A model generated the notes under the pieces. The model was not told the DNA's origin. It did not search any database and saw nothing but the letters and a program-made list of their open reading frames with translations. DNA of 64,000 nucleotides. Source: Blasia pusilla (lineage: Eukaryota). Positions 1 through 64,000 of this stretch are shown in pieces. Numbering within the stretch: position 1 is the stretch's first letter; each line of letters opens with the position of its first letter. The stretch spans positions 48,546,001 to 48,610,000 of the forward strand of contig CM114271.1 in assembly GCA_050084515.1 (NCBI GenBank). Direction: 5' to 3'. Both the position numbers and the translations under genes were made by a program.

Positions 1-3000
1 CTACACATGAAAGCTGAATGTGTTTCTCCACTTTAAAGTACAACGTAGAAGGCCAACGCCAAGTACATACAGGTGGACGTTTGGAGTTACACCGGAAATG
101 TGGGAAACTCTGATATGGAGTCTTTATGGTCCTGGGAAGCTTCATTCTACTAGCAGAGTAGTCACCACATTTGCGTTGAAATATAGCCTCGTACCAATGG
201 TATTGGTGAAAGGACTGTTCTCGGTAAGGTTGAAGTTCGCAATCAATTGAGATACTTCCAGAGATTTTCCTTGTCATGTTATGTTAACAGGAGCCTAATC
301 TATTGCAGAGGCACGGTGAGTGTCGTCAATGGGCTGACACCAGTCTTGTCTTTATGTATTTCCATACTGGTAAGGTCGGGAACAGTTGGGGAAGACATTT
401 GGAGAAGAAATGCCATGGAGTGCTGGTTGGAATTGAGATATATTTAAGATGAGGGTTTTCCGACTTGTTTTGATGAGTGTCTACACCATGTGGATGTTAA
501 TGCTAGAACGAACGTTTCCAAATTGATCCGGTGTATCCGGATCTGTTGACCTGGTGTATTCTGTATCATTGTGGTCTAGACTACCTCAATTTAAACCTGG
601 GTTTGATAATATAGCAACATATTTTCGGAGCAAAGACATCTTGCGCGTGTCACGATAGTAAGTAAATATTCCGGATGTCTTCAGGGAATATCGCACCCAT
701 CTGGTTGATATCTGTACTGAACCCCAAATGAGTGGATGGATGGCTGGGAACTCACTTAACTGGAATTAATGGAGAGAATGAATACGGTGACGTCGCACGG
801 TCCTGAATTTTGGTGACGTCGCACGGTCCAATGTTCGCAGTCTCGATTTCCTTCTCCACTACGACTGACGTCCATCTTCGTTGTATTCGATCCTTCGCTC
901 CTGACCATGCGAACTGCTGTGTTCCTCTTGTCTCCGTGGCGAGTGGGACCAAAAGTGTGCCACATCATTCAAGGGTTCTGCAATCCATTTGTGTAAGGTC
1001 ATGCCGACGAGTCGTACACCCGCGATCAGCAATTATGTTCAAGAAACATAAGCTTTCATAGAAACTTGGACGGAAGCTTGCAGTCGACACCCTCACGAGT
1101 ATTGATACCCTGTCTCTCACGTGCGACGTTGTGGGCTACTGATGCGTAAATGTCACTTCTGTCCAGACTAGACCACTGGAGCCTCGGTGAACCATGGAAC
1201 ACTATCTCCGAGAAACGCGGCGCGCATTTGACTTGAATTGCCCGGTATTGTCCCGATGTGGACAACTCTCACCCTGGTTTATGAAGACTTCCCATGTCGC
1301 CGCGGGGGATGAAGCTCAGCCACCACATGAGTTATGTGGCAGCATGGCAAAACCATCTGGTGTGACCAATACACGTCTCTAACTCTAAACTACCGAATGC
1401 AATTGTCAAAGTCTAGATGTGAAATGTGTAATGCAGCACGGGCTTAACTGCGTATGCGTCGATCCCGTGGTCAGACACAGTCAGACTAATGTACCGATTT
1501 TGCACCCTCCGTCCACAACATGATGGTTTATCAAGTATTGCTCCCGATTAGCTTCTTGTTATATGAGCGAATCACCAGATAGACGCTCCCATCTGTCACG
1601 ATCTGTTCATCGATCGCGAACTGTCTCTAATGTTACCTATCCTTTACAATTCAACTGCTCCGACGAACGAGTAGATAGCGCGCGTTCTAAGTTCCGACCC
1701 AGTTGTGGCCTCTTTGGGTCCCCTTGTTTTTAATTATAGATGGGTTTTTTGATGTTTACTTATTCAGGCGTGAAAGTGCGACTTCGATGAACTTTTTGTG
1801 ACCTTTTTCCCATACGAAAACCTAAATTTCCCCCCACGGGAATCAACACTTCTCGAAGCACGGATGGAAGTTCGACTCGTGTGCGCTGGTCATATCCGCA
1901 ATCAGTGGCCACACAAGACGCGTAGCGAATACCAATCATGGACCCATGACGAACAGTTCGACGTCCGTCTTACATCGTACACGCACGAACGGACGACCAC
2001 TAGACGGCCAGAAAAGCTAACGGTGAATCCCAGTTGTTCAGGTTCCCGGTCTCACCCATCGCTCGCCGGACTTATCCACCAATCGGTGAGGCTTCCGGAA
2101 ACCGACCGTACTCCGTAGTACAGACGGACGGACGGACGGACGGATACCCTTCCATGGAAGAGCATGTCGAGGGGAAAGTTGTGGACGATGAGGAGGCGAA
2201 AGTGAAGGGCAGGGCGGATTGAAGGCGAGGGAATGTGGTGGAAGGTGCTCCAATAGATCCAAATGCGGATGTGACGCATACACAGAATGTGTTCAGGTGT
2301 AAACCGCTGACTGCGACGTTCAACCGGTCGGACGAAAGTATAGGATCGAACACACCTACGGCAAAGTGGAGGCGGGGAGAGATAGTGGATGCGACTGTTT
2401 TCGGAATTGGACTCTGGATCGGCGATTCCCATGGTGGATGCTTGTTCTTTGATAAATCCGCAATCCGTCATTGTAATTTTTGCGGTGTAGCTGAGATGCT
2501 TGGTGGGAGAGTTTTATTGCGAAATGAGTGTTTCGTGGGTTTGTACCGATTGGTGTGATTGCAAGATCAGCAATGCAGGTGCTTGAATTGTTCTTGGCGT
2601 TCCCCAGACTTTAGAGCATGCTGTTCAGTTATGCCGTCGTGAGTTTCCCGTCGCTCTGTTTCCAGCTCACGACTCCTTCTTGAGTCGTCTGCTTTGACGA
2701 TGGGGATAACCTTTGTCCTGATTTTGCCAAGTCATAGATGAGAGTGAGAGCTACACTACTCATGATTAGTGCTTGAACTAGTTCCTGATCGTACTGCCAC
2801 GACTGGCTCTACGATCAAGATGCCAGAATGTTGAGACCGACAAACAGAGATTCACATGATATTTGATTGGTATGCAGGAACTAGAAATAAAGCAGGACTG
2901 GAGGAGACGTGCGTTTAGGTGAACCGCAACTGTGCACATGGTTTGCATCCTGTTCTTGGAAAGAAGTAGCAGGTTCTGTGAGGAAGACAACAACAGCGTT

Positions 3001-3195
3001 CTGTTTCTCATGTGTTGCGAAAAGCGGATGACTTACGTTCAGATTCTGGTAGGGGATGAATTGCCATGCACAAGAAGATAAGCCAAGTCGAAACCCAAGA
3101 TTGAAGTCTGGCTGTATCAGCTGAATCCAGGTGCTTGGCTTATGGTCAGCAGGGACTAAAGTTGCCCAGCATCCAAGTTTCGCTCGGAGGTTAAG

Positions 3196-6100
3196 ATGGG
3201 GGACGTGCAGGTGAAGAAAGTCTTCAAGGACAGATGGCTGGGATTATGTCTTGGTATGTGGATGCAGGCGTGTGGAGGAATCTCATATGTCTTCTCACTC
3301 TATTCAGCTGACTTGAAGCATACTCTGGGTTACAATCAAGAGATGATTGATGGCTTGGGCACATCAAAGGATATCGGTGGAAATGTTGGAATTGTATCTG
3401 GTCTCCTGATAGACGTTACCTCTGCTTGGTTCGTGCTCCTTGTGGGTGGAATGCTTCACTTCTTATTCTACACTCTGGTACCCCCTTTTCTCCCTTTTAG
3501 TTTCCTATGTTATGTAGTTACATGTCCCTTGGAATGCTTTTCTTCTTTTTGCCATTTTCGGTACACTGCCCCTGGTCTTTGGAGCTGTGGAGCTTGCTCG
3601 TTTGGAAAACATCTGACAGCAAGCCACTTTCTTTTTGTAACTCCCTGAAGCTTTCAGCAGACTGGGAAATCAACTGCAAGTTTTGTTGGGATACTATAGA
3701 TTTGTTTCTTCATTTTAAATGACTGAGCTGTGGCCTTCGTCATCATCATGGAAAAAACTTATCAAACCTGCACAGTCCAGTGAGTTCTGAGACAGCAGAA
3801 ACTTGCTGCTGTTTCCTATGGTTAGAACGTTGCCATGAATTTAGGAGATGTTTAGTCTACCTGGAAATGTGAATACCCATGATTACGTAACCCTATCCTA
3901 TGCTGGTCTGCCTGACTCTCTGGGATGGCTGTACAAGTCACCTCATCAACTCCCTGTAATGCACCTTCTCAGCATCTCATGGATAGTCTGCCACTTCACT
4001 CGTGTTTCTATCCTTCTTTGCAATGTTGTTGCGGGCTGACTGAGATCTTTGGAGAGATCACTTCAAAACTGTATGCTGCCACATTGAGCTCGTCTAATCC
4101 ACCCAGACATAGACGGCTGGAAGGCTGTGACACAAAGAGAAACCAAGTTGGCCCACTCTTTCCAGAGTGATTTGCACTGGGTCGCTTGTTCCATTTGAGT
4201 GTTGATATTGCCTTGAAAGTGTGGGGTTACACTCTTGCTGGGACTGGTTTTATTCGAAAGTCTCGTACTGTGTATGATCATACTTAGTATGATTAGTGTG
4301 CTGTCAGGAGTGGATCCCCAGTGAGTTTCTCAACTATGATTTTGAGATTCTAAGTTCTCTATTGCCAAACAAGTGAGTTCAGTATGCACCAAGAGATCGT
4401 AACAATTTTTTTTCGACTTGGGCAGGCATACACAGTCTGTTGGAAGCAGCCGATGGTACTAGCAATTCTACATAGTATGGTGTCCGGCTTATGGTATCAC
4501 CTTCTGATCACAAGCTTCCAAGAGTAGCATGTTATTGCGACATGTTGTCCATATTCTTGGAAGCTTACATGTTCTCTGCTACAATTTGCAGTATACACTG
4601 TTCTTGTATTCCAGCTGTGGGACTCCAAAATGAAGATTACAGATTTCTTTTCAAGACGCACCTGGGAAAACAGTGTCTTGAGCTCGCAAGACTCTTCTTT
4701 GAACATCACCTCTGGATTTCATTATTCCCCTTTTATGTCCTGAAGTAATGGATGAAAAAAGTAGGCTCCAGAATGCTTTGACATACTTACTTTCGTCTAG
4801 GGTAGAGAGTCTGAACAGACAAATCATCCAATGTCAGTATTTCTGACACATTGCAGTCACTAGTGTGTGATGAGAACCCCAGTTTTCAGACGTAGTGCAA
4901 AGATAGCCTAAAGAACATGTCCTAGAGTGGTACACTATTTACTGTGTGCTTGACATTTCTTTCTGTCAGAACCTTCATCCACATGATGATTTTGGGCCCA
5001 ATTGACAGGGAAAGTTGTGCGAAGCTGTCTTCTATCATTCTTTATAAATCTTAATTTGTTGAGCCAACTGCTAACCATGATCCAAACTTGTGATCTGCAG
5101 CTCTACCTTGCGGCCACAGGTCAAATTGTGCCAGCTTATTGGCAGGTAAGATTTGAATTTCATTTTTTTGAAGGAAAATCATGCGCTCATGTGACAGATT
5201 TCTCATGTGAGTTTACTACTTTTCTACCATCAGAATCTGGACTTAGTCAAGTTTTTGTGTTGCAGATGTGTATTATTATCATGCTTGGGACAAATGGAGC
5301 AACATGGTTCAATACTGCTGTTCTAGTGACTTGGTATGCTTCCTCCAACAACATGGTAGTGAGTTCTCATGGTATAGTCAATGGGGCTGTGAGTTTGTTG
5401 ATTCATTCAAGGAGCTTGTGTGGTGCTGTCTGGAGCGAAGATAGGAGTGGATTTCTCTGTAGCCTGTAGACTGTGCCTAACCCAATAAAGACTGAGTCAA
5501 TGGGTTTTTATGTGAATTTTTTACAAGTGAATGAAGGAAATGATTTATTGTCCACGGGGATCCAAAGAAGGAGCATGGGACTTTGATTTGCAACATTTGC
5601 AAGAATTGAGCAGTGAGAACCCAACCAAAGATGACCTAAGAGGTTGTCTGGTCCAGTTATTGTTGTCTGGCCTGCACACATCTACGTACGAATTTGGGAA
5701 TCTGAACCTGATTCTTGCTAGCCATGAAGTCAGCAACATTGAGAGTGAGAAAAAGATTGACCAGCAGAAGTATCTCCTTGTACAAAGTCAGAACTAGCAT
5801 CAGCTAAACCATCCATGATTTCAGCTTGTATACAATCAGCAAAGCACTGTCTAACTCACTTATCAAATCAGAGCCCTACCATGGTGTGACTCTCCTTGTT
5901 ATCTATCAGATACAAAGGAGGATTCTAAACAATCACAACTTGCACAGATCCGCAGATGTCACCAGCTCAAAGATCACACATGGCTTATATCACTGAGCAA
6001 AAACACCATCAGCTATCTAGACAAAACGATCTGCCTTCCAGTGAGGCTGTAGTAAGCCTCACTGGAAGGCAGATCTGACTTGATGTAGAGACAATATATG

Positions 6101-9100
6101 AGGGTGAGCATTTCTGACCCTTAGATCTTGAACAGATCCATACCCAAAATATGAGATGGTGGCTAGCCCTAATTCGAGATTACCCTAAAAAGATAGATGA
6201 GCTCTAAGTTGTCTCCAGCTAACTAAGTTAGTATCCAGCTCAGTTAGTATTCGACTAACTACTTTTAGGGCATGACTAAACTAGATATTAACAAATTTCA
6301 ACAGAGGGTAGGACCTTGGAAGAGATCTGGGTACTCGAGTCTGATGTACCCTTGGTAATTGCTTTTGAAGAGAAAATGTTTTCATCTAAAATTCCTGAGC
6401 TACAATCCTTACATAATCTGTCCCCTCTTTTTGTTCGTGAGAACTTTCCTCTCTTCAAATGTCTGTCGAGTCACATCGGATCTAGCAAGCGCATGACCGA
6501 GTTTGATGGACATAGTGGCAGAGATGTAAGAAGCCTGTTCAGTAGATTGCAGAGTGTAAGAATGTCAGTGTGAAACTAGACATTGTGTAATGACTAGTAT
6601 AAATCTGATAAAGCATTCATACAGGCCAGTGGAAGGTTATCCCTGAAAGGGGATGTCCCCTGAATCCGTGACTGTTCGGTGAGACTTGTGTGGATGCTCC
6701 ACTCCTGGATTAGTATTGAGCTCACACACGGATTGAGTTCTGTGACCCCGTTTTATCTGGGGTCGCCAACCAGGAGGTGGGTTCGCTCGAGTGAGGATTT
6801 GTAGTCTTCTGACAGACCATTTTGCAGAGGAGGAGGGTGATGTCTACTACCTTGAGATGTCTCGTGGACAAGAGTAACATGATGCAGGAATATTTCCTGT
6901 GAGTGTGCATCACAAGAGTTCTTGTAGACCTGCATGATAGTGTGTTAAATGCATGTAAACCTGCTCACGAATTTCCAACACAGGGTATTCATGAAAATGT
7001 ATTAACGTGGCATCCTTTCACCATTTTCCCTGACTGATTGCACCTCCTCTTGTTGTTAAGTCTCAATACTAAGTCCCATGGCCCTGTGGGGTCCCCGTGG
7101 ACAATAAATCTATTCATTCATTCATTCCCATAGCTTTTGGTGCTTATCCCAAGTAAAAGAGATCTTCTGGAACTTTTGCAGAACAAAATCTCCAGAAGGT
7201 CTTTGTTAGTGTTTGTTGGCAAATTATCAGTTGATATGCCCCACTTTTTAAGCTCTACACTGCACTCCTGGTACAGTTCTTTGCCCCAGTAGCAGCAGTA
7301 TCCTTGGAAGGTTGGAAGGTTCTTGCAGAGAGGTGATTAGGATCATCCTCTGTAATAGCCTCAGGGTGCTGAAGGAATGTGGTCAGCATTTGATTGCATG
7401 AATCTCCACCGGGACTTCTCCAAACTCAGCAAGTAGCAGGTCACGGGGGGTCGTCATCCTGACACGAAGGCATCCATGCATGAAGAGTTTTTGTGGGATA
7501 TCTAGTCCCTTGGGGCATACATTGGTAATTTGACCCCAAACTTCCGAAGCATACAGGGTGGCTGGTATTGACCATTGCTTTGGAGAGGTGGAGTTTTGTG
7601 GTGTTTACCACATTTCCATTGTCTTGCAATCAGGAGGTGAAGACATTTCATACCTGCATTAGCTTGGGTGCGACTGCCATTGGTTTGCCAATTGTTGTTG
7701 GGTTTTACCCTAACCCCCAAGTAGAAGTACTCGTTCATGGTATCAACAGCATCTCTGTTCACAGCTTGTCCATAGGTGAATGTGCAACCATTGTGCTGTC
7801 GGTAGTTGAGAGCCAAAGATAACTAGTTAGTCTTTTGTTGATTGACCTCCGTCCCTGATCTACTGCAAAATCCCCATAGTGCATTCAGGTATAGTTATAG
7901 TGAGGAAAGGAGAAAAGCAATGTAGTGCATTGTCATTACAATTAGGAGTTCTGCTTGTAGGTCTGTATATTGGGTTCTTTTATGTTCAAGAAAGGCCAAC
8001 TGACCGCCTTTGATACCGGTTGCAGTATGCGAAATTTCCCTTCAGACCGTGGAGTTGTTGTGGGTCTTCTGAAGGGATTCATTGGCCTCAGTGGTGCCAT
8101 CTTCACTCAGGTGAAATGCCATTTGTGTTACCTATGAGCAGGTCATTGCCTTTCTTTCTGGGTGCAGTGACATGTGGGCCATAGAGAAGAGGGATCTTTC
8201 TTTCCTCCAGGGTCTTAAAGACTGTTCTTAATAATGAGTTAGTCAAAATCTGGAGGTCTAGGTTTTCTTCCCAAGTCCCTTGTATTTCATGTGCTCTCTT
8301 TTGATTACATCAGATCAGTTTGATTACAGGTCTACACAGCAGTTTATGCACCAACGACTGGTCCGTTTCTATTGTTCTGTGCAACTATACCGCCCCTTGT
8401 GGCCGTTTTATCTATGTTCATCATACAGCCAGTTGATGGACATAAGCAGACGGATGAAGCAGATAAGCTTAAGTTCTCAATTTTGTATGTAAGTAAACAA
8501 AAACACCAAAATTTTCTAAGATTGATTGAGATGTTACATGATATTGAAACGACCATGCCAGCTCTTCATATCAGTGTTTCCGTTTACAACTGATGACTTA
8601 CAGGATCTTATCATATGTCACTGTGCAAAGAATGACAGGTATCTTATACTTGTGGGTCTTGATTTGCAGATTGTGGGTATAGGTCTGGCTTTTTACCTCA
8701 TGGCAGTCATCCTCATTCAGGTCTGTGTACCATCATCAACACAAAGTAGCTGTGCTTGGAAGTTGCCATGTTATCTATGAAAACAATGGTTCTGTCCTCC
8801 TGACTTGTTATGCCCATCAGGGCATTGGGCATAACAAGTCAATTTTCTAAGTTGTCAGGCTCATCACTTGCTTCTGATCAACTTTTCTGCAGGATTTCTT
8901 TGTTATCGGTAAGGGTGCAAGTCAATTTTGCATGGCCCTCATGCTGGTGATCTTAATCTTACCAGGGATTATACCTGTAAGAGTTTTCTCTCACATCATC
9001 ACTCTTTATCTGTATGGTTCCTTCATGGATACTACATCTTTAATTTCAGATTAGCTGCATTTCATTGTGGGGTTTCAGAATATTGTGAACTTTGTTTGAG

Positions 9101-12100
9101 AAGATTCACAAAGTTGGTTGGAAGGGAGTGACACGAGTAACCCTTCTGATACTTGCTCGGTTCCAAAGGATATGTCAACTGTTTATTTATTTATTTATTT
9201 TGCCAACTCTCAGAGGTCATGAAGAGACAGCTCAGCTAAAACAATTTTAGGTCATCTACTTCTTAGTAGACGTCGTCTCTTGCAACCATTTCTAGTAGAT
9301 CCCCTTTGGATCTACTAGACACGGTTTCGACAAGGTCCCCAAAAAATATTAGATTTTAGGGGGTGACATTGGAATTTATGCACATCTTAGTTCTAAAGCG
9401 ACGTAGCTTATGCCAATGAACTTCATTTCTTGCTTCTTGCAGTGGAAGTACCGCAATGTGCAGCAACCAAAAGGACGTCTTAAGGTGGATACAGCTGTAC
9501 TGACTTCAAACTCACCAGGAGGAATGCACACTCCAACAAAGCAGCAACTCAAGGAACCTTTGATTTTGACAAAATCCTCAACTGCAATTGATGTGACACC
9601 CCCAAGGAGTCACGAGTCTCAAAATGGTGCATCTAAACCAGGACCACCAGACACCCCTTCAAAGCTCAAAGCAAGGCTTGGACAGGACCACACGTTATGG
9701 CAGGCTGTTAACACCCAAGATTATTGGTAAGTGCGAAGTCAGACTACTATTCTAGAAGAATAAGGGGAAAGACTACACTTATTAAGTAGTACCTGTGGTA
9801 GCCTTGTGATCATAGACCCCATGCCCTGGTTGGACAGTGCTAGAGTCTGCGATGGGTACATAGTGTTGGGAGAGATGTCAACAAGTGCTTGTAAAGTGAG
9901 GTCAGTGAAGGACAGTTTATCATGTGTGTCCTAGGTGAAAGGTTAAACTAAACTTGATCGTTGATGATGTTTATGCCTTGTGTGACAATACTTCCTGGGA
10001 TATCCGAAATGTATAGAAAGGCAAGCTCAGTTTATAGCAGACTGATAATACCAAGCAGAATGGGCCAACAACATCAAGCAGACCAATTTGAGAGTTTGAT
10101 GAATTTCATAATTATCTTACCTTATGCATTGAAATTTCTCATACAGATCTAGTGAAGTACAAGATGGCATCATCTCAATCTTCTTGCTGTGATGGCACAC
10201 ATATGAATGTTGGAAAAAGTATGAGGCTGTTTGAGATGTCTTTCATGCCTGATAGGGATTTTGAAATCAAGGGATGAGTTCTTGTCAATCCAGGGATAGT
10301 GCATTTACTCAATTTCAATTCTTCTCTTGGACCATATTAAATTTAAATGTTGGCTATATTTTATGTTGTAATTAACTAAAATATTGGTCCTTGTTGAAAG
10401 GGAATTTTTAAATGAAAATTTACAGAAATCACTTGTAGAACTGGAACTCAAATAGTTTTTATGACAGCCATGTTTGACTCCAACACAGATGAATTGCAGC
10501 CCAATTTGCCCAAGTCTTGACCAACATCTTCACCAAGGGCTAGCTGTATTGTCATATTCAACTCTTAGGATGTATGAATGCAACTGAGGAAGATATGGAT
10601 AGTCTACATTGGTTGGTGGAATTTTTTTTCTAGCTAAACAATTGTACCTAAGTGTGATCGTTAGATAAATGCAGGTCACATCGAGCTGCCTCAGTTAGCA
10701 TCTATTTGGTTTCTCTGTTAGGACTTGAGTCAAGACTTCTTGAAGTTCATGTCATAGAGTCCAATTTTTCAGCTAAAATCTGCGACGACCTGCCCCTTCA
10801 AATTGAACTGCTGCAGGCTGATTGGTTTCAACTAAAAGCCTTCTATGAGGCATGCTCTTGCAAGGCAGCACTAGATTTCTCCAGTGGACTGGTCTACTCT
10901 ATTGGATGAAATCACCAGGATGCAAGGGTTCTTTAAGCTTTAATCAGATCACCTGAAGGGCATTCTCTTATATGCCAATCTCCTTTGCTAGTCCTTCTAT
11001 AGGCATCGTATCTTTGCACTTTGTTATTATATTCCCTCTTTCATAACTCCGTTTCCAACATGTTTCTGGCTTGGATTGACTTGTCAGGCTGTCACATTGG
11101 ATAGGGTGGGCTAAATGGGAAACTCCCATTTAGCCCACCCTGTAGATATTCCCAACAATTGCTCCTCATCATGCAGAGATTTGTCTTGTTGTGCTGAGTT
11201 CTATTTTCCGCCCCTACTATGAGCCCCAAATGGATTTGGAGCTCTCTTGTTGCTGTATCTGGTAACATGCCACCCTAAAATTATGCCAAATGTCTAATGG
11301 TAAACTTTGCACCATAGATTTTGAGTCGTGCTACCCCACTCTCCTGTCACTTTTAGTTTCTACTCAAAATAACTACTAACCATGGACCTGTGTTATGAGG
11401 GGCTAGACTAGTTGAATTTGTCAAGCTGAATATTCTGACTTCACGAGAGAGATGTCATATGAAGTGGGCTCTTTATGGTCCAATCTAAACCATGGTTCTC
11501 TTCTTCTTAAGAAGTCAATCACTAGTCTCTTGAAATACTCATTGAGATCGTAGTTTCCACAGCTACTGTGCCTTTTGTGTAAGAGAAATTTCTTGAAGAG
11601 ATCAATGGTCCTAATGCTTGGTGCCACTGTATGTGCCTACATGCCACCTCAGTGCCTGCAGCAGAAAATGGATGAGAGGAATATCTATCTTGCATGGTTT
11701 TTGCATGCATGTTTCTCTTGATTACCTCGAAGTGATTCTTTTTATCCTTATAACGTCACTCTGATGCATAACTTATTAGTCTTGGAATTTTCTACAGGTT
11801 GCTCTTTTTCGCCATGGGATGTGGTACAGGAAGTGGTCTGACAGCCATCAATAACTTGGCACAGGTTTGTAATATGTAATGCTTTTTAACTGTCCGTCTG
11901 TGTAATAAAATATGGTTACCCAGTAAAGGTTGACTAGGAGGGAGTAACCAGGTGCTCAACATGGTAAAAAGTAATGGCAGGCTCCCAAACAAAACACATT
12001 TCCACCTTAGTCCTGAGCTAAGGTGGAAATGTGCTTGTCATATTTATGGAGGAGATTCAGCTCTAGCGTTTCTGATTTTTCTTGAGAAATTAGAGATACC

Positions 12101-13622
12101 CTTCCTTGAGCAATGACAGCTACTTGACTATCCTGATCCAAGCTTAATTTCCTGTGGAGAATCATTTTCATTCGAGGCTATCACACTAGAATGACTGCAG
12201 ACAAGGGAGAAATCAGATTCTATGCTCTTAACTCTTAATTGTCGTCTGTCTTACCATGTCCCATCTTCTTAAAAGAAATCATGTGATTTGTCTATGCAGA
12301 TGGCAGAATCACTAGGATCACGAAGCATAGGAGCATTTGTTGCACTAGTCAGTGTGTGGAACTTCTTGGGCAGAATGGCCTCTGGGTATGCTCAACCGCA
12401 GGGATTTCAATGACATGAGATGCTTTCAACTGTGATCCTAGAGTTATCAGATTCTCTGAGAGTTCCTCAATGTCTGTTTTTCAACAGTGCTGATGGTAAA
12501 TGTCGAACTGGCAGGTATTTGTCAGAATACTACATGAAGCAGCATGCAACTCCTAGGCCTCTTTTTCTTTTGGTTGTACAGCTGGTCATGGCATCTGCCC
12601 ACCTACTATTTGCGTCCTCAGGTGATTCCAGCCGCATCTGCATGTATCCATAACATTTATCATATTTTGAATTGGCAGCAGTGCTCATATTCTGGGTCTG
12701 CTCAGTATTTCTTGAAGAACTGAGCAAGATCTCTAGTACCTTCTACTAGCTCTATTGAAGCAGGATGGATATTGGAAGTGTATCCAGGGGGTGTAGTAAC
12801 TGAGATATTTAGTGTCACTTAACGTTCTCCCACCGCAACACCAAGAATGAAGAAAGTTCTTCCACCCAAGCTCCTAATTGTTAATCATTTTCTTTGTCAT
12901 GTTGTGTCAGTTCCCACAATGTTGTACGTTGCTTCAATATTGGTGGGCTTGGCTCATGGGGCACATTGGACACTCATGGTAGCTACTGCATCAGAGCTGT
13001 TTGGATTACAGAACTTCGGTGCACTGTACAATACTCTGAGGTACAGTGTCTTTCCACTTCTGTAACATGGTTTGTCCTTCCAACTGCACTCAAGTCATTA
13101 CGAGTTTATGAGTTAAGTCACACCGTCCAAGAGGTATTGTCTGGGTGGTTTTCTGATATGGTTTTCTTTGATGTGAGCAGCATTTCAGCTACAGTTGGGT
13201 CATACATCCTCTCGGTCAAGCTTGCAGGATACCTGTATGACCGGCAAGTAGCAACAGCTGCAGCTCTTGCTCTTGCAACTGGTCAGAAGCCCGGCAGATC
13301 TCATAAATGTGCTGGTCCAGAGTGCTTCCGGTCAACGTTCATTGTCATGGCATGTGTGTGTGGTGTAGGTTGCTTGGCACTGATGCAACTTACCCGGCGC
13401 ACTAGAAAAGTATATAGGGACATGTATAAATTACAACAAGCGAAGGATGCTTTAAAAGAGAATTCAGAGAGTACTGATGACTTATTACCTCTACAGTCAA
13501 AAGATGTAGACAACTGTGAGGATGCCGTACTCTCAGAGAACAACATTTACAAGAATAGTAACCTCTCTGATACCCACTTTCGCCATAGTGCACCCAGTCG
13601 TTTAGATAATGAACAATTGTGA
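3196..13622 (+). CDS. Nodulin-like / NUCLEAR FUSION DEFECTIVE 4-like major facilitator superfamily transporter, 13 coding exons, ~629 aa
   Basis: Hand-spliced GT-AG exons 3196-3477, 5101-5145, 5266-5333, 8026-8110, 8330-8488, 8670-8720, 8893-8976, 9443-9726, 11798-11864, 12300-12385, 12515-12621, 12911-13040, 13181-13622 total 1890 nt in one frame. Family motifs present: RWLGLCLGMWMQACGGISYVFSLYS, KDIGGNVG, WFNTAVLVTCMRNFPSDRGVVVGLLKGFIGLSGAIFTQ, GSGLTAINNLAQ, WNFLGR, SELFGLQNFGALYN, LAGYLYD, CAGPECF. Confidence 0.93.
6400..7127 (+). mobile_element. Possible 3' end of a LINE/SINE-like insertion
   Basis: AATAAA at ~7102 is followed immediately by a short (ATTC)n tail, resembling RTE-like 3' ends. 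No protein motif recognised and the 5' boundary is a guess. Confidence 0.25.
7130..7860 (-). mobile_element. Degenerate LINE (non-LTR retrotransposon) RT C-terminal fragment in intron 3 of the MFS gene
   Basis: Broken minus-strand frames read FTYGQ...DTMNEYFYLGV, KLHLSKAMVNTS..YASEVWG and LLLAEFGEVPVE. These resemble the YxYLG thumb and post-RT motifs of RTE/L2-type LINEs. Confidence 0.6.
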
Positions 13623-15404
13623 CTGTCAATCTTCAAGATTCATGCAGTGGTCTTGGATCTTCATGAAGAAGCATACTTGAGGTACACAGTTGGGATATCT
13701 CAGTGATATGGGTGATTTACTGAGTCAGTATGTCCAAGCCCAATAGCCCAGGTTTATGGGAGATTTCAGCTCTGAGTACTCTCCTTGGGGTCATGATGAA
13801 AATGATACCCTTTGCGAAATGAGTCACAAAGGATATCATTTTCTGGACGCACTGATTCTTAAGGTTAATCACTAAGTTTGTCGTGCCTAAGGGGCTACTC
13901 AGGTAGCATTCATTCCTCACTGATAATATACATTTCACTATAATGTGCACCTTGCAAATTTCTTTCACGAGAAATATGATGGACCGCATGGTCTACTGGT
14001 TTGTAGTTTGTGTAGTAGGGAAATGGTGGAATGTCCTTAGAGTTTCTAGTGGATTACGAGTGGTTGGAGCCCATCAAGAAGGACATACTCTGCTCAAATA
14101 TATTCATTTATTGTTTCAAGCCCCATTAGTAAGGCTTGGGTGTTCCAGAGTTAAAATTGCCTGAAAATGTTTGCATGGAACTTACCAATCCAGGGCAGAA
14201 AAGGTTGGTGAACTTGTCTTTTGTGTCGCCCCTAATATTTACCTGGTGACACGTCATATACCAGGCGATAGAGAACATCAGCGCAGTTTTGACGTTTTGA
14301 TTTATTTTTTCTTGTGTCAAAAAGGTCCTAATCTATACTTTCACTTTGTTTCGTAGCAGTTGTGCCCAATATGACTTTCCCATTACAGTGTGTTGTGCAG
14401 ATGAGCTGACGAGTACTTGACCAACAGGATAGAAATATGTAACTTATTTCTGAGTGTTAACATTAAATACCCGAACGATAAAAGCTGCCCCGACACATCC
14501 AACGTCTCCAAATTAACAGTTGTAACTTTTCTACCGAAGTCGGCCAGACTTTCAGTAGACGGTTGTGATATAGTGGAAATTATATCTAGTACCATAGCTC
14601 TAACCCTCGAAGAGAAAACTAATCGCCAATTGCTGAATGAAGTAAAGTTAATCGGATAAATCTTCTACTTACCGTAGGCGTCTGGATAGTGGGTGGACTG
14701 TACAATAGAGTGTCCGAAACTGTTTCCACATGGTCTCACAAGGTATTTGCTCTTCGAGCCAGCTCCTTCCTTCTGCACTAAAGGAATATGAAATTATGTC
14801 ATCTACCACCATCTTGTATCAACTAGCTAATCGAAATGTACTTGTCCTAAACGTCCATGCTTGCGCAGTGATAATGTCAGCGGAACATGAGGGTTTAAAT
14901 TTTTCCCACTCGAAAAGGATGTATTCGGGTTCTTAAATTTCCACAATTCCTACACTTGTTTATAAAAGCGGAAAGAAACTGTAAGAGCAGAAATTTCCAG
15001 AGTCGCGTAGATTGAATCGCATCACAATGAGCAGATCACCATACTGTTCTGAATGGAAAAAATTGATGCGCAGTTTCAGCTCACGACGGCCATTGTGGGA
15101 AGTAGCTCCACTGATCTTCGAAATCTTGGTGGACTCATTGTGATTCGGAAATTTGCACGACAATCGTCGCATGAAACGGAACCGTTCTCACATACAATAG
15201 AGGCACGATGAGCAGGCCCTCTTCACCGGGACATCCCCTGGCTAATCGGTAACGCCCCACATGCACATCTCCTGGCCAGGATGGGCCTGAGACATGGGTT
15301 GCAGGGTAACCTGAGCTGTGCATCAGAGCGCCCTGCGCATGAGCATTGCACCATCTTCTACGCGTCCAAATCGTCCCTCCCTTGACGCTTAGTTCCGAAA
15401 ACAT

Positions 15405-18400
15405 TTACGTGCATGGGGGTGTCCTCCAATCGCTTGACACAGGTCCAATATCGTGAATGACCTCTCTGTGGCTTGACCATACCAACTTTATTGCATCGGG
15501 CGTTCCGATCCCTGCTCCTCGGGGGTCTCCACATGGCCCAAACCTACGCAAACCACCCCGACGTGAGATGAGTTTCGGTGGGATTGCACCTGCTTGCTTT
15601 GACTCAGGAAATCGGCAAGAGGCAGAAGGAGGCTTTCAAGATCGCACGAAACGATTGGGTTCTATTGTTACTGAAGAAGTGGATGCGAGCCCCAGAGCCT
15701 CAAGAGATATTGCCTTTCCCCACAAACGATAGCAGGAGATTGCAGGGACGAGGAGGAGGATCAGGAGGTGCAAGTACCAGTGATTTTGCGGAGCGCCCGT
15801 GGTTCGAGCTCGGATGCCGGCATAAGTGGTTCCATTCACAGTGTTGCCAAGGACTTCCTACAAAATCAGCACGACGAAATTCGGAACATCACACACCCTT
15901 CGTAATAATGGTTCAATTGCTATTAAATTAGATTTGGAAAATAGTGCCGCTGATAATGCCGAGACCCCTCCCTCTCTCACTTCAGCAGGACTGATCCCGG
16001 CGTATCATAATTTTGTGCAGCAGGGACAGGAACATCCAAGAGAATCAAGAGAGGCATCAGAGACATTGTGGAAGAACCAATGCAATCGGCTGAGAAGGAC
16101 ATTCATCACAGCGGACGCAGGCCCATCAAAGGGGTTTGCGAAAGAGGCAGGAAAATGCATGCAGAAAAATCAAAAGAGGTCCGTATTCATTGTGAGCGGT
16201 CTTTGTGGAAGAAGAAATAGTGAAATCCGCTGAGAAGGACGTCTATCCATCACACCTTACGCAAACCAGAGTTGTGTACACCAGGGACAGGACCTTAGAC
16301 GAGAACACCCACCCAGAAAAGGGCAGTGGGAAGGTGATGCTGTCAACAGCCATACAACCAAAAATGACTGAACGAAATGAATGATATTCAATGTGCCTAG
16401 TATATGCAGAATAATTACTTGCAGAAAGTGGACGTCGTTGGAAACTATTGCCGCTGTCAAGTGAGCGTGCATCTTCTCACATGCCTCAAGAACGAGTTCC
16501 AAATCTTCATTCTTGTACTCTGTCAGTATCTGGTAGACCGCAGGAAGGTAATGGTTATTCACAGCAAAAGGAATAAAACTAGCTCCACAAAAGCCTCTCC
16601 GTAGTGATCGTCCACAGGGTCTTGGAAAGCACCTACAGCCTCACCGCAAGGTCCAAGAGTATTCAAACTATAAAGCTAGCTCCTGCCGGTGATTCAAGAG
16701 TCGAAGAATGCGCAACAATGGTTTCTCAGATCGTTTCATTCGCACCTGGAAGGGGCCAAAGATTTCGGTGGTGACAAGCTCAAAATTCTCTGCCTTCAGT
16801 ATTTCATTTAGAGGTACGAAAACCGCTGTTGGCTCCACAGCACCATACACTTCAGGAATGGTATGATTCGTTAAAGGCTTTCCGCCAAACGCCAACTTTG
16901 AGCCAGGAATAGCCAAGAGCTTTTCCACATGGTCAAGAATCCATTTAGTTGTTACCTGCAATTTGTACCATCCAAAACAGATCAGATCTTTAGAAATACG
17001 GTATAATTCAGCCGCCTGCCTATCTCATAGCTTCAGGACACACAACTGTCATGTCTCGATAGAAACGTGAAAAATTGTAGTCGTCAAAGTCTACCCCTAT
17101 CTCAGTTTTCTCCTTCACTTGCATGAATCCTACTTTCTTACACAAGTCGAATGCCAAAAAGAACCATACGACCAGCGCACCGATTCACAACATAGAAGGA
17201 GGATCCGTGCGGATCTTGACTCACAGTAAGTACTGGCCCAATGGTCAGATCTTCCAGCTTCCTTCTTTTGGCCAAGTCCTTCAATCTATCAACAAAGCCT
17301 GCGGATGACCAATTCTGGTTTCCCAGACCCAAAGGACATATATTATTCATCTTAGTCACCAGAAGAAACTTCAACAACTACCTTGTACTGGTAGCCACTT
17401 CAAAGGAGAGAAGAACACGGGGAATTGGAATTCCTGATTAACCAAAAATCTTTGATATCTTGATGAAATCTACTGCTTATTTCTTTTCAAAACAGTAGGT
17501 GGAATGGATAGCAAAACTCATCAAAACATGGCAATAGATTCAATGGACAGCACATCAGAACAAAAATCTACATCAATTGGTTCCAACTAGAAGAAGTTTT
17601 TTATAAACAAATTCTGAACTAAATTGAGAAATGAATCTACAACTCATATGGTACCTACATTATAAAATATTTCTGTAATCTGACAACTACATTGTGATCC
17701 TAGGAGTACCGTGAAGCAGACAACAGTAGGAGAATTGGAATTTCTCAAAGAACCAATTCATTCCTGCATGGTAGGCGGGTCACTGCAGAAGTGTGGCACT
17801 CTGTCGTACAGTTTCAACCTGTCCCCAATCTCTATCTTCCTTACAGTCGATCCAGGATTGGAGTAGGCTTGAAAGAACTCAGGAGACACTGTTCAAGCAG
17901 TAGATCTAGCAGGAAATCAACTCGGTTATAGGGTATACCCAAGAAAGTCAGGTTGAATTTGATCGAAACAAAACTTTAGCTTCAAATGCTTACCTCATGG
18001 ATGAACAATATTGATTGTGCTGAACACTTTTGCCCGCTGCATGCATAGGCATCTTGGTCACAAACCCATCCGACATACTCCTCCTACAACAAGCACCAAC
18101 TTAATGTACATTTTAGGAGATGAAGTTATTAAAGCAGGTGACCATGTGACTGATCACCTGCTAGAGCTCTGCTAAGCAAGTGAAATCTGAGCTCAATAAA
18201 CTCGTGATACTGCAAGGGTGTTCTCAGGGTCTTGTAGACGTCTGTTCTTCCAGAGTCTTCCCTTGGTTGTTTTACCTGCCGCTCCGCTAGATTAAAGGCA
18301 CGAGAGAAAAGCTAGTTCCCACTTTCAGCTTCTGCATATAATTTTGACACACCTATGAAACAAGCGTTATGCTTCGAGGGGGAAAGGCCAACCTGCTGCA

Positions 18401-21400
18401 CATCAGGTCCAAGAATTTTCCAGTCGAATCCAGCATCTTCAAGCTTGACTCGGCCTTTCAAATCCCCTGCCAATTTCTCTGCCACTCTCGAGCTACCTGT
18501 GAACAAGGTCATCTTCGGTTCTGCCTGTAACACAGAAACTCACAATATCGGTTAGTAGTTCGTTTCTGATGTGGTCCAGTGTCTAATGGGTCAGAACACA
18601 GAAACTTGTTGAATTATTCCGTTGCTTCATATGCTCTCCAGACACTGGGCTCTCTCCATTGAACAGTGAGGAGAGTACAGACAACGAAGTAAGATGGACC
18701 ACTGCTGAATCTCAACTCAGAACTTCAGTCTCTTGAGAGAATGTAGGTTTAATATTCAGACTTGTAGAGGGTGTCTTAACTCATTGTCCAACTGAAAGCT
18801 ATCTAGACTCGTGGATCTCCTGGTGCCCCGTTTGAAAGGTTTGAGCCGAGACTGAGAATTGTTAAAACTTGTACACGTGTCTGCCTTATAGGAAGTCGAT
18901 GTGTAAACCTCTGAAACAAATTACCTCGATCAAAACATGGTTCATCGTAGGGCCATCTGAGTTGAGAAAATCCACATCTTCAAGTGGCATGCCACAACCA
19001 TGCAGAAGTCTCAGCATCTGCTCCATCACAATACTGACCTGCCAATGACAAACTGTTGAGATACGAGTGGCATTGTTGCTCCTGGGGTATATCAAACAAA
19101 TCTGATCCACTTTTCCGTTAAATCTTTGTCTCGCAAATGTTCTTCCGATTCATCAATGAACTGTTTCTGTCAGGAATGCGTCACCAAGTGATACTATTAT
19201 CAGCGCTCTCCTATAGAGTTTCAGAGAAGAGAACCTTGCTATCAACTTTCAGCAGTGGTTTGTTGCCCATGTAGAGAGCCCCCATCAGCTGCAAGACAGG
19301 TATCTCCAGTGGAAAATTGAAGGGGGTAATAATTGCCACCTGAAATTGAGCAAGACCCTCGTCAGAGTTTTCTAGACCAGCTTCTGTCTGCAACCAAGTC
19401 CCACAAGTGAATGCTCTTCTGAAAGAGTCTCTCAATCCCTAAACGAAACAAGCACAGCAACAGAACATGGAAAAACTCGAAAACTGCAGGAGGAGAGCCT
19501 CAGTTGGATCACTTACAGGACCATAAGGCCATCGTAAACCAGTGCTTTGCTGCCCTAGGTGATTACCAGGAACCACAAAAGAGCGAGCCAAAAAGCGAAC
19601 CTGCTCAGAGACGACTCAGAAATGAGGTGTTACATATTGTTCACTCTATTCATACTCTTCAGTAAATTCCATCCAACTTGATTACGAATTTGGAAACAAC
19701 ATCAGCACCGTCTGACATGCAACTCCTCACCATTCTGTTAATAAGAACAGATCAATCAGGAGCAGGTAAACAGCAATCTCTAGATTTCTAAGTGTGAGCT
19801 GCACTGCCCAGCTAACTCACTAACACTGTATTAGAGTTTTCCCGTGAGGTTGGTGGTGATATTGATGGCTCTGAAGAGAAAAATGATGTAATATGAAGAT
19901 TGGAAAGTAAAGATTGTGTATTGGCCGTTCGTTTAGTCCTGCCTGATTACTTCACTTATATGCTTCTTAAGAATGAGATAACTAAACCATCTATCACAGA
20001 TGTGAATTCAGCTGATGTGCCCATAAATAGACAAAGTTAGGTGAAATTGTTAAAAAGTAACTCCAGAGAGCTCTTTGACTGCGAACAGCATAACAAAGCA
20101 GAACCTCCAAGCTTCACATTACATGATCGGTCTTGCTTACAGACGTGAAGATATCAGTGAAGGCATGTGGACCACTTAATTGACTTCTCAGAGACTCACT
20201 TGATCGCCCGAAAAGTTCTCAAAGAACTTCTGTGTTACCGTCACCTCTGCTTCTGCTTGGGCATAGCTCTTAGGCGACACCCGTTGGATAAGCTTTGCAA
20301 AAAAATCTGCAACCTGAAATCAAGCAATGAGGAAAGTAGAACAATTATACAACCTGTACTGAACATCGATGGTAGTTTTCCCTTGATCACATCAGACCCA
20401 TACAGGTGTTAAGTTCGAGTGTACCAGTAGACCTTGTCCAACACAAATCTAATCTTCAACACCTATATCTGAAGCTCCTTTCTCCCACGAGTAGATGGAG
20501 AATTTAAGAGAGAGAACTCACCTTGGGTTGTCTCAAAGCATGCGCTACCTTAGCAGACACACCGCCATACAAGAGATACCTACACAACAGATAGACTGTC
20601 ACCTTATATCTCCCCCTCTTGGACCATGAACGGCAGATTTTACAACTTGGATTTCTATCTACTACAATCTTCCCAGATCCATCACTCCCTCATGAAATGC
20701 AATGTAGACAGCTCATGAGCCCATCTTTTAGTAGAATTTGGAAGCAAAGTTTTAAATCACACCTCTCAGGATTCTTGAGCGGATTGTGCAGGCCTGACTT
20801 AGGACATGCTCGCAAGCTGTTGATAAATGGCTGCAGGAAGACAGTTCACAGCTTTGTGAGAACGTTATCTACAATGAAGACATCGATACCAACAGAAAGA
20901 AACCATGGGCTCTTCGTTATCCGTTCCTTTTCCTTTTTGTGTATTTGACAAAAGAATTGATCAGGCCCACTACATGATGAAGGAATCCATTGCAGAAAAA
21001 GCTGCAAATGAATTCCATTTCTATTATAAACTAGTGCGTCCTAAAAGATGAAGGTTCACAAATAGCAACAACCATAAAGTGGTCCATGTGTTCCTCAGCG
21101 GGGCTTGTGTAAGTAGCCACTCAGAGTTGCAAGAAGAATTTCAAGAGGAAAATAAGATGACACCACCATTTGTAAATGTCTTGAGGAGTTAAGCTTTCCA
21201 TACAGTCACTTCCAATCGTGATGTGTTCGGTACTCTGATGAAGCTTTCCCCATTCAGGGGATCTACCAATTCATCCCATTTGGCAGACTCATTCCACTTC
21301 CCCGCCACTGCACCATCAGAAACAATTCCCACCATCAATCCATGTACATCCCAGAAATCCCTACCTAACTATCCATCGAAACCTAAGCTAGCAGAGATTG

Positions 21401-22755
21401 ACCCTGTTTGAGTGACTAATCCAAAAACTAAAAATCCATCTTACAACTTACCATTCTCATCCTACAGGAGACACGTTGGTCAGGTCACACAAGCTATTAT
21501 TCAATTGCTCATTACATAGATTAGATAGACAGCTCAACCAAACGAATAATATCCAGGGCATTAAGAAATTATGAAATAGGTTAAATATTTTGAACAAATT
21601 CAACCCACCAAGATTGTATATCTTGACGGGATGCTGTCCTGATATTTCCTGTGGATCGACAGTGGCAAATGATGCAAGACTTGAGGATTGCCTGCAAACA
21701 GTTTATGTAACATGAATGCCGTGAGAAGGAAGAAAAAACAGGTTGACCGAGAGAATGGAGGGGCCATGAGGACCATGGAACTTGAAATTTCTATATTTAC
21801 AGTACAGATCAAGCAAGACAAGTGACAGCACAAGAAGTTAGTTTATCTGGAGAAGCTCATTGCTCTAGACTTTCAAGTCAACCACTCACACTGACGTAAA
21901 AAATTAGAAATTTGAACTCAGTTCCTCGTGGACATGAAAGCATTGGAACTGTGCTCTTTTCCGGCTTGGAAAGAGCTCCGAGCTCAGAGAAGTCCTGATG
22001 AAGATAGAAGCTTCAAAATCCAACTTAGCTAGTGGAATCCGGTTCCTACTGGACATGAAAGAAATAGCACCCCAGGGTAAGCCCCGCTCGGGAAGATCTC
22101 AGGAACGCCCTTTCTTATAAAGAAAAAAACCTCAAGATCCAATTTAGTTGTTTGAAACTGGTTTCTATTTGGATATGAAAGCAGTCGCACACAGGGAAGA
22201 GATCAGTGAAGTCCTGTCTAAGGAATTGAGAAGCTTCAAAATCTAATTTAGCTGACGTAGAACCTTCGCTGTTTGAATCCAGTACTTGCTGCTTGGGCGT
22301 GGTTGTTACAGGCCTTGAAAGCACTAACAACGAAAGCAGGGGTTTGCAATAGACTTTAGGGAAGTCCTTTCTAATGAAGGGAGAAGTAATGTGGTTCCTA
22401 CGGGACATGGCAGCACTCACCCTCAGGATCCTGAAATATATAGGTCAGGGAATCCCTTTCTACTGTACAAAGAAATTTCAAAATTCCAACGTAGGTGTTT
22501 CAAACTGATTCCTACTGGACATGCAAGCACTCCCACTCAGAGCGGGCCCTGACATAGAGGTCAGGGAAGATCTTTCTAACGAGGAGAATTTCTCTCTTTA
22601 AATCAGCGGACTAATTTAAAGAGAGAAAATTGGAAGTCCAACTTCATCCACGCAACTCTCATTTAACTGCAGTATTATCACGACTATGTAGCTCACCTGT
22701 TCCAGGATCCTCGCCAGGTCCCACGAAGTAAAGTGGCGATCCTCCCGCGTTGCAT
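15405..22755 (-). CDS. ALDH12A1: Delta-1-pyrroline-5-carboxylate dehydrogenase (aldehyde dehydrogenase family 12), mitochondrial, 16 coding exons, ~546 aa
   Basis: Hand-spliced exons 22697-22755, 21609-21691, 21204-21307, 20763-20830, 20522-20579, 20200-20313, 19517-19600, 19235-19339, 18925-19038, 18393-18524, 17994-18083, 17225-17314, 16746-16955, 16419-16529, 15778-15857, 15405-15543 total 1641 nt. Motifs: ITPFNFPLEIP, FTGSSRVAEKL, LEDAGFDWK, catalytic ACSGQKCSAQS, EIFGPFQ, NGTTYAGIRARTTGAPQNHWFGP. The N-terminus MQRGRIATLLRGTWRGSWNR is Arg-rich like a transit peptide. Confidence 0.96.
21915..22585. repeat. Degenerate ~120-bp tandem repeat in the first coding intron of ALDH12A1
   Basis: A GTTCCTACTGGACATG-like core recurs at ~21921, 22042, 22161, 22394 and 22509. 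AAGCTTCAAAATC(C/T)AA recurs at ~22008 and 22231. Confidence 0.6.
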
Positions 22756-25700
22756 AGTGGATCAACTGCTACGATTCAACACCTCACTTCAGCAATCATC
22801 CGACCACCTGGAGCAGTTTGTTTTCCTCTGTCAATCTTCCAGCGACAAACAAACAAAAAATAATTTCGGCTCTCATACGCAACCCACCAATTGATTGCTC
22901 ATTACTATCTATTCCAATTTACAGTTGTGCGGGTGTCAGTTTCTGCTCTTTCTTTGATCTGAATTCTTCCTAGCTCAGGATGAACATTACTCCAATCCGT
23001 TCCGCTTCCTAAAAATCCTAGGCATGAAGTACCCAATCCCTAGTTGCAGATCCAGCTCAGGAGCAGGAAACTCCACCAACCAGCAAACTCTTCTATACTA
23101 AACACGAACCTATATGAGAAACCAGTTCACTATTACCAACTCCCCGACCTAAAGACGAAAATACCTGCAGATATGAAATTCCCATCAAAATTTGATTACA
23201 AAGCAGTAGGAACGCGATCCGAACACCCGTCTAAAAGGAGCTTTTTCTGTCTTAAAGCTTGAAGACTTATTCAGTGAGAACGCAATCAGATTCCACCTCA
23301 AAGATTTCACCAAGTTAAGCACAAAATCATAAATAATTTCCACAAGGATTGCCAAGCATTTGGTACTAAGTAAACCCAAGAAGATTACGACATCAAAAAT
23401 TCCAGTCCTTCCTCTAAATCACAGCAGTCCAGAATTCAGTCAGATCACTGCAGTTCCAGCTCTGGAGCAGAAAAGCCCGCTAGATGACGCTTTTCTCTCT
23501 CGAACACAAACCTAACTCACATAAGAAGCCAATTCAAAACCAATTAAATTTACCACATTCCAGACCTACAGAGGCTCATATCTGCACATTGAAAATTCCC
23601 CACCAAAAACCAACTCCTTCGATTGAGAAGAAACACCAGCAACAGGTCACTGTGTTCTAAGCACTTGGCGCCACCCACATGCACTAAGAAACGCAGCGAA
23701 TTCCACCTCACTCACCCAAAAACCAACCCACGGAACATTACGACCTCAGAATTATATAACTTTCATTCGCAAACCATTGCCCATATCCACTCTTCAAACT
23801 GACCCTCAAATTCTCTGCAGTGCATTCAAGAATTGGATCTACCGTTCCAGGCAGTCAAGGAAGAGAAGCGATTTTGAAGACTGAATCTCTATCGAAATTC
23901 CACAGAAAAATCCAAAGTTTTTCAATTCTAGTACCCACAAAATCGATTTCAGCGAACTCTGGTAGGATTGTTCGGTGGAGAGGGTGCTGTGCTCTCTGTA
24001 CGATAAGAACAGGACAAGCTCAGGAAAGAGGGTGGAGATTGATCGCCGTCAATGAAAACGCCTGACATATGAGGCCCGCAATAGGCTCCAGGGATCGTGA
24101 GCGTCTGAGAGTGAGCCAGAAACTTGAGGGCCGTCCGATGAGCTGAACTTTGCGGAGCACGATGTGGGCGGGGCTGGTAGACGTTCACAGGTGATTCAGA
24201 GCGGGCGTTCGTTGCAAGAACATTTTCACGCGTTCGTTTACTCAGAGTTACAACTGAGGAGTTCTGATGCCCGTCGTTCTGGTCCGGAGAAGGACTCCCA
24301 TCCGTCTGAGTGGACTTGCTGAATGGGCGCCACGTCAGAATCCCAGTCACCTCCTGCCACTTGGCGGAATTCCCTGTCCATTTTAAGTTCTCTCAAAATG
24401 ATTTGTAGTAACTAGTCTGGCGGACTCGGGCCCCACGGAGTCGGTGGTGTGTCTAATCTGTTGCGAGGACATTTGGGGTTTAGAATGTACCCGGGGCCTT
24501 ATTTCTTGGGAGGATGGGGATTTACTTCTTGTGGGAAGTGGGCGCCTATTATGGCAGGTCCCCATGGCTATTTTTTGGTTGCAGGACAATCTGAGATTGC
24601 AATCTACGGTTCAGATTACAAGGACCAACAAAGGGTCCTTCGTAATTTGCGGCGAGAAAATATCAACGATGATCCTTGGTCCTTGGAAACTCTTGAACCG
24701 GTCATTTTTGTGTGGAATCCGTCATAGGCACTCCCAATTTTGACGTCGTGCTCTCTCGACGCAAACGGAGGATACAAATGGAGCCGGTCGAACTCGCCTG
24801 ACCGGTGGGGAAGGGGCGGTCAAAGGTACGATCAGACCTTCCGGCCACGGCGTAGGACCTAGGACCGCGGCATGGGGACACGCCCTAAGAAGTGAAGCCC
24901 CTTCCCGAAAAATCTTAAGGCTACCCCTTTAAAGAAAATGCCAAGCCAAGCATAGCCTCGAATCTTCGCTGAAATGATTTTCTTTCCTTTTCTTTATACC
25001 AAAAAAATGTCAAATCAATACAACCTTTCCTAGAGGTAGAGACTTGGGTTGAGACGTGGGTTGTTCAAGAGAGAGGCCTCTTGTTGGAGAAAGGCCGAGT
25101 GAGTGCAAATAAATGGTTGAGGTTTACCCAAGTTGGAGGAGCAAGTGGTGGGTAAGGAAGTAGAGGTTGAAGACACTCGGGGAGGCACAAGCTCTGCCAT
25201 AAGTTGAAGGTGGAGAAGGAAGTGAAGGCCTTCCTAGAAGTAAGTCTAGAATTATGGTCGACCAATCACGAGTGGTGATTTTATTTCATTTCGTGTTTAA
25301 CCATCTTGGAACCTTGGGGAACCATGGGTTAAACCAAGGGCATGAGATGGATCGAGAGATTGGCTTTGGGGTTTGGACACCTTGTCAAGTCCAGATGGGC
25401 TAATTATGGACACCAACCTTGGACCTTGATCCATGACTCAAATAATGAGTCCCGATTAGAGATTCGGTTGAGGTCTATTAGGCAATTAGAATTTCCAGGC
25501 ATACTAGCGTCATTTCAAGTTTCTATAATATCAAGGAAGTGTGTCCTAAGTCTTGAAAGACTTGCCTATGTTGGGGAGTGAGGGTTTAGGTTGGCATTTG
25601 ATCTCATCTAGATTGATTGAACTTGAAGGATGGCCTAAGACCAGGACTCGGGAGACGCAAGGCTCGTTGATCCAAACTGTGGCTAATGTGAGTGTGTTTG

Positions 25701-26804
25701 GGATCCGTAAAGAGAGCATTACCTACTAAACGCAAGCTTCTGCAACACATAAGACCAATATTCAAGGAACTAGGCACACGACATTGTAGTGGTGTCTCCA
25801 TCTCGTAGAGTTAAGGCATTCTTTGAGTCAATCATACTTTCTCAAAAGTTGATAAATTGCGAGCCATGATTTATAAGGTGTGAGGTTGCGGTCGTCAATA
25901 ATAAAAAATCATTTTTGTTATTAGTCGATATTGTGAGTCAGTCAAGAAATTTTAATTTCTTATAATCTATACGAGGCCAAAAAAATTTCTTTGAGTTCAT
26001 GAGTTTGTGTCATCGATTTTTTCTATGAACGAATCCATCCATTCTTTCACTTTACATGTTACGATCTTTTCTTCAAATCCATCCAATCCCTTTCTCCACT
26101 CATTCTTATCTTTTGAGATTGGATCCCTTCTTTTGTACATAAAACAAAGACGAGGCTTGGCAGGTAGAGGTTCATGTGTGCATCTAATGTCCATCGACAA
26201 GTCAGTCCACCATAGCTATAAATATTTCACGTGGTCCTACAACTCTAGAATTAGATATGTTGAATACCACCTAGCTTTCACTTGCTAGAAGAACAATAAA
26301 ACCGGAGCCTAAGTTGGAGGATCACATGATCATATCTTGGTAAGACTTGGAAATTTAAATTTAATATTGTACTGGAGATTCTTTCTTTGACTTTGAAAGT
26401 TTCATTTCCAAGAAGTGTTCTTCTCCCAACTTTAGATTCGTGAGTCTCCCATATATTGGGAATTCAATTGATCATTTATCAATCATTGTCACATCTTTTA
26501 GGATGAATTGATAAGTATCCCTAAGGCGCCTTTGAGAAGATCAAATGAAGGCCTAAAGAGGTTGAGGATAACTTGTTGAGGACTCTGTCGTGCGCATACA
26601 TATCGCTACACAACATACATCGCCGGTCACATCTACACCACACAACACCGATCTTCCCCACACACGGGTCAATCCACACATGTACAAAAATCAACTCATA
26701 CATAAACATGGAGATCACACAACCGCCCTTCTAGCTAGAAGTTGGATCCCCCCAACTCCAGATAGAAAATATCACATCTCTATGACATGACCTACTAATA
26801 TACA

Positions 26805-26950
26805 CATCTCGCACACATCCATCGTCCCGTGGGAACCACATCAAGAGGGGGGGGGTGATACATGACAAATGCCAACCTTCAGAACAACCATCACATATCA
26901 CATACCAACATGGTGGCTGCACCCCTTGCAGATCCGCACAACATACACCT
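26805..26950 (-). pseudogene. PHD finger at the integrase C-terminus of element C
   Basis: Across small frameshifts it reads LRCMLCGSARGAATMLVCD-GCSEGWHLSCITPPL...GRWMCARC, a C4-H-C3 pattern. Confidence 0.85.
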
Positions 26951-28053
26951 CAAGCTTGCCGGTACCGCTGCCAAGCTCGGATCCACTGTCCCGTCTATGT
27001 TCGGAAGATGACATGACGCACAATTGCGCACATGATCCTTCCAAACCATACCATCTCGTCCCTCCAACATGAGGACTCCGATCAGTAATACCTCACGCAC
27101 ACGTAGGATCGTGCGCCCTGCAGTGACATCTAGCATCGTGGGTGCCGCCTGTTGTCAATACACGTAATCTCCAAGATGAAACCTCCTAATCCCTAGATGA
27201 TAACCTCCTCCACGAATGGTCGCGTACCTCAATGTATCTCTATGGTGAGCAATAGCTAAGTTCTCAAAGGCCATAGGCATAATTCTACGAAAAACCTCCG
27301 CCCTCTGAGAACATACGTGTACCCACACATCTGGATCATCAAGATCTAACACCTCTGCCATGTCACGTCGAATCGCTGCAGGTAAATCTGGCTCTCTCCC
27401 AAAGAGCAAAAAGTACGGTGAAAATGACGCCAAGGATGCCTGCCGACTAAAGCAATAACCCAGAGCCAACCATGGTAATTGTAGGTCCCACTCCCTCAAC
27501 TATCCCTACTGCAAGCCATACTTGCACAATCCTCTCTTCACCGTCTGTACCACTCTCTCCGCCAACCCATCCGCCTAAGGATGATCTCTGGACGTGGTGC
27601 GGTGATCTATCAGCGCCTGATCACACAAGGCTTGAAACTCTCCCTTTAACTCGGTACCCTGGTCAGTCAACACCTCCGCCGGTGCACCAAAGTGACTAAG
27701 CACATGATCTAGAAATGCATAAGTTGTTCCCTTGCTCGCCTTGTCCGGTAGTGCCACCAACTCTATCCACTTGGAGAAATGCTCCACCATGACCAACACG
27801 TACCTATGATGACACCTCGTCAATGGCAAAGGTCTCGCAAAGTCTAAACTCCACCAATAACCTAAACCCATAATCGGCAAAGGATGTAACTGCGGAGTGG
27901 GAGCATTGAAGGATGCTCGCACTCTGTCACATACCATGCATCTGGCCACAAACTGTTGTACCCCAGTAAGCATGCCGTGCCACCAATACTAAATCTGGGA
28001 TAAGCTGTAAGTACGCTTCACTCCAAAATGTCCCAACTCCTCATAGGCATGTC

Positions 28054-31000
28054 TGTCACATCTGGGTACCCGATAGGCCGAGATCTATCGTGGATAGGGC
28101 GTAGGAGCTAGCAGACTATCTTGAGTGTAACTTTGTTCCACTGTGTCGGATGAGGCTGAGGATAGGTCCATTGTATCAGGAACATCGTTTCTGAAAACTT
28201 TCATGTTGTGGTCTTTGATAGTCGGGTGACTTGTTGACCAGGTCACCCGCCCCTGGTAACCTGTGCGCGCAGGTTACCAAGGGGAGGGCTATTTTTAGGG
28301 GAAGAGCCTTTTGGCTCTTCCCAACCCTATATAAGAGAGGAAGGTGGCTTTCCTAAGCCATCTTTCTCATGTTGGGCCATTGGAGCACCTGTCTTGTATG
28401 TGTGTGAGATAAGACTAGGGTGATAGCGTCCGGATTCCTTGATCGCACAGGGTGGACGAGGTTTGATATGCCGATGTAGATTGAGGAGTGGAGTTTTAGG
28501 CCGGGTGTGCCGTTTTTACTACTCTTTATTTTTACATGAGAAAGATGCAAGGGGGCTGGCGGGAATTCGTTATTTGCAGGTAGGCAAGCGAGTTGCCTTG
28601 GTCGGGAGCCCTTGGAGACGCGTGTGTTGCGGGTGTTTGTCATTTTCTGTTTAGAAGGCCGTGGGCGAAAGCGCTGTCCTTTTTTCTCAAAGTTTTCCAG
28701 TGCACAGGGATTTAGGACAGTGTCAAAGTGTAGTACAGAGTGGGGCGGCGAGTTTATCAGCGAGAGTGTCAAGAAAGAGAAGGCGTTTAGGTCGCACGGG
28801 TGCAGACGGGCAAACGGCGGCGGTTTGACCGTGCAACAGGTTGGAGGGCATGATCAGGTTACCCATTCGAGTCCCTTTTCCTACACTTGTTGTATGTGAT
28901 TGAGAGTGTTGGGTATCGAGTAGTAGTTGGTGCTAGGTGGGTGCAGTGATGGTGACGAGTGTAGATTCTGTTCATGTGTAGCATGTTGGTGGATATACGG
29001 CTGTTGCCGCGTAGGGATCGCATGTATGAACCGAGAGTGTCGCTAGGTTAGGTGAGTCAGTTGGGAGGCTCATGGTGAGCCCGAGTGTTGAGTGTGCGTG
29101 AGGCTAGGTATGTCATCACAGGATTGATGTTAGCATAAGTGAGCTAGTGAGGAGTGTGGGAGACTCTCGGTGAGTCTGAGTGCTTGAGCGGGTGAGACAG
29201 GGTTTTTCATCACGGCATTCATCCAGGGTTCGGAAGAATGGGGTAGTGCTAGTAGTGGTAGTGGTGTGACACAGAGTGGAGTGAGATACCGAGGGGTTTC
29301 TAGTGAGGAGCTACCTCGACATCCATCCGTGGCTGGATCGTCATCACTAGACACTGGGTCTGGTGACGAGATCGTAGACAGAGACAGTAGTACTTGGCAG
29401 TAGATGGACGACATGGGCCATCAAGGCATACGTCGTTTCTCGGGAGCAGTGGGCACCATCGACTTAGATGATTTTATCCAGGAGTTTGACACGTGGTGTG
29501 ACTTCCAGAAGATACGGACCCCGACACGGTTCAACCCTTTCATGGCATGGAAGGGGTTGTTCCAGCACTTGGAGGGTCCTCCGATGGATGATTACATGGA
29601 GTTTCGATCACTATATTCGGTAGAGATCGATGCCTGGAGGATGTATTGGGCTCCAGGGTTTGTGTCCACTAGTGGTCGCGAGGCATATGATGGGATTGTG
29701 AGAGGAGAGAGACCCACGCCGTCAGCCGGGAGACTAGATGGAAAGGAGGGCAGTGAGACAGGCGATGTGGCTGAAGAGTCTACAGGATTTTCAGCGATGA
29801 TCGGGTGAGAGTCTGAGAGAGGCATTCACACTCACGAGGAGGCTGATCATTGCTACGTATGGAGTGACTGAGGCGCAGTTAGTCCAGTATTAGTACGGGG
29901 TTCTGGACCGAGAACTACGGAGGAGAGTCCGAGATGCAGTGCTGATTCACACAGCAAAGCCCACATTGAAGGTGGTCTTTGAGTTGTCTGAGCGTATTGA
30001 GCTCAACATGAGTGAGGAGCAAGTAGTGACCGCTAGATTTTCTCGAGATTCGACGGGTCCACGAGCGATGGTGACCCCACAGGTGCCACAGCGAGCACCA
30101 GTACCACGGAGAGCGGGCAGGTGTGCCCAGAGAACAGGGCGGGTACCGTGAGCCTATGAGGCAATGATCCGTTCCTACATATGTTGCCCAAGAGGGACCG
30201 ATGTGGTCTTGTTAGACGTGTGGAGGGGCCCATAGGCAGAGAGACTGCCCACAGCATGGGAGAGGACCACGAGCGCCTCCGATTGCTCAAGAACCATAGA
30301 GGATGGCCCCACCACAACACCATTGTGACTGTTGCCATAGATATGGTCACACTAGGGACATGTGTTTTGACCTTTGCCAAGAGGCACGTCTTGAGGTAGG
30401 CCGAGGGCCTGGGAGCGGTCGTCCTGGAGGAGGTCGGGGAGTCCTTCCTGGATGTGGTGGTAGAGGACCACCACCAGCCCGAGGAGATGGAGTAGGAGCA
30501 CCAGAGTCGGCACTTCTCTCACGCATCGATCAGTTGGAGCAGAGGATTGCTGTTATGACGATGATGCAGCTTAGGGAAGGCACGGAGATGCGAGCAGCGA
30601 GTGTGACTCCAACTTCTACCTCTTACCTTGACCCGGGTGAGGATCTCGCCAATATGGGGTTTATGTGTAGTGCAGCCTAGGTTGAGGCAGTTGGAGTGGT
30701 GACTCGGGATGCTGCGAGAGGCATCGAGTCACCGAGAGGTGGAGTTGAGATTGACCCACCAGAGGGGACCGATGGGCGGCACGCCAGGGTTCCATAGTCA
30801 TTCACATTGTTGGAGGCACTTCATACACCATCGATGGTGCCTCGACAACCAGCGGTGCCTACAACTCAGGCACCTACATCGACATCACGAGGAGTTTGAG
30901 TGACAACTCCTATGCCGGCTCGAGTGGAGTTAGTGTCGACCATAGTGTTGGAGGTGGCCACCAGAGTGAGTTAGACTCCACTATTTTCCGCCATAGAGTT

Positions 31001-33464
31001 GGTGACGTTGGGAGTTGGACCAGCTGAGGTGTTACAGCTGGCCGCCACGTTGTGTGAGCGTGGAGAGATGACTGCTTCTTGTTCAGAGGTAGTTGAGGAG
31101 GTGTTGGACTTGCCCTCAGAGCCAGTGCTCAAGACGTTCCCCACAGAGTCATGGCATGCAGCAGCGGCAAAGTTGGTAGATATGCCAGCTCGACCGGCCA
31201 TAGAGCGAGCAGTGGTGATACCTGGAGTAGTGTTACTGGATAACCAAGTTGGAGTATTTTTCTTGGTTAGTCCGACGTGGACAGTATATCACCCGCAGCG
31301 CGTCCTACTTGATTCGGGAGCGCAACCCTTGATGTTAGGGAAGGCGGCGTGTTTAGCGTTGGGGTTATGGAAGGCCGATATTGAGCCTTGTCCCTTCCAG
31401 ATACAGACCTCGATTGGGGGCGTGTCACCCACGCAATATATGACTTGACAGGAGATAGTTGTCAAAGTCCAGCCAGAGCATGCGACAGATAGTGCTATGG
31501 TGCACACACGTGCGATTACGACACCAGCTGAGACGTACGATGTGTTGGTGGGGAGTACAGTGTTATATCCCCTGGGATTCATCTTGGACTTCTGGGAGGA
31601 GACCGTTGCTTATCGGTCAGGGTGGCAATCAGGTGACGGCCAGATGAGTCAGTTAACCGTGCAGTTTGCGGGACGAGGTGGTCGATCATGAGGCGAGTCT
31701 GTGACCACGTTGGCGGCTTTCACAGATAGTGTTAGCTGGCCAGAAGAGTTGTTGGAGGAGAATGCACATGCGGAGGATGTCGTAGTAGCGGATAGTCCCA
31801 CGGAGTGACAGGCCATGGCGGGTGTCTCTTCCCATGTTGGCGAGACCTCTTCACCATTGTGGAGTACGACTCGAGAGCTATAGAGGAGTGTCAACGACCT
31901 CGTGAGGCAGGCGTGGAGTCATGCTTTTATTCCAGAGCAGCGAGAGTCACGTGGCAATCGGGTTCTTGGAGTGGAGACGTTTACCCCACTGGATACCACA
32001 CCCGTTGTGTGGCAGTGCCCAGAGGAGGGTGTTAGGGTGTTAGATCTCTTCGGAGGGATTAGCACGGGATTGGCTGCAGTATTGCAGGCGGGCATACGGG
32101 TGCATACCTTTATGTGGAGAGAGATGATACCGCGCGACCAGTATCATTACGTCACGTGGCGCCATTGGTCTAGAGGTATCCTGAGTTGTTGCCGATATCT
32201 GCAATACGGGGATATCAGCATACACTACCCGCCAACATCTCTTTGGTAGGGGCGCAGGATCTTGAAAGAGTTGGCACCATTCATTTGGTGAACGTGTCGT
32301 TGTTGGGAGACACTCGTGCATGTGTGATGACGATTGTGTATCAGGTGAGGTCCTGGTGGGGACCTGCTGTGTTATTAGATGCGGCGAGAGTTAGATCACG
32401 TGCCTATCGTCCACGACTATGGTGGACAAACTGATACCATGAGAGGTACTGAGTCAAGCATACGATGGAGTCCAGAGAGCACCACATCTCACAATGGATG
32501 CTATTTTGGGCTCAAGGCGTCGATCTCAAGTGGTGACACGGGATGATAGACCACCGTTGGCCATGGCCAATAGGGTGGGGGAGTTGAGGGCAGCCTTACC
32601 TACGTTGGTGAGCTTCCCAACATCCCATGCCTTTCGTCAAGGAGGGTCAGGCATGATTTGGGATGAGGTGGCCAGAGCATTGGAGGAGCCTACAGCATAT
32701 GAGCGCGAGCGCGCCATGGGGTTTGCTACCGGTACTACGGCGGTGCCAAGGATGATTGAGGCATCCCGGAGACAGGTGTTGGGGCAGGCAATGGACCTCA
32801 ACTATCTCACATGGATAGTCAGCCTAGGTATGGCTGAGGAGAGATGGATGTGAGTGTCATCCATGTCGTCACGTCCACGAGTTGGACCATTGCCTACAGG
32901 GTCTGTACAGGCATTGGCTGGGGGCGAGACGAGGAGAGATAGGCACCCATGGACTTCCTGGGACGTCGTTCAAGCAGAGAGTGCGAAGGTGGCCAGAGTA
33001 GCACATGTTCATTTTTTGGATGTAGAGCATAGTGTAGGAGGTCAAAATGGAGTGGCTGTTGCAGAGGTGGCTAGGGTTGCTACATAGCAACCAAAGCCAG
33101 AGGTTGCGTCCTCTCCAAGTGAGGTCACAATGGAGACTTGGGAGCCTGTGATAGGTCTCAAGTTGATAGGAGGAGAGCGAAGGTGAGTTCATAGGTTTCT
33201 GAGAGGGCATGTCAGTTGTTTTGCTTCAGTATGAGAGACTTGGGTACGCTGAAGGGTCCTGGCATACGGATTGAGTTGGCTAGTGATACGCCGATCTTTC
33301 GTCAACCCTACATGTATTCTGATATGAAGCAAGCCTTGATTTAGAGCAGGAGTCAGGACTTGTTGGAGGCAAGACTTGTGGAGTTATCACATGGGGAGTA
33401 TGCATCTGCCACAGTCATGCCGACAAAGAAGGATATGTATGGCAATTAGACAGATAGGCAGATG
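28054..33464 (+). mobile_element. Element B (subfamily 2), 3'-truncated, inserted into the integrase of C: A'-gag-protease-DNMT-start of RT
   Basis: Starts TGTCACATCTGGG. A' repeat 28054-~28545 has TATATAA at ~28328. Gag 29404-29808, CCHC knuckle CDCCHRYGHTRDMC ~30320, protease VLLDSGAQP ~31300, DNMT motifs 32030-32830, RT start PIFRQPY ~33290. Confidence 0.85.
32030..32830 (+). pseudogene. DNMT3-like C5 cytosine methyltransferase domain of element B (catalytic PC motif deleted)
   Basis: Reads VLDLFGGISTGLAAVLQAGIRV, LLDAARVRSRAYRPRLWWTN and ERERAMGFATGTTAVP..SRRQVLGQAMDL. The sequence jumps from TIHLV directly to NV, removing motif IV up to motif VI. Confidence 0.85.
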
Positions 33465-35437
33465 CATGCCAACCGGGCACCATCTCCTCATCACTCTCTC
33501 CGTGCCATCGAGCTCCTGTGTCGTCTCTCTGACTCGGACATGGGTTATGACTCAACCCATCCGCATCCTGGTTCAGCCGACCTAGCCTATGAACCACCTC
33601 AAACTCATACTCCTATAGTAATAGAGCCCACCTGGCAAGCTTTCCCGTAAGCTTGTCGGACTCCATCAACCACCTCAACGGCTGATGATCAGTGATAAGT
33701 GTGAAAGGGTTGTCAAATAAATAGCACCTGAAATGTGCCACGGCCCACACTACAGCCAAGCACTCTCCCTCAAAGGAGCTGTACTTCGCCTCTACACTGT
33801 TGTTCGATCGGCTCGCGTAAGCAACAATGAACTCCCTCTCCTCGTCATCCCTCTAAGTAAGCACTGCTCCTAGACCCAACATGCTCCAATCCGTATGTAA
33901 CTGGAATGGGCGACCCTTATCTGGTCTGTGTAAAATGGGTGAGGATGCCAACTTGTCCTTGAGTTCTTGAAATGCTTGCTCCACATCATCTCCTCACAAC
34001 CAAACCTGATCAAGTCTCGTCAAGAAGGTCAAAGACTTTGCGATCGCACTAAAATCCTTGACATACGGTCGATAGAAGTTCGCCAGTCGAAGAAATGCTT
34101 GGACTCGACTCACATCTGTAGGGCGTGGAATCTGCGCAGTAGCCTCTATCTTTGTCTGCTGAACGCCTAACCCACTCGGGTATATGGTGTGTCCCAAGTA
34201 CTCAATCTGCTCCTGAAAGAATCTGCACTTTCCTGGATGTAACTTCAGTCCATGTAATTGCAATCGCCGAAACACCTCCTCCATGTGTCGCTCATGCTCC
34301 TCAACCGTGGAACTGAAGATAAGAATATCATCTATGTAACATCGTACAAAATCCAGGCCATCTAGAATCCTATCCATCACTCTCTGAAACTCTGCAGGCG
34401 CGTTCTTCAACCCAAATGGTAAGAACCGCCACTGATACAAGAAATCTCTCCCGAACCAATCTATCCCCCATAATGTTATCTTCTCCCTGTCCTCCAACCT
34501 CATAGGAAGCTGATGATAGAGATCTAAAGTACTGAAGATCTTTGCATGCCCTACCACATCAAAGATCTCCTCAAGAGTAGGCATGGCGTAACGATCTGAC
34601 CTCGTCTGTCGGTTGATAGGTCGGTAATCTCCACACATCCGCCTATCCATCCAATTGCCATACATATCCTTCTTCGTCGGCATGACTGTGGCAGATGCAT
34701 ACTCCCCATGTGATAACTCCAGAAGTCTTGTCTCCAACAAGTCCTGACTGCTGCGCTGAATCAAGGCTCGCTCCATATTGGAATACCTGTAGGGTCGACG
34801 AAAGATCGGCGTAAAGATCCTTCTCATGTAAAAATAAAGAGTAGTAAAAATGGCACACCCGGCCTAAAACTCCACTCCTCAATCTACATCGGCATATCGA
34901 GCCTCGTCCATCCTGTGCTATCAAGGAATCTGGACGCTAGCACCCTAGTCCTATCTCACACACATACCAGAGAGGTGCTCCAACGGCCCATCATGAGAAA
35001 GATGATTTAGGAAAGCCATCTTCCTCTCTTATATAGGATTGGGATGAGCCAAAAGGCTCTTCCCCTAAAAATAGCCCTCCCCTTGGTAACCTGCGCGCAC
35101 AGGTTAGCAAAGGCGGGTGACCTGGTCAACAAGTCACCCGGTTGTGAAAGACCTCAATATGAAAGTTATTAGAAACAACGTTCCTAACACAATGGACCTA
35201 TCCTCAACCTCATCCGACAAAATGGGAAAAAGTTACACTCAAGATAGTCTGCTGGCTCCTACGCCCTATCCACAATGGATCTCGGCCTATCGGCTATCCA
35301 GATGTGACAACTTGACTAACGTGAGAGAGCATGTTCTCCCTTTGTTTGGCTCATTCTCAACTATATTTAGGAATTTGCTAATTTGGGTAAGTTCCTATTA
35401 AGAACATAGTTGACTTTCTACCTTTGAAAGTGGCCCT

Positions 35438-35956
35438 TGTCACGTCCTTTAGGATAGATCGGTGAGATCTAGTAGAGCGTCTTCAAGAGTAGTGGAGGAT
35501 AGGCCTAGGAGGTCGAGGATGACCTGCTGAAGCCCCGGGGAAACCTGAGAGAGCAGGTTTCCCCTTCGTTTTTGCTCATTTGGAACCATATTTAGGAACT
35601 TACTATTTTAGGTAAGTACCCTTTTGAGTATATGATCGATTTTCTATTTTTGGTGAGTGGCCCTTGACCTCCTACATCAGGTCAAGACCTAAAGAGGTGA
35701 CTTGGGAGAATAGGTTACCATGGAGAGAGCTTGGGAGAGGGGAGGGGTATATATCCCAAGGAGAGAGAGCTTGAGAGCTCATTCTCTCTTTGTTGAACCT
35801 CTTGGCATGAGGCGGCGGAGCTATGGTCCCTTGCCTTGTGAGAGTAACCCAAGCCTTTCATTAGGAGAGTGGGTTTGGTTTGACATGAGAGAGAGAGTGC
35901 ACACCTTTGAGAGTTATGGTATGAGATCGTGTAGAGAGAGATTGGATTTTACTTTA
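35438..35956 (+). repeat. Repeat A1 (5' terminus of element E)
   Basis: Direct repeat of 46481-46997 with roughly six substitutions and one GA indel by eye. TATATAT box at ~35748. Confidence 0.92.
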
Positions 35957-36660
35957 CAAGCCTCTCATTAGGAGAGTGGGTTTGGTTTGACATGAGAGAG
36001 AGTGCACACCTTTGAGAGTTATGGTATGAGATCGTGTAGAGAGAATGCGAGAATGAGAGAAAGAGAGAATGCAAGACAGAGAGAGTGAGAGAGCTTCTTG
36101 GGGGAGCTCACTGGTCACTCGCTGTTTTTGCAGGTTGGGGACCGTGTTCCCCGTTCAACGGCTCATGGGAGTGCTCATCGGAGCAAGGGTTGCTTGGATA
36201 GTTCTTTGCATTTGCCGATTTTTCGTGTGAAAGAGTGGCGCGCGGAAGCGCTGCCCAATTTTTGATAGGGATTGAGTATGGGGGCGGGTTGCCCCATGCC
36301 GATGCTTTCGGGAGAACCATGTCGCTTGCTGATTTGGATTTTTATAGGTTTTACATTTTTGTTGGGAGGAATCAATGCGGAAGCGCTGCCGAATGTTGGG
36401 TAGAAGAAAAAGACATTGGGCTTTACGACAGTCCCCGTCAGTTTTTACTCGAATGTTTGATTCCAAATAATTTTTGATACTAGCGTAGATCGTGAAGTTG
36501 TGCATGTTGTGCAATAAATAGTGCGCAATTTGGAGTTGTGAGCAAAAAGTTATGGTCAATCTTGCAAAACTGCCATTGCTAGGCGATTTTTAGGGTTAAA
36601 TTGTGCAAACCCTAAACCAGCCGCCATAGTGGCGGCGGCCGTCGCCGTCATAGTCACCGT

Positions 36661-36760
36661 CAACCGTCAATGGTCAACTTTCACCGTCAATGGTCAACCA
36701 TCACCGTTAATGGTCAACCATCACCGTCAATGGTCAACTGTCACCGTCAATGGTCCACCG
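36661..36760 (+). repeat. 20-bp minisatellite (TCACCGTCAATGGTCAACnn, about 5 copies) in the 5' leader of element E
   Basis: Tandem units directly visible. A shorter related array lies at ~59815-59878 in element G. Confidence 0.85.
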
Positions 36761-39700
36761 CCCGTTTTCCACCCTTGGTTGCCATTGCCGCCGTTACGGA
36801 GTGGAGGATCTTCCACAACATTCGTTGATTCTCGGACTTGCGTCGCCATCACGTACTTTGTTTTGGCGGCTATCGTCATCAACCTGTGATGGCATATGAC
36901 CTCCCGTTATAGTTTTTGAGTTTTGATTTCCTGCTGCTATGTTGTGATTGGTAGCCGCTCAACGACGATCGGGTACCGTGCCGTGACGCCCGTAGCCGCA
37001 ATGCGCCGCCGATTGCCGCGTCGTGCCGCTCGTGGCCGCACCGCACCATCTTGATTGCAGAGCCGCTCCGGCATTGTGGAGCAGAGTGTGGGTTTATTGT
37101 TGATTGAGGAGGGTATGCCTCCGAGTGCCGCATCCCATCATCGAGGGCCGTGTCGTTCGTAGCCGTTTCGTGCCGCGCACAACGCCGCATCGTTCCGCTG
37201 GAACTGCACCATCTATCGAGGAGTTTTGAGCAACGTCAATACGAGAGGAGTATGACTTGCTGATTGGAGGAGTTGTCTCCACGACTAAGTTGGGGTCAAG
37301 ATTCGCAGTTGCTAAGGATCGACATTGACATGTGTTCAAGTTACCCATTCTGGTCCTTTAGCATGCACGTGTGAGGGATTCTGGGATTTGGGTAGTTTAT
37401 TTGGGGATATTGGGTGTGTGGATGTTGAGAGCATCATTTATGTATGTGATTTAGGGGACATAGACCTGTGTGGGATGTCCGGAGTTGAGGGTAGGTTGTC
37501 AATGAGATGATAGCCTGGTCGATTTGCCGCACCACGCTGCTTATTGCCGCACGTTACATGTCTCGGGGAGGGAGAGTGTAGATCGAGTGCCACATGTTTG
37601 GGATGAGTGATTGAGGGATTACTCACGAGGCAAGAGTGATTGGGTGAGAAGGGCACGAGGGTCATCACGGTGTCCGTTCGGGACTTTGAGAGGCGAGGTG
37701 GTGAACCCGAGAGTAGCTCTAGAGGTTTTACCTAGAGTGGCGTGAGGTTCCGAGGGTCTTCACTTCAGGGACCACCTCGACCTCCTTCTGTGTCATCGTC
37801 AGACGAGGGGGAGGGTGTAGAGGAATTTGTGAGCACATCGCTAGACATTGTGAGTGGTCCTACCAGTTGGGCGTACGAGATAGACGACCGGGGTAGAGGA
37901 CCGCGTAGGTTTTTAGGTGTAGTAGGTACGATTGAGTTGCACGATTTCATAGCAGAGTTTAGGAGTTGGTGCGACTCCCAGCGGGCCAGGAACTCTAGAG
38001 AGTTTAACCCGTTTACAACATGGAACGGTATGTTCCAGCATTTAGAGGGGGCATCCATGGACGATTACCATGAGTTTTCCCACAGATATGCCCGGGAGAT
38101 TGAGGCATGGCGACTCTAATACGACCCACACTATGTGTCATGGACGGAGCCGTTCCTAGATGAGGAGGAGAATTAGGAGAGGCTACTTCCTCTTCCACTA
38201 GTGATGTTTTAGGAGGGGTTACTCGCACTGGAGCAGTTGCACCGTCTAGTCGGGTTTGTCCCACGTTCAACCCCGTGGTTGAGTTCTTTGCTGAGTTGAG
38301 GGCGAGCTACCAAGGGGTATGGACGGAAAAGTTGCCGAGCATCCACAACTTCTAGAGGCGCCCAGGTGAGAGTTTACGTGAGGCTTACACTCACTTGCGC
38401 CGTTTGATCAACGTCACTCAGGGGGTGACAGAGGCTCAGGCTATCCAGTCATGATACGCGATGTTGGACCAGACCCTGCGGCCACGGGTGCGGGAGGGGG
38501 TGCTTCTTATGAGCACCTCCCCTATGTTGAGAGATGTCTTTAGGACCGCCGAGAAAATTCAGCGCAACATAGCGGAGGAGAGCGTAGCCACCATGGGTTC
38601 TGGACGAGAGCAGTCGCGATTGGCTGCACCACCTATGCAACAACGTGGACTCCGAGATAGGTCAATTGTGGCACCACGAGCTCAGGGAGGATACCGGGAG
38701 CTCGTGACACAGAGACCTGCGCCTTCATATATGGCTCAACAGCAGCCGCCTACTATTACTTGTTAGTCAAGTGATGGAGCCCATCATCAGCGCCATTGCA
38801 CTCGTCAAGGTCATGGACGTATGCCTCAACATGGAGGAGGAGATGGTGCTGCACCAGGAGGTTATCAGTGTGACTATTGTGAGAGGTATGGTCATACACG
38901 CGCCAGGTGTTTCAATTTACATCCTGAGTTACATTCGGACCGAGGGCCAGAGAGGGCACCAGAGCGAGTAGCCGGTCCGGGTGGGCCTAGAGATTGTGCA
39001 CCAGGTGGTCCCGTTGGGGGACGAGGAGCTGGAGCTGCCCGACAGGGTGGTGGAGCTGCCCATGGAGGAGGTAGAGTACCACCACCTAGATGCGCCGAGG
39101 GAGACGCCGGACGTGAGGTTGGGATGGATGCTCAGATACAAGAGCTACAGGAGCAGATTGCCACTATGGCATTGAGGTTACCCTATGCCGGATCCATGGC
39201 ATCGACATCATATGGAGTAGCCAAAGCTCTGGAGGATCTTGGTTGGATGTGCGGGGTTGCCCAAATGGAGGACGCCATAGTTATGATGCGTGGAGCAGCC
39301 GTAGAGTTGGATCCACAACGAGGGGAAATCAGAAAACAGACTAGGCTTCCTTAGTCTTTCACGTTGTCCGAAGCGATGAGGACCCCATCGATGGGTCCTC
39401 ATCAAGGTTCCTTGAGAGCTCGTGATGTTGTTGGTGTGCAGGCATGGAGGGTGATGGGAGAAGCAAGTGCGATGACTTCTATTGTTGATGCTCAGGAGGG
39501 GCATGTGTCGAGCACATTGTTGGGGGCGGCCACCATTGTGTACCGCACTCCTTTATTTTATGCTTCCGATGTTATGACGTTGGGGGGTACGCCCGCCGAG
39601 GCTTTTCGGCTGGCCGCGTCGCTATGTGAGCGCGGAGTTGGAGTTCCTGCATCACGTTCAGAGGTGATTGCAGAGGAGGTGATGGACCTGCCCTTGGAGC

Positions 39701-40589
39701 GGATGCTCGGACCGTCCACGTCAAATTCATGGCAAGCTGCGGCTGCTAGGATGGCGGAGATGCCCGCTAGACCCGCGATAGAGCGTGCCATGGCGTCTCC
39801 TGGTGTTGTGTTGCTGGATAACCGAGGAGAGGTCTTCCTGTTGGTGAGTCCTGGAGGTAGAGCTTTTAGTCTGCATCGCGTCTTGTTGGATTCAGGAGCG
39901 CAACCCGTGATGTTGGGGAAAGCGTCATTTAGAGGATTGGGCTTGACGAGAGCCGATGTGGAGCGTTGTCCATTCCGGATACTGACATCCTTGGGTGGAG
40001 CGAGTACCACACAGTATATCACCCGACAAGAGGTCGTGGTGAGGATTCGCCCGGGACATCCTACAGATGAGTCCATGGTGCGCGCAAGGCGATAGTAGTG
40101 ATCGATGAGAGTCCACGACGTCTTGGTTGGTGGAGCAGTGTTATACCCAATGGGGTTTTCCCTGGATTACTGGGAGGAGTCAGCGTCCTACAAACCAGGA
40201 TGGCAGTCAGGTGATGGGCGCCTTAGCTCATTACCCGTTTGATTTACAGGTGCAGTGATCAAGCAACGGCCAAGAGAGATGGCGACCTTAGCAGCATTTA
40301 GCACTGCCATCACTTGGGCTAGTGATTTGATTGAGGGATATGTCCATGCATAGGATACTCTCGTTCTTGATATTTCTATGGAGAGGAGTGTTATGGTAGC
40401 TGCATCATTCCGTGGAGGAGAGGTGCCGTTGTGGGGCTCGATTGAGGAACTTTGACGATTGGCAGATGAGCACGTGCAGACCGCGTGGAGCGTGATGGGT
40501 CTGAGGAACCCGAGGTTGCAGGGAGTGCTACAATGACACCCTTGGATACCACACCCATTGTGTGGTGTATCCCGGGGGAGGGTATTTGA

Positions 40590-41530
40590 GTGTTAGATCT
40601 CTTTGGAGGGATTAGCATCGGGTTAGCTGCTGTTTTGCAGGCAGGAGTGCGAGTACAACAGTACCTGTATGTGGAGAGTGATGATGTTGCAAGGCGCGTC
40701 TCACTACGACATGTGGCGTAGTTACGCCTACGTTTTCCCGACTTATTGTCTGCATGCGCACTACATGGGTACTAGAGTTCCCTACCAAGGAATATTTTGT
40801 TCTTGGGGGCGCAGGACTTAGAGCAGGTAGGGACCATTGATTTGGTCATTGCCGGTTGGCCATGTCAGGTCCAATCGAGTGCTGGACGAGGCAGCGGGTT
40901 GGCGGACACACGGTCTAGGTTGTTTTGGGAGATGTTGAGGGTCTTACGGCAGTTGCAGGAGCACCAGTCTCGTTCTCCAGCCAATATTTTGGAGAATGTG
41001 CCGATCTTAGGAGACTCCAGGTCACGGGTGGTGACGAATGCTCATCAGGTGTGTGCGTGGATCAGCCCAACAGTGTTCTTGGATGCGCCAAGTGTAGGTT
41101 CTAGAGCCCATCTCCCGCGTCTATGATGGACCAACTTGGTGCCCCATGCGGTGTTACGGAGGGCGAGAGTGGAGCGCCCCTCCCATTTGTTAGTGGATTC
41201 CATTCTAGGTCCAGGTCGTTGATCACAGGCAGTGGGGCATGATGATCGACCACCGTTGACTGTGGTCAACAGGGTAGGCAAGCCACGGGCAGCCTTGCCC
41301 ACGTTTGTGAGTTTTCCCACTTCCTATGCATACAAGGAGGCCGCGCCTGGCTTGGTTTGGGATGACCAGGTTCAGCGATTAGTGGAGCCCAACGCCGACG
41401 AGAGAGAGCGAGGGATGGGATTTCCCACAGGAGTGACGGCAGTACCGTCAGTGTCAGAGGCATCACGACGCCATCTCTTGGGTCAAGCGACGGACCTGAA
41501 CTGCTTGACATGGATCCTCAACTTGGGAGT
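40590..41530 (+). pseudogene. DNMT3-like C5 cytosine methyltransferase domain of element E
   Basis: Motif I VLDLFGGI, motif II YVE, motif IV DLVIAGWPCQ, SRLFWEMLRVL, motif VI ILENV, motif VIII FLDAPSVGSRAHLPRL*WTNL, motifs IX-X ERERGMGFPTGVTAVPSVSEASRRHLLGQA. All are in one frame, the same frame as the start of the downstream RT. Confidence 0.93.
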
Positions 41531-44112
41531 GGCTGAGCAGCGTCGTATGAGATCGCGACAGATCATAGCGGTTGCGTTGGTGAGCCCCATGCCTACCGAG
41601 ACGGTGGAGGCAATGGCTGGGGGCGAGACCCGAGGAGATCGGGAGAGACACCCTTGGACTTCTTGGGATGTTTTGCAGGTATGCAAGGAGATGATAGCCA
41701 CAACATCGAGCATGGTTTCGGCCACTGCACGTGGAGGAGATTAGAGTTTGCAGTTGGCTGCAGGAGAGCGGCCGAGTGTTGTCGTTCGAGACAGGATTGC
41801 ACCATAGCAACCACCGATACCCGCGCCGGAGAGTCCTACCGTAGTCACGATGGAGACTTGGGAGCCAGATATGGGCCCTAAGTTGACAGGAGGAGAGCGG
41901 CGCCGAATACATCAGTTCCTCAGGAGTTGTAGGAGCTGCTTTGCGTTGAACATGGAGGATTTGGGTACGTTGAAGGGACCGAGGATCCGCATTAAGTTGT
42001 CGAGTGATACGCCGATCTTTCGACGACCCTACAGGTACAGTGATATGGAGAGGGCTCTGATTCAGAGTAGGAGCCAGGACTTGGTCAGAGCAGGACTAGT
42101 GGAGATGTCGCATGGGGAGTATGCATCTGCCACTGTCATGCCCACCAAGAAGGATGTGCATGGCAACTCGACGGATAGGCGGATGTGTGGGGATTACCGA
42201 CCTATCAATCGGTAGACGAAGTCCGATAGGTATGCCATGCCCACCCCTGAGGAGATCTTTGATACGATTGGTCACGCAAAGATCTTGATTCATTGATTTA
42301 TGAGCGGATACCATGTACCCCTATCAGATTGGGAGGACAGCGTAAGACGGCATTTTGGGGCATCGATCCTCACGGGAAGGATTGTTTGTACCAGTGGCGG
42401 TTCTTACCATTTGGGTTAAAGAACGCCCCGTCTGAGTTTCATAGGGTCATGGATAGGATCTTGGCTGGTCTGGATTTTTCTAGGTGTTATATTGATGACA
42501 TCGTAGTCTTTAGCACCACGGTTGAGGAGCATGAGCGACATCTAGAGGAGGTGTTTCGACGATTGCAATTACATGGGCTGAAGCTGCATCCAGGCAAGTG
42601 CAAGTTCTTCTACGACAAGATTGAGTACTTGGGTCATACGATATACCCAAGGGGCCTTGGTGTTCATCAAACGAAGGTAGAGGCTATCTCACGCATTCCA
42701 CGCCCTACAGATGTGAGCCGTGTTCGCGCATTCATGGGATTGGCGAACTTCTATCGGCGATACGTGAAGGGATTCAGTTCGATTGCGAAGCCACTAACCT
42801 TGCTAAAGGTGGATCACGAGTGGCACTGGGGGGATGAGTAGGAGTGAGCATTTTAGTTGCTCAAGGACAGGTTGACGTCTGCGCCCATCTTGAGGAGACT
42901 GATCAAGGGGCGTCCTTTCCAGTTGCACACAGATTGGAGCATGTTGGGGCTTGGAGCGGTGCTCATCCAACATGATGATGAGGGTAGAGAGTTCATGGTG
43001 GCTTATGCTAGCCGCTCGAACAACGTTGCAGAGGCGAAGTACAGCTCGTATGAGGATGAGTGCTTGGCTACGGTGTGGGCTGTCGCGCATTTCAGGTGTT
43101 ACTTATTCGGCAATCCCTTTACCATCATCACTGATCATCAACCACTGAAGTGGTTGATAGAGTCCGACAAGCTTACATGGAAGCTTGCGAGATGGGCTAT
43201 GTTGTTGCAGGAGTATGATTTTTCAGGTGGTACATAGACCTAGGACGCTCAACCAAGATGCAGATGGGTTGAGTTGTAACCCATGACCGAGTTAGCGAGA
43301 TGCGAATGGAGCTCGATGGCATGGAGAGAGTGATGAGGAGTCAATGCCAGGATGGCACGCGTTAGCCTATTTAGGCATGTTGGTTATGGAGAGCCAGAGT
43401 GTGGAGACTTCGATGACGAGGTCTAATGGAGAGTCCTTGGATCCCGAGGCCAGTGAGGAGACGAGAGGTGTCCGAGATATTCATGATGATGGAGTAGTCT
43501 TGGAGTACCTTCGTACTGGAAGAGTTGCGAGCACTATGGGTGCTAGAAAGTGAGATCGGATCCTACAGCAAGCCAGACGGTTCCGTTGGGAGGGGACACA
43601 TGTTTTGAGGGTTTGGAAGGATGGCAGAGTAAGCGTAGTGCCGCATCCTTTGCAGAGAGCACGACTAGTGCAGCATGCCCATGAGGAGTTGGGTCACTTT
43701 GGGGTGAAGCGGACGTACATCTTGCTCCAGATTCAGTATTGGTGGCGAGGCATGCATACTGACGTTCAGCAGTTTTTTGCCAGGTGCATGGTGTGTGATC
43801 GGGTCCGAGCATCGTTCAATGCTCCAACTCCACAGTTGCATCCATTACCGATCATGGGCTTAGGGTACAGATGGAGTTTCGATTTTGCAAGACCTTTGCC
43901 TTTGACACAGCGTCACAGTCGTTATGTGTTGGTGATGGTCGAGCACTTCTCGAAGTGGATCGAGTTGGTTGCATTGCCTGACAAAGCAAGTGAGGGAGTA
44001 GCTTATGCCTTCCTTTACAGAATGCTGAGTCATTATGGCGCACCAGGTGAGGTGTTGACAGACCAGAATACCGAGTTTCGGGACGAGTTCCAAGCCTTGT
44101 GTGATCAACCGC

Positions 44113-45371
44113 TGTCGTATAGTAAAATCAATCAGTATATAAATTCCTTCGTCATTAAATGTTAGATAGAATTTCATTAGTATTAAGTAAATTGGCTTAG
44201 AAAAACAAAATTCTTATGTTTAAACCTCTTTATGGTGCCTCTTTTATGCGGGCCCAACTTTAGAAAAGGAGGTAATAAATAAAAGATGACTTTATAAAAG
44301 TAAAGTAGTTGCTTTAATAAAAAGAAAAAGTAGTCTTGGTTGGTGGCTAGTTTGGAAAATATCAAGTGGATAAAAGAGGATATTTTGGAAGAGATAAGAG
44401 GAAATCTACTTGTGTCAAAATGTGATTGGTTAAGCCTTGAGAGGAAGCCATGTGGCACAAGATAAGATAAGCTCTATTTCGTACTCTTGTGGATCCCTTG
44501 TGAGTATATAAAGAGGAGGAACCTTCAAGGATTCATCACCTTCTATTCCACATCTTGAGTCTCTCGTGTCTCTCTCGAGTGTATGTCTTTGGGATTGCTT
44601 GCTCTTCCAATGAGAGTGGATCACCCCTCTTGGGAGAGTAACTTGATCATGGTCTATTCTTCGAGAGGTTTCTAGAGTGTGGTGTGTGTGTGTGGAGATG
44701 AGAGGTTTGTCACCTTAGAGGAGTTTAGTCATACTAAAATAGTGGATGTTTTGGCTTGTTACTTCCCCAATGAGAGTGGATTATCCCTCTTGGGAGAATA
44801 ATTCCGCCAAAATCCATTCTTGAGGAGAGAAAAGAATATCTATCAAGCATGGATAGGGGTGGAGCACGAGTTGTGTCCGACTTTCCTTTCCTCAATCCAT
44901 ATCATGTCAAAGGTACTTTTTGTAGATAGACACTGGTTCACTCGATATTTAGTTTATCACTGTGGGGAAGCGTTCATGAACCAGGTCATGCAATCTCCAA
45001 CTCCGGTGATTCTTCCTATCGTCACATATGGAAGGACATGGGATTGTACTTTATATGTCCTTATATAGCGATCCATGGATGTCAATAGGCCTGCTCAATT
45101 AGGGTTTAACACTAGTTGTGCTATCTTCCTCGTGTACAAGCGTAAAATAGTTTATAAGGATTTTATAGCTAGGAATTTCGGGGTCCGATGTTACAAAGAA
45201 GTGATCGCCTCGGCACTTCCATTTGTGATACCTGTCGTGAGAGAATGGAGAGTCTACATCATAATTTTGTATTGAAAAAGGAGAACTTTTTAGAGAGTTC
45301 ACCTTGCATCGACCGCATCTACCGCAGCTAGAAGGCCCGCCCTTGCTCGAAGAAAGACTCTCGACACGACA
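44113..45371. mobile_element. 1.26-kb solo-LTR-like or mini element inserted in the integrase of E
   Basis: Termini TGTCGT...ACGACA. It splits the integrase peptide CDQ|ALINHRTTSRDHP. 4-bp TSD CCGC/GCGC with one mismatch. AT-rich, non-coding, TATATAAA at ~44506. Confidence 0.8.
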
Positions 45372-46029
45372 GCGCTGATCAACCACCGCACGACTTCGCG
45401 AGATCATCCCGAGGCGGATGGATTAGCGGAGAGAGTTGTGCAGACGGTGAAGAGGGGTTTACGCAAGTATGGCTTGCAGAGAGGTCAGCTAGGAGATTGG
45501 GACATCCATTTTCCATGGTTGGCGATGGGATACAGATTCAGCAGGCATGCATTCTTAGCGTCTTTTTCACCGTACTTGCTACTTTATGGCCGAGAGCCAA
45601 ATTTACCTGTGGCCATTCGTCAAGATGTTGTGAGGTGCTGGACCTTGATGACCCAGATGTATGGGTGCGAGCATGTTCTCAAAGGGCTGAGTTGTTTCGA
45701 AGAGTGATGCCCATGGCGTTCGAGAACTTGGCGATTGCGCAACATCGAGATACGTTGAGGTATGCGACTATTCGGGGTGGTGGTTATCGACCAACTATCC
45801 GGAGGTTTCATCAGGGAGATTATGTCTACTTGCGTGACGGCGGCAAGCGGCGTTGGATGTGATGCAGGCGCACTATCCGAGAGTGCGTGACGTTTTGCCA
45901 TCCGGTGTTCTCTTGCTGGAGGGACGCGATGGTATGGTATGGAAGGACCATGTGCGTAATTGTGCACCATGTCACCTTCCTAACATTGATAGTAGAGTGG
46001 ATCCGAGCTTAGCAGTAATTCCTGCAGGC

Positions 46030-46160
46030 TTGCGTTGTATGTTGTGTGGTGCGGCCACGATGCTAGTCTGTGATGGTTGTTCGAGAGATTGGCATATGGC
46101 ATGTGTGACGCCACCTCTCACTAGGATTCCTCGGGGACGATAGATGTGTCCTAGATGTAC
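46030..46160 (+). pseudogene. PHD finger at the integrase C-terminus of element E
   Basis: Reads LRCMLCGAATMLVCDGCSRDWHMACVTPPLTRIPRGR*MCPRC, a C4-H-C3 pattern with the conserved Trp mutated to a stop. Confidence 0.88.
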
Positions 46161-46350
46161 ATAGAGGAGATACTAGGTAGGTTTTGATCCCGAATTTTTC
46201 TCTGACATGGATGACATGAAGGCGACTAACGATGGGGCCACATGAGCACCCGGACTTCTTGCTCTTAGCGTCCGAGAGATGTATGTCATGGTAGGTAGGG
46301 ATAGATGGCTATCTGGAGTTAGAGGGACCTAACCACCAGGTAGGGGGGCG

Positions 46351-47125
46351 ATTGGAGATATTTTGGTTCTTCTTGTCTCGTTGTTTGGATGCCATGAGTT
46401 AGCAGGGGATCGTGCGTGTTTGTGTGTGTGTTCGATAATAGCGATGTATGTTGTGTAGCGATGTGTATGCGCACGACAACTATCACGTCCTTTAGGATAG
46501 ATCGGTGAGATCTAGTAGAGCGTCTTCAAGAGTAGTGGAGGATAGGCCTAGGAGGTCGAGGATGACCTGCTGAAGCCCCGGGGAAACCTGAGAGAGCAGG
46601 TTTCCCCTTCGTTTTTGCTCATTTGGAACCATATTTAGGAACTTACTATTTTAGGTAAGTACCCTTTTGAGTATATGATCGATTTTCTATTTTTGGTGAG
46701 TGGCCCTTGACCTCCTACATCAGGTCAAGAGCCAAAGAGGTGACTTGGGAGAATAGGTTACCATGGAGAGAGCTTGGGAGAGGGGAGGGGTATATATCCC
46801 AAGGAGAGAGAGCTTGAGAGCTCATTCTCTCTTTGTTGAACCTCTTGGCATGAGGCGGCGGAGCTATGGTCCCTTGCCTTGTGAGAGTAACCCAAGCCTT
46901 TCATTAGGAGAGTGGGTTTGGTTTGACATGAGAGAGAGTGCACACCTTTGAGAGTTATGGTGTGAGATTGTGTAGAGAGAGATTGGATCTTACTTTAATT
47001 GGAGATATTTTGGTACTTCTTGTCTCGTTGTTTGGATGCCATGAGTTAGCATGGGATCGTGCGTGTTTGTGTGTGTGTTCGGTGATAGCGATTTATGTTG
47101 TGTAGCGATGTGTATGCGCACGACA
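46351..47125 (+). repeat. B1-A2-B2 block at the 3' end of element E
   Basis: B1 46351-46478, 2-nt spacer AC, A2 46481-46997, B2 46998-47125. Preceded by purine tract AGGGGGGCG (46342-46350). Confidence 0.92.
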
Positions 47126-49578
47126 CCCTTGATCTTGTAAAGGAGGTCAAGAGCCAAAGAGATAAGGTGTGAGTATAGATTTATGTGGAGAGAACTTGGG
47201 AGAAGGAAGAGGTATATCCAAAGAGGGAGTTTTGAAGCTCATTCTCTTTTTTGAACCTTTTGGCATGAGGCATTGGAGTTATAATCCTTCATGCCTTGTA
47301 ATTAATCCAAACTTCTTATTAAGAGAGTGGGTTTGGCTTGACTTGAGAGAGAGATAGAAATTGTGTGAGAGATTGTAATGCCTTTGATTTACAAAGAGAG
47401 AATGAAGGAATGAGAGCTCTACAATGCAAGAGCTTGATGGTTGTTTGTTGGTTTTGTAGGTTGGGGACTGTGTTTCCCATTGAGTAGTTCATGGGAATGC
47501 TCACAAGAGCAAGAGCCGTCCCATTGTGTACGTCATTGGAGTGGTCTTGATTTACAAAGAGGTAAGGGTTTACCTATGACCATTCGTTACAATGCGAGTT
47601 AGTTATTGAATCTCAAGAATCTGAATGTATGGACATGAGCATGTTCTCAACGGGGTTGACTTGTCTTGGAGTGTTATATACCCATAACGTTCAAGAATTT
47701 GATTATTTCACATCATCAGGATATGTTGAGGTATGAAAATATTTGGGAAGGTGATTATTGACCAAAAATCTACATAGAAGTTCCATCGAGAATACAATCT
47801 CTACTTTCAGTAGACGACCCTCACAATATTGGATGTTATAGCAAGGTGCGCTATCTTCAAAGTGCATGAGGTGTTGCCATCTATATTTAATGTTCTCATA
47901 TTGGAAGGAAGTGATGTTATGGTTTGGAAGAACCATGTGCATAACTTTGCGCCATGTCACCTTCCGAATATTGATGGTACAATTGATCTAACCTTAACAA
48001 TTAGATGCTACTATTGTTAAGATTGCTAACAATTAGATGCTACTATTGTTAAGCTAGTTATATATTGTATAGATTTTCCCGTAGTAACAATAGAAGCTAG
48101 TTATATATTGTATAGATTTTCCCGTAGTACAACCATTCAACCACCATGCTACTCTATGGTGGATGTTTGAGAGGATAGTATATGGCATGTCTAACGCCAC
48201 CTCTCATGATCAGTAGTGTTCTTCAAGGACTATGGATATGCCCCAAACGTAGGTAGAGTAGGTACTAGATAGTCATAGATCTAGACTTGAGTTAATGATA
48301 TGGATGATATGGATGATAAGAAGACGACTAACGATGGAGCCATATGAGCACCTGACCTTTTTGCTCTTAGTGTCCTATAGATGTATGTCATGGTTGGTAG
48401 GGATAGATGACTATTTAGAGTTAGAGAGACCTAACTAGGGGGGCGATTAGAGATATTTTGCTACATAATTGTCTTAGTATTTAAATCACATGAGTGTGTA
48501 TGATATGTAGTGTGCATGTGCTTGAAGGCAATGCCAATCATGTGTGTTGTGTAGCATTGTGTATACGCATGATATCATAAGAAAAATATCTTATGTCATT
48601 TTGGACAAGTCAACACTAATTACATTAATGCATTTTTTAGCAATTGTCAATTGACAATGAGCACATGATTAAAGATAATTTTCAAGGTTTGGGATTAGCT
48701 TTATTAAAATAAATAGAAGTTGACCCCCAAATGTTAACTCATTAAGAACCCAAGTTTGTGTCTAAAGGACTCTTAATTTCTCACAATTAGATCAAATCAT
48801 TCTTGAGTCTAACCATAGCCCTATTTTCTAATATGGTTATGGTTTAATAGTGTGTATTGAATTAGATTTTGGCCATGCAAGTTATAAATCGACCATACAA
48901 TTAATTGTTTTGAGTTTCTCCTCTTAGAATCCCTCACTAAACTTGACATCCAAATCACTTGTTTGGTCATGAAAACACTTATCAACTAGGTTATCATATC
49001 ACATAGTGTCTACACACAACAATCAATAATCATAAAGTAGATTGACAGTATTTTTTTTGGAATGTTGCAAGAGATTGATATTTTCAATGACAGGATGCAA
49101 GTAGAGTAGCTTTTCAAGTAGTAGACTGATTGTCACTCCCTCATAAGATAAGCAAGAGATTCAATTGTAGCTAATGCAATGTAAGAAACATGGTTCTGTT
49201 TCTTCTACCTTGGTGCTCTCATCTATTGCATTCTTGTGCAACACAAGTCACCTTTGGTCCAAGTTTGCCTTTCCCCTACTAGAATGCAATAGATCGCATA
49301 TATTTTGCATTAAAAGAACTCTATCCCCTAAAAGTATTCTAAAGATGAGATAGAATAAAGGATAAGGTTTCTTTAAAAAACTTAGACACTTATTGATGCA
49401 TATGTTGAAGGGATCACATAGTCGCTTGGGTTTGGCATTACACAAGATTACAACCTACTTTGGTAGAGTTGGTCATCTTCAACTCCAAATGAATCAAGTG
49501 GTGAAATGGATTGTGATGGAAATGACACTCTCTCCTTGCAACCATATTCTCAATCCAAGACAAGACTAGGATCCCTTT

Positions 49579-52500
49579 TGTTGTGTGCATCCATATCGTT
49601 ACACAATCCACATCGCTAGTCACATCTACACAACATATCATACCAATCTTTCTAACACATCGGTAGATCCACATACAAACAAAATACACTCGTGCCTATA
49701 CATCAAGACCACACAACTTCCTCCCTAGTTGGCAGTGGGGTCTCCCTATGGCTAACTCCAATAACACATATTACATCTACCAGACATGACCTACAACCTT
49801 ATACATATCTAGCACCGTTGGTGTTGTCATTTCCGCAACATCTTCCAACACATGCTTGATCCCACGCGTTCCACGGAAGCCGGGTTAAAATATTTTATTT
49901 TAGATCCATCTCACCTATCTCTATCTAGAGATATCAATATATCCGTATGTTTTCCTACAACATTGCACCTAGCTTTCATGTTTATCAAAATCTAACACTC
50001 AGATCCTCTTCCAGATGTTGCCACACAATAAGTGTGGTATGCAAAGATATCAAGTCTCCACTCCAAGAGCATAACCATCACCTCAGTATGTCTACTCCAA
50101 GATACAAGCACGGTTCCACACCTACCTTACAAGCTCGTTTGCTACTCAACGCTCGTACCTAGCAATAGTGAAGAGGTCTCACCAATATGCATGCAGGAAG
50201 AAACATCTGCCATGGCATGGCCCTCCGTGGAACTATCCCCTATCAAGATGTCATATGTAGGTGCGTTCCCCTCCATCAACTCTCTTGGCAAGCTAACAAC
50301 ACATGTGAATATTGCCAATGTGGTTATTGTATCGTCATTTGGTCGACCATCATTACGCCGTACAAACCACACTAGTAATTGGTTCACTTGTCCATCACCT
50401 AATCATCATCCTGGCCGATAAGACATTGTCTCTTCCTAGATATCAAGGATGAAACCAAGGATACAACACCTTGCTTCCTACGAACACATCATATGAATCT
50501 ATTGGTGTTGTAATCACACCAGTGCGCACTACGGCATTATTTGATGCAATTATGGTTGGAGTTTGGCAACTTACTTCTGTTGAGTCATGTACTATGTGGA
50601 TGATACGCCCCAAATAGATGTTTGTATCTAAAAGGAAAAGGCTCAATATGGCCTTTTTGTAATCCCAATGCCAAACACCCCGCCTTTCCTAATATCCAGG
50701 GTTGTCCTCTTGAATCAAATAGGACACGCTAGGGGTGATACACTATACCTGTGGGACTAACCAAGCAAAACACTCCAACTTGATTATCCAAAAACACCAC
50801 AAGTGGTGTCACTATAGCTTGCTCCATGGGTAGATCAAGTTGGCATATCCATCAATTTCGTCATTGTAGCCTGCCAAGATTGAGAGGGGGGACATCCCGA
50901 GCACATGCTCCGAGGGCATGTTGATCCACCATCTCCTCAACAACCACCTCTAAAAAAGAGGGAGTTACCTCTCCACATTTACACAAAGTGGTAGCTACTA
51001 AAACATCTCTGCTGGTCCAACTCCATGGCAGAAAATAAAAGAGTCTGACTCACCCTAGTGGCCACCACTTGTCACGTCTTTTAGGATAGATTGGCAAGAT
51101 CTAGTAGAGAGCCTTCGCAGAAAGTGGAGGACAACCTCAAGAGGTCGAGGATGACGTGTTGAGGCCATGGATAATCTGAGAGAGCAGGTTTCCTCTCCAT
51201 TTCGCCTCATTTGGAGCAACATATAGAAACTTACTATATATGGTAAGTTCCCATTTTGAGTATAGTTGACTTTCCACTTTGGGAAATGGCCCTTGACCCG
51301 CTACATGGGGTGAAGAGCCAAGGATGTGACCTGCAAGCATTGGTTACCATGGAGAGAGCTTAATTGGGAGAGGGAAGGGGGTATACCTCCAAGAGAGAGC
51401 TTGAGCTAGCACATACAAGGCAAGGAGGAGCTATGGTCTTCCTTGCCTTGTATGTGTAACCCAAGTCTCTCATTTAAGAGAGTGGATTTGGTTTGACATG
51501 AGAGAGAGAGAGAGAGAGTTCACCTTGTGGGAGCTCTAATTAATTGATTTATTGGAGATATTTTGGTACTTCTAGTTTCGATGCCATGAGTTAGCATGAG
51601 ATCATGCGTGTTTGTGTGTGTGTGTTTGGTGATAACGATATATGTAGCGATGTGTATGTGCACAATACACTTGTGGGCACCATTGGTCATCTAAGCATCA
51701 TAAATGGTGTATGAATTGCCTTCGACAACATAAATGAATTGGGAAATTTTGGCTTGTGGCCCATTGGTCCCCTCTTGTGGGTCAATCTCAACCCCACCTT
51801 AGTGTGGCTTGGTCAATCTCCTAGCACCCTTAGTCACCACCGCCGCAACCTCTATTTGAGTTGGATTGCACATAAATCTCAACGAGTGTAATTTCATTCC
51901 AAATCCTCACATGATGTAGAGGCTAGAGCTAACATAGGTACTCTCAGCTCTGTTTCCATCATTGGTTGTGTCATTGACATAACAACAATCCTCAGCTCCA
52001 AGTGATCGATACGAGTGAGGAGCATCCTCCATCTCCTCTGATTGGTGGTGGAACTCTACCATCTCGGTCCTCAACTCCTCGATCTCCACCAACTCTCTTG
52101 CCTCAAGGCCCTCGGCCTATTTTTAGACATAGCTCTTAGTGAAGATCAAAACACCTATCCCTAGTGCAACCATATCGGTGATAATGGTCATACTATAAAT
52201 TTGGTGGAGCCATCCTAGGTGGCTCATGAGCAATCGAAGGCACCCTCAGACCTCTACCATATTGTGGGCATTCCCTCTGCCTATAGGCCCACCACACATC
52301 TAAGAAGCCAACATTGGTCCATGTTGGCCAACAAATGTCGGTACGGGCCGTTGCCTCATAGGCTCATAATATCCGCCTTGCTCTCTGGGCACACCAACCT
52401 GCTCTCGTGGTATTGGTGCATGTTGGGGCACTTGTGGGGCTACTGGCACTCAAGGACACCTCAACTCCTAGGGAAATCCTATGGTCATAACTTGCTCCTC

Positions 52501-53824
52501 ACTCATGTTGAGGTCAATCCGCTTAGATCACCTTCAATGTAGGCTTTTCTATGTGAGAAAGCATCGCATCTCAGATTCTCCTCCATAGCTCCCGGTCAAG
52601 AATCCTATGCTAACATTGCACTAAGTATGCCTCAATCACTCCATATGTAGCAATGATTAGTCGCCACATGCACGTGAATGCCTCTCTTAGACTGTCAGTT
52701 GAACTCCGCTCAGACTCTTGTAGACTCTTCATCTTATCGGTCCCTGGTAGGTCATTCCTAATTGACGCAAGAACTCCACTAAAGGACTAAAATTAATTGG
52801 GTGGTGCTCTAGCACCAAAGGTCTTTGCCACCTCATCATCCTCACTTCCATCATCTCCATCTAGTCCTTAGACTAATATTGTTGTAGGCCTATCCCCTCT
52901 CATGATTACTATCCCATCATATGCCTCGCGGCCACTAGTACACATATACCGTGGAGCCCACTGCATCGTCCAAGCATCGATCTCTACCGAGTGTAAAAAC
53001 TGGAACTCCAAATAGTCATCCATTGGAGGACCCTCTAAGTGCTAGAACAAACCCTTCTACACCATGAAAGGGTTGAGCCCCATAAGGGCTTGTATCTTTT
53101 GGAAGTCACACCATATGTCAAACTCTTGAATGAACTCATCAAGATCAATGGTACCTACCGCATAGGAGAAACAATACATGCCCTAGTGGCTCTTGTTGTA
53201 CATATCCCTCCACGTGATATTATCTTTGTTTGCAATCTCATCACCAAACTCGCTGTCCATTGATGATGATCCAACCACACTTGGGATTCAGGGTGGTTCC
53301 TCACTTGAAGCTCCTAAATACCTCACTTCACTTCGTGTAATTCCGCTACCACTACTCTCAAACTACCCCATTCTTCCAAACCCTTGAAGAATGTCGTGAT
53401 GAAAACCTTGCCTCACATGCTCAAGCACTCATACTCACCAAGAATCTCTCACCCTCCTCATTAGCTCACATATGCTAGTGCTAATCCCATGATGGCACAT
53501 CTGGCCTCACGCACACTCCACGCTCAGGCTCACCCTGAGCCTCCGGAATTAGCTCATCTAAGCTACAGACACTCTCTTGGGTTATACATATGACCCCTAC
53601 TTGGAAATCAACCTATATCCACAAACATGCTACAAACATAAGGAGTCTACACTCATCACCATCGCTACACCCATCTAGCCTAAGTTCTATCTAATACTTT
53701 ACACCCTCAATGACATAAGACAATTGTAGGAAAAGGGACTCGAATGGATAAGCTGAACACGCATGCAATCACTCTACTGCATGGTCAACATTAACTGCTT
53801 CATATGGTACAACAAACTCAACGG
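49579..53824 (-). mobile_element. Highly degenerate subfamily-2 element F (leader-gag-protease-DNMT start-[deletion]-B')
   Basis: Reverse-complement similarity to element B leader, gag and protease (e.g. ITTPIDSYDVFVGSKVLYP). B'-type terminus at 49579. Confidence 0.7.
51070..51667 (+). mobile_element. A-B mini element ('solo' form) inserted in F
   Basis: TGTCACGTCTTTTAGGATAG (A) is joined directly to ATTGGAGATATTTTGGTAC...GTGCACAATA (B). 4-bp TSD CACT (51066-51069 / 51668-51671). Confidence 0.8.
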
Positions 53825-54400
53825 CATGAAAATCTCCTTGAACAACATATCAAACCTCATGTTATCGGATGTAGAGTACTACCCGTCATGACGGCCAGCC
53901 AGAACACCTCCGCTGGTCCAACTCCCATTGTTGCCAACTCCATGTCGTAAAACAACAAAGCCTTGCTCACCCTTGTGGCCACCTCAAACATCATGGTCAA
54001 CACTGGCTCCACCCAAGCCAACATAGGAGTTGTCTCTCCAACACCTCTTGACGTTGATGCACCTACCTTACCTTTGGGCACTATTGGTCATCTAGGCACC
54101 ATCCACAATGTCTGAAGTACCTCCAACAATGTAAACAATTAGGGACCCCTGGCTTGTTGCCCATAAGTTTCCTCTTGTGGGCAACAAGAGGAAACTTATG
54201 GGCAACAAGAGGAAACCGTTGAGGTTGTTGTACCATATGAAGCAGTTAATGTTGACCATGCAGTAGAGTGATTGCATGCATGTTCAGCTTATCCATTCGA
54301 GTCCCTTTTCCTACAATTGTCTTATGTCATTGAGGGTGTAAAGTATTAGATAGAACTTAGGCTAGATGGGTGTAGCGATGGTGACGAGTGTAGACTCCTT

Positions 54401-57400
54401 GGACTTTGTCTGCCAATTGATAGGTCGGTAATCTCCACACATCCGCCTATTCGTCCAATTGCCATGCACATCCTTCTTGGCGGGCATGACAGTGGCAGAT
54501 GCATATCCTCCATGCGACATCTCCACTAGTCCTGCTCTAGCCAAGTCCTGGCTCCTACTTTGAATCAGAGCCCTTTCCATGTCACTGTACCTGTAGGGTT
54601 TTCAGAAGATCGGCGTGTCACTCGACACTCAATGAGGATCCCTGGACCCTTCAGTGTACCCAAATCATACATTCTAAATGCAAAACAACTCCTATAACTC
54701 CTAAGGAATTGGTGTATCCGGCGCCGCTCTCCTCCTGTCAATTAGTGCCCATATCTGGCTTCCAAGTCTCCATCGTGACTACGGTAGGACTCTCCGGTGC
54801 GGGTGTCAGTGGTTGCTGTGGTGCAACCCCGTATCGGACAATAGAATTATTATCTCCACGTGCAGCACCGGGAACCACACTCGATTTTGTGGTTATCATC
54901 TCCTCGCATACTTGCAAAACATCCCAAGAAGTCCAAGGATGTCTCTCCCGACCACCCCTGGTGTTTCGATCTCCTCGGGTCTCACCCCCAACCGTTGCCT
55001 CAACCACCTCGGTAGGCATGGGGCTCACCAACGCAAAAATTGTGATATGTCGCGTCCTCAAATGACGCTGCTCAGCTACTCCTAAGTTGAAAATCCATGT
55101 CAAGCAGTTCAGGTCCATTGCCTGATCGAAGATATGACGTCGTGATGCCTCTGATAGTGATGGTACTGTCGTCGTTCCTGTGGGGAATCCCATCGCTCGC
55201 TCTCGCTCATTGCCGTTTGGCACCACCAACCTCTGTACTTGGTCATCCCAAACCAAGCCAGGTGCAACCTCCTTGAATGCATAGGAAGCGAGAAAACTCA
55301 CCAATGTGGGAAAGGCTGCCCGTGGCCTACCAATCCTATTGACCACAGTCAACGGTGGTCGATCATCTAGCCTTACTGCTTGTAATCGACGGCTTGGATC
55401 CAATATAGAATCCACCAACAAATCAAAGGGGCGCTCCACTCTCGCATATGCTCTCCATAACACCTCGTGTGGTACCAAGTTGGTCCACTAAAGATGCGGG
55501 CGATGTGCTCGTGAACCCACACTCGCCGCATCTAAAAACACTATTGGGCCGATCCATGCGCTCACCTAATGTGCACTCGTCACCACGCGAGACCTCGAAT
55601 TGCCCAAAATTGGCACATTCTCCAAAATGTATGATGGAGAACGAGGTTGATGCTCTTGTAAATGCCGCAAGATCCACATCATCTCCCAAAACAACCTGGA
55701 CCAAGTGTCAGCTAACCCGCTACCTCTTCTAGCACTCGATTGGCCCTGACACGGCCAACCAGCAATGACCAAGTCTATGATCCCTACCCGCTCCAAGTCC
55801 TGCGCCTCCAACAATGAAATGTCCCTCAGTAGGGAACTCTAGTAACCCTGAATGGCGGACGCATATAACAAGTCGGGAAAACGAAGGCGTAACAGCGGCA
55901 CATGGTGAAGTCAAGCGCGCCTTGCAACATCATCGATCTCCACATACACGTATTGCTGCACGCGCACTCCAGCGAGCAAAACAACAACTAGCCCAATGCT
56001 AATCCCTCCAAAGAGATCCAACACCCGAATATCCTTCTTTGGGATGCACGACACAATTGGGGTGGTGTCCAAAGGGGTCATAGTAGCACTCTTGCCTACT
56101 TGGGGTTCCTCTGACGTGTGACACTCGGTGCAAGCGTCTCGCTCCATGCGGATCCGCACATGCTTAGTGGCTAAGCGCCGAAGCTCCTCGGCCGAGCCCC
56201 AAAGCGACACCTCTCCTCCACGCACTAATGTGGCTACCATGAAACTCCTCTCCATAGAAATGTCAGGAATGGGAGTATCCTCTGCATGGACATGTCCCCA
56301 ATCAAATCACAAGGCTAAGTGATGGCATAACTAAATGCTGCTAAGGTCGCCATCTCTCCTGGCCGCCGCCCGATCATCTTGCACTTGTGAATCGAACGGG
56401 TAATGAGCTAAGACGCCCATCACCTCACCGCCATCTTGGTTTGTAGGACCTTGACTCCTCCCAATAATCCAAGGAAAACCCCATTGGCTATAACATCGCT
56501 CCACTAACCAAGGCGTCGAAGACTCTATATCAATCACTATCGCCTTGGCTCGCACCACGAACTCATCTATAGGATGTCTCGGGCGAATCCTCACCACAAC
56601 CTCCTATCGGGTGATATACTGTGTGGTACTCGCTCCACCCAAGGATGTCAGTATCTGGAATGGAAAACGCTCCACATCGGCTCTCGTCAAGCCCAATCCT
56701 CAGATTGACGCTTTCCCCAACATTAGGGGTTGCGCTCCTGAATCCAACAAGACGCGCTGCGGACTAAAAGCTCTACCTCCGGTTCTCACCAACTGGAAGA
56801 CCTCTCCTCGGCTATCTAGCAACACAACACGAGGAGAAGCCATGGGACGCTCTATTGTGGGTCTAGCGGGCATGTCTGCCATCCTAGCAACCGCATCCTG
56901 CCATGAATCTAACGTGGATGGCCCGAGCATCCGCTCTAAGGGCAGGTCCATCACCTCCTCTACTATCACCTCTGAACGTGATGCAGGAACTCCAACTCCG
57001 CGCTCACATAGTCTAGTGGCCAGTCAAAAAACCTCGGCGGGCGTACCTCCCAATGTCATTACATCGGGAGCACAAAATAAAGGACCGTGGTACATAACAA
57101 TGGCCGCCCCCAACAACGTGCTTGACACATGCCCCTCCCGAGCATCAGCAATAGGAGTTGCCGCATTCACTTCTCCCATTGCCCTCCGTGCCTGCACACC
57201 AATAACATCACCAACTCTCCAGGAACTCTGATCAAGACCCATCAATGGGGTCCTCATCGCTTCGGACAACGTGAAAGACTAAGGAAGCCTAGTCTATTTT
57301 CTAGCTTCCCCTCGCTGTGGATCCAACTTTGCGGCTGCTCCACGTATCACAACTGCGGCGGCCTCCATCTGGGCAACCCCGCACATCCAACCAGGATCCT

Positions 57401-60320
57401 CCATATTTATGGCTGCTCCATATGATGTCGATGCCACAGATCTGGCATCGGGTAACCTCAATGCTATAGCGGCAATCTGCTCCTGTAGCTGCTCTATCTA
57501 AGCAGCCATCCCAGCCTCACATCCCGCGTCTCCCTCGACGCGTCTAGGTGGTGGGACTCTACCTCCTCCACGAGCAGCTCCACTACCATGTCGGGCAACT
57601 TCAGCTCCTCGTCCCCCAACGAGACCACCTGGTGCACGATCTCTGGGCCCACCCGGACCAGCTACTTGCTCTAGTGCCCTCTTTGGCCCTCGATCCAGAC
57701 GTAACTCAGGATGTAAACTGAAACACATGGCGCGTGTGTGACCATACCTCTAACAATAATCACATTGATAACCTCCTGGTGTAGCACCATCTCCTCCTCC
57801 ATGCTGGGCCACACGTCCATGACTCTGATAAGTGCAATCGCGGTGAAGATGGGCTCCACCACATGACCAACAAGTAATAGTAGGCCGCTGGTGCTAAGCC
57901 GCATATATATGAAGGCGCAGGTCTCTGTGGCACGGCCTCCCGGTATCCTCCCTAAGCTTGTGGTGCCACAGTCAACCTATCTCGAAGTCCACGTTGCTGC
58001 ACAGATGGTGCAGACAATCGTGACTACTCTCACCAAGAACCCATGGTGGCTACGCTCTCCTCCGCCATGTTGCGCTCAATTTTCTTGGCGGTCCTAAAAA
58101 CATCTCTCAACGTAGGAGAGATGTTCATAAGAAGCATCCCCTCCCGCACCCGTGTCCGCACGGTCTGGTCTAGCATCGCGTACCATGAGTGGATAGCCTG
58201 AGCCTCTGTCACCCGCTGAGTGACGTTGATCAATCGGCGCAAGTGAGTGTAAGCCTCATGCAAACTCTCACGTAGATGCCTCTGGAAATCATGAATGCTC
58301 CGCAACTTCTCTGTCCGTATCCCTTGGTAGCTCGCCCTCAACTCATCGAAGAACTCAACCACGGGGTTGAACCTAGGACGAACTCGACTAGATGGTGCAA
58401 TTTCTCCAATGCGAGTGACCCCTCCTAAAACATCACTAGTGGAAGAGGAAGTAGCCTCTCCTGACTCCTCCTCCTCATCTGGGAACGGCTCCGTCCATGA
58501 CACATAGTGTGGGTCATAGTAGAGTCGCCATGCCTCAATCTCCTAGGCATATATGTGGAAGAACTCATGGTAATCGTCCATGGGCGCCCCCTCTAAATGC
58601 TGAAACATATCGTTCCATGTTGTAAACGGGTTGAACTCTCTAGAGTTCCTAGCCCGCTGTGAGTCACACCAACTCCTAAACTCTGTAATGAAGTCGTGTA
58701 GCTCTATGGTGCCTACTGCACCCGAAAACCTGCACGGTCCTCTACCTTTGGTCGTCCATCTCATACGCCCAACTGGTAGGATCACTCAATGTGTACGGTG
58801 GATCACTAACACACTCCTCCACACGCTCCCCCTCGTCTGAAGACGACATAGAAGGAGATTGAGGTGGTCTCTCACATAGAGATCCTCGAAACCTCGAACC
58901 ACTCCGGGTAAACCCTCCAGAGCTACTCTTAGTTTCACTACCTTGCCTCTCAAAATCTTGAAAGAACGCCCTGATGGCCCTCGTGCCCCTCTGACACGAT
59001 CACTCTCAATCTCGCGAGTTATCCCTCAATCACTCAAACTAAACATGCGGTACTCAATCTACACTCTCTCACTGAGAAGTGTGTTGTGCGGCAACAAGCA
59101 ATCTGGTGCGGCAAATCAATCGATCTATCGTCTCATCGATAAACCATCCTCAACTCTGGACATCCCACACATGTCTATGTCCCCTAAACCCATACATCAT
59201 CGATGCTCCTACTATCAGCACGAGATCCAATATCCCAAATAACTTCCCAATATCCCTAAATCCCTCACACGTGCAGGGTAAGAGACCAGAATGGGTATCC
59301 TAACAATAATGTCGATGTCGCTCCTCGGAAATTGCAAATCTCAACCCCAACTCGGTCGTGAAGACACAGCACGGCACTCAGGAATGAGGTGTGGCACTCG
59401 GCGGCATACCCTCCTCAATAAAAAATTCACACGCTCTGCTCCTTAGTGAAGGAGCGGTTCCGCTATCGAGACGATGCGGTGCGGCCACGAGCGGCAAGGC
59501 GCAGCAATTAGTGGCGCGTTGCGGCTACGGGTGTCACGGCACGGTACTCGATCATCGTCGAGCAACTACCAATCCCAACATAGCAACATGAAATGAAAAC
59601 TCAAACACCATAATCCGAGATCACCTTCCTTCACTGGTTAATAACAAAACTGCGATGACGGTGGCGGCCAAACCAAAGTATGTGGTGGCGGCGCAAGTCA
59701 GAGAATCAATGGTGATTGTGGAAGACCCTCCACTCCGTAATGGCGATAATGGCAACCAAAGGATGGACAACGGCTGAACGCGGCTCTGAGTAGCGCTAGG
59801 CGACGACAGCGGCTGACGATGGACGGTGGACAGTGGACGGTTGACGGTGACGGTTGATAATTGATGGTGACGGTTGACTCATACTCAATCCCTATAAAAA
59901 ATTGGGCAGCGCTTCCGTGCGCCACTCTTCCACACGAAAAATCAGCAAAGGAAACATCACAAGTAAGCGGCTCTTGCTCAAGTGATCACTCCCATGAACC
60001 GTTGAACGGGGAATACGATCCCCAGCTTGCAAAACCACCGAGTGACCAGCGAGCTCCCCCATGAAGCTCACTCACTCACTCATTCTCTCTTTGTAAAATA
60101 AGATCAAATCTCTCTCACAACACTATACTTCTCACATGTCTCTCTCAATATCAAACCAAACTCACTCTCCTAATGAGAGGCTTGGGTTACACACACAAGC
60201 CAAGCAAGACCATAGCTCCGCCGCCTCATGCCAAGAGGTTCAACAAAGAGAGGATAAGCTCTCAAGCTCTCTCTGCTTGAGGTGTACCCAAGCTCAAGCT
60301 CTCTCTGCTTGAGGTATACG
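54401..60320 (-). mobile_element. Element G (subfamily 1), truncated at both ends: partial A-leader-gag-protease-DNMT-start of RT
   Basis: Reverse-complement paralogue of E ~35760-42225. Gag 58030-58785, protease 56700-56969, DNMT 55085-56024, RT start ~54400-54620. Confidence 0.88.
55085..56024 (-). pseudogene. DNMT3-like C5 cytosine methyltransferase domain of element G
   Basis: Reads VLDLFGGISIGL, YVEIDD, DLVIAGWPCQGQSS, SRLFWEM, YILENVP, ERERAMGFPTGTT. ORF 54738-55478 runs without a stop from the MTase C-terminal part into the pre-RT linker (METWKPDMG). Confidence 0.92.
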
Positions 60321-60417
60321 GGGTCGACCGTCATTCGGTGTCTACATCGACACCAACATGAGCTTTGTGAGTTATGTCTCCCTCCCTTAAATTTATGACG
60401 TTTTCCCTTATGGTGTC

Positions 60418-60849
60418 ATGCTAGATAAGAGCATGGAAACTTTGTGGAATGAAGTGGTGCAGTACGAGGGAACCGACAAGATGTTTATCATCACCTTGCA
60501 TGAGCATCACTTTGTGCTAAGGGTTGCAGCCAAGTCAATCACCATTGTAGATACCCTAGGTTTTTGCCTAGACCGGGAATGTAAGAAGGCGTACCAAATC
60601 TTCTTTGACTCCAAGACGTCTATTGTGGTGGACAACGTATTCGACTATTCCATCAAAGGGAATGATCTCCAACAACCAGCGAAACAGTGCTTGTTGATGA
60701 GCGAGCAAGAAGTTGCCCATTTTTTCCTTGACGAGTATGGCCTACACGAATTCAAGCAGCGGTTTTTCATCTATATCATTGCAAAGGCTAAGGACGGGGA
60801 TATGGACCTGCAGTTTGGACGAGGAGTATCAAATGAAGAATTACAATAA
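60418..60849 (+). other. 143-aa ORF resembling the conserved C-terminal domain of plant NT-C2 domain proteins, possibly captured cargo
   Basis: SMETLWNEV...MFIITLHEHHFVLRVAAKSITIVDTLGFCLDRECKKAYQIFFD resembles, from memory, the SFDxIWDEI...YIVSWNDHFFVLKV...IIDTLGERLYEGCxQAYILKFD block. Not verified by search. Confidence 0.5.
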
Positions 60850-61184
60850 GTTCCAAGCTATCTACTAGATCCTAAAGCAATATCTCCAAATTGATTTCAC
60901 GAGGATTGTTCTGACTCCAAGGGAGGGAAGGTTTAGTTGGATTAACTTCGCCGATGGACTCAATAAGTTTATCCGTGAGATTCAGGAGAAAATTACCGAC
61001 CTTGCCACGGATAAGACATCCTTGCGATTGAGCAGGAAGAGAACTCACCGAGGGTAATAGATAGGTGAAATGATACTATATTTTTATGCCATTGGGTACA
61101 TTTGTAAATAGAACGTGAAATGTAGCATATTGAAGCGGATGGATTAAGGAAGTATGTTGCCCAAGTTTGAGCCGGTCCGTCTTG

Positions 61185-62360
<1,176 letters not shown>

Positions 62361-62369
62361 CTATACACA

Positions 62370-62610
62370 TCTAGCATTGTGGGTGGTGTCATCCCTCCAA
62401 TATCTCCCAATACATGCTTGTCCGCTGATCCATCTGATCTATCTCCACCTAGAGATATTGATGTATCTAGATGTCATCTTGCAACACTGCAACTACCCGC
62501 AGTATTAATTCCTCTAAAGAGATCCAACACTCTTGCACCCTCCTCCAGACAGTGCCACACAACATGTGTGGTATCCAAAGACATCAAGTCTCCACTCCAA
62601 ATGCATGACT
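62370..62610 (-). pseudogene. Further DNMT motif-I remnant
   Basis: Minus strand reads VWHCLEEGARVLDLFRGINTAG, homologous to VWQCPEEGVRVLDLFGGISTG of element B. Confidence 0.65.
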
Positions 62611-62611
62611 A

Positions 62612-63260
62612 TGTCACATCTTATTTCGACGTAGGTAGAGTTCTATCACGTCGACAACATAGAGCGTCAATAGGTTGTTCGGTTGTAACTTTGTTCCGAG
62701 ATGTCGGATGAGGTTAGCAACATGTCTGTTGTGTTGCGAACGTCATTTATTGTGATTTACCTATTTTGGTTTAGTCCGTCAGGTGACCCGTAGACCGAGT
62801 CAATGGTCACCCGATAACTTGTGCACGCAGGTTACTGTTGGTAGGGCTATTTTTGGCTCTTTCCAAAAGGTATAAGAGGGAGGAAGATGGCTTTCCCAAG
62901 CCATCTTTCTCATGTTGGGCCGTTGGAGCACCTCTCTTGTTGTGTGTGAGATAGGACGAGGGTGCTAGCATCTGGATTTCCTGAGAGCACAGGGTGGACG
63001 AGGCTTGATTTGCCGATGTAGATTCATGAGTGGAGTTTTAAGCTGGATGTGCCATTTTTACTACTCTTTATTTTACATGAGAAAGATGCAAGGGGGCAGG
63101 GATTTCGTTGTTTGCAGGTAGGCACATGAGTTGCCTCGGCTGGAAGCCCGTGGAGACGCTAGTTGGCGTTGTGTTTTTTTTTTTTTTCCGTTCAGAAGGC
63201 CGTGGGCGGAAGCGCTGTCCATTTTTTTGCAGATTTTCTTGGTGTGGATTGACGGGGAAC
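62612..63260 (+). mobile_element. 5' end (A' repeat plus leader) of another subfamily-2 element
   Basis: Starts TGTCACATCT and closely resembles 28054-28700. Confidence 0.78.
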
Positions 63261-64000
63261 AGCAGCAAAGTGTATCGCGCGGTCTGGCAGGAGTGTATTG
63301 ATGGTAGTAGCAGGAAACGTGGGGGAATCGAGAGAGAATTTGAGGTTGAGAAATTGCAGTTGTTCCAAAGGCGACTAGGTATAGGGCGAAGTTGGGCAAG
63401 ATAAGGGCACGAGCACTTTTAGGGTCGCCGCCCTGATTAGGTTGGGGTAGAGTCGCCGGGGTTGATGGAAGTATGGGAGTCAAAGTAGGACAAGGTCACA
63501 AGCCTCGTTAGACGTAGTAGGGCTAGGGGAGGCCAGCTAGGGAGGCGCGCCTTAGGGTCGAATGTGACCAAATTTGCAAAGAAGGAGCAAAGTAGCCTCC
63601 CTAACCCCAAACTAAGGAACGGGGAGATCCGGGGTTACAAGTAATCCCGGCCGGTCATTTTTAGAAATTTCCGACTACAGCTAAAAGTTCCCTCGCTGGG
63701 TTTCCGGTGGGTTGGGGACACGTTCAAAATCCTCCTGAACTGGCTGCTTAGGTCGGCTTTGGTCCGGATACCCCACGGCGTGAACGGCAACGGACCTTGG
63801 GCCCTATATCACGTCGGATTTAAATCGTCTCCTCACTACATTTGGAGGAAATCTACGGACGTCCTTTCTAGGTGTCAGAAAACGGGGGCTGGGTGATCTT
63901 TTAATCTGAACCGCCCATGTTACATCCCTAAATATCTTTAGGGATGGGCTACAGCTACTACACCGCTGCGGCTCTCATGAGTCCCGCAGACTCCCGCTTT

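Follow-up and report, generated by a model that had tools for sequence, protein, structure and literature searches.

Retrotransposons of the DIRS order (DIRS1, Ngaro, PAT-like) leave, to our knowledge, no target-site duplication. In bacterial insertion sequences of the IS3/IS30 type, abutted inverted ends separated by a spacer of a few base pairs are the substrate of a DDE enzyme.

The combination of DIRS-like repeats with Gypsy domains has been described for KnitGypsy-Dnmt3 of Klebsormidium nitens in the legend to Fig. 4c of de Mendoza et al. 2018 (PMC5890265). The acquisition of the methylase is placed there in the K. nitens lineage, and the account of the element does not address duplications, priming sites, or mechanism. 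An earlier note on the present locus had described the split layout on a DDE Gypsy element, a combination that is anticipated by this legend. Among the papers listed for split-direct-repeat retrotransposons, no such repeats on a DDE element are apparent from titles and the opening lines of abstracts. The Tf1/sushi/Tcn1 group of Ty3/Gypsy elements is described as self-priming, with an LTR-adjacent site that can pair with the first bases of the RNA made from the element itself (PMC6317226, Neumann et al. 2019). For retroviral integrases, cleavage of palindromic junctions between LTRs has been reported (PMC1905944, PMC1180852).

A single insertion with split direct repeats

The window (the whole stretch of 64,000 nucleotides that was analyzed) contains a decayed liverwort-type Ty3/Gypsy retrotransposon that carries a DNA-methylase gene. 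The element is a single insertion of 11,688 bp (35438-47125) with the ends TGTC…GACA and a 4-bp duplication (CCCT). Its features are as follows (window positions):

35434..35437, +, left target-site duplication CCCT; identical bases at 47126-47129; flanks are halves of one A-like sequence
35438..35956, +, A1, 519 bp, starts with TGTC; contains a TATA box (35747-35754) and the predicted RNA start/self-primer (35778-35792)
35957..36044, +, private tandem duplication of the final ~107 bp of A (repeat comparison)
36060..36071, +, 12-nt PBS-like match after the duplication; in sister copies the PBS adjoins the end of A
37736..40092, +, gag-like frames, zinc knuckle, and protease region (translation; frames broken)
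40581..41516, +, C5 cytosine DNA methylase domain within Pol, broken frames (PF00145, E 1.4e-11 on 40776-41123)
41808..43234, +, reverse transcriptase and RNase H (Pfam: RVT_1, E 1.8e-23; RT_RNaseH, E 1.9e-36)
43554..45704, +, integrase, H2C2 zinc domain and rve core (Pfam: PF17921, E 1.1e-15; PF00665, E 2e-10)
44108..45371, +, secondary insertion of 1,264 bp with TGTC...GACA ends (read directly), private to the window copy; splits the integrase
45838..46140, +, C-terminal PHD finger (Pfam: PF00628, E 3.4e-6); also present in relatives
46338..46350, +, polypurine tract AGGTAGGGGGGCG, adjoining the start of B1
46351..46478, +, B1, 128 bp, ends with GACA (repeat comparison)
46479..46480, +, 2-nt spacer AC, separating the abutted ends GACA and T(A/G)TC
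46481..46997, +, A2, 517 bp (repeat comparison)
46998..47125, +, B2, 128 bp, ends with GACA (repeat comparison)
47126..47129, +, right target-site duplication CCCT, identical to 35434-35437
51070..51663, +, related "mini" A-B unit without internal part, CACT at each side

Repeat comparison within the window yields the order A1 - genes - B1-AC-A2-B2, which bears out the split repeats of the earlier note together with their coordinates. A1 and A2 differ by 6 mismatches and one 2-nt gap, B1 and B2 by 5 mismatches in 128 positions. The left flank (35318-35437) corresponds to A positions 105-229 of an older A-like sequence, and the right flank (47126-47354) to A positions 224-459 of the same sequence; because both flanks are halves of one older sequence, everything from A1 through B2 must have been inserted as one piece. 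A2-B2 has no separate duplication (CAAC before, CCCT after), so that the view of one CCCT duplication bracketing A1 to B2 stands. Elsewhere in the window, further copies (60279..54401, minus strand; host copy, 47126-47513) pass from A directly to the leader without an intervening B, as had also been noted. The window as a whole is a dense nest of related elements, and the window copy has undergone private rearrangements. The joints 35959->36079 and 46997->36079 are present in both DNA and RNA.

Domains of a Gypsy element with a DDE integrase

Pol follows the Gypsy order of protease, RT, RNase H, and integrase, the last of these having an HHCC zinc domain and a DDE core (Pfam), and this order recurs in the intact relative P0033 (1783 aa). 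In the broken gag and protease frames, Pfam detected only weak zinc-finger matches and no protease family; the translation contains the motif LLDSGAQ, which we take to be that of the protease. PF00145 is located between protease and RT, and the methylase region was also recovered by tblastn with residues 291-700 of P0033 (E 4e-49). The empty joint that lacks the secondary insertion (44107->45372) is documented by DNA contig X2 and by 10 + 12 RNA reads, and the integrase gap is uninterrupted in a related copy. The HHCC+DDE integrase is kept throughout the lineage, whose best named protein matches are from Calypogeia fissa and Marchantia polymorpha (74-80%); some relatives encode intact polyproteins of 2,433-2,703 aa.

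The HHCC-DDE integrase in Gypsy order that the earlier note had read from the letters is thus confirmed by Pfam (Integrase_H2C2, rve, RVT_1, RT_RNaseH), although the additional C5 DNA methylase and PHD finger had been overlooked. Its statement that no tyrosine recombinase is visible also holds for the window ORFs and the intact relatives searched: the remaining ORFs of at least 85 aa on both strands matched no Pfam family, a tyrosine recombinase included, and a phage-integrase domain was absent from the Pfam scan of P0033 and from the precomputed domain lists of the intact polyproteins P0121-P0126. A DDE integrase is in keeping with both the duplication and ends of the TG..CA type, so that the likeness to Ngaro/PAT elements is one of layout only.

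The same layout in metagenome relatives

The comparison set comprised 80 metagenome loci, in which A and B were recognized with seven A and seven B queries. A 3' end of the form B-nn-A-B is present in 18 of them, representing 10 distinct elements from separate assemblies; together with the window, this gives 11 distinct 3' ends of the long form (A-genes-B-nn-A-B), all of which have a spacer of 2 nt between B1 and A2. A starts with TGTC, TATC, or TGTT and B ends with GACA or AACA, but the two are otherwise unalignable between families. A purine tract lies immediately 5' of B1 in all ten elements displayed (the window and nine loci). Each of the 16 distinct 5' ends passes from A straight to the leader, and none has an extra A-B in front. 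The recurrence of this layout in 10 distinct related elements shows that it is not an artefact of assembly or chance.

Perfect 4-bp duplications flank all five full-length long-form elements (the window's included). Among the units with both ends available, eight of nine have a perfect 4-bp duplication, whose sequences in the relatives are AAGG, TCTC, CATA, CATA, TGTT, ATTA, and CACT; in the ninth, L034, three of the four bases agree. A second integrated form, A-genes-B alone, is represented by 10 distinct elements and is about as common as the long form; where both ends are present, its duplications are perfect in two of three cases and match at 3 of 4 bases in the other. No match to the A or B queries was found in 33 of the 80 loci, which may therefore hold families with other end structures. 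The repeat pairs of L050 and L064 were dropped as unrelated to A or B.

Predicted priming signals bracket B-nn-A

The leader adjoining A1 is complementary to a site located 24-35 nt after the TATA box, and this is the case in three divergent families, each with a different sequence pair. The match comprises 16 exact nucleotides and a 23-bp duplex (-30.3 kcal, z -6.1) in L008 and a duplex of 18 bp in L069; in the window family, a 15-nt site in a sister copy (60079-60093) is the exact complement of 35778-35792. The best leader-A duplex lies at the self-complementary site in 12 of the 18 copies tested and elsewhere in the other six, all of which are mutated and one of which lacks the site. The private tandem duplication places the PBS-like match of the window copy at a distance of 104 nt from the end of A. 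Neither the window nor 38 loci contain tRNA genes, and the leaders, read by eye, contain no conventional TGG-type PBS adjoining A. The self-complementary site adjoining A1 suggests a Tf1-like self-priming, with the RNA start predicted from the TATA box.

Because the polypurine tract adjoins B1 and the self-complementary site adjoins A1, the LTR of reverse transcription would be B-nn-A. Together, PPT and PBS bracket B-nn-A and not the integrated ends, which makes the integrated copy offset relative to this LTR; the integrase ends TGTC/GACA are abutted inside it, 2 bp apart. The formulation that the element has split repeats "instead of LTRs" is therefore overstated: a working LTR, B-nn-A, is defined by the priming signals, and on the 3' side it is complete.

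The A2/B2 joint lies at both priming boundaries and is base-exact in the window, with the last base before the PBS fused to the first base after the PPT. In other elements, the joint has an additional A, an additional G (the last base of the PPT), or 21 additional nucleotides with the PPT tail CGAG at their end; the first 9 nt of the PBS are present in one unit (L023/L040). The joint looks like the joined tips of a reverse-transcription product. The variants could also be old mutations of a single inherited joint, and the unit with the PBS remnant could equally be an internally deleted element. A1 and A2 are similar up to the final base, with a mismatch rate that is mildly higher after the primer site (68/826) than before it (52/952; p 0.023); likeness to the last base is expected if both copies are remade in every cycle.

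Two RNA runs contain sense-strand RNA of related copies, with 19 and 6 reads joining the end of A to the leader. RNA depth is 98-165 over A2 and 23 in the bin containing B2, an about four- to seven-fold drop. An indel was called at position 46997 in 9/66 and 8/39 of the reads crossing it; the crossing reads indicate that some transcripts continue into B. Tabulation of the positions at which molecules begin or end revealed neither a start nor an end of RNA within A or B. In a test of GU-richness, B was not clearly more GU-rich than A, which lends no support to a role of B2 in directing RNA 3' end formation.

A probable offset between replication and integration signals

The observed layout, duplications, and domains, together with the placement of PPT and self-complementary site, are probably best explained by ordinary LTR-element replication signals that are offset from the integration signals, with an integrase that uses internal, abutted ends. 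From these features we infer the course of priming, the joining of the tips, the nicking of internal sites by the integrase, and the ends of the RNA. The element is a decayed member of a streptophyte Ty3/Gypsy lineage whose Pol includes a Dnmt-type C5 methylase and terminates in a PHD finger. Transcription would begin about 25-30 nt downstream of the TATA box in A, and the 5' bases of the RNA would fold back onto the complementary site adjoining A1 and serve there as primer for minus-strand DNA in a Tf1-like manner, whereas plus-strand DNA would be primed by the PPT adjoining B1. Self-priming at the end of A1 and a PPT at B1 would yield a linear DNA product with the LTR B-nn-A. The integrase would ignore the tips of this DNA and act on the conserved inverted ends, TGTC where A starts and GACA where B ends, which would face each other head to head, 2 bp apart, within every such LTR. 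Cuts at the TGTC of the left LTR and the GACA of the right LTR would produce the simple form, A-genes-B; if the tips had been joined beforehand (end of A to start of B), use of a GACA further rightward would produce A-genes-B-nn-A-B. Only from the long form would an RNA carry A sequence at each of its ends, so that only this form could found new copies. Later recombination between B1 and B2 or between A1 and A2 can also generate the simple form and the mini unit, which are therefore no proof of internal cuts by the integrase.

Several other explanations must be weighed against this offset between the two sets of signals. A free two-LTR circle, formed by end-joining in the host, might serve as substrate if the integrase opened either of its identical GACA-nn-TGTC junctions. 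Such a circle would explain the A/B joint with its small additions and losses as well as the 2-bp spacer, from which 5' overhangs of 2 nt would result, and cleavage of LTR-LTR junctions by integrase has precedent in the literature (PMC1905944, PMC1180852). It seems unlikely, however, because A-B-nn-A-genes-B should then be equally frequent, yet none of the 16 distinct 5' ends has this form, as opposed to 11 distinct 3' ends of the long form; a one-sided process, such as plus-strand synthesis that continues round from the end of A into the start of B, fits better. Slightly less probable still is copying of the DIRS/PAT type in the absence of a recombinase, with an RNA extending from inside A1 into B2, restoration of the outer parts of A1 and B2 by copying of the internal B1-nn-A2, trimming of the overshoot by the integrase at TGTC/GACA, and inheritance of the A2/B2 joint via RNA. 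The layout, which matches that of PAT/Ngaro elements and SymbioDIRS, the RNA reads that cross the A2/B2 joint, and the +G joint shared by the different insertions L025 and L077 are all in line with such copying. It would, however, assign no role to the PPT adjoining B1 (10/10) or to the self-complementary site adjoining A1, and it is at odds with the drop in RNA depth after A2. Moreover, the parts of A1 and A2 that follow the RNA start would never be homogenized, yet they differ at only 68/826 positions, about as few as in the remainder of A (52/952), although A is unalignable between families.

That the element is a true member of the Ngaro/PAT type, whose tyrosine recombinase is encoded elsewhere in the genome or was lost from these copies, is suggested by the repeat layout only and is highly improbable: no recombinase domain was detected in the ORFs, in P0033, or in P0121-P0126 within the searches described above, the duplications are perfect in eight of nine units and agree at three of four bases in the ninth, the inverted TG..CA-type ends are conserved, and the HHCC+DDE integrase is retained across the lineage. 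The least probable explanation is an ordinary A+B LTR element that lost its 5' B, a nested solo LTR, or a misassembly. The dense nesting of the window and the private rearrangements of its copy would be compatible with such an origin, but A leads into the leader at all 16 distinct 5' ends, the 3' layout is the same in 10 distinct elements from separate assemblies, A2-B2 lacks a duplication of its own, and a corresponding layout has been reported for Klebsormidium (PMC5890265).

Implications

Retrotransposons with a tyrosine recombinase are commonly recognized by their split A-B-A-B repeats. In the present lineage these repeats accompany a DDE integrase, and the repeat order by itself is thus no proof of mechanism. 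In bryophyte genomes, LTR finders that expect equal ends will miss such elements or place their boundaries wrongly. The Gypsy group with a methylase, described for one alga, extends to liverwort-like sequence and many metagenome contigs. What is new here is suggested to be the mechanism, i.e., PPT and self-priming signals that appear to be offset from the ends used by the integrase. If the LTR is indeed offset, these elements would offer a natural example of an integrase of a retroelement acting on internal abutted ends, bearing on the old question of whether LTR-LTR junctions are substrates for integration. More tentatively, and with somewhat less than even confidence, we envisage an LTR-retrotransposon lineage spanning charophytes to bryophytes, whose integrase ends lie inside the LTR as an abutted IS-like junction, whose replication-competent copies require an LTR-LTR joint in each cycle, so that the supposedly "dead-end" LTR-LTR junctions would be an obligatory intermediate, and whose DIRS-like pattern is convergent and independent of a recombinase.

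Comparison with known systems

KnitGypsy-Dnmt3, as far as its published description goes, shares the Gypsy domains, the Dnmt-type methylase in Pol, and the DIRS-like repeats, but its host is an alga, whereas the host here is liverwort-like; the protein matches to the window element and its relatives include no K. nitens sequence. The PAT, Ngaro, and DIRS elements have the same split direct repeat order (A1-genes-B1-A2-B2), from which the present lineage differs by its DDE integrase, the lack of a recombinase, the 4-bp duplications, the TG..CA-type ends, and the PPT and PBS that bracket B-nn-A. With IS3/IS30 and the retroviral two-LTR junctions, as reported (PMC1905944, PMC1180852), it has in common the head-to-head inverted ends and the spacer of a few base pairs; the difference is that the junction is built into every LTR of a eukaryotic retrotransposon, where its use by the integrase is predicted from sequence. 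The features described for the Tf1/sushi/Tcn1 group include a PBS that is complementary not to a tRNA but, as predicted here, to the element's own RNA start, but they combine it with equal LTRs and a chromodomain, as opposed to the offset repeats and PHD finger of the present elements. Pol order, the short target-site duplication, the TG..CA ends, and the location of PBS and PPT at the LTR boundaries are those of Ty3/Gypsy elements (Metaviridae) in general; in contrast to these, the integrated copy is not bounded by two equal LTRs but has only A at its 5' end and B-nn-A-B at its 3' end.

Repeat layout and insertion of the window element

The earlier note had described a Gypsy element with a DDE integrase and direct repeats in the Ngaro/PAT-like order A1-ORFs-B1-A2-B2. 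Repeat search and self-BLAST returned the same coordinates for all four repeats.

Features of the window element
35438-35956: repeat A1
44108-45371: piece interrupting the integrase, 1,264 bp
46351-46478: repeat B1
46481-46997: repeat A2
46998-47125: repeat B2

A1 aligns to A2 with 6 mismatches and a single 2-nt gap, and B1 to B2 with 5 mismatches in 128 positions; the spacer between B1 and A2 consists of the two bases AC. The unit starts with TGTC, ends with GACA, and is flanked by CCCT on each side. Since A positions 105-229 are matched by its left flank (35318-35437) and A positions 224-459 by its right flank (47126-47354), both flanks are parts of one older A, into which the 11,688-bp unit was inserted whole. 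Inspection of the flanking sequence revealed no separate target-site duplication of A2-B2. The observation that one CCCT duplication brackets A1 to B2 is thereby confirmed.

The last ~107 bp of A are tandemly duplicated at 35850-36044, beginning at the common CAA where the PBS is expected; this duplication is private and absent from sister copies. The leader contains at least four tandem 20-bp units (36650-36759), and the minus-strand sister copy has a comparable array. In the surroundings (26000-35400 and 47600-64000), six or more related Gypsy fragments are nested, some in each orientation (30933-33464, 34813-33454, 60279-54401, and others), and the GC skew is strand-linked.

Coding content and transcription

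The reading frames of the window element are broken; the domain order is readable as a gag-like region that includes a zinc knuckle, then protease, C5 DNA methylase (PF00145, E 1.4e-11), reverse transcriptase (RT), RNase H, integrase (H2C2 and rve), and a PHD finger. None of the remaining ORFs of at least 85 aa on either strand matched a Pfam family. An intact relative (P0033, 1783 aa) has the same domain set, and a recombinase is absent both from its Pfam scan and from the precomputed domain lists of six further intact polyproteins (P0121-P0126; 1,742-2,703 aa). These results bear out the reading of a Gypsy order with a DDE integrase and no visible tyrosine recombinase, and support the interpretation of the element given in the earlier note. 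The six polyproteins, encoded on metagenome contigs of 6-11 kb, combine methylase, RT, integrase, and PHD finger; the methylase-Gypsy lineage is probably active somewhere.

An intron at 44108-45371 was considered and rejected: in other copies, position 44107 is joined to 45372 not only in RNA reads but also in DNA contigs, which identifies the piece as a private insertion. It has the same TGTC...GACA ends as its host element, is flanked by CCGC and GCGC, occurs at very high depth among DNA contigs, and is transcribed. It may represent a non-autonomous element mobilised by the same integrase as its host.

Sense-strand reads from two raw RNA runs carrying the same species label span the entire window element. 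Most are only 90-95% alike to it and therefore stem from related copies. Joins between the end of A and the leader occur in 19 and 6 reads of the two runs. Over A2 the depth is 98-165, dropping to 23 in the last bin, and most transcripts likely terminate where A2 ends; the joint between A2 and B2 is crossed by some reads, since 9 of 66 and 8 of 39 reads carry an indel call at that position. At 46351, past the conserved polypurine tract (PPT) block, many reads continue into a B start resembling the one in the L008 family (represented by a metagenome locus) and not that of the window copy, so the same organism expresses a second family of this lineage.

Long and simple integrated forms

An RT-alignment scan of metagenome contigs confirmed 458 relatives, and 80 loci from among them were retained; BLAST searches using seven queries each for A and B found matches in 47 of these. 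After merging loci that were identical or had common flanks, and counting the window copy as a long form, two integrated forms could be distinguished (nn, 2-nt spacer).

Integrated forms of the lineage
Long form, A-genes-PPT-B-nn-A-B: 11 distinct (window, L008, L012, L025, L077, L042, L046, L055, L076, L073, L078)
Long form, duplications with both ends in hand: 5 of 5 perfect (CCCT, AAGG, TCTC, CATA, CATA)
Simple form, A-genes-PPT-B followed by unrelated sequence: 10 distinct (L010, L011, L028, L032, L034, L036, L050, L051, L061, L075)
Simple form, duplications with both ends in hand: 2 of 3 perfect (TGTT, ATTA); GGTA/AGTA agree in 3 of 4 bases
Mini A-B unit, window 51070-51663: flanked by CACT

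Across families whose A and B are otherwise unalignable, A constantly begins with TGTC, TATC, or TGTT, B ends with GACA or AACA, and B1 and A2 are separated by exactly 2 nt (AC, GC, or AT; 11 of 11 elements). Methylase, integrase, and PHD finger are present in nearly all loci with sufficient upstream sequence. In the long-form locus L056 (1-10000), RT, integrase, and PHD finger are present and no methylase is detectable upstream of RT; thus, the methylase may be dispensable for the split-repeat layout. Simple-form 3' ends (PPT-B followed by unrelated sequence) also occur in two more window relatives (26586-28051, minus strand, and 48445-48572), the former adjoining the start of an A-like sequence in opposite orientation.

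Priming signals

A purine tract, e.g., AGGGGGGCGAG, lies immediately 5' of B1 in all ten elements shown. Rather than being tRNA-like, the sequence that directly follows A1 is complementary to a segment of A located 24-35 nt past a TATA box, and the pair differs by family. In L008, 16 nt pair exactly within a 23-bp duplex (-30.3 kcal/mol, z -6.1); in L069, another related locus, the pair comprises 18 bp; and in the window family, a 15-nt site of the sister copy (60079-60093) is the exact complement of 35778-35792. The best leader-A duplex lies at the primer site in 12 of the 18 copies tested; the six with their best duplex elsewhere are mutated copies, one without the site. The PPT at B1 and the self-complementary site at the end of A1 place the priming boundaries around B-nn-A, not around A...B. 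The same arrangement, a site next to the repeat that is complementary to the element's own sequence, characterizes Tf1-type self-priming elements, and PMC6317226 predicts such self-priming for the Tcn1 clade of non-seed plants.

Proposed mechanism

The joint between A2 and B2 sits exactly at both priming boundaries. In the window copy, the base directly preceding the PBS is fused to the base directly following the PPT; other elements carry an additional A, an additional G that corresponds to the final base of the PPT, or 21 nt that terminate with the PPT tail, and the joint of one unit contains the first 9 nt of the PBS. Judged by sequence, this looks like the joined tips of a reverse-transcription product, although the variants could be old mutations and the unit with the PBS remnant could be an internally deleted element.

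For the window lineage, we infer that reverse transcription would yield a linear (B-nn-A)-genes-(B-nn-A), on which the integrase would act at the internal, abutted TGTC/GACA ends. If the tips are not joined, the simple form would result, which, lacking the 3' A, is expected to be unable to replicate; the long form would arise from a right-side fusion of the end of A with the start of B. A free circle opened at either junction is disfavoured by the absence of the mirror product A-B-nn-A-genes from all 16 distinct 5' ends, which favours a one-sided process, such as plus-strand read-around, as the putative source of the A-B join. In five long-form elements, A1 and A2 are similar up to the last base, with 52 mismatches in 952 positions before the primer site and 68 in 826 after it, which fits both copies being remade every cycle. 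A DIRS-like copying scheme would never equalise the post-primer parts, yet these show only those 68 mismatches. Mismatches are mildly in excess past the primer site (p 0.023), which the proposed scheme does not explain.

Relationship to known elements

Among named proteins, the best matches come from liverworts (Calypogeia fissa, 74-75%; Marchantia polymorpha, 74-80%), and Marchantia polymorpha models also carry PF00145. The split layout is already in print, in one sentence and for another host: the legend of Fig. 4c in de Mendoza et al. 2018 (PMC5890265) attributes the repeat structure of a DIRS element and typical Gypsy domains to KnitGypsy-Dnmt3 of Klebsormidium nitens, a Gypsy element with a Dnmt3 in Pol. 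Section 9 and the Fig. 4 legend of that paper mention neither duplications nor a mechanism for this element, and our literature search on the layout found no other paper. The present analysis adds the target-site duplications, the distinction of long and simple integrated forms, the breadth of the lineage, and sequence evidence suggesting an offset between the working LTR and the ends used by the integrase. KnitGypsy-Dnmt3 shares the DIRS-like layout and the Gypsy domains with the window element but resides in an alga, whereas the window element is a further, decayed member of this kind in a liverwort-like genome.

Follow-up and report, generated by a model that had tools for sequence, protein, structure and literature searches.

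Decayed Ty3/Gypsy copies in the window

The stretch of DNA analysed here (64,000 nt, referred to as the window) was a nest of decayed Ty3/Gypsy copies from one family, and its features are collected in Table 1. In element E, Pfam and tblastn gave the domain order protease (PR), DNA methyltransferase (DNMT), reverse transcriptase (RT), RNase H (RH), integrase (IN) and PHD finger. The Pfam E-values for E were 9.8e-22 for RVT_1, 4e-34 for RT_RNaseH, 1.1e-29 for RT_RNaseH_2, 3.7e-15 for Integrase_H2C2 and 7.9e-9 for rve. The PHD finger of E scored slightly below the cut-off of 24 (23.2 bits, 7.3e-5), and that of the intact relative P0176 gave 5.8e-11. P0176 also carried Asp_protease_2 at the place matching the protease region of E.

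Table 1. Features of the retrotransposon copies, numbered from the first letter of the window
Feature	Position	Strand	Remarks
Element B, second subfamily	29404-33464	+	gag, PR, DNMT, pre-RT linker; then rearrangement break
B DNMT	32072-33012	+	motifs IV-VI deleted
Left target-site duplication of E, CCCTTG	35434-35439	+	identical hexamer at 47126-47131
Element E	35440-47125	+	layout A1-internal-B1-A2-B2
E terminal repeat A1 (517 bp)	35440-35956	+	98.6% identical to A2
Copy-specific tandem duplication of last ~88 nt of A1	35957-36044	+	96.6% identity to A positions 411-498
E gag	37895-39354	+	tblastn to Marchantia P0156 residues 9-475; in-frame stops present
E CCHC knuckle in gag	38767-39354, in frame	+	CxxCxxxxHxxxxC in translation
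E aspartic protease region (LLDSGAQP) and linker	39355-40503	+	ORF 39355-40095; tblastn to P0156 up to residue 845
E DNMT3-like C5-methyltransferase domain, pseudogene	40575-41594	+	5 in-frame TGA/TAG stops
E RT (YIDD) and RNase H	41808-43237	+	Pfam, tblastn; frameshift ~42216-42262
E integrase N-terminal part	43554-44107	+	H2C2 zinc domain, start of rve core
Nested 1,264-bp insertion in E integrase	44108-45371	.	high-copy AT-rich repeat
E integrase C-terminal part	45372-45835	+	tblastn to P0176 residues 2078-2231
E PHD finger, integrase C-terminus	45838-46158	+	conserved W now TAG
E repeat B1	46351-46482	+	adjoins A2 upstream; 96.1% identical to B2 over 128 nt
E terminal repeat A2	46483-46997	+	pairs with A1
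E repeat B2	46998-47125	+	final part of inserted unit
Right target-site duplication of E	47126-47131		directly after B2
Element F, gag-PR remnant, same family	50184-53170	-	
Diverged A repeat, then B repeat	51072-51663	+	A-B junction of another subfamily
Element G	54401-60279	-	5' repeat fragment, gag, PR, DNMT, RT start; truncated at 54401
G DNMT3-like domain, pseudogene	55032-56054	-	4 in-frame stops
DNMT remnant with motif I (VLDLFRGI)	62498-62587	-	tblastn E 1.5e-4 to P0156 residues 864-893

The flanks of E (35318-35439 and 47126-47354) matched positions 103-227 and 222-457 of an A-type repeat. Since these segments adjoined with a 6-nt overlap, the flanks were two halves of one older repeat. 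The insertion of E made a 6-bp target duplication inside this repeat. In reads and contigs of other copies, the end of A joined 36079 directly, without the duplication of about 88 nt. The stretch nested in the E integrase was skipped (44107 to 45371, 45372 or 45376) by RNA reads of three runs and by one DNA contig. Its ends were not GT..AG, its own depth was high and its GC content was 0.40.

Element G aligned with E 37274-42224 at 83.5% identity (5014 nt), and a single tblastn HSP (57905-54918) took in its gag-PR-DNMT part without a change of frame. A sequence-only reading had placed a complete C5-methyltransferase in E, G and B, at the same position between protease and RT. The tblastn map confirmed this position in the three copies. 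The domain was complete in E and G by motifs and PF00145, but not in B, where about 56 residues were missing from motif IV (PCQ) through the E of ENV and the DNMT pieces gave no Pfam match. The claims on reading frames also stood. In E, a frameshift lay at about 40503-40515 between PR and DNMT, and DNMT and the RT start shared a frame in a single HSP (40572-42284). In G, an open frame (54738-55487) led from motif VIII into the pre-RT linker without a stop. Two DNMT remnants had been proposed. The one at about 62370-62610 was recovered, whereas the one at about 49900-50030 gave only a trace beyond element F (49821-49882) that was not significant (E 0.2-0.4). The diverged repeats showed 75.6% identity over 467 nt for A (51072-51508) and 78.6% over 126 nt for B (51551-51663).

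Over gag-PR-DNMT, the in-frame TAG/TGA stops numbered 16 in E, 13 in G and 15 in B, and frameshifts were also present. Missense changes were found at near-invariant DNMT residues (R>L in E; R>H and G>D in G), which were kept in 133-136 of 137 relatives. Copies E, G and B were dead, and none was able to make the enzyme. The host gene in the window was liverwort-like, and the genome is probably that of a liverwort.

Identity and conservation of the methyltransferase domain

The domain stretches of E (40470-41744) and G (54738-56306, minus strand) were translated in a single frame, with stops written as X. In both, motifs I, II, IV, VI, VIII, IX and X were found in order, without permutation. Both also exceeded the PF00145 cut-off of 22 (E, 41.4 bits, 1.6e-10; G, 39.8 bits, 4.8e-10). 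All 29 PDB sequence matches at E<=0.01 were DNMT3A/B/C. When the family profile was compared with solved chains, DNMT3A ranked first (8e-26), followed by DNMT3C/3B (about 1e-22), DRM (1.6e-16) and M.HhaI (1e-9). DNMT2 was far lower (1.3e-4 or worse), and no DNMT1 or CMT was found among the PDB chains at E<=1. The weaker match to plant DRM fell on a permuted stretch. An AlphaFold2 model of the G domain had a pLDDT of 91.6, and the 32 PDB matches listed by Foldseek (ranks 1-49) were all DNMT3A/B/C. The TM score was about 0.8 on the target for these chains, with an identity to DNMT3A of only about 22%. By this ranking against solved structures, the domain is assigned as DNMT3-like. This was consistent with the earlier suggestion of a resemblance to DNMT3, in unpermuted order and unlike DRM. 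Cellular DNMT3A/3B/3C share with the domain the order of motifs I-X and a short target-recognition region. However, the family had no PWWP or ADD beside the catalytic domain, and its sole chromatin-reader-like module was the PHD finger, which lay distant from it at the integrase C-terminus.

Conservation was counted over 137 near-full domains of relatives. The Cys of motif IV was kept in 136, the Glu of ENV in 137, the motif VIII arginines in 135 and 136, and the glycines of motifs I and IX in 137. Motif IV was Glu-Cys in 65 and Pro-Cys in 62 domains of this wider family. The dN/dS of DNMT was 0.19 for E-G (CI 0.14-0.28) and 0.18 between subfamilies (E-B and G-B), and that of RT was 0.11-0.18. 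DNMT and RT evolved together, with the domain under purifying selection.

Relatives, trees and transcripts

The nearest named relatives were 12 Marchantia polymorpha clusters named "hypothetical protein" and one Sphagnum fallax protein. The DNMT of E was 61% identical to Marchantia Mp_4g09160, and its RT-RH was 78% identical to MARPO_0091s0058. These two models, Mp_8g17980, Mp_6g11220, further Marchantia models and Sphagnum fallax BDL97_09G086500 belonged to the same family as the window copies and grouped with them at 100 support. They shared the gag-PR-DNMT order, with RT next where the model extended that far, and were annotated only as hypothetical or uncharacterised, with one UniRef name 'DNA (cytosine-5)...'. 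In contrast to the broken window copies, they were open reading frames, and the gag-PR-DNMT frames of the Marchantia gene models measured 1248-1278 aa. No intact copy was found in the window, but the relative P0176 was a single open frame of 2358 aa with the domain order of E.

An exhaustive search for relatives gave 179 clusters at E<=1e-30. Among the 150 matches listed, 118 had an identity to the query of at most 40%. Most were long polyproteins with RT/RH/IN around the DNMT domain. In the DNMT tree, two domain orders were split by one branch (SH-aLRT 99, 51 rows), and 107 rows gave one change between the orders. The same orders lay on opposite sides of one branch in the RT-RH tree (support 99, 67 rows). 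The family is part of a large superfamily, in which two domain orders occur and the integrase bears a PHD finger. No direct repeats were seen at L001, the only distant relative locus that had a 3' flank, so the A-B-A-B layout is known for E and not for the superfamily generally.

The low dN/dS between copies and subfamilies and the same split in both trees meant that DNMT was a long-kept pol module and not a one-off capture, as the sequence-only reading had held. Host fragments do get picked up by retrotransposons, and a host DNMT3 sequence caught by chance might have hitch-hiked with one element as a passenger that did nothing for it. This was contradicted by the evidence on selection and by the trees. 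The dN/dS of DNMT was as low as that of RT, the listed relatives were largely diverged and mostly long polyproteins, and the DNMT and RT-RH trees were congruent for the two domain orders. We consider chance capture hardly credible.

In three stranded RNA runs that bore the same species label, 7071, 7903 and 7770 reads mapped to E. The minus strand took about 10:1 of the first mates, and the whole of E was covered in sense in the three runs, with a depth of 29-84 over the DNMT bins. Family members were transcribed in sense orientation. Most reads were 85-95% like E, and only 15-25 of about 7000-7900 per run had at least 99% similarity. So few near-identical reads meant that the transcripts came from copies other than E.

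The family might nevertheless be extinct. The DNMT-bearing copies would then all be relics, the RNA would be read-through or silenced-locus transcripts, and the low dN/dS would record an ancient function. The three larger copies and both remnants in the window were broken, and the limited similarity of most RNA reads to E also fits extinction. The repeats of E looked young, and yet its stops were far above the number expected for that age; E was probably already defective at insertion. However, E inserted recently enough to retain 98.6% identical repeats and a clean target-site duplication, which implies that working proteins were supplied from somewhere at that time. The sense-strand RNA over the whole element and the open Marchantia frames also argued against extinction, which we regard as unlikely.

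Comparison with known elements and possible function

Gypsy-Dnmt3 elements were published in 2018 from the streptophyte alga Klebsormidium nitens (de Mendoza 2018, PMC5890265). The novelty proposed from the sequence was therefore limited, since the kind was known and relatives stood in public annotation. Our literature search found no paper describing land-plant Gypsy-DNMT3 elements or naming these Marchantia and Sphagnum models. According to the Fig. 4c legend, KnitGypsy-Dnmt3 has A-coding-B-A-B repeats, which are DIRS-like, but Gypsy domains (PMC5890265). Copy E shares this layout as it is described there. According to that paper, KnitGypsy-Dnmt3 is also a Gypsy-type element with an intronless, unpermuted DNMT3-like domain in its Pol frame, as in the present family. 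Both have kept the key catalytic residues, with a Ka/Ks below 0.2 in the alga (PMC5890265) and 0.18-0.19 here. Both hosts are streptophytes, a charophyte alga and a liverwort-like land plant. The PHD finger of the present family is unmentioned in the text of PMC5890265 on KnitGypsy-Dnmt3. The family is very likely the land-plant counterpart of the Klebsormidium nitens elements. This kind of element, known from a green alga, has land-plant relatives, among them those of the model liverwort Marchantia.

By the account of the same paper, SymbioDIRS-Dnmt3 of Symbiodinium acquired its DNMT independently, and its DNMTs are the only ones borne by retrotransposons for which de novo CG methylation has been demonstrated, in yeast (PMC5890265). 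It shares the DNMT3-type domain in a Pol polyprotein and the split direct repeats. However, it is a DIRS element with a tyrosine recombinase, whereas the integrase of the present family is of the DDE type (rve, Integrase_H2C2) and insertion makes a 6-bp target duplication.

In its working form, the family would encode a single polyprotein with the order gag(CCHC)-protease-DNMT3-like methyltransferase-RT-RNase H-integrase-PHD finger. As copy E shows, it has A-coding-B-A-B repeats and inserts with a 6-bp target duplication. The domain of intact copies is probably an active DNA 5mC methyltransferase. It may well be made as part of Gag-Pol and so be carried in the particle. We suggest only tentatively that it could methylate newly made cDNA of the element itself or a recent insertion.

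Alternatively, the module might be selected without being a DNA methyltransferase in the life cycle. It would methylate element RNA, an activity of DNMT2-type enzymes, or bind nucleic acid or chromatin, with the catalytic pocket needed for flipping or covalent trapping only. In the sole published assay known for a Gypsy-type DNMT, no methylation by KnitGypsy-Dnmt3 could be detected in yeast, a result that the authors themselves graded inconclusive; the same authors raised RNA methylation for a LINE-borne DNMT (PMC5890265). The Glu-Cys of motif IV in 65 of 137 relatives, in place of the canonical Pro-Cys, points in the same direction. However, sequence, profile and fold comparisons with solved chains all put the DNA enzymes DNMT3A/B/C closest, and not DNMT2. 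The SAM-binding and catalytic motif residues were all near-invariant, which would be unexpected for a pure binding module. We judge a non-DNA role to be quite improbable and favour DNA methylation.

The closest solved relatives of the PHD finger in the PDB were KDM5/Lid PHD1, CHD4 PHD2, PHF21A and AIRE, whose PHD fingers bind unmethylated H3K4. It is possible that the PHD finger guides the integrase to nucleosomes with unmethylated H3K4. In chromoviruses, which are also Gypsy elements, the C-terminus of the integrase carries a chromodomain that presumably serves targeting. They likewise fuse a histone reader to this end of the integrase, and in the present family the reader is a PHD finger.

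The methyltransferase domain in copies E, G and B

The three copies of the window that bear a DNMT domain, E (+, 35440-47125), G (-, 54401-60279) and B (+, 29404-33464), were each translated in one frame, with X written at stops. The MTase motifs were found in the order I, II, IV, VI, VIII, IX, X in both E (40470-41744, +) and G (54738-56306, -). Pfam PF00145 matched both domains above its curated cut-off of 22, with 41.4 bits in E (E = 1.6e-10) and 39.8 bits in G (E = 4.8e-10). In a tblastn search with two natural relatives, E, G and B all had the DNMT after the protease and ahead of RT. The sequence-only reading had described a methyltransferase module at this position. The feature was real and had been correctly recognised, its place was confirmed in all three copies, and the HMM search proposed as a check was significant in E and G. 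In E, the DNMT and the RT start were in one frame (a single tblastn HSP, 40572-42284). In G, gag, protease and DNMT formed one HSP in one frame (57905-54918), and the frame was open from motif VIII on into the pre-RT linker. In E, G and P0176, an intact relative, the domain was encoded within the Gypsy Pol frame, and no introns were present.

The domain had also been called complete. The motif sets of E and G were present but carried stops and missense changes, the latter at residues kept in 133-136 of 137 relatives, and B was not complete. It was without approximately 56 residues, from motif IV through the Glu of ENV, and PF00145, sought in B by Pfam, gave no match. Over gag, protease and DNMT there were 16 in-frame stops in E, 13 in G and 15 in B, and frame changes besides; 43 of these 44 stops were TAG or TGA. 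None of the three copies had an intact DNMT. Two remnants had been proposed elsewhere. The one at 62498-62587 (-) was significant (E = 1.5e-4) and retained motif I, but the trace at 49821-49882 was not significant. The window copies are fossils. At the positions of their stops the relatives have W, Q or R codons, and several of the stops were shared between copies. The CpG observed/expected ratio of the copies was 0.67-0.74. The stop pattern is in keeping with transitions, C>T and G>A, at cytosines that were methylated.

A TAG was present at the same codon of the gag/protease junction in E (39352), G (57281) and B (30795), which is Gln 475 in P0156, a Marchantia relative. Programmed read-through of the retroviral style at this shared TAG was considered. 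By a rough estimate, copies with 13-16 stops each, nearly all of them at W, Q or R codons, would share about 3 stop sites per pair and 0.6 across all three by chance. Because of this estimate, read-through was not adopted; chance recurrence of CAG>TAG is a plausible origin, and read-through a possible one.

The order of domains in E was gag with a CCHC knuckle, protease, DNMT, RT (YIDD), RNase H, integrase (H2C2 and rve) and PHD. Pfam found RVT_1, RT_RNaseH, Integrase_H2C2 and rve in this order, with the DDE integrase after RT, as in the Ty3/Gypsy type. The translations of E showed CDYCERYGHTRARC for the CCHC knuckle and LLDSGAQP for the aspartic protease. Pfam gag and protease domains had no match in E at E ≤ 0.01, and Asp_protease_2 and zf-CCHC were found by Pfam in relatives. 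The ends of E consisted of A1-internal-B1-A2-B2 with a 6-bp target duplication, rather than two plain LTRs (Table). A PBS and a PPT were sought in E, and none was identified.

Table. Split repeats and target duplication of copy E, and a further A-B junction in the window
Feature	Coordinates	Remarks
Repeat A1	35440-35956	517 bp; 98.6% identical to A2
Repeat B1	46351-46482	adjoins A2 on its 5' side
Repeat A2	46483-46997	second A
Repeat B2	46998-47125	directly after A2; B1 and B2 96% identical, 128-132 bp
Target duplication CCCTTG	35434-35439 and 47126-47131	bounds A1-internal-B1-A2-B2
Second A-B junction	51072-51663	diverged subfamily

The flanks of E matched positions 103-227 and 222-457 of an A-type repeat at 76% identity. 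These matches overlapped by exactly the duplicated 6 nt, so the flanks are the halves of one older repeat. Because of these two halves, 35440-47125 (E) is a genuine insertion, and its target was an older relative. The target duplication around A1-internal-B1-A2-B2 showed that the split-repeat unit was inserted as a whole. Since the A repeats were 98.6% identical yet the frame was full of stops, E was probably already defective at insertion and used the proteins of another copy.

A nested repeat of 1,264 bp (44108-45371) interrupted the integrase of E; this repeat was AT-rich (GC 0.40), high-copy and without clear terminal repeats. Reads of three RNA runs and one DNA contig joined 44107 to 45371-45376. 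An intron was rejected for this gap, since its ends were non-canonical, it was absent from the DNA contig too, and it is a high-copy repeat.

Type, descent and conservation of the domain

All 29 sequence matches among solved structures at E ≤ 0.01 were DNMT3A, 3B or 3C, aligned colinearly. A family profile was built from 28 members and run against the solved structures. It ranked DNMT3A first (8e-26), followed by DNMT3C/3B (~1e-22), DRM (1.6e-16 and 1.3e-12), M.HhaI (1e-9) and DNMT2 (1e-4). DNMT1 and chromomethylase chains did not appear at E ≤ 1 in this search, and the match to plant DRM fell on the stretch that is permuted in DRM. The AlphaFold2 model of the G domain, made with the 28-member alignment, had a mean pLDDT of 91.6 and a pTM of 0.91. 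With Foldseek, all 32 PDB matches listed (ranks 1-49) were DNMT3A/B/C, with TM of about 0.8 normalised on the target. Motifs I, IV (PC), VI (ENV), VIII, IX and X were unpermuted, and in the window copies they were accompanied by stops and a few missense lesions. Look-alike clusters of the ESM Atlas carried PF00145. The profile and fold rankings and the colinear alignment with DNMT3A supported a domain that is DNMT3-like, unpermuted and unlike DRM, as had been proposed, and that is nearer to DNMT3 than to DNMT1/MET1, CMT, DNMT2 and bacterial enzymes too; this ranking is against solved proteins and is not a phylogeny.

An exhaustive HMMER search with the G domain against 1.84 billion cluster representatives gave 2141 proteins at E ≤ 1e-3, 644 at E ≤ 1e-10 and 179 at E ≤ 1e-30. 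The window domains were mapped onto 218 family proteins. The order RT-RH-DNMT-IN (class a) was found in 103 of them and PR-DNMT-RT (class b, that of the window) in 48, with 67 too short to assign; the sample is enriched for class b because one protein search was seeded with a member of that class. In the set of 196, the proteins reaching the integrase end had a PHD finger after integrase in 57 of 66 cases for class a and in 2 of 7 for class b. The PHD finger was present in copy E too.

The two domain orders were on opposite sides of one branch in all three trees. The FastTree of the DNMT domain (107 rows) had one change, with weak support for the split itself. The quick IQ-TREE DNMT tree gave the split an SH-aLRT of 99 with 51 rows, comprising 30 of 76 class-a rows taken at random, 19 of 29 class-b rows and 2 window rows; the class-b rows left out were one long branch and nine near-copies. 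The RT-RH tree (67 rows) supported it at 99. Since the orders were split by a single branch each time, the methyltransferase and RT have shared their descent. The DNMT and RT trees would be explained by one relocation, or by two basal captures, followed by strict co-descent.

The named relatives were all land plants and all PR-DNMT-RT, consisting of 12 'hypothetical protein' clusters of Marchantia polymorpha and one Sphagnum fallax protein. The DNMT of E was 61% identical to Mp_4g09160 and its RT-RH was 78% identical to MARPO_0091s0058, and the window copies and the Marchantia proteins grouped at 100 support. P0176 was a single open frame of 2358 residues, in which Pfam found Asp_protease_2, DNA_methylase, RVT_1, RT_RNaseH, Integrase_H2C2, rve and PHD in order. 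A locus search with P0047, a family protein, gave one distant class-a locus, L001, at 28% identity. L001 (1-3336) was a metagenome contig with the open C-terminal 1111 residues of a polyprotein (the DNMT-IN-PHD part). Direct repeats of at least 40 nt were looked for in its 3.4-kb 3' flank, and there were none. This result neither supported A-B-A-B as a general layout nor clearly spoke against it.

The dN/dS ratio was calculated by the Nei-Gojobori method, with codons mapped by tblastn to reference proteins. The DNMT gave 0.19 between E and G (95% bootstrap interval 0.14-0.28), and 0.18 both between E and B and between G and B. RT and RNase H gave 0.09-0.18. In all pairs with B dS was saturated, and the guidance by reference proteins may bias the ratios slightly downward. 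The DNMT values between copies were far from 1. In 137 near-full DNMT domains of relatives, the Cys of motif IV was kept in 136, the Glu of ENV in all 137, the Arg pair of motif VIII in 135 and 136, the Gly of motif I and that of motif IX in all 137, and the Glu of motif IX in 136. The codon comparisons showed that the DNMT domain was retained under selection. A mere passenger, carried by the element, is one of three main rival explanations and is contradicted by both the dN/dS values and the trees. The low dN/dS and the agreement of the DNMT and RT trees were consistent with a stable module and not a one-off capture, as the sequence-only reading had it.

The residue before the Cys of motif IV was variable. 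Glu-Cys was found in 65 of the 137 domains and Pro-Cys in 62, so that the canonical Pro is replaced in about half of the superfamily with the Cys kept. The divergence between E (37274-42224) and G (59366-54401) was uneven, with dS of 0.25 in gag versus 0.60 in DNMT and nucleotide identity of 88-90% versus 80-84%. This suggests recombination between subfamilies.

Transcription, resemblance to Gypsy-Dnmt3 and possible function

Three stranded RNA-seq runs, with the same species label as the best DNA read sets, were mapped to 35440-46997 at a likeness of at least 85%. The runs gave 7071, 7903 and 7770 reads on E. First mates were about 10:1 on the minus strand, which means, given the usual library type, that the family RNA was sense. 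Depth was found in 30 of 30 bins and was 29-84 over the three DNMT bins, and the RNA reads skipped the nested insertion in the integrase of E. Only 15-25 reads per run were at least 99% like E, so the RNA came from other family members. The family is transcribed. That it is extinct is another of the three main rival explanations, to be weighed with the fossil state of E, G and B on one side and with this RNA and the open gag-PR-DNMT frames of Marchantia gene models on the other. An RNA joint 41971->43036, by which most of RT was removed, was also seen in the three runs (12, 23 and 9 reads, several start points). Its ends were GA..GC and it was in no DNA contig. Either an odd splice or transcription of a deletion derivative at another place in the genome may lie behind it.

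The kind of element is not new. Gypsy-Dnmt3 has been known since 2018 in Klebsormidium nitens, as described in the text of de Mendoza et al. (PMC5890265), and a 2026 preprint terms the kind 'streptophytes (Gypsy-DNMT3)'. The suggestion that such a family was novel is thus weakened. According to that text and its Fig. 4c legend, the K. nitens element resembled E in having the DNMT in the Pol frame without introns, a Ka/Ks below 0.2 (0.18-0.19 in the window copies) and repeats laid out as A-coding-B-A-B, 'same as a DIRS retrotransposon'; the repeats were compared by description. A land-plant report of such elements was not found in the literature, with Repbase, REXdb, Dfam and the figures and supplements of PMC5890265 outside the scope. 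What is new is the land-plant host and the link to unstudied Marchantia and Sphagnum gene models. The size of the superfamily, its two domain orders and its regular PHD finger are also new, as is the target duplication showing that the split-repeat unit was inserted whole.

We tentatively propose, with rather less than even confidence, that Gypsy-Dnmt3 might be an old, species-rich 'epigenetic toolkit' superfamily. It would combine a DNMT3-type domain, a PHD finger and non-LTR-like split repeats, and it would persist and be transcribed in land plants (liverworts, Sphagnum). It would have two places for the DNMT, as RH-DNMT-IN for the majority of members and as PR-DNMT-RT for the lineage of the window. 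DNA methylation is the main weapon of the host against transposons, and a transposon with its own de novo methyltransferase is therefore counter-intuitive.

The DNMT-like enzyme would be made within Gag-Pol and, as part of it, would be in the particle, where the cDNA is made. There it might act on the element's own double-stranded cDNA or on the fresh insertion. The PHD finger might anchor the integrase on chromatin. Among solved structures this finger was closest to Lid/KDM5 PHD1, CHD4 PHD2, PHF21A and AIRE (4.8e-10 to 7e-7), which read unmethylated H3K4. Methylation of cDNA or a fresh insertion was proposed by de Mendoza et al. for DIRS elements, in the text of PMC5890265. The remaining main rival is that the domain has a non-DNA role. 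On this bear the conserved motif residues and the DNMT3-like fold of the domain, and the sole assay published for a Gypsy-type DNMT, that of the algal enzyme in yeast, reported in the same text as negative and inconclusive.

These results are of interest chiefly because they point to a model liverwort in which the system can be tested. The family persists in land plants and is transcribed, its MTase domain occurs together with a PHD finger that resembles histone readers and with repeats in an unusual layout, and open copies are apparently present in Marchantia. Since Marchantia polymorpha is a transformable model, these copies would allow a direct test of how a transposon benefits from methylating DNA, and the system is tractable for questions of cDNA self-methylation and integration targeting. 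Annotators should be cautious, as some bryophyte 'DNMT3-like' gene models are transposon genes.

Other features of the window

Self-comparison and the protein map showed that, rightward of about 26.5 kb, the window is filled to its end by a nest of related copies of retrotransposons, lying on either strand. B was flanked by IN-PHD and RT-RH parts of another copy, at 26798-28069 (-) and 33517-34812 (-), and inverted repeats of 91% were located at 28044-28546 and 34817-35318. B seems to be inside, or rearranged with, this minus-strand copy. At the truncated 3' end of G, 53640-53824 and 54216-54400 formed a 185-bp inverted duplication (98% complementary), which is probably the trace of the rearrangement by which G was cut. 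The truncated 5' repeat of G was adjoined by a 152-residue open frame (60391-60849), which had no Pfam match. An Rfam search of the window gave no match. The coding strand of the elements was strongly enriched in G over C, with a GC skew of +0.17 to +0.28 for the plus-strand copies (28000-47000) and -0.13 to -0.26 for the minus-strand copies (52000-60000).

A host gene was located at 3160-13622. It encodes a nodulin-like MFS protein (NFD4-like); its introns are long, and it extends over more than 10 kb. The exon 3160-3648 matched Pfam Nodulin-like (3e-23). The last exon matched NFD4_C and was closest to proteins of the liverworts Marchantia paleacea (69%) and Calypogeia fissa (68%), with mosses at 54-58%. 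From these identities the host was taken as a liverwort other than M. polymorpha. The CpG observed/expected ratio of the gene region was 0.47, lower than that of the transposon copies.

Follow-up and report, generated by a model that had tools for sequence, protein, structure and literature searches.

Parasites can manipulate the epigenetics of their hosts, and retrotransposons that carry a DNA methyltransferase (DNMT) are a case recently recognised and now under active study. The closest known family to the one analysed here is KnitGypsy-Dnmt3 of Klebsormidium (i.e., the streptophyte Gypsy-DNMT3), as described in the text and legends of de Mendoza et al. 2018 (PMC5890265). A PHD finger is not mentioned for Gypsy-DNMT3 in the text and searched supplements of that article, its figure itself aside, and later papers mention no reader domain in the passages that name the streptophyte Gypsy-DNMT3. 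PHD fingers as such are stated, in excerpts of the transposon literature, to be common accessory domains of retrotransposons (e.g., REM1, Gypsy-7a_cRei (Chlamydomonas), CR1 LINEs and cnidarian fusions). Two further systems are of importance to the comparison: the chromodomain-directed integration of Gao et al. 2008, as cited elsewhere, and the EpiLTRs/DAM-LTRs, which excerpts of a preprint present as LTR retrotransposons equipped with DNA methyltransferases and a histone reader (Fernandez-Moreno et al. 2026, 10.64898/2026.05.21.726589). Our full-text literature search found no paper in which the PHD of an integrase is paired with the DNMT of a retrotransposon, the pairing that the present locus displays.

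The window (i.e., the whole 64-kb stretch of Blasia pusilla DNA analysed) contains, at ~26.8-60.3 kb, an island of at least seven fragments of one Ty3/gypsy family (tblastn), of which a single LTR element of 11.7 kb, hereafter E (35440-47125), is the only complete copy. Its parts, together with those of two further copies (C and H), are collected in Table 1. Zinc-finger matches in the gag of E are weak (Pfam, 38767-39354) and its protease was assigned by way of relatives; the DNMT, on the other hand, scores 44.8 bits with PF00145 on 40776-41126, has both the PCQ and ENV motifs in its ORF, and lies within the same LTR pair as the PHD. The sequences flanking E align to positions 103-227 (left) and 222-457 (right) of the LTR, with ~76% identity and an overlap corresponding to the target-site duplication. 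Since the two flanks rejoin as an older LTR ~76% identical to E's own, E must have landed in an older related LTR. This site, in a transposon-rich island, is the one readable insertion site (n=1). Self-nesting (elements targeting their own kind), which the number of fragments in the island had suggested, was rejected as a general rule: of the 38 metagenome loci whose downstream sequence reaches 5 kb or more, only 2 have another family copy there.

Table 1. Features of element E and of copies C and H in the window
Feature	Position	Strand	Remarks
CCCTTG, left 6-bp target-site duplication of E	35434..35439		flank is an older related LTR
5' LTR ('A') of E	35440..35956	+	98.6% identity over 517 nt with 46483-46997
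Decayed gag-protease region of E (gag with a zinc-knuckle-like stretch)	37895..40503	+	tblastn, P0048 residues 9-845
DNMT3-like C5 cytosine methyltransferase of E	40515..41672	+	P0048 residues 858-1243, 61% identity
In-frame TAG between gag-PR-DNMT and RT-RH-IN-PHD units of E	41742..41744	+	after ..GGD
RT and RNase H of E	41844..43222	+	PF00078 83.8 bits, PF17917 124.9 bits, tblastn
Integrase H2C2 and catalytic core of E	43554..44114	+	PF17921 57.9 bits, PF00665 41.3 bits; ends at insertion
1.26-kb AT-rich insertion, unrelated, inside E integrase	44115..45372		5-bp CGCTG at 44110-44114 and 45373-45377
Integrase C-terminal SH3-like region of E, frameshifted	45354..46035	+	three tblastn pieces; beta strands in P0003 model
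PHD finger C4HC3 of E	46036..46158	+	TAG 46141-46143 for conserved Trp; 4-residue loop deletion
pol stop codon of E	46162..46164	+	one residue (Thr) past last zinc ligand pair
'B' repeat 5' of 3' LTR of E	46351..46478	+	96% identity with 46998-47125
3' LTR ('A') of E	46483..46997	+	98.6% identity with 5' LTR
Second 'B' repeat of E	46998..47125	+	layout A-internal-B-A-B
CCCTTG, right target-site duplication of E	47126..47131		matches left copy
Copy C, integrase to PHD, 5'-truncated	26801..28063	-	P0027 residues 611-1028, 66% identity
Copy H, decayed integrase C-terminus and PHD remnant	47570..48247	+	remnant 48137-48247

E is dead. Besides the 1.26-kb insertion in its integrase, it carries several stops and frameshifts. 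The alternative of reading 44115-45372 as an intron was rejected, given the 5-bp duplication, the existence of DNA copies without the block (copy C is contiguous at this site, and one DNA contig passes directly from 44108 to 45376) and the lack of any RNA joint across it in three RNA runs. Comparison of E with the other copies in one DNA run gave 53 A>G and 29 T>C, against 13 G>A and 11 C>T; this excess of A/T in E at places where other copies have G/C is the signature of C-to-T decay. Three RNA runs (their species label being that of the best-matching DNA run) yielded 650, 824 and 715 reads on the interior of E, nearly all 95-99% alike to it, with only 14, 14 and 21 reads alike at 99% or more, and their source is therefore close relatives of E, rather than E itself. 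The first mates fall overwhelmingly on the minus strand, which is consistent with sense transcripts if the usual stranded-library convention is assumed, and depth over 45676-46350, the PHD region included, is 22-59.

The frame at 45838-46180 (+) translates into a product ending in LRCMLCGAATMLVCDGCSRDWHMACVTPPLTRIPRGR, a stop, MCPRCT and a second stop, where all eight of the eight C4HC3 ligands are found between 46036 and 46158. The first of these stops (TAG 46141-46143) occupies the site of a family-invariant Trp, and the first loop of the finger is four residues shorter in E than in its relatives. Read through the stop, this finger scores 37.7 bits with PF00628 (cutoff 24, E 2e-9), close to the 40.6 bits of the finger in the second ORF (ORF2) of an intact relative, L038. 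When the 64 kb were scanned by regex in six frames, the complete C4HC3 pattern occurred this one time. Copy C has the same finger with two frameshifts (~26801-26945, minus strand), and the remnant in copy H is AT-rich and 38% identical over 37 residues to a reference protein. The original prediction that a PHD follows the integrase in E and C, with a remnant in H, and that it does so where chromoviruses carry their chromodomain, was thus right for all three copies by translation, Pfam and tblastn, the finger of E coming after the integrase core and the SH3-like C-terminal region; the PF00628 search that it proposed as a check was passed as well. It is nearly certain, then, that 46036-46158 encodes the C-terminal PHD of the integrase of a Ty3/gypsy element that also encodes a DNMT3-like methyltransferase.

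The same arrangement recurs in the relatives of E. Searching with the integrase tail and PHD returned 45 proteins, with identities up to 77% and Marchantia polymorpha, Calypogeia fissa and Sphagnum fallax among the hosts. The C4HC3 pattern is complete in 32 of them, 27 of which are bryophyte-type (out of 38 bryophyte-type homologues altogether), and 25 of these 27 proteins end 1-7 residues past the last Cys, the other two ending 14 residues past it. Four proteins (P0019, P0027, P0032 and P0033) have RT-RH-IN-PHD, whole or partial, in one open frame. With the DNMT half as query, the same organisms yield gag-PR-DNMT proteins of ~1230-1330 residues, which end exactly where the RT-RH-IN-PHD proteins begin. 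Two of the 80 metagenome loci retrieved for the family are intact. In one of them (L038), an ORF of 1369 residues encodes protease and DNMT and is followed in the same frame, after a single TAG, by an ORF of 1047 residues with RT, RNase H, integrase and, at residues 990-1034, the PHD; the codons past the TAG are CAG TTA in L038 and CAA TCA in L037, and presumably match CAR-YYA, a context in which stops of plant viruses are leaky. The TAG of E has the position of the single TAG between the two long ORFs of both intact loci, and is probably ancestral and possibly leaky. Upstream of RT, the DNMT directly precedes in 22 of the 22 testable metagenome loci (i.e., those reaching the RT start with at least 1300 nt upstream of it, some loci being duplicates of one element across assemblies), and a DNMT-less locus was found in none. 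Three proteins without PF00145 (P0027, P0032 and P0033) were considered as DNMT-less PHD elements and rejected as such, since they begin at the boundary of ORF1 and ORF2 and are products of ORF2 only.

A profile search over 1.84 billion representatives extends this picture, with 11,572 matches at E<=1e-3, of which 393 reach E<=1e-30, in a clade occurring in bryophytes, Chlorophyceae and many metagenome contigs. Among the best 150 of the 11,572 matches, the C4HC3 pattern is complete in 139. The PHD is preceded by 1000 residues or more in 33 of the 150, and 29 of these 33 have the same DNMT, the lengths of the remaining four fitting ORF2-only products. The solved chains nearest to the DNMT are those of DNMT3A/3B/3C (E 1.7e-8). 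The pairing of a chromatin reader with a methylation writer, as originally predicted, is thus borne out across the family (22/22 loci, 29/33 long proteins); what does not stand, for the window's family, is a joining of the two in one protein. There, the PHD ends the second reading unit and the DNMT belongs to the first, so they are not one module, and the pairing is real per element, not per protein. The predicted analogy to the ADD domain of DNMT3 fares worse. At E<=0.01, the finger of E is matched in Pfam by the PHD, PHD-1st_NSD and PHD_2 models only, with no match to the ADD model in the same scan; the family PHD is a single C4HC3 finger of 45 residues, without the composite GATA-like and PHD-like module of DNMT3-type ADD; and it lies ~1000 residues from the DNMT, behind the in-frame TAG.

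The finger is under purifying selection. Between L036/L037 and L038, its dN/dS is 0.04-0.05 (7 non-synonymous and 18-19 synonymous differences), close to the 0.03-0.04 of the adjoining integrase, deeper pairs being left out as saturated (dS >1 or undefined). Such a low ratio indicates that the finger is maintained in lineages still replicating. The estimate rests on few lineages, since a stretch of 125 residues together with the PHD is uninterrupted in only 6 of the 80 metagenome loci.

Some of the relatives carry more. At least 250 residues follow the PHD in 63 of the best 150 representatives, and 52 of the 63 share one extension, which the window's family does not have; the named hosts of this branch are the chlorophytes Haematococcus lacustris and Chromochloris zofingiensis. 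Its DNMT lies between RNase H and integrase, and the order is RT, DNMT, PHD in 105 fetched proteins and DNMT, RT, PHD in one; the query used to select part of these proteins itself contained a DNMT. When the extension was modelled on P0190 (pLDDT 81.3), residues 402-579 took a predicted class-I SAM methyltransferase fold, with METTL5 (Z 12.9), type I HsdM subunits, M.TaqI (Z 12.4), M.BseCI and CamA as best matches. The consensus of the extension includes DPWxGxG and SPWF/SPPF, and 6 of 10 extension proteins give sub-threshold matches to the D12 adenine methylases (PF02086, E 0.002-0.18). The strict SAM-binding motif is kept in just 27 of 136 tails and the strict motif IV in 21, so many of these domains may be inactive. 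Residues 223-278 of P0190 form a five-stranded barrel in the model, and 3 of 10 proteins have weak Tudor matches.

What could such a finger bind? A profile of 21 family members, searched against solved sequences, gave 91 distinct matches, headed by CHD4 PHD1/2, KDM5B and KDM5A PHD1, PHF12, MLL3/KMT2D and DPF3, with PHF21A (BHC80), ATXR5, WSTF, UHRF1, BAZ2A/B and AIRE also near the top. The best of them are readers of unmodified H3 (E 2e-17 to 1e-8), and every PHD chain among the best 60 belongs to the unmodified-H3-reader group, ING, BPTF and TAF3 chains being absent from these 60. In the AlphaFold model of P0003, where the finger has pLDDT 64-80 and the whole a mean of only 56.9, the PHD shows the cross-braced fold and superposes (Foldseek) at 2.0-2.4 A over 45-51 residues on ATXR5, BAZ2A, UHRF1, DPF2/3, BHC80 and KDM5B. 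The best fold matches overall have TM 0.58-0.76 on target, rmsd 2.0-3.0 A and 36-47% identity (e.g., TM 0.75 on target, 2.2 A and 41% identity for ATXR5). The cage Trp of H3K4me3 readers presumably stands two residues before the His, where the family has Gly in 25 of 27 bryophyte-type fingers and 130 of 139 representatives, so that no cage aromatic is seen. The statement on W32/W238 in the text of PMC4225485 supports this position.

Contact residues were mapped from that paper on KDM5B PHD1 and H3, together with the profile alignment. As given in its text, L325, P347, G349 and W351 contact H3A1, D328 contacts H3R2, D308 hydrogen-bonds unmethylated K4 and E321 binds T3 (PMC4225485). The equivalents of the A1 pocket, a Leu ahead of Cys3 and P-x-G-x-W ahead of Cys6, are conserved in most of the 27 bryophyte-type fingers (L 21, P 27, G 22, W 27) and of the 139 representatives (L 107, P 126, G 114, W 132), as is the Asp after Cys3 that would form a salt bridge with R2 (25/27 and 127/139, and kept in E as CDGC). 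With pocket and aspartate so conserved, the finger looks, from its sequence, to be built to hold the free N-terminus of H3. The remaining two contacts are another matter. The D308-equivalent is Ala in 19 of the 27 bryophyte-type fingers and Asp in only 10 of the 139 representatives, the E321-equivalent is Ala in 24 of the 27, and Ser-Arg stands in the family at the position of the KDM5B Asp-Asp. The likeness to PHDs reading the unmodified H3 tail, which had been predicted from the zinc-ligand pattern, is therefore upheld by profile and by fold; its part concerning K4 is not, for the best-mapped template gives K4me0 selectivity no support. The mapping covered the K4 acceptor of KDM5B, and a residue at another position, such as those used by BHC80 and AIRE, may serve as acceptor instead.

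These observations can be combined into a mechanism, to which, taken as a whole, we would give about an even chance. In active relatives, Gag-PR-DNMT would be translated first, and RT-RH-IN-PHD would follow only upon read-through of the in-frame TAG. The PHD would remain on the integrase after processing and serve as its chromatin tether, in the way of the chromodomain in chromoviruses, chromodomain-directed integration being the model for this putative role. It would grip the free H3 N-terminus by means of the Ala1 pocket, the Arg2 aspartate and beta-strand pairing and, having no methyl-lysine cage, would favour nucleosomes without H3K4 trimethylation, a preference that would steer integration off active promoters. 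The DNMT, as a separate product of the element, could then methylate the new copy or its surroundings, and in the window's family would do so without physical guidance by the PHD.

The same residues could be read otherwise. The finger might be a general nucleosome tether, binding A1-R2-T3 of H3 whatever the state of K4, or reading some other feature (e.g., a modification of R2 or T3), in which case it would only boost the affinity of the integrase for chromatin and choose no state. Conservation of the A1 and R2 determinants, but not of the KDM5B contacts with K4 and T3, points this way, as does the presence among the nearest solved structures of UHRF1-type PHDs, titled for binding to the unmodified N-terminal tail of H3. 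We nevertheless find this reading unlikely, because exclusion of methyl groups by sterics can yield a K4me0 preference without an acidic acceptor, as the text of PMC4225485 discusses for KDM5B, and because a closed, cage-free surface agrees with the strictly conserved Gly that precedes the His by two residues. Alternatively, the PHD might act like an ADD alongside the methyltransferase(s) of the element and direct or license DNA methylation instead of integration, within the unprocessed polyprotein or the pre-integration complex. Its co-occurrence with the DNMT (22/22 loci, 29/33 long proteins) would be expected then, and in most fetched relatives the DNMT comes directly before the integrase (RT, DNMT, PHD in 105, though in the DNMT-biased set) with a methyltransferase-fold domain after the PHD, so that reader and writer can share one polypeptide. 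We hold the idea to be very unlikely. In the window's family, the DNMT is upstream of RT, before the in-frame TAG and ~1000 residues from the PHD; moreover, plain PHD models match the finger and the ADD model does not, and of the 136 tails only 27 keep a strict SAM-binding signature and only 21 a strict motif IV.

Binding to histones could itself be questioned. Some PHD-like fingers bind non-histone partners, and the positions that are acidic in H3 readers hold a basic Ser-Arg in the family, both of which would suit a zinc module with a structural part in DNA binding or in the multimerisation of integrase, or a binder of some host factor. This, too, seems very doubtful, as zinc binding would not require the observed conservation of the R2 Asp and of the P-x-G-x-W and Leu of the pocket, and the nearest structures are all readers of the H3 tail. 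As to a mere artefact (i.e., cysteines that fall into the pattern by chance, or an exon of the host beside the transposon), which the stop breaking the window copy might suggest, it is refuted by the finger being in one frame with the integrase in intact relatives, by the 393 representative clusters at E<=1e-30 that span integrase tail and PHD, and by the dN/dS of 0.04-0.05.

It is tempting to generalize the tether to the entire clade, although we regard the full generalization as unlikely. The green-lineage Ty3/gypsy elements would then be a self-contained epigenetic toolkit, in which a DNMT3-like 5mC writer is always paired with an integrase-fused PHD, and to which the chlorophyte branch adds a Tudor-like barrel and an amino (N6-adenine-type) methyltransferase-like domain; the PHD would dock the intasome on H3K4-unmethylated nucleosomes, the methyltransferase(s) of the element would set the methylation of the new copy, and the whole would be the PHD counterpart of the chromodomain EpiLTRs. 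Should the PHD be an obligate partner of the DNMT, these elements would offer a natural system for studying how the choice of integration site and DNA methylation are coupled, and the 45-residue finger, with its candidate contact residues mapped, is a concrete module for doing so.

A separate observation concerns gene annotation. Many fragments of these elements stand in bryophyte gene sets as hypothetical proteins with a 'PHD-type domain', which inflates counts of chromatin-reader genes.

Set against the systems named at the outset, the family of E resembles KnitGypsy-Dnmt3 most. Both are Ty3/gypsy elements whose polyprotein includes a DNMT3-like domain free of introns, and share the A-coding-B-A-B repeat layout, as the article and a legend in it describe (PMC5890265). 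Like Gypsy-DNMT3, the window's family has a streptophyte host range (homologues in Marchantia, Calypogeia and Sphagnum), and its copies are decayed and probably silenced, as reported in the same text. In the family of E, the DNMT lies behind gag-PR and before RT, with the TAG in between, and its likeness to the K. nitens elements is one of description only. With the chromoviruses, going by citing literature, it shares a histone-reader domain at the C-terminus of the integrase, past the SH3-like region, and a reader proposed to steer integration by chromatin state. The reader itself differs, being a PHD (for the H3 N-terminus) in the family of E and a chromodomain (for H3K9me) in chromoviruses; Pfam scans gave no match to the chromodomain model in the pieces of E or in the intact ORF2 of L038. 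The PHD is like those of the unmodified-H3 readers (KDM5A/B PHD1, BHC80/PHF21A, AIRE, CHD4, BAZ2A, UHRF1 and ATXR5) in its A1 pocket, its R2 aspartate and the lack of an aromatic at the cage position. Unlike the solved members of that group, it is fused to a retroelement integrase, and unlike KDM5B it has Ser-Arg for Asp-Asp and no acidic K4 contact.

Among transposons already known to carry a PHD, Gypsy-7a_cRei is listed with the finger before the integrase, whereas in the family of E it comes after, and in the available descriptions none of them pairs the PHD with a DNMT, as this family does. The chlorophyte relatives, with their DNMT, PHD and amino-methyltransferase-like fold, come close to the EpiLTR concept. 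EpiLTRs, which excerpts of the preprint describe from Cymbomonas and Euglena, combine a chromodomain with a DAM that Pfam can detect and a DNMT related to DNMT4 (10.64898/2026.05.21.726589), whereas the chlorophyte relatives have a PHD and a Tudor-like barrel, a DNMT3-like DNMT and a second methyltransferase-like domain that is weakly DAM-like, a domain that the window's family is without. In conclusion, whilst Gypsy-DNMT3 and PHD-carrying transposons were both known before, the systematic pairing of an integrase PHD with a DNMT is what this work adds.

In the intact two-ORF relatives of E, the dead Ty3/gypsy element, a single in-frame TAG parts gag-PR-DNMT, which ends with the DNMT3-like C5 cytosine methyltransferase (DNMT), from RT-RH-IN-PHD (metagenome loci L038:5083-5085 and L037:4661-4663), and the stop is followed there by CAG TTA or CAA TCA, a match to the CAR-YYA leaky-stop context. 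E itself retains the TAG at the equivalent position (window 41742-41744). The single TAG, together with its CAR-YYA-like context and its retention in E, suggests that the stop is read through and that DNMT is produced at Gag-level abundance.

Two domain orders coexist in one clade: most algal and metagenome relatives (P0106, P0084, P0089 and others) carry DNMT between RNase H and integrase, whereas in the bryophyte-type family (window E, L038) DNMT precedes RT. Fragments of such elements also stand among the gene models of Marchantia, where P0004, P0005, P0006, P0013, P0015 and P0023 bear the label of hypothetical proteins with a 'PHD-type domain'. One of them, P0006, seems to be chimeric, with an integrase tail and PHD joined to a piece of a neighbouring DNMT.

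Changes in decayed copies, both in E as a whole and in its metagenome relatives (L001-L080), are mostly C-to-T and G-to-A, the metagenome copies showing R-to-W, Q-to-stop, W-to-stop and P-to-L replacements. E has A/T where other copies have G/C at 82 places, versus 24 (DNA run X1). Such decay fits the deamination of methylated cytosines. E's integrase is, in addition, broken by an AT-rich insertion whose RNA read depth (20-49) is far above that of E's coding parts, and which is therefore part of a separately expressed repeat.

E is nested within an LTR that is older and comes from a related element (76% identity; window 35318-35439 and 47126-47354), in an island of at least seven family fragments that extends from 26.8 to 60.3 kb of the window. 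Window 1-25000 has an intron-like structure, lower GC and no copies of E's family; our impression is that an ORF at 3160-3648 is a putative part of a membrane-transporter gene.

Positions of features in the window and in the relative protein P0190
Feature	Position	Strand	Remark
Inverted junction in island	window 33457-33482		
AT-rich insertion breaking E's integrase	window 44115-45372		1.26 kb; 5-bp duplication CGCTG
LTR-like piece amid two pieces of decayed minus-strand copy	window 51057-51673	plus	
Tudor-like barrel	P0190 residues 223-278		
Class-I methyltransferase fold	P0190 residues 402-579		

In chlorophyte-type relatives, the wider-clade branch, the protein extends beyond the PHD into a Tudor-like barrel, followed by a class-I methyltransferase fold (P0190; also P0041, P0144 and P0195; alignment A2). 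The motifs of this fold are DPWxGxG and SPWF/SPPF (A2), their strict forms being found in only 27/136 and 21/136 of the post-PHD tails. The closest matches to this fold are N6-adenine enzymes (METTL5, HsdM, M.TaqI).

Follow-up and report, generated by a model that had tools for sequence, protein, structure and literature searches.

A Ty3/gypsy-type retrotransposon with split direct repeats in Blasia pusilla and its possible integration from circularised cDNA

LTR retroelements with DDE integrases are generally held to use the two ends of a linear cDNA for insertion, circular forms being regarded as dead ends. The circle-junction model of Panganiban and Temin was reportedly abandoned in favour of linear DNA. 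IS3/IS911 and IS30 pass through a circular form in which their inverted ends abut, separated by a short spacer of constant length; a DDE enzyme works on this junction and leaves a short target-site duplication (TSD). These are DNA elements, in which the transposase itself makes the junction. In the 2-LTR junction of foamy virus and HIV-1, 4 nt lie between CA and TG. A circular intermediate is also usually assumed for DIRS-order elements, which are not known to make a TSD. In Tf1, priming is provided by the transcript itself, whose 5' end pairs with a primer binding site (PBS) next to U5.

Cleavage of 2-LTR circles at their palindromic LTR-LTR junction has been described for the integrases of foamy virus and HIV-1 (PMC1180852, PMC1905944; Delelis 2005, 2007). 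Self-priming has been predicted for Tf1/Sushi and for the plant Tcn1 clade (PMC6317226). Ngaro and PAT elements are described with the order A1-int-B1-A2-B2, in which the internal B1|A2 segment mirrors both termini (PMC4157794). According to the legend of Fig. 4c in de Mendoza 2018 (PMC5890265), KnitGypsy-Dnmt3 has the repeat structure of a DIRS element (A-coding-B-A-B) and the domains typical of Gypsy. That article already documents a gypsy element in which A-int-B-A-B repeats accompany a DNA methyltransferase (DNMT); its section 9 and figure legends hold no mechanism for the layout, no primer sites and no junction analysis. No paper proposing a mechanism for this layout in gypsy elements was found in a search of the main texts of openly accessible articles.

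The window analysed here is a stretch of 64,000 nucleotides from Blasia pusilla (contig CM114271.1, positions 48,546,001 to 48,610,000). Decayed copies lie densely nested within it and are designated by letters (Table 1). The preliminary description of this DNA had proposed for element E a split order of repeats, a purine tract before B1, a head-to-tail junction GACA-AC-TATC between B1 and A2 (46475-46484) and a TSD; each of these was read directly in the sequence, the TSD being 4 bp long, and the pattern of polypurine tract (PPT), junction and repeats was far beyond chance. The start of A1 lay 2 nt to the right of the position placed by the repeat finder. A1 and A2 were identical in 511 of 521 aligned columns, and B1 and B2 at 123 of 128 positions. 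The other observations made at first sight were recovered as well, namely purine tracts adjoining B in E (AGGTAGGGGGGCG), in H (TAGGGGGGCG, ~48437-48446) and on the minus strand in C (AGAAGGGCGG, ~26723-26733), a second, decayed B|A junction in copy G, and three forms with TSDs: A-int-B-A-B (E), A-int-B (H and C, with a match of only 3 of 4 bases in C) and A-B (the solo copy).

Table 1. Positions of the features of element E and of other copies in the window
Feature	Positions	Strand	Remarks
Element E	35438-47125	+	A1-internal-B1-AC-A2-B2
Left TSD of E, CCCT	35434-35437		same 4 bases after B2
Right TSD of E, CCCT	47126-47129
A1	35438-35956	+	first bases TGTC; TATA box 35748
Predicted transcript start and self-primer segment in A1	35778-35793	+
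Partial duplication of A[415-502]	35957-36044	+	specific to E
E internal region	36045-46337	+	frames interrupted by stops and frameshifts
gag-like ORFs	37736-39354	+	CCHC knuckle
Protease-like ORF	39355-40095	+	from DSG motif only
DNMT	40776-41126	+	PF00145, E = 1.4e-11; between protease and RT
RT	42263-42841	+	PF00078 RVT_1
RNase H	42857-43237	+	PF17917 RT_RNaseH
Integrase H2C2 and rve	43554-44107, continues at 45372	+	PF17921, PF00665
Foreign insert within integrase gene	44108-45371		~1.26 kb; no family part
PHD finger	45838-46143	+	PF00628; C-terminal
Polypurine tract AGGTAGGGGGGCG	46338-46350	+	core 46342-46349; B1 directly after
B1	46351-46478	+	terminates GACA
2-nt spacer AC	46479-46480	+	between B end GACA and A start TATC (from TGTC)
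A2	46481-46997	+	TATA box 46791
A2 segment CTCATTCTCTCTTTGT	46821-46836	+	complementary to PBS
B2	46998-47125	+	right end of insertion, GACA
Element H	26487-48574	+	old, deleted A-int-B form; TSD TCAT (26483-86 / 48575-78)
Element C	26586-35309	-	A-int-B form, second subfamily; flanks ACTC and ACTT (3/4 match)
Copy J	28052-33464	+	nested within C
TATA box of J	28328	+
5' segment of J, CATCTTTCTCATGT	28359	+
Putative PBS of J, ACATGAGAAAGATG	28534-28547	+	begins on last base of A
Solo A-B	51070-51667	+	TSD CACT
Copy G junction GACA-AT-CATC	61289-61298	+	decayed

E is a Ty3/gypsy-type retrotransposon of the streptophyte Gypsy-DNMT3 group. By ORF order and Pfam matches, its pol is arranged as protease, RT, RNase H and an integrase with rve (DDE) core. 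Its insertions have TG...CA ends (TGTC...GACA) and 4-bp TSDs (CCCT in E, TCAT in H, CACT in the solo copy), with the putative PBS after A1 and the PPT before B1. The identical complete LTR at both ends of a Ty3/gypsy element was not present, the left end being A and the right end B-A-B. The split direct repeats A1-int-B1-A2-B2 are common to E and the DIRS-order elements Ngaro, PAT and VIPER, but those encode a tyrosine recombinase, whereas E has a DDE integrase and TG...CA ends, is flanked by 4-bp TSDs and carries both a PPT and a putative PBS. No tyrosine recombinase (Phage_integrase) was matched among the 19 ORFs scanned with Pfam, and E was flanked by a TSD, so that E departed from DIRS elements in both respects. 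No chromodomain was seen in E, and its C-terminus carried a PHD finger. A search of viral_contigs with one gag ORF returned no relative. In a 1999-aa relative (P0041), DNMT, RT, RNase H, integrase and PHD finger stood in a single protein. E shares with KnitGypsy-Dnmt3 the Gypsy domain order, the DNMT inside pol and the A-coding-B-A-B repeats (PMC5890265). The closest named homologues of its DNMT segment were bryophyte proteins of Marchantia, Sphagnum and Calypogeia (54-66% identity) and not of Klebsormidium, which makes E a relative of KnitGypsy-Dnmt3, not necessarily of the same family. Relatives of such elements occur in bryophyte genomes.

The junction between B and A was constant in length and variable in letters. 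The preliminary description had asked for conservation of the spacer, and it was 2 nt in 13 of 13 junctions, with the letters AC in six, AT in three, AA in two and GT in two. The last 38 nt of B1 were 97% identical to B of the C subfamily, compared with about 75% between the subfamilies elsewhere. Relatives of E were further collected from 24 metagenome loci, with an identity of 37-75% in the PHD region. The PPT adjoined B in all 15 distinct loci having B (G-run intact in 13, decayed in 2). Among 14 distinct relatives, 11 kept B1-NN-A2, with B2 also recognised in 10, and the remaining three ended with B directly at the flank. The order PPT-B1-NN-A2-B2 was thus found in 10 distinct relatives on unrelated contigs. 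When seven A2 sequences were compared by BLAST with all 24 loci including 4 kb of flank, 3' copies only were detected, and eight B sequences compared with the metagenome loci revealed no B with A on both sides. As a separate observation, the flank of three loci (L002, L005 and L009) carried a TGTC at a distance of 0-2 nt from the end of B, and no further A homology was seen behind it in L005 and L009.

These relatives bear on the suspicion that E is an ordinary LTR retrotransposon whose repeat order arose by local rearrangement, by tandem or nested arrangement, or as an assembly artefact. A window densely packed with decayed copies offers room for such events, and in copy G the B|A junction is followed by A, a PBS-like TATGAGAATGATG and internal sequence with no B, as in a tandem array. 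The sequence upstream of B in G resembled neither the A end, a likeness that would have pointed to a mirror form, nor the PPT side above shuffled sequences (the score was reached by 126, 437, 286 and 454 of 500 shuffles). Against this reading, E lies inside A of the older element H, the sequence of which continues beyond B2; E is thus a discrete insertion with a 4-bp TSD in continuous older sequence. The same 3' order recurs in the 10 relatives, contigs of two DNA runs support the passage from the A end into the PBS as well as the A|B joint, and the layout has been reported independently (PMC5890265). A rearrangement or artefact is consequently highly improbable and close to refuted.

The boundaries of reverse transcription were then considered. 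In copy J, the last base of A opens a predicted PBS, ACATGAGAAAGATG, which forms a perfect 14-nt duplex with CATCTTTCTCATGT, a segment 31 nt past the TATA box, and copy M carries this pair too (62902 and 63075), its 3' arm again beginning on the last base of A. Such a duplex was reached by none of 20000 shuffles. Its counterpart in the E family consists of CTCATTCTCTCTTTGT (46821) and ACAAAGAGAGAATGAG, seen in copies F and H. Over the copies the 5' segment begins 31-32 nt after the TATA box and the duplex spans 14-16 nt. The two subfamilies differ at seven of the 14 positions of the duplex, each time with a compensating change. In the minimum-energy folds of four copies, the 5' end paired with the PBS in all four. 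The joint that leads from A into the PBS, with the letters CAAAGAGAGAAT between 46997 and 36079, was found in 12 and 2 contigs of the DNA runs X1 and X2 and in 20 and 10 reads of the raw RNA runs X22 and X24, which carry the same species label as the window. In E itself the duplication after A1 has shifted the PBS away from the A end, leaving the remnant AAAGAGAGAATG at 36060-36071; the duplication was found neither in copy F nor in the contigs and reads joining 46997 to 36079. With its PBS displaced and its frames broken, E is not a working copy.

No TGG-type tRNA site was present after A in the window copies inspected. A tRNA-type candidate, TGGGGGAGCTC, at ~36093 in E and ~60062 in F, was rejected; it lies at least 32 nt past the A end and is not kept in H or J. 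The site at the A end is described as a putative self-priming PBS, complementary to the predicted first nucleotides of the transcript, with the transcript start placed by its spacing from the TATA box. The evidence for it covers two subfamilies of one genome and reads under the same species label. Tf1/Sushi and Tcn1 likewise have a PBS that is complementary to the 5' end of their own transcript and adjoins U5, and no tRNA-type PBS (PMC6317226). They differ from E in having ordinary LTRs and a chromodomain, whereas E has a PHD finger and an integration site inside the LTR, and the likeness is one of features.

The preliminary description had supposed that the LTR made by reverse transcription is B+A and that integration takes place inside it. 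Both boundaries fit the data. Reverse transcription would be bounded by the start of B, marked by the conserved PPT, and by the end of A, marked by the newly found putative PBS. The insertions end with TGTC...GACA, the two sides of the B|A site; E, H and the solo copy are each flanked by a TSD of 4 bp, and the flanks of C agree in 3 of 4 bases. Since the PBS begins on the last base of A and the PPT adjoins B1, the LTR as set by reverse transcription is probably B+A. The ends of the cDNA and those of the insertions would then not coincide, and joining of ends before integration is the simplest explanation; the A|B joint, which resembles joined cDNA ends, would imply integration from circular cDNA.

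A route was derived from the observed layout, TSDs, domains, position and conservation of PPT and PBS, constant spacer length and sense transcription. Its transcript start, priming steps, circle and cleavage are predictions. Transcription would begin about 31 nt past the TATA box of A1, and the first 14-16 nt of the RNA would fold back on the PBS beginning at the last base of A, as in Tf1-type self-priming, so that minus-strand DNA would start at the A end. The plus strand would be primed at the G-rich purine tract adjoining B1. The linear cDNA would accordingly read B-A-PBS-internal-PPT-B-A, in which B1 would form the 5' portion of U3 in the LTR made by reverse transcription. Its outer ends would be devoid of TG...CA, and the integrase sites TGTC and GACA would face each other over 2 nt inside each LTR, at B|A. 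The two cDNA ends may be joined as in a 2-LTR circle to give the A|B joint, of which the A2|B2 joint 46997/46998 would be an example. At one GACA-NN-TGTC site the integrase would nick each strand directly behind its CA, generating 3'-OH ends with 2-nt 5' overhangs, and the linearised molecule would be inserted with a 4-bp target duplication as A-internal-B-A-B. RNA with R at both ends could arise only from this form. Integration from circularised cDNA with internal B|A cleavage is the best explanation, to which we assign a probability of roughly 0.55 from the sequence evidence.

In foamy virus and HIV-1, as in this model, a retroviral-type integrase cuts abutted inverted LTR ends in a circle and yields 3'-processed linear DNA (PMC1180852, PMC1905944). 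The viral junction joins true cDNA ends and serves a side route at most, whereas the junction of E is templated in every LTR, has a spacer of 2 nt and would belong to the main route. Abutted inverted ends with a fixed spacer, GACA-NN-TGTC here, are common to E and the other circle-junction systems; in E the circle is deduced from sequence.

A different account would dispense with both circle and end-joining. In it, the linear A-int-B-A-B cDNA would be rebuilt by a templated DIRS/Ngaro-like mechanism, with B1|A2 serving as the template for both termini and an ordinary integrase acting on the TGTC and GACA ends. It has the Ngaro/PAT layout as precedent (PMC4157794; legends of Figs 1e and 4c of PMC5890265), and it accords with the rather uniform A|B joint from copy to copy and with the 11 B1-NN-A2 copies set against 3 B|flank ends. 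Since the B|A site is present in two identical copies in a 2-LTR circle, the mirror form A-B-A-int-B is expected about as often; no mirror form was identified in the window copies or among the metagenome relatives, which also suits the templated route. All three of these points speak against the circle. At its 3' end a mirror form looks like B|flank, and so at most 3 of the 14 relatives could be of that kind. The templated route is opposed by the primer sites, since the PPT at the B start and the putative self-priming PBS at the A end were the sole ones found, with no purine-rich stretch before A2 and no primer site behind the B end. Standard strand transfers from this PPT and PBS would give B-A-int-B-A, in which B2 is never copied, and the ORF scan contained no tyrosine recombinase. 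We consider the templated route unlikely.

The shorter forms lend themselves to a further reading. The preliminary description had listed A-int-B and A-B among the products of circle cleavage; their presence with TSDs stood, but ectopic recombination, whether A x A or B x B, fits equally well, because TSDs survive both routes and cannot separate direct insertion from recombination. In that case only A-int-B-A-B would integrate, and A1 x A2 recombination would give A-B and B1 x B2 recombination A-int-B. Recombination within an element keeps its TSDs, in agreement with those of H, C and the solo copy. The longer homology of 519 nt would favour solo copies. The word depth of A in the X1 DNA was 522215 against ~15000-60000 for internal sequence, roughly 10-30x, a rough pointer to many solo copies, as depth is not copy number. 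On the other side, B|flank ends are present in 3 of 14 relatives and in 2 of 3 full window copies in spite of the short length of B (~90-128 nt), which is not decisive. Recombination is slightly favoured as the source of the short forms; it bears on these forms only and not on the rise of A-int-B-A-B, for which circularised cDNA is still the preferred explanation.

If this explanation holds, it would supply a mechanism for the gypsy element with DIRS-like repeats published in 2018, split direct repeats would be a signature of integration from circles whichever enzyme is used, and a natural system to study integrase cleavage of abutted ends would be at hand. More broadly, a whole streptophyte gypsy lineage with a DDE integrase may integrate obligatorily from circularised cDNA by cutting a templated GACA-NN-TGTC inside its LTR rather than the cDNA ends. 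It would furnish a natural instance of the circle-junction route that was given up, having converged on the IS3/IS30 circles and on the tyrosine-recombinase DIRS elements, and would explain the origin of split direct repeats; we hold this wider claim tentatively, at a little under even odds. LTR finders that expect identical terminal repeats will mis-annotate such elements.

Transcription of the element was evident in the stranded RNA reads, with sense coverage over its entire length, and reads that contained 66 nt or more of A extended past its end into the PBS. No pile-ups of read begins or ends were listed in A or B. The RNA depth over the A|B joint was 68 and 57, above the 20 and 10 A-end-to-PBS reads, which indicated that transcripts or solo copies run into B. 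At this joint, a variant with a 1-nt deletion at 46997 was found in 60 contigs of X1 and 9 of X2. Lastly, A of H has been struck twice, by the insertions of C and of E, and the foreign insert in the integrase gene of E is missing in copy C; the joint 44107->45372 that bypasses it was present in DNA contigs and in 21 and 32 RNA reads.

The preliminary description had proposed that the true LTR of the focal retrotransposon copy E (35438-47125) consists of repeat unit B followed by unit A, and this was supported by a self-priming primer-binding site (PBS) at the end of A and a conserved polypurine tract (PPT) before B. E started with TGTC and ended with GACA, CCCT flanked both sides, and since the flanks were the two halves of A of the older element H, E was a single discrete insertion. 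The two A copies of E were identical in 511 of 521 aligned columns, and the two B copies in 123 of 128. The purine tract before B1 and the B1/A2 junction GACA-AC-TATC had been described correctly, and only the start of A1 was shifted by 2 nt.

Coordinates of the repeat units, retrotransposon copies and related sites (window positions unless a metagenome locus is named)
Feature	Position	Strand	Description
A1 of E	35438-35956		
Purine tract AGGTAGGGGGGCG	46338-46350		directly before B1 of E
B1 of E	46351-46478		after internal region
Spacer AC of E	between B1 and A2		2 nt
A2 of E	46481-46997		
B2 of E	46998-47125		
H	26487-48574		deleted A-internal-B form; target-site duplication (TSD) TCAT
C	26586-35309	minus	A-internal-B form, second subfamily; inside A of H; flanks ACTC / ACTT
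J	28052-33464		within C
Solo A-B	51070-51667		TSD CACT
F	60279-54401	minus	5'-truncated
G junction	61289-61298		decayed, GACA-AT-CATC
M	from 62613		extends past window edge
TGTC after last B, L002	~485-492		
TGTC after last B, L005	~4992-4999		
TGTC after last B, L009	~4944-4951		

No TGG-type tRNA PBS was found after A. The sequence from the last base of A was the reverse complement of a segment within A, which started 30-31 nt past the start of the TATA box, with its 14-nt core 31-32 nt past. In J and M the pair was perfect over 14 nt (CATCTTTCTCATGT / ACATGAGAAAGATG), and the E-family pair (CTCATTCTCTCTTTGT / ACAAAGAGAGAATGAG) was present in F and H. Contigs and reads also showed the E-family PBS, as CAAAGAGAGAAT between 46997, where A ends, and 36079: 12 contigs of DNA run X1, 2 of X2, and 20 and 10 reads of RNA runs X22 and X24. 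Seven of the 14 duplex positions differed between the two subfamilies, all of them compensated; a 14-nt complement arose in 0 of 20000 shuffles, and the minimum-energy fold paired the predicted RNA 5' end with the PBS in all 4 copies folded. With the transcript start placed by TATA spacing, this complementarity is the sequence signature of Tf1-type self-priming, which has been predicted for Tf1/Sushi and the plant Tcn1 clade (Neumann et al. 2019, PMC6317226). Minus-strand DNA would thus start, and the right LTR edge lie, at the A end. In E, an 88-nt copy of A positions 415-502 plus about 15 nt lay directly after A1 (35957-36071) and placed the PBS about 100 nt from the A end; it may have arisen by slippage during priming or strand transfer, or have been duplicated later. 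The upstream (U3-like) part of A in E contained a perfect hairpin (GGGGAAACCTG-loop-CAGGTTTCCCC, 46580-46607), and subfamily J carried a stem of different sequence and equal pairing (GGTAACCTG-loop-CAGGTTACC, 28258-28281).

At the left edge, the purine tract adjoined B in E, H and C. Among 24 metagenome relatives, found by the PHD-region protein at 37-75% identity and including at least three duplicate pairs, the tract stood directly before B in all 15 distinct loci containing B; 13 of these had AAATAGGGGGGC or a near match, and 2 had a decayed form. No B was found in L020-L024. With the PPT at the B start and the PBS at the A end, the expected reverse-transcription product would be B-A-PBS-internal-PPT-B-A. 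Over the last 38 nt of B, the E and C subfamilies were 97% identical, against about 75% elsewhere. Expressed copies shared the last ~40 nt and had a different 5' part of B (46351-46440), with 55 X24 reads diverging directly after 46351, so B was variable except at its integrase-proximal end.

The order PPT-B1-NN-A2-B2-flank was found in 10 distinct relatives (L003, L004, L005, L007, L008, L009, L011, L013, L016 and L019), and L018 had B1-NN-A2 with no recognised B2. The 3' end was B|flank in L001, L002 and L006, B was truncated in L014, and the L010 sequence stopped before the layout became readable. With the A start in relatives, compared at their 3' copies, set by the TGTYA motif only, all 11 metagenome junctions and the two in the window had a spacer of 2 nt between ACA and TGT (AC six times, AT three, AA and GT two each). 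Conservation of spacer length, which the preliminary description had named as a check, thus held in 13 of 13, and the B|A junction is a conserved island of fixed geometry. The right end was readable in 13 metagenome loci, and in 3 of them TGTC also occurred 0-2 nt past the ACA that closes the last B; no A homology lay beyond it in L005 and L009, the two tested, and target-site preference or chance could explain it.

The predicted outer cDNA ends (B start ATTGGAG, A end CTTTA) had neither TG...CA nor an inverted repeat, and the insertion ends TGTC and GACA faced each other across 2 nt within each LTR. The reading in the preliminary description, an LTR of B+A with integration at an internal att-like site, is independently supported by the self-priming PBS, by the conservation of the PPT and by the constant 2-nt spacer, and from it we infer a circular intermediate. 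The A end of a B-A-internal-B-A cDNA would be joined to the B start, and opening at one B|A site would give A-internal-B-A-B; this is the only way we can see from one to the other. Circles of IS3/IS30 work in the same manner, by cleavage of abutted ends in a circular intermediate. If GACA-NN-TGTC were nicked after CA on each strand, recessed 3'-OH ends and 5' overhangs of 2 nt would result, as in the processed DNA on which a retroviral-type integrase normally acts. The 4-bp TSDs are compatible with a DDE enzyme. Foamy virus and HIV-1 integrases have been shown to cleave abutted LTR ends in 2-LTR circles (PMC1180852, PMC1905944). An RNA with R at both ends would come only from the A-internal-B-A-B product, which may explain why this is the common full-length form. 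If shown, the circle route would be highly interesting to those who study retroelements.

A templated, DIRS-like linear route to A-internal-B-A-B is conceivable, but the positions of PPT and PBS speak against it. As to the circle, none was seen in the genomic contigs and RNA reads analysed, and 11 B1-NN-A2 copies versus 3 B|flank ends among the metagenome relatives counted against it. The same B|A site would be present twice in a 2-LTR circle, so the mirror form A-B-A-internal-B would be expected, and none was found. In copy G, the decayed junction led into A, then a PBS-like site and then internal sequence, a layout that would fit the mirror form or a tandem array; upstream of its B, likeness to the A end or the PPT side was no better than in shuffles. 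The A|B joint varied by one base: one A fewer at 46997 in 60 contigs of X1, 9 of X2, and 9 of 68 and 9 of 57 RNA reads, TTT|ATTGG in the solo copy, and a one-base difference from relatives in L007, L015 and L019. The joint falls in a short stretch of A and T, so this variation hints only weakly at end-joining.

The three forms reported with TSDs, A-internal-B-A-B, A-internal-B and A-B, were real in the window, although the two TSD copies of C agreed in just 3 of their 4 bases. Recombination of A with A or of B with B, with the TSD kept, would explain the short forms equally well. In DNA word depth, which is no copy number, A far exceeded the internal sequence, as recombination to solo copies would give.

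Two stranded RNA runs under the same species label covered the entire element in sense (depth 159.8 versus 12.5 in an example bin). Most reads were 90-95% alike and therefore originated from other copies of the family. Reads that carried at least 66 nt of A and continued past its end into the PBS placed the transcript start within A, and those over the A|B joint (depth 68 and 57) indicated that transcripts or solo copies extend into B. Two RNA-only joints, 46295 to 46793 (4 and 10 reads) and 41971 to 43036 (12 and 6), had no GT..AG ends and are probably expressed deletion copies, not introns.

The ORF order in E was gag-like (CCHC), protease-like, DNMT (PF00145), RT, RNase H, integrase (H2C2 and rve) and PHD finger, and no tyrosine recombinase matched in the 19 ORFs scanned. 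The reading frames were broken, and the integrase gene held a foreign, AT-rich 1.26-kb piece (44108-45371), missing in C, in DNA contigs and in 21 and 32 RNA reads from other family copies that skip it; the piece had RNA coverage of its own (depth 32-134). Among named proteins, the DNMT segment had its closest homologues in bryophytes (54-66% identity). The repeat layout of E is already known in print: KnitGypsy-Dnmt3 repeats stand in DIRS-element order with gypsy-like domains (de Mendoza et al. 2018, PMC5890265, Fig. 4c legend), and E shares with it the repeat order, the DNMT and the gypsy-type domains. The available text of that paper offers no mechanism for this order, and our search on KnitGypsy or Gypsy-DNMT3 found no further literature.

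The window consists of nested, decayed retrotransposons that belong to a single superfamily. The A of H was hit by both C and E, C in turn contained J, and the solo A-B lay in copy K (~50019-54397, minus strand); an insertion bias towards sequences of the same family or towards their chromatin, or mere density, could underlie this nesting. A long (GT)n microsatellite occupied 61597-61797 in A of G, and an unrelated ORF-like stretch (60300-61100) lay between the truncated A of F and G.
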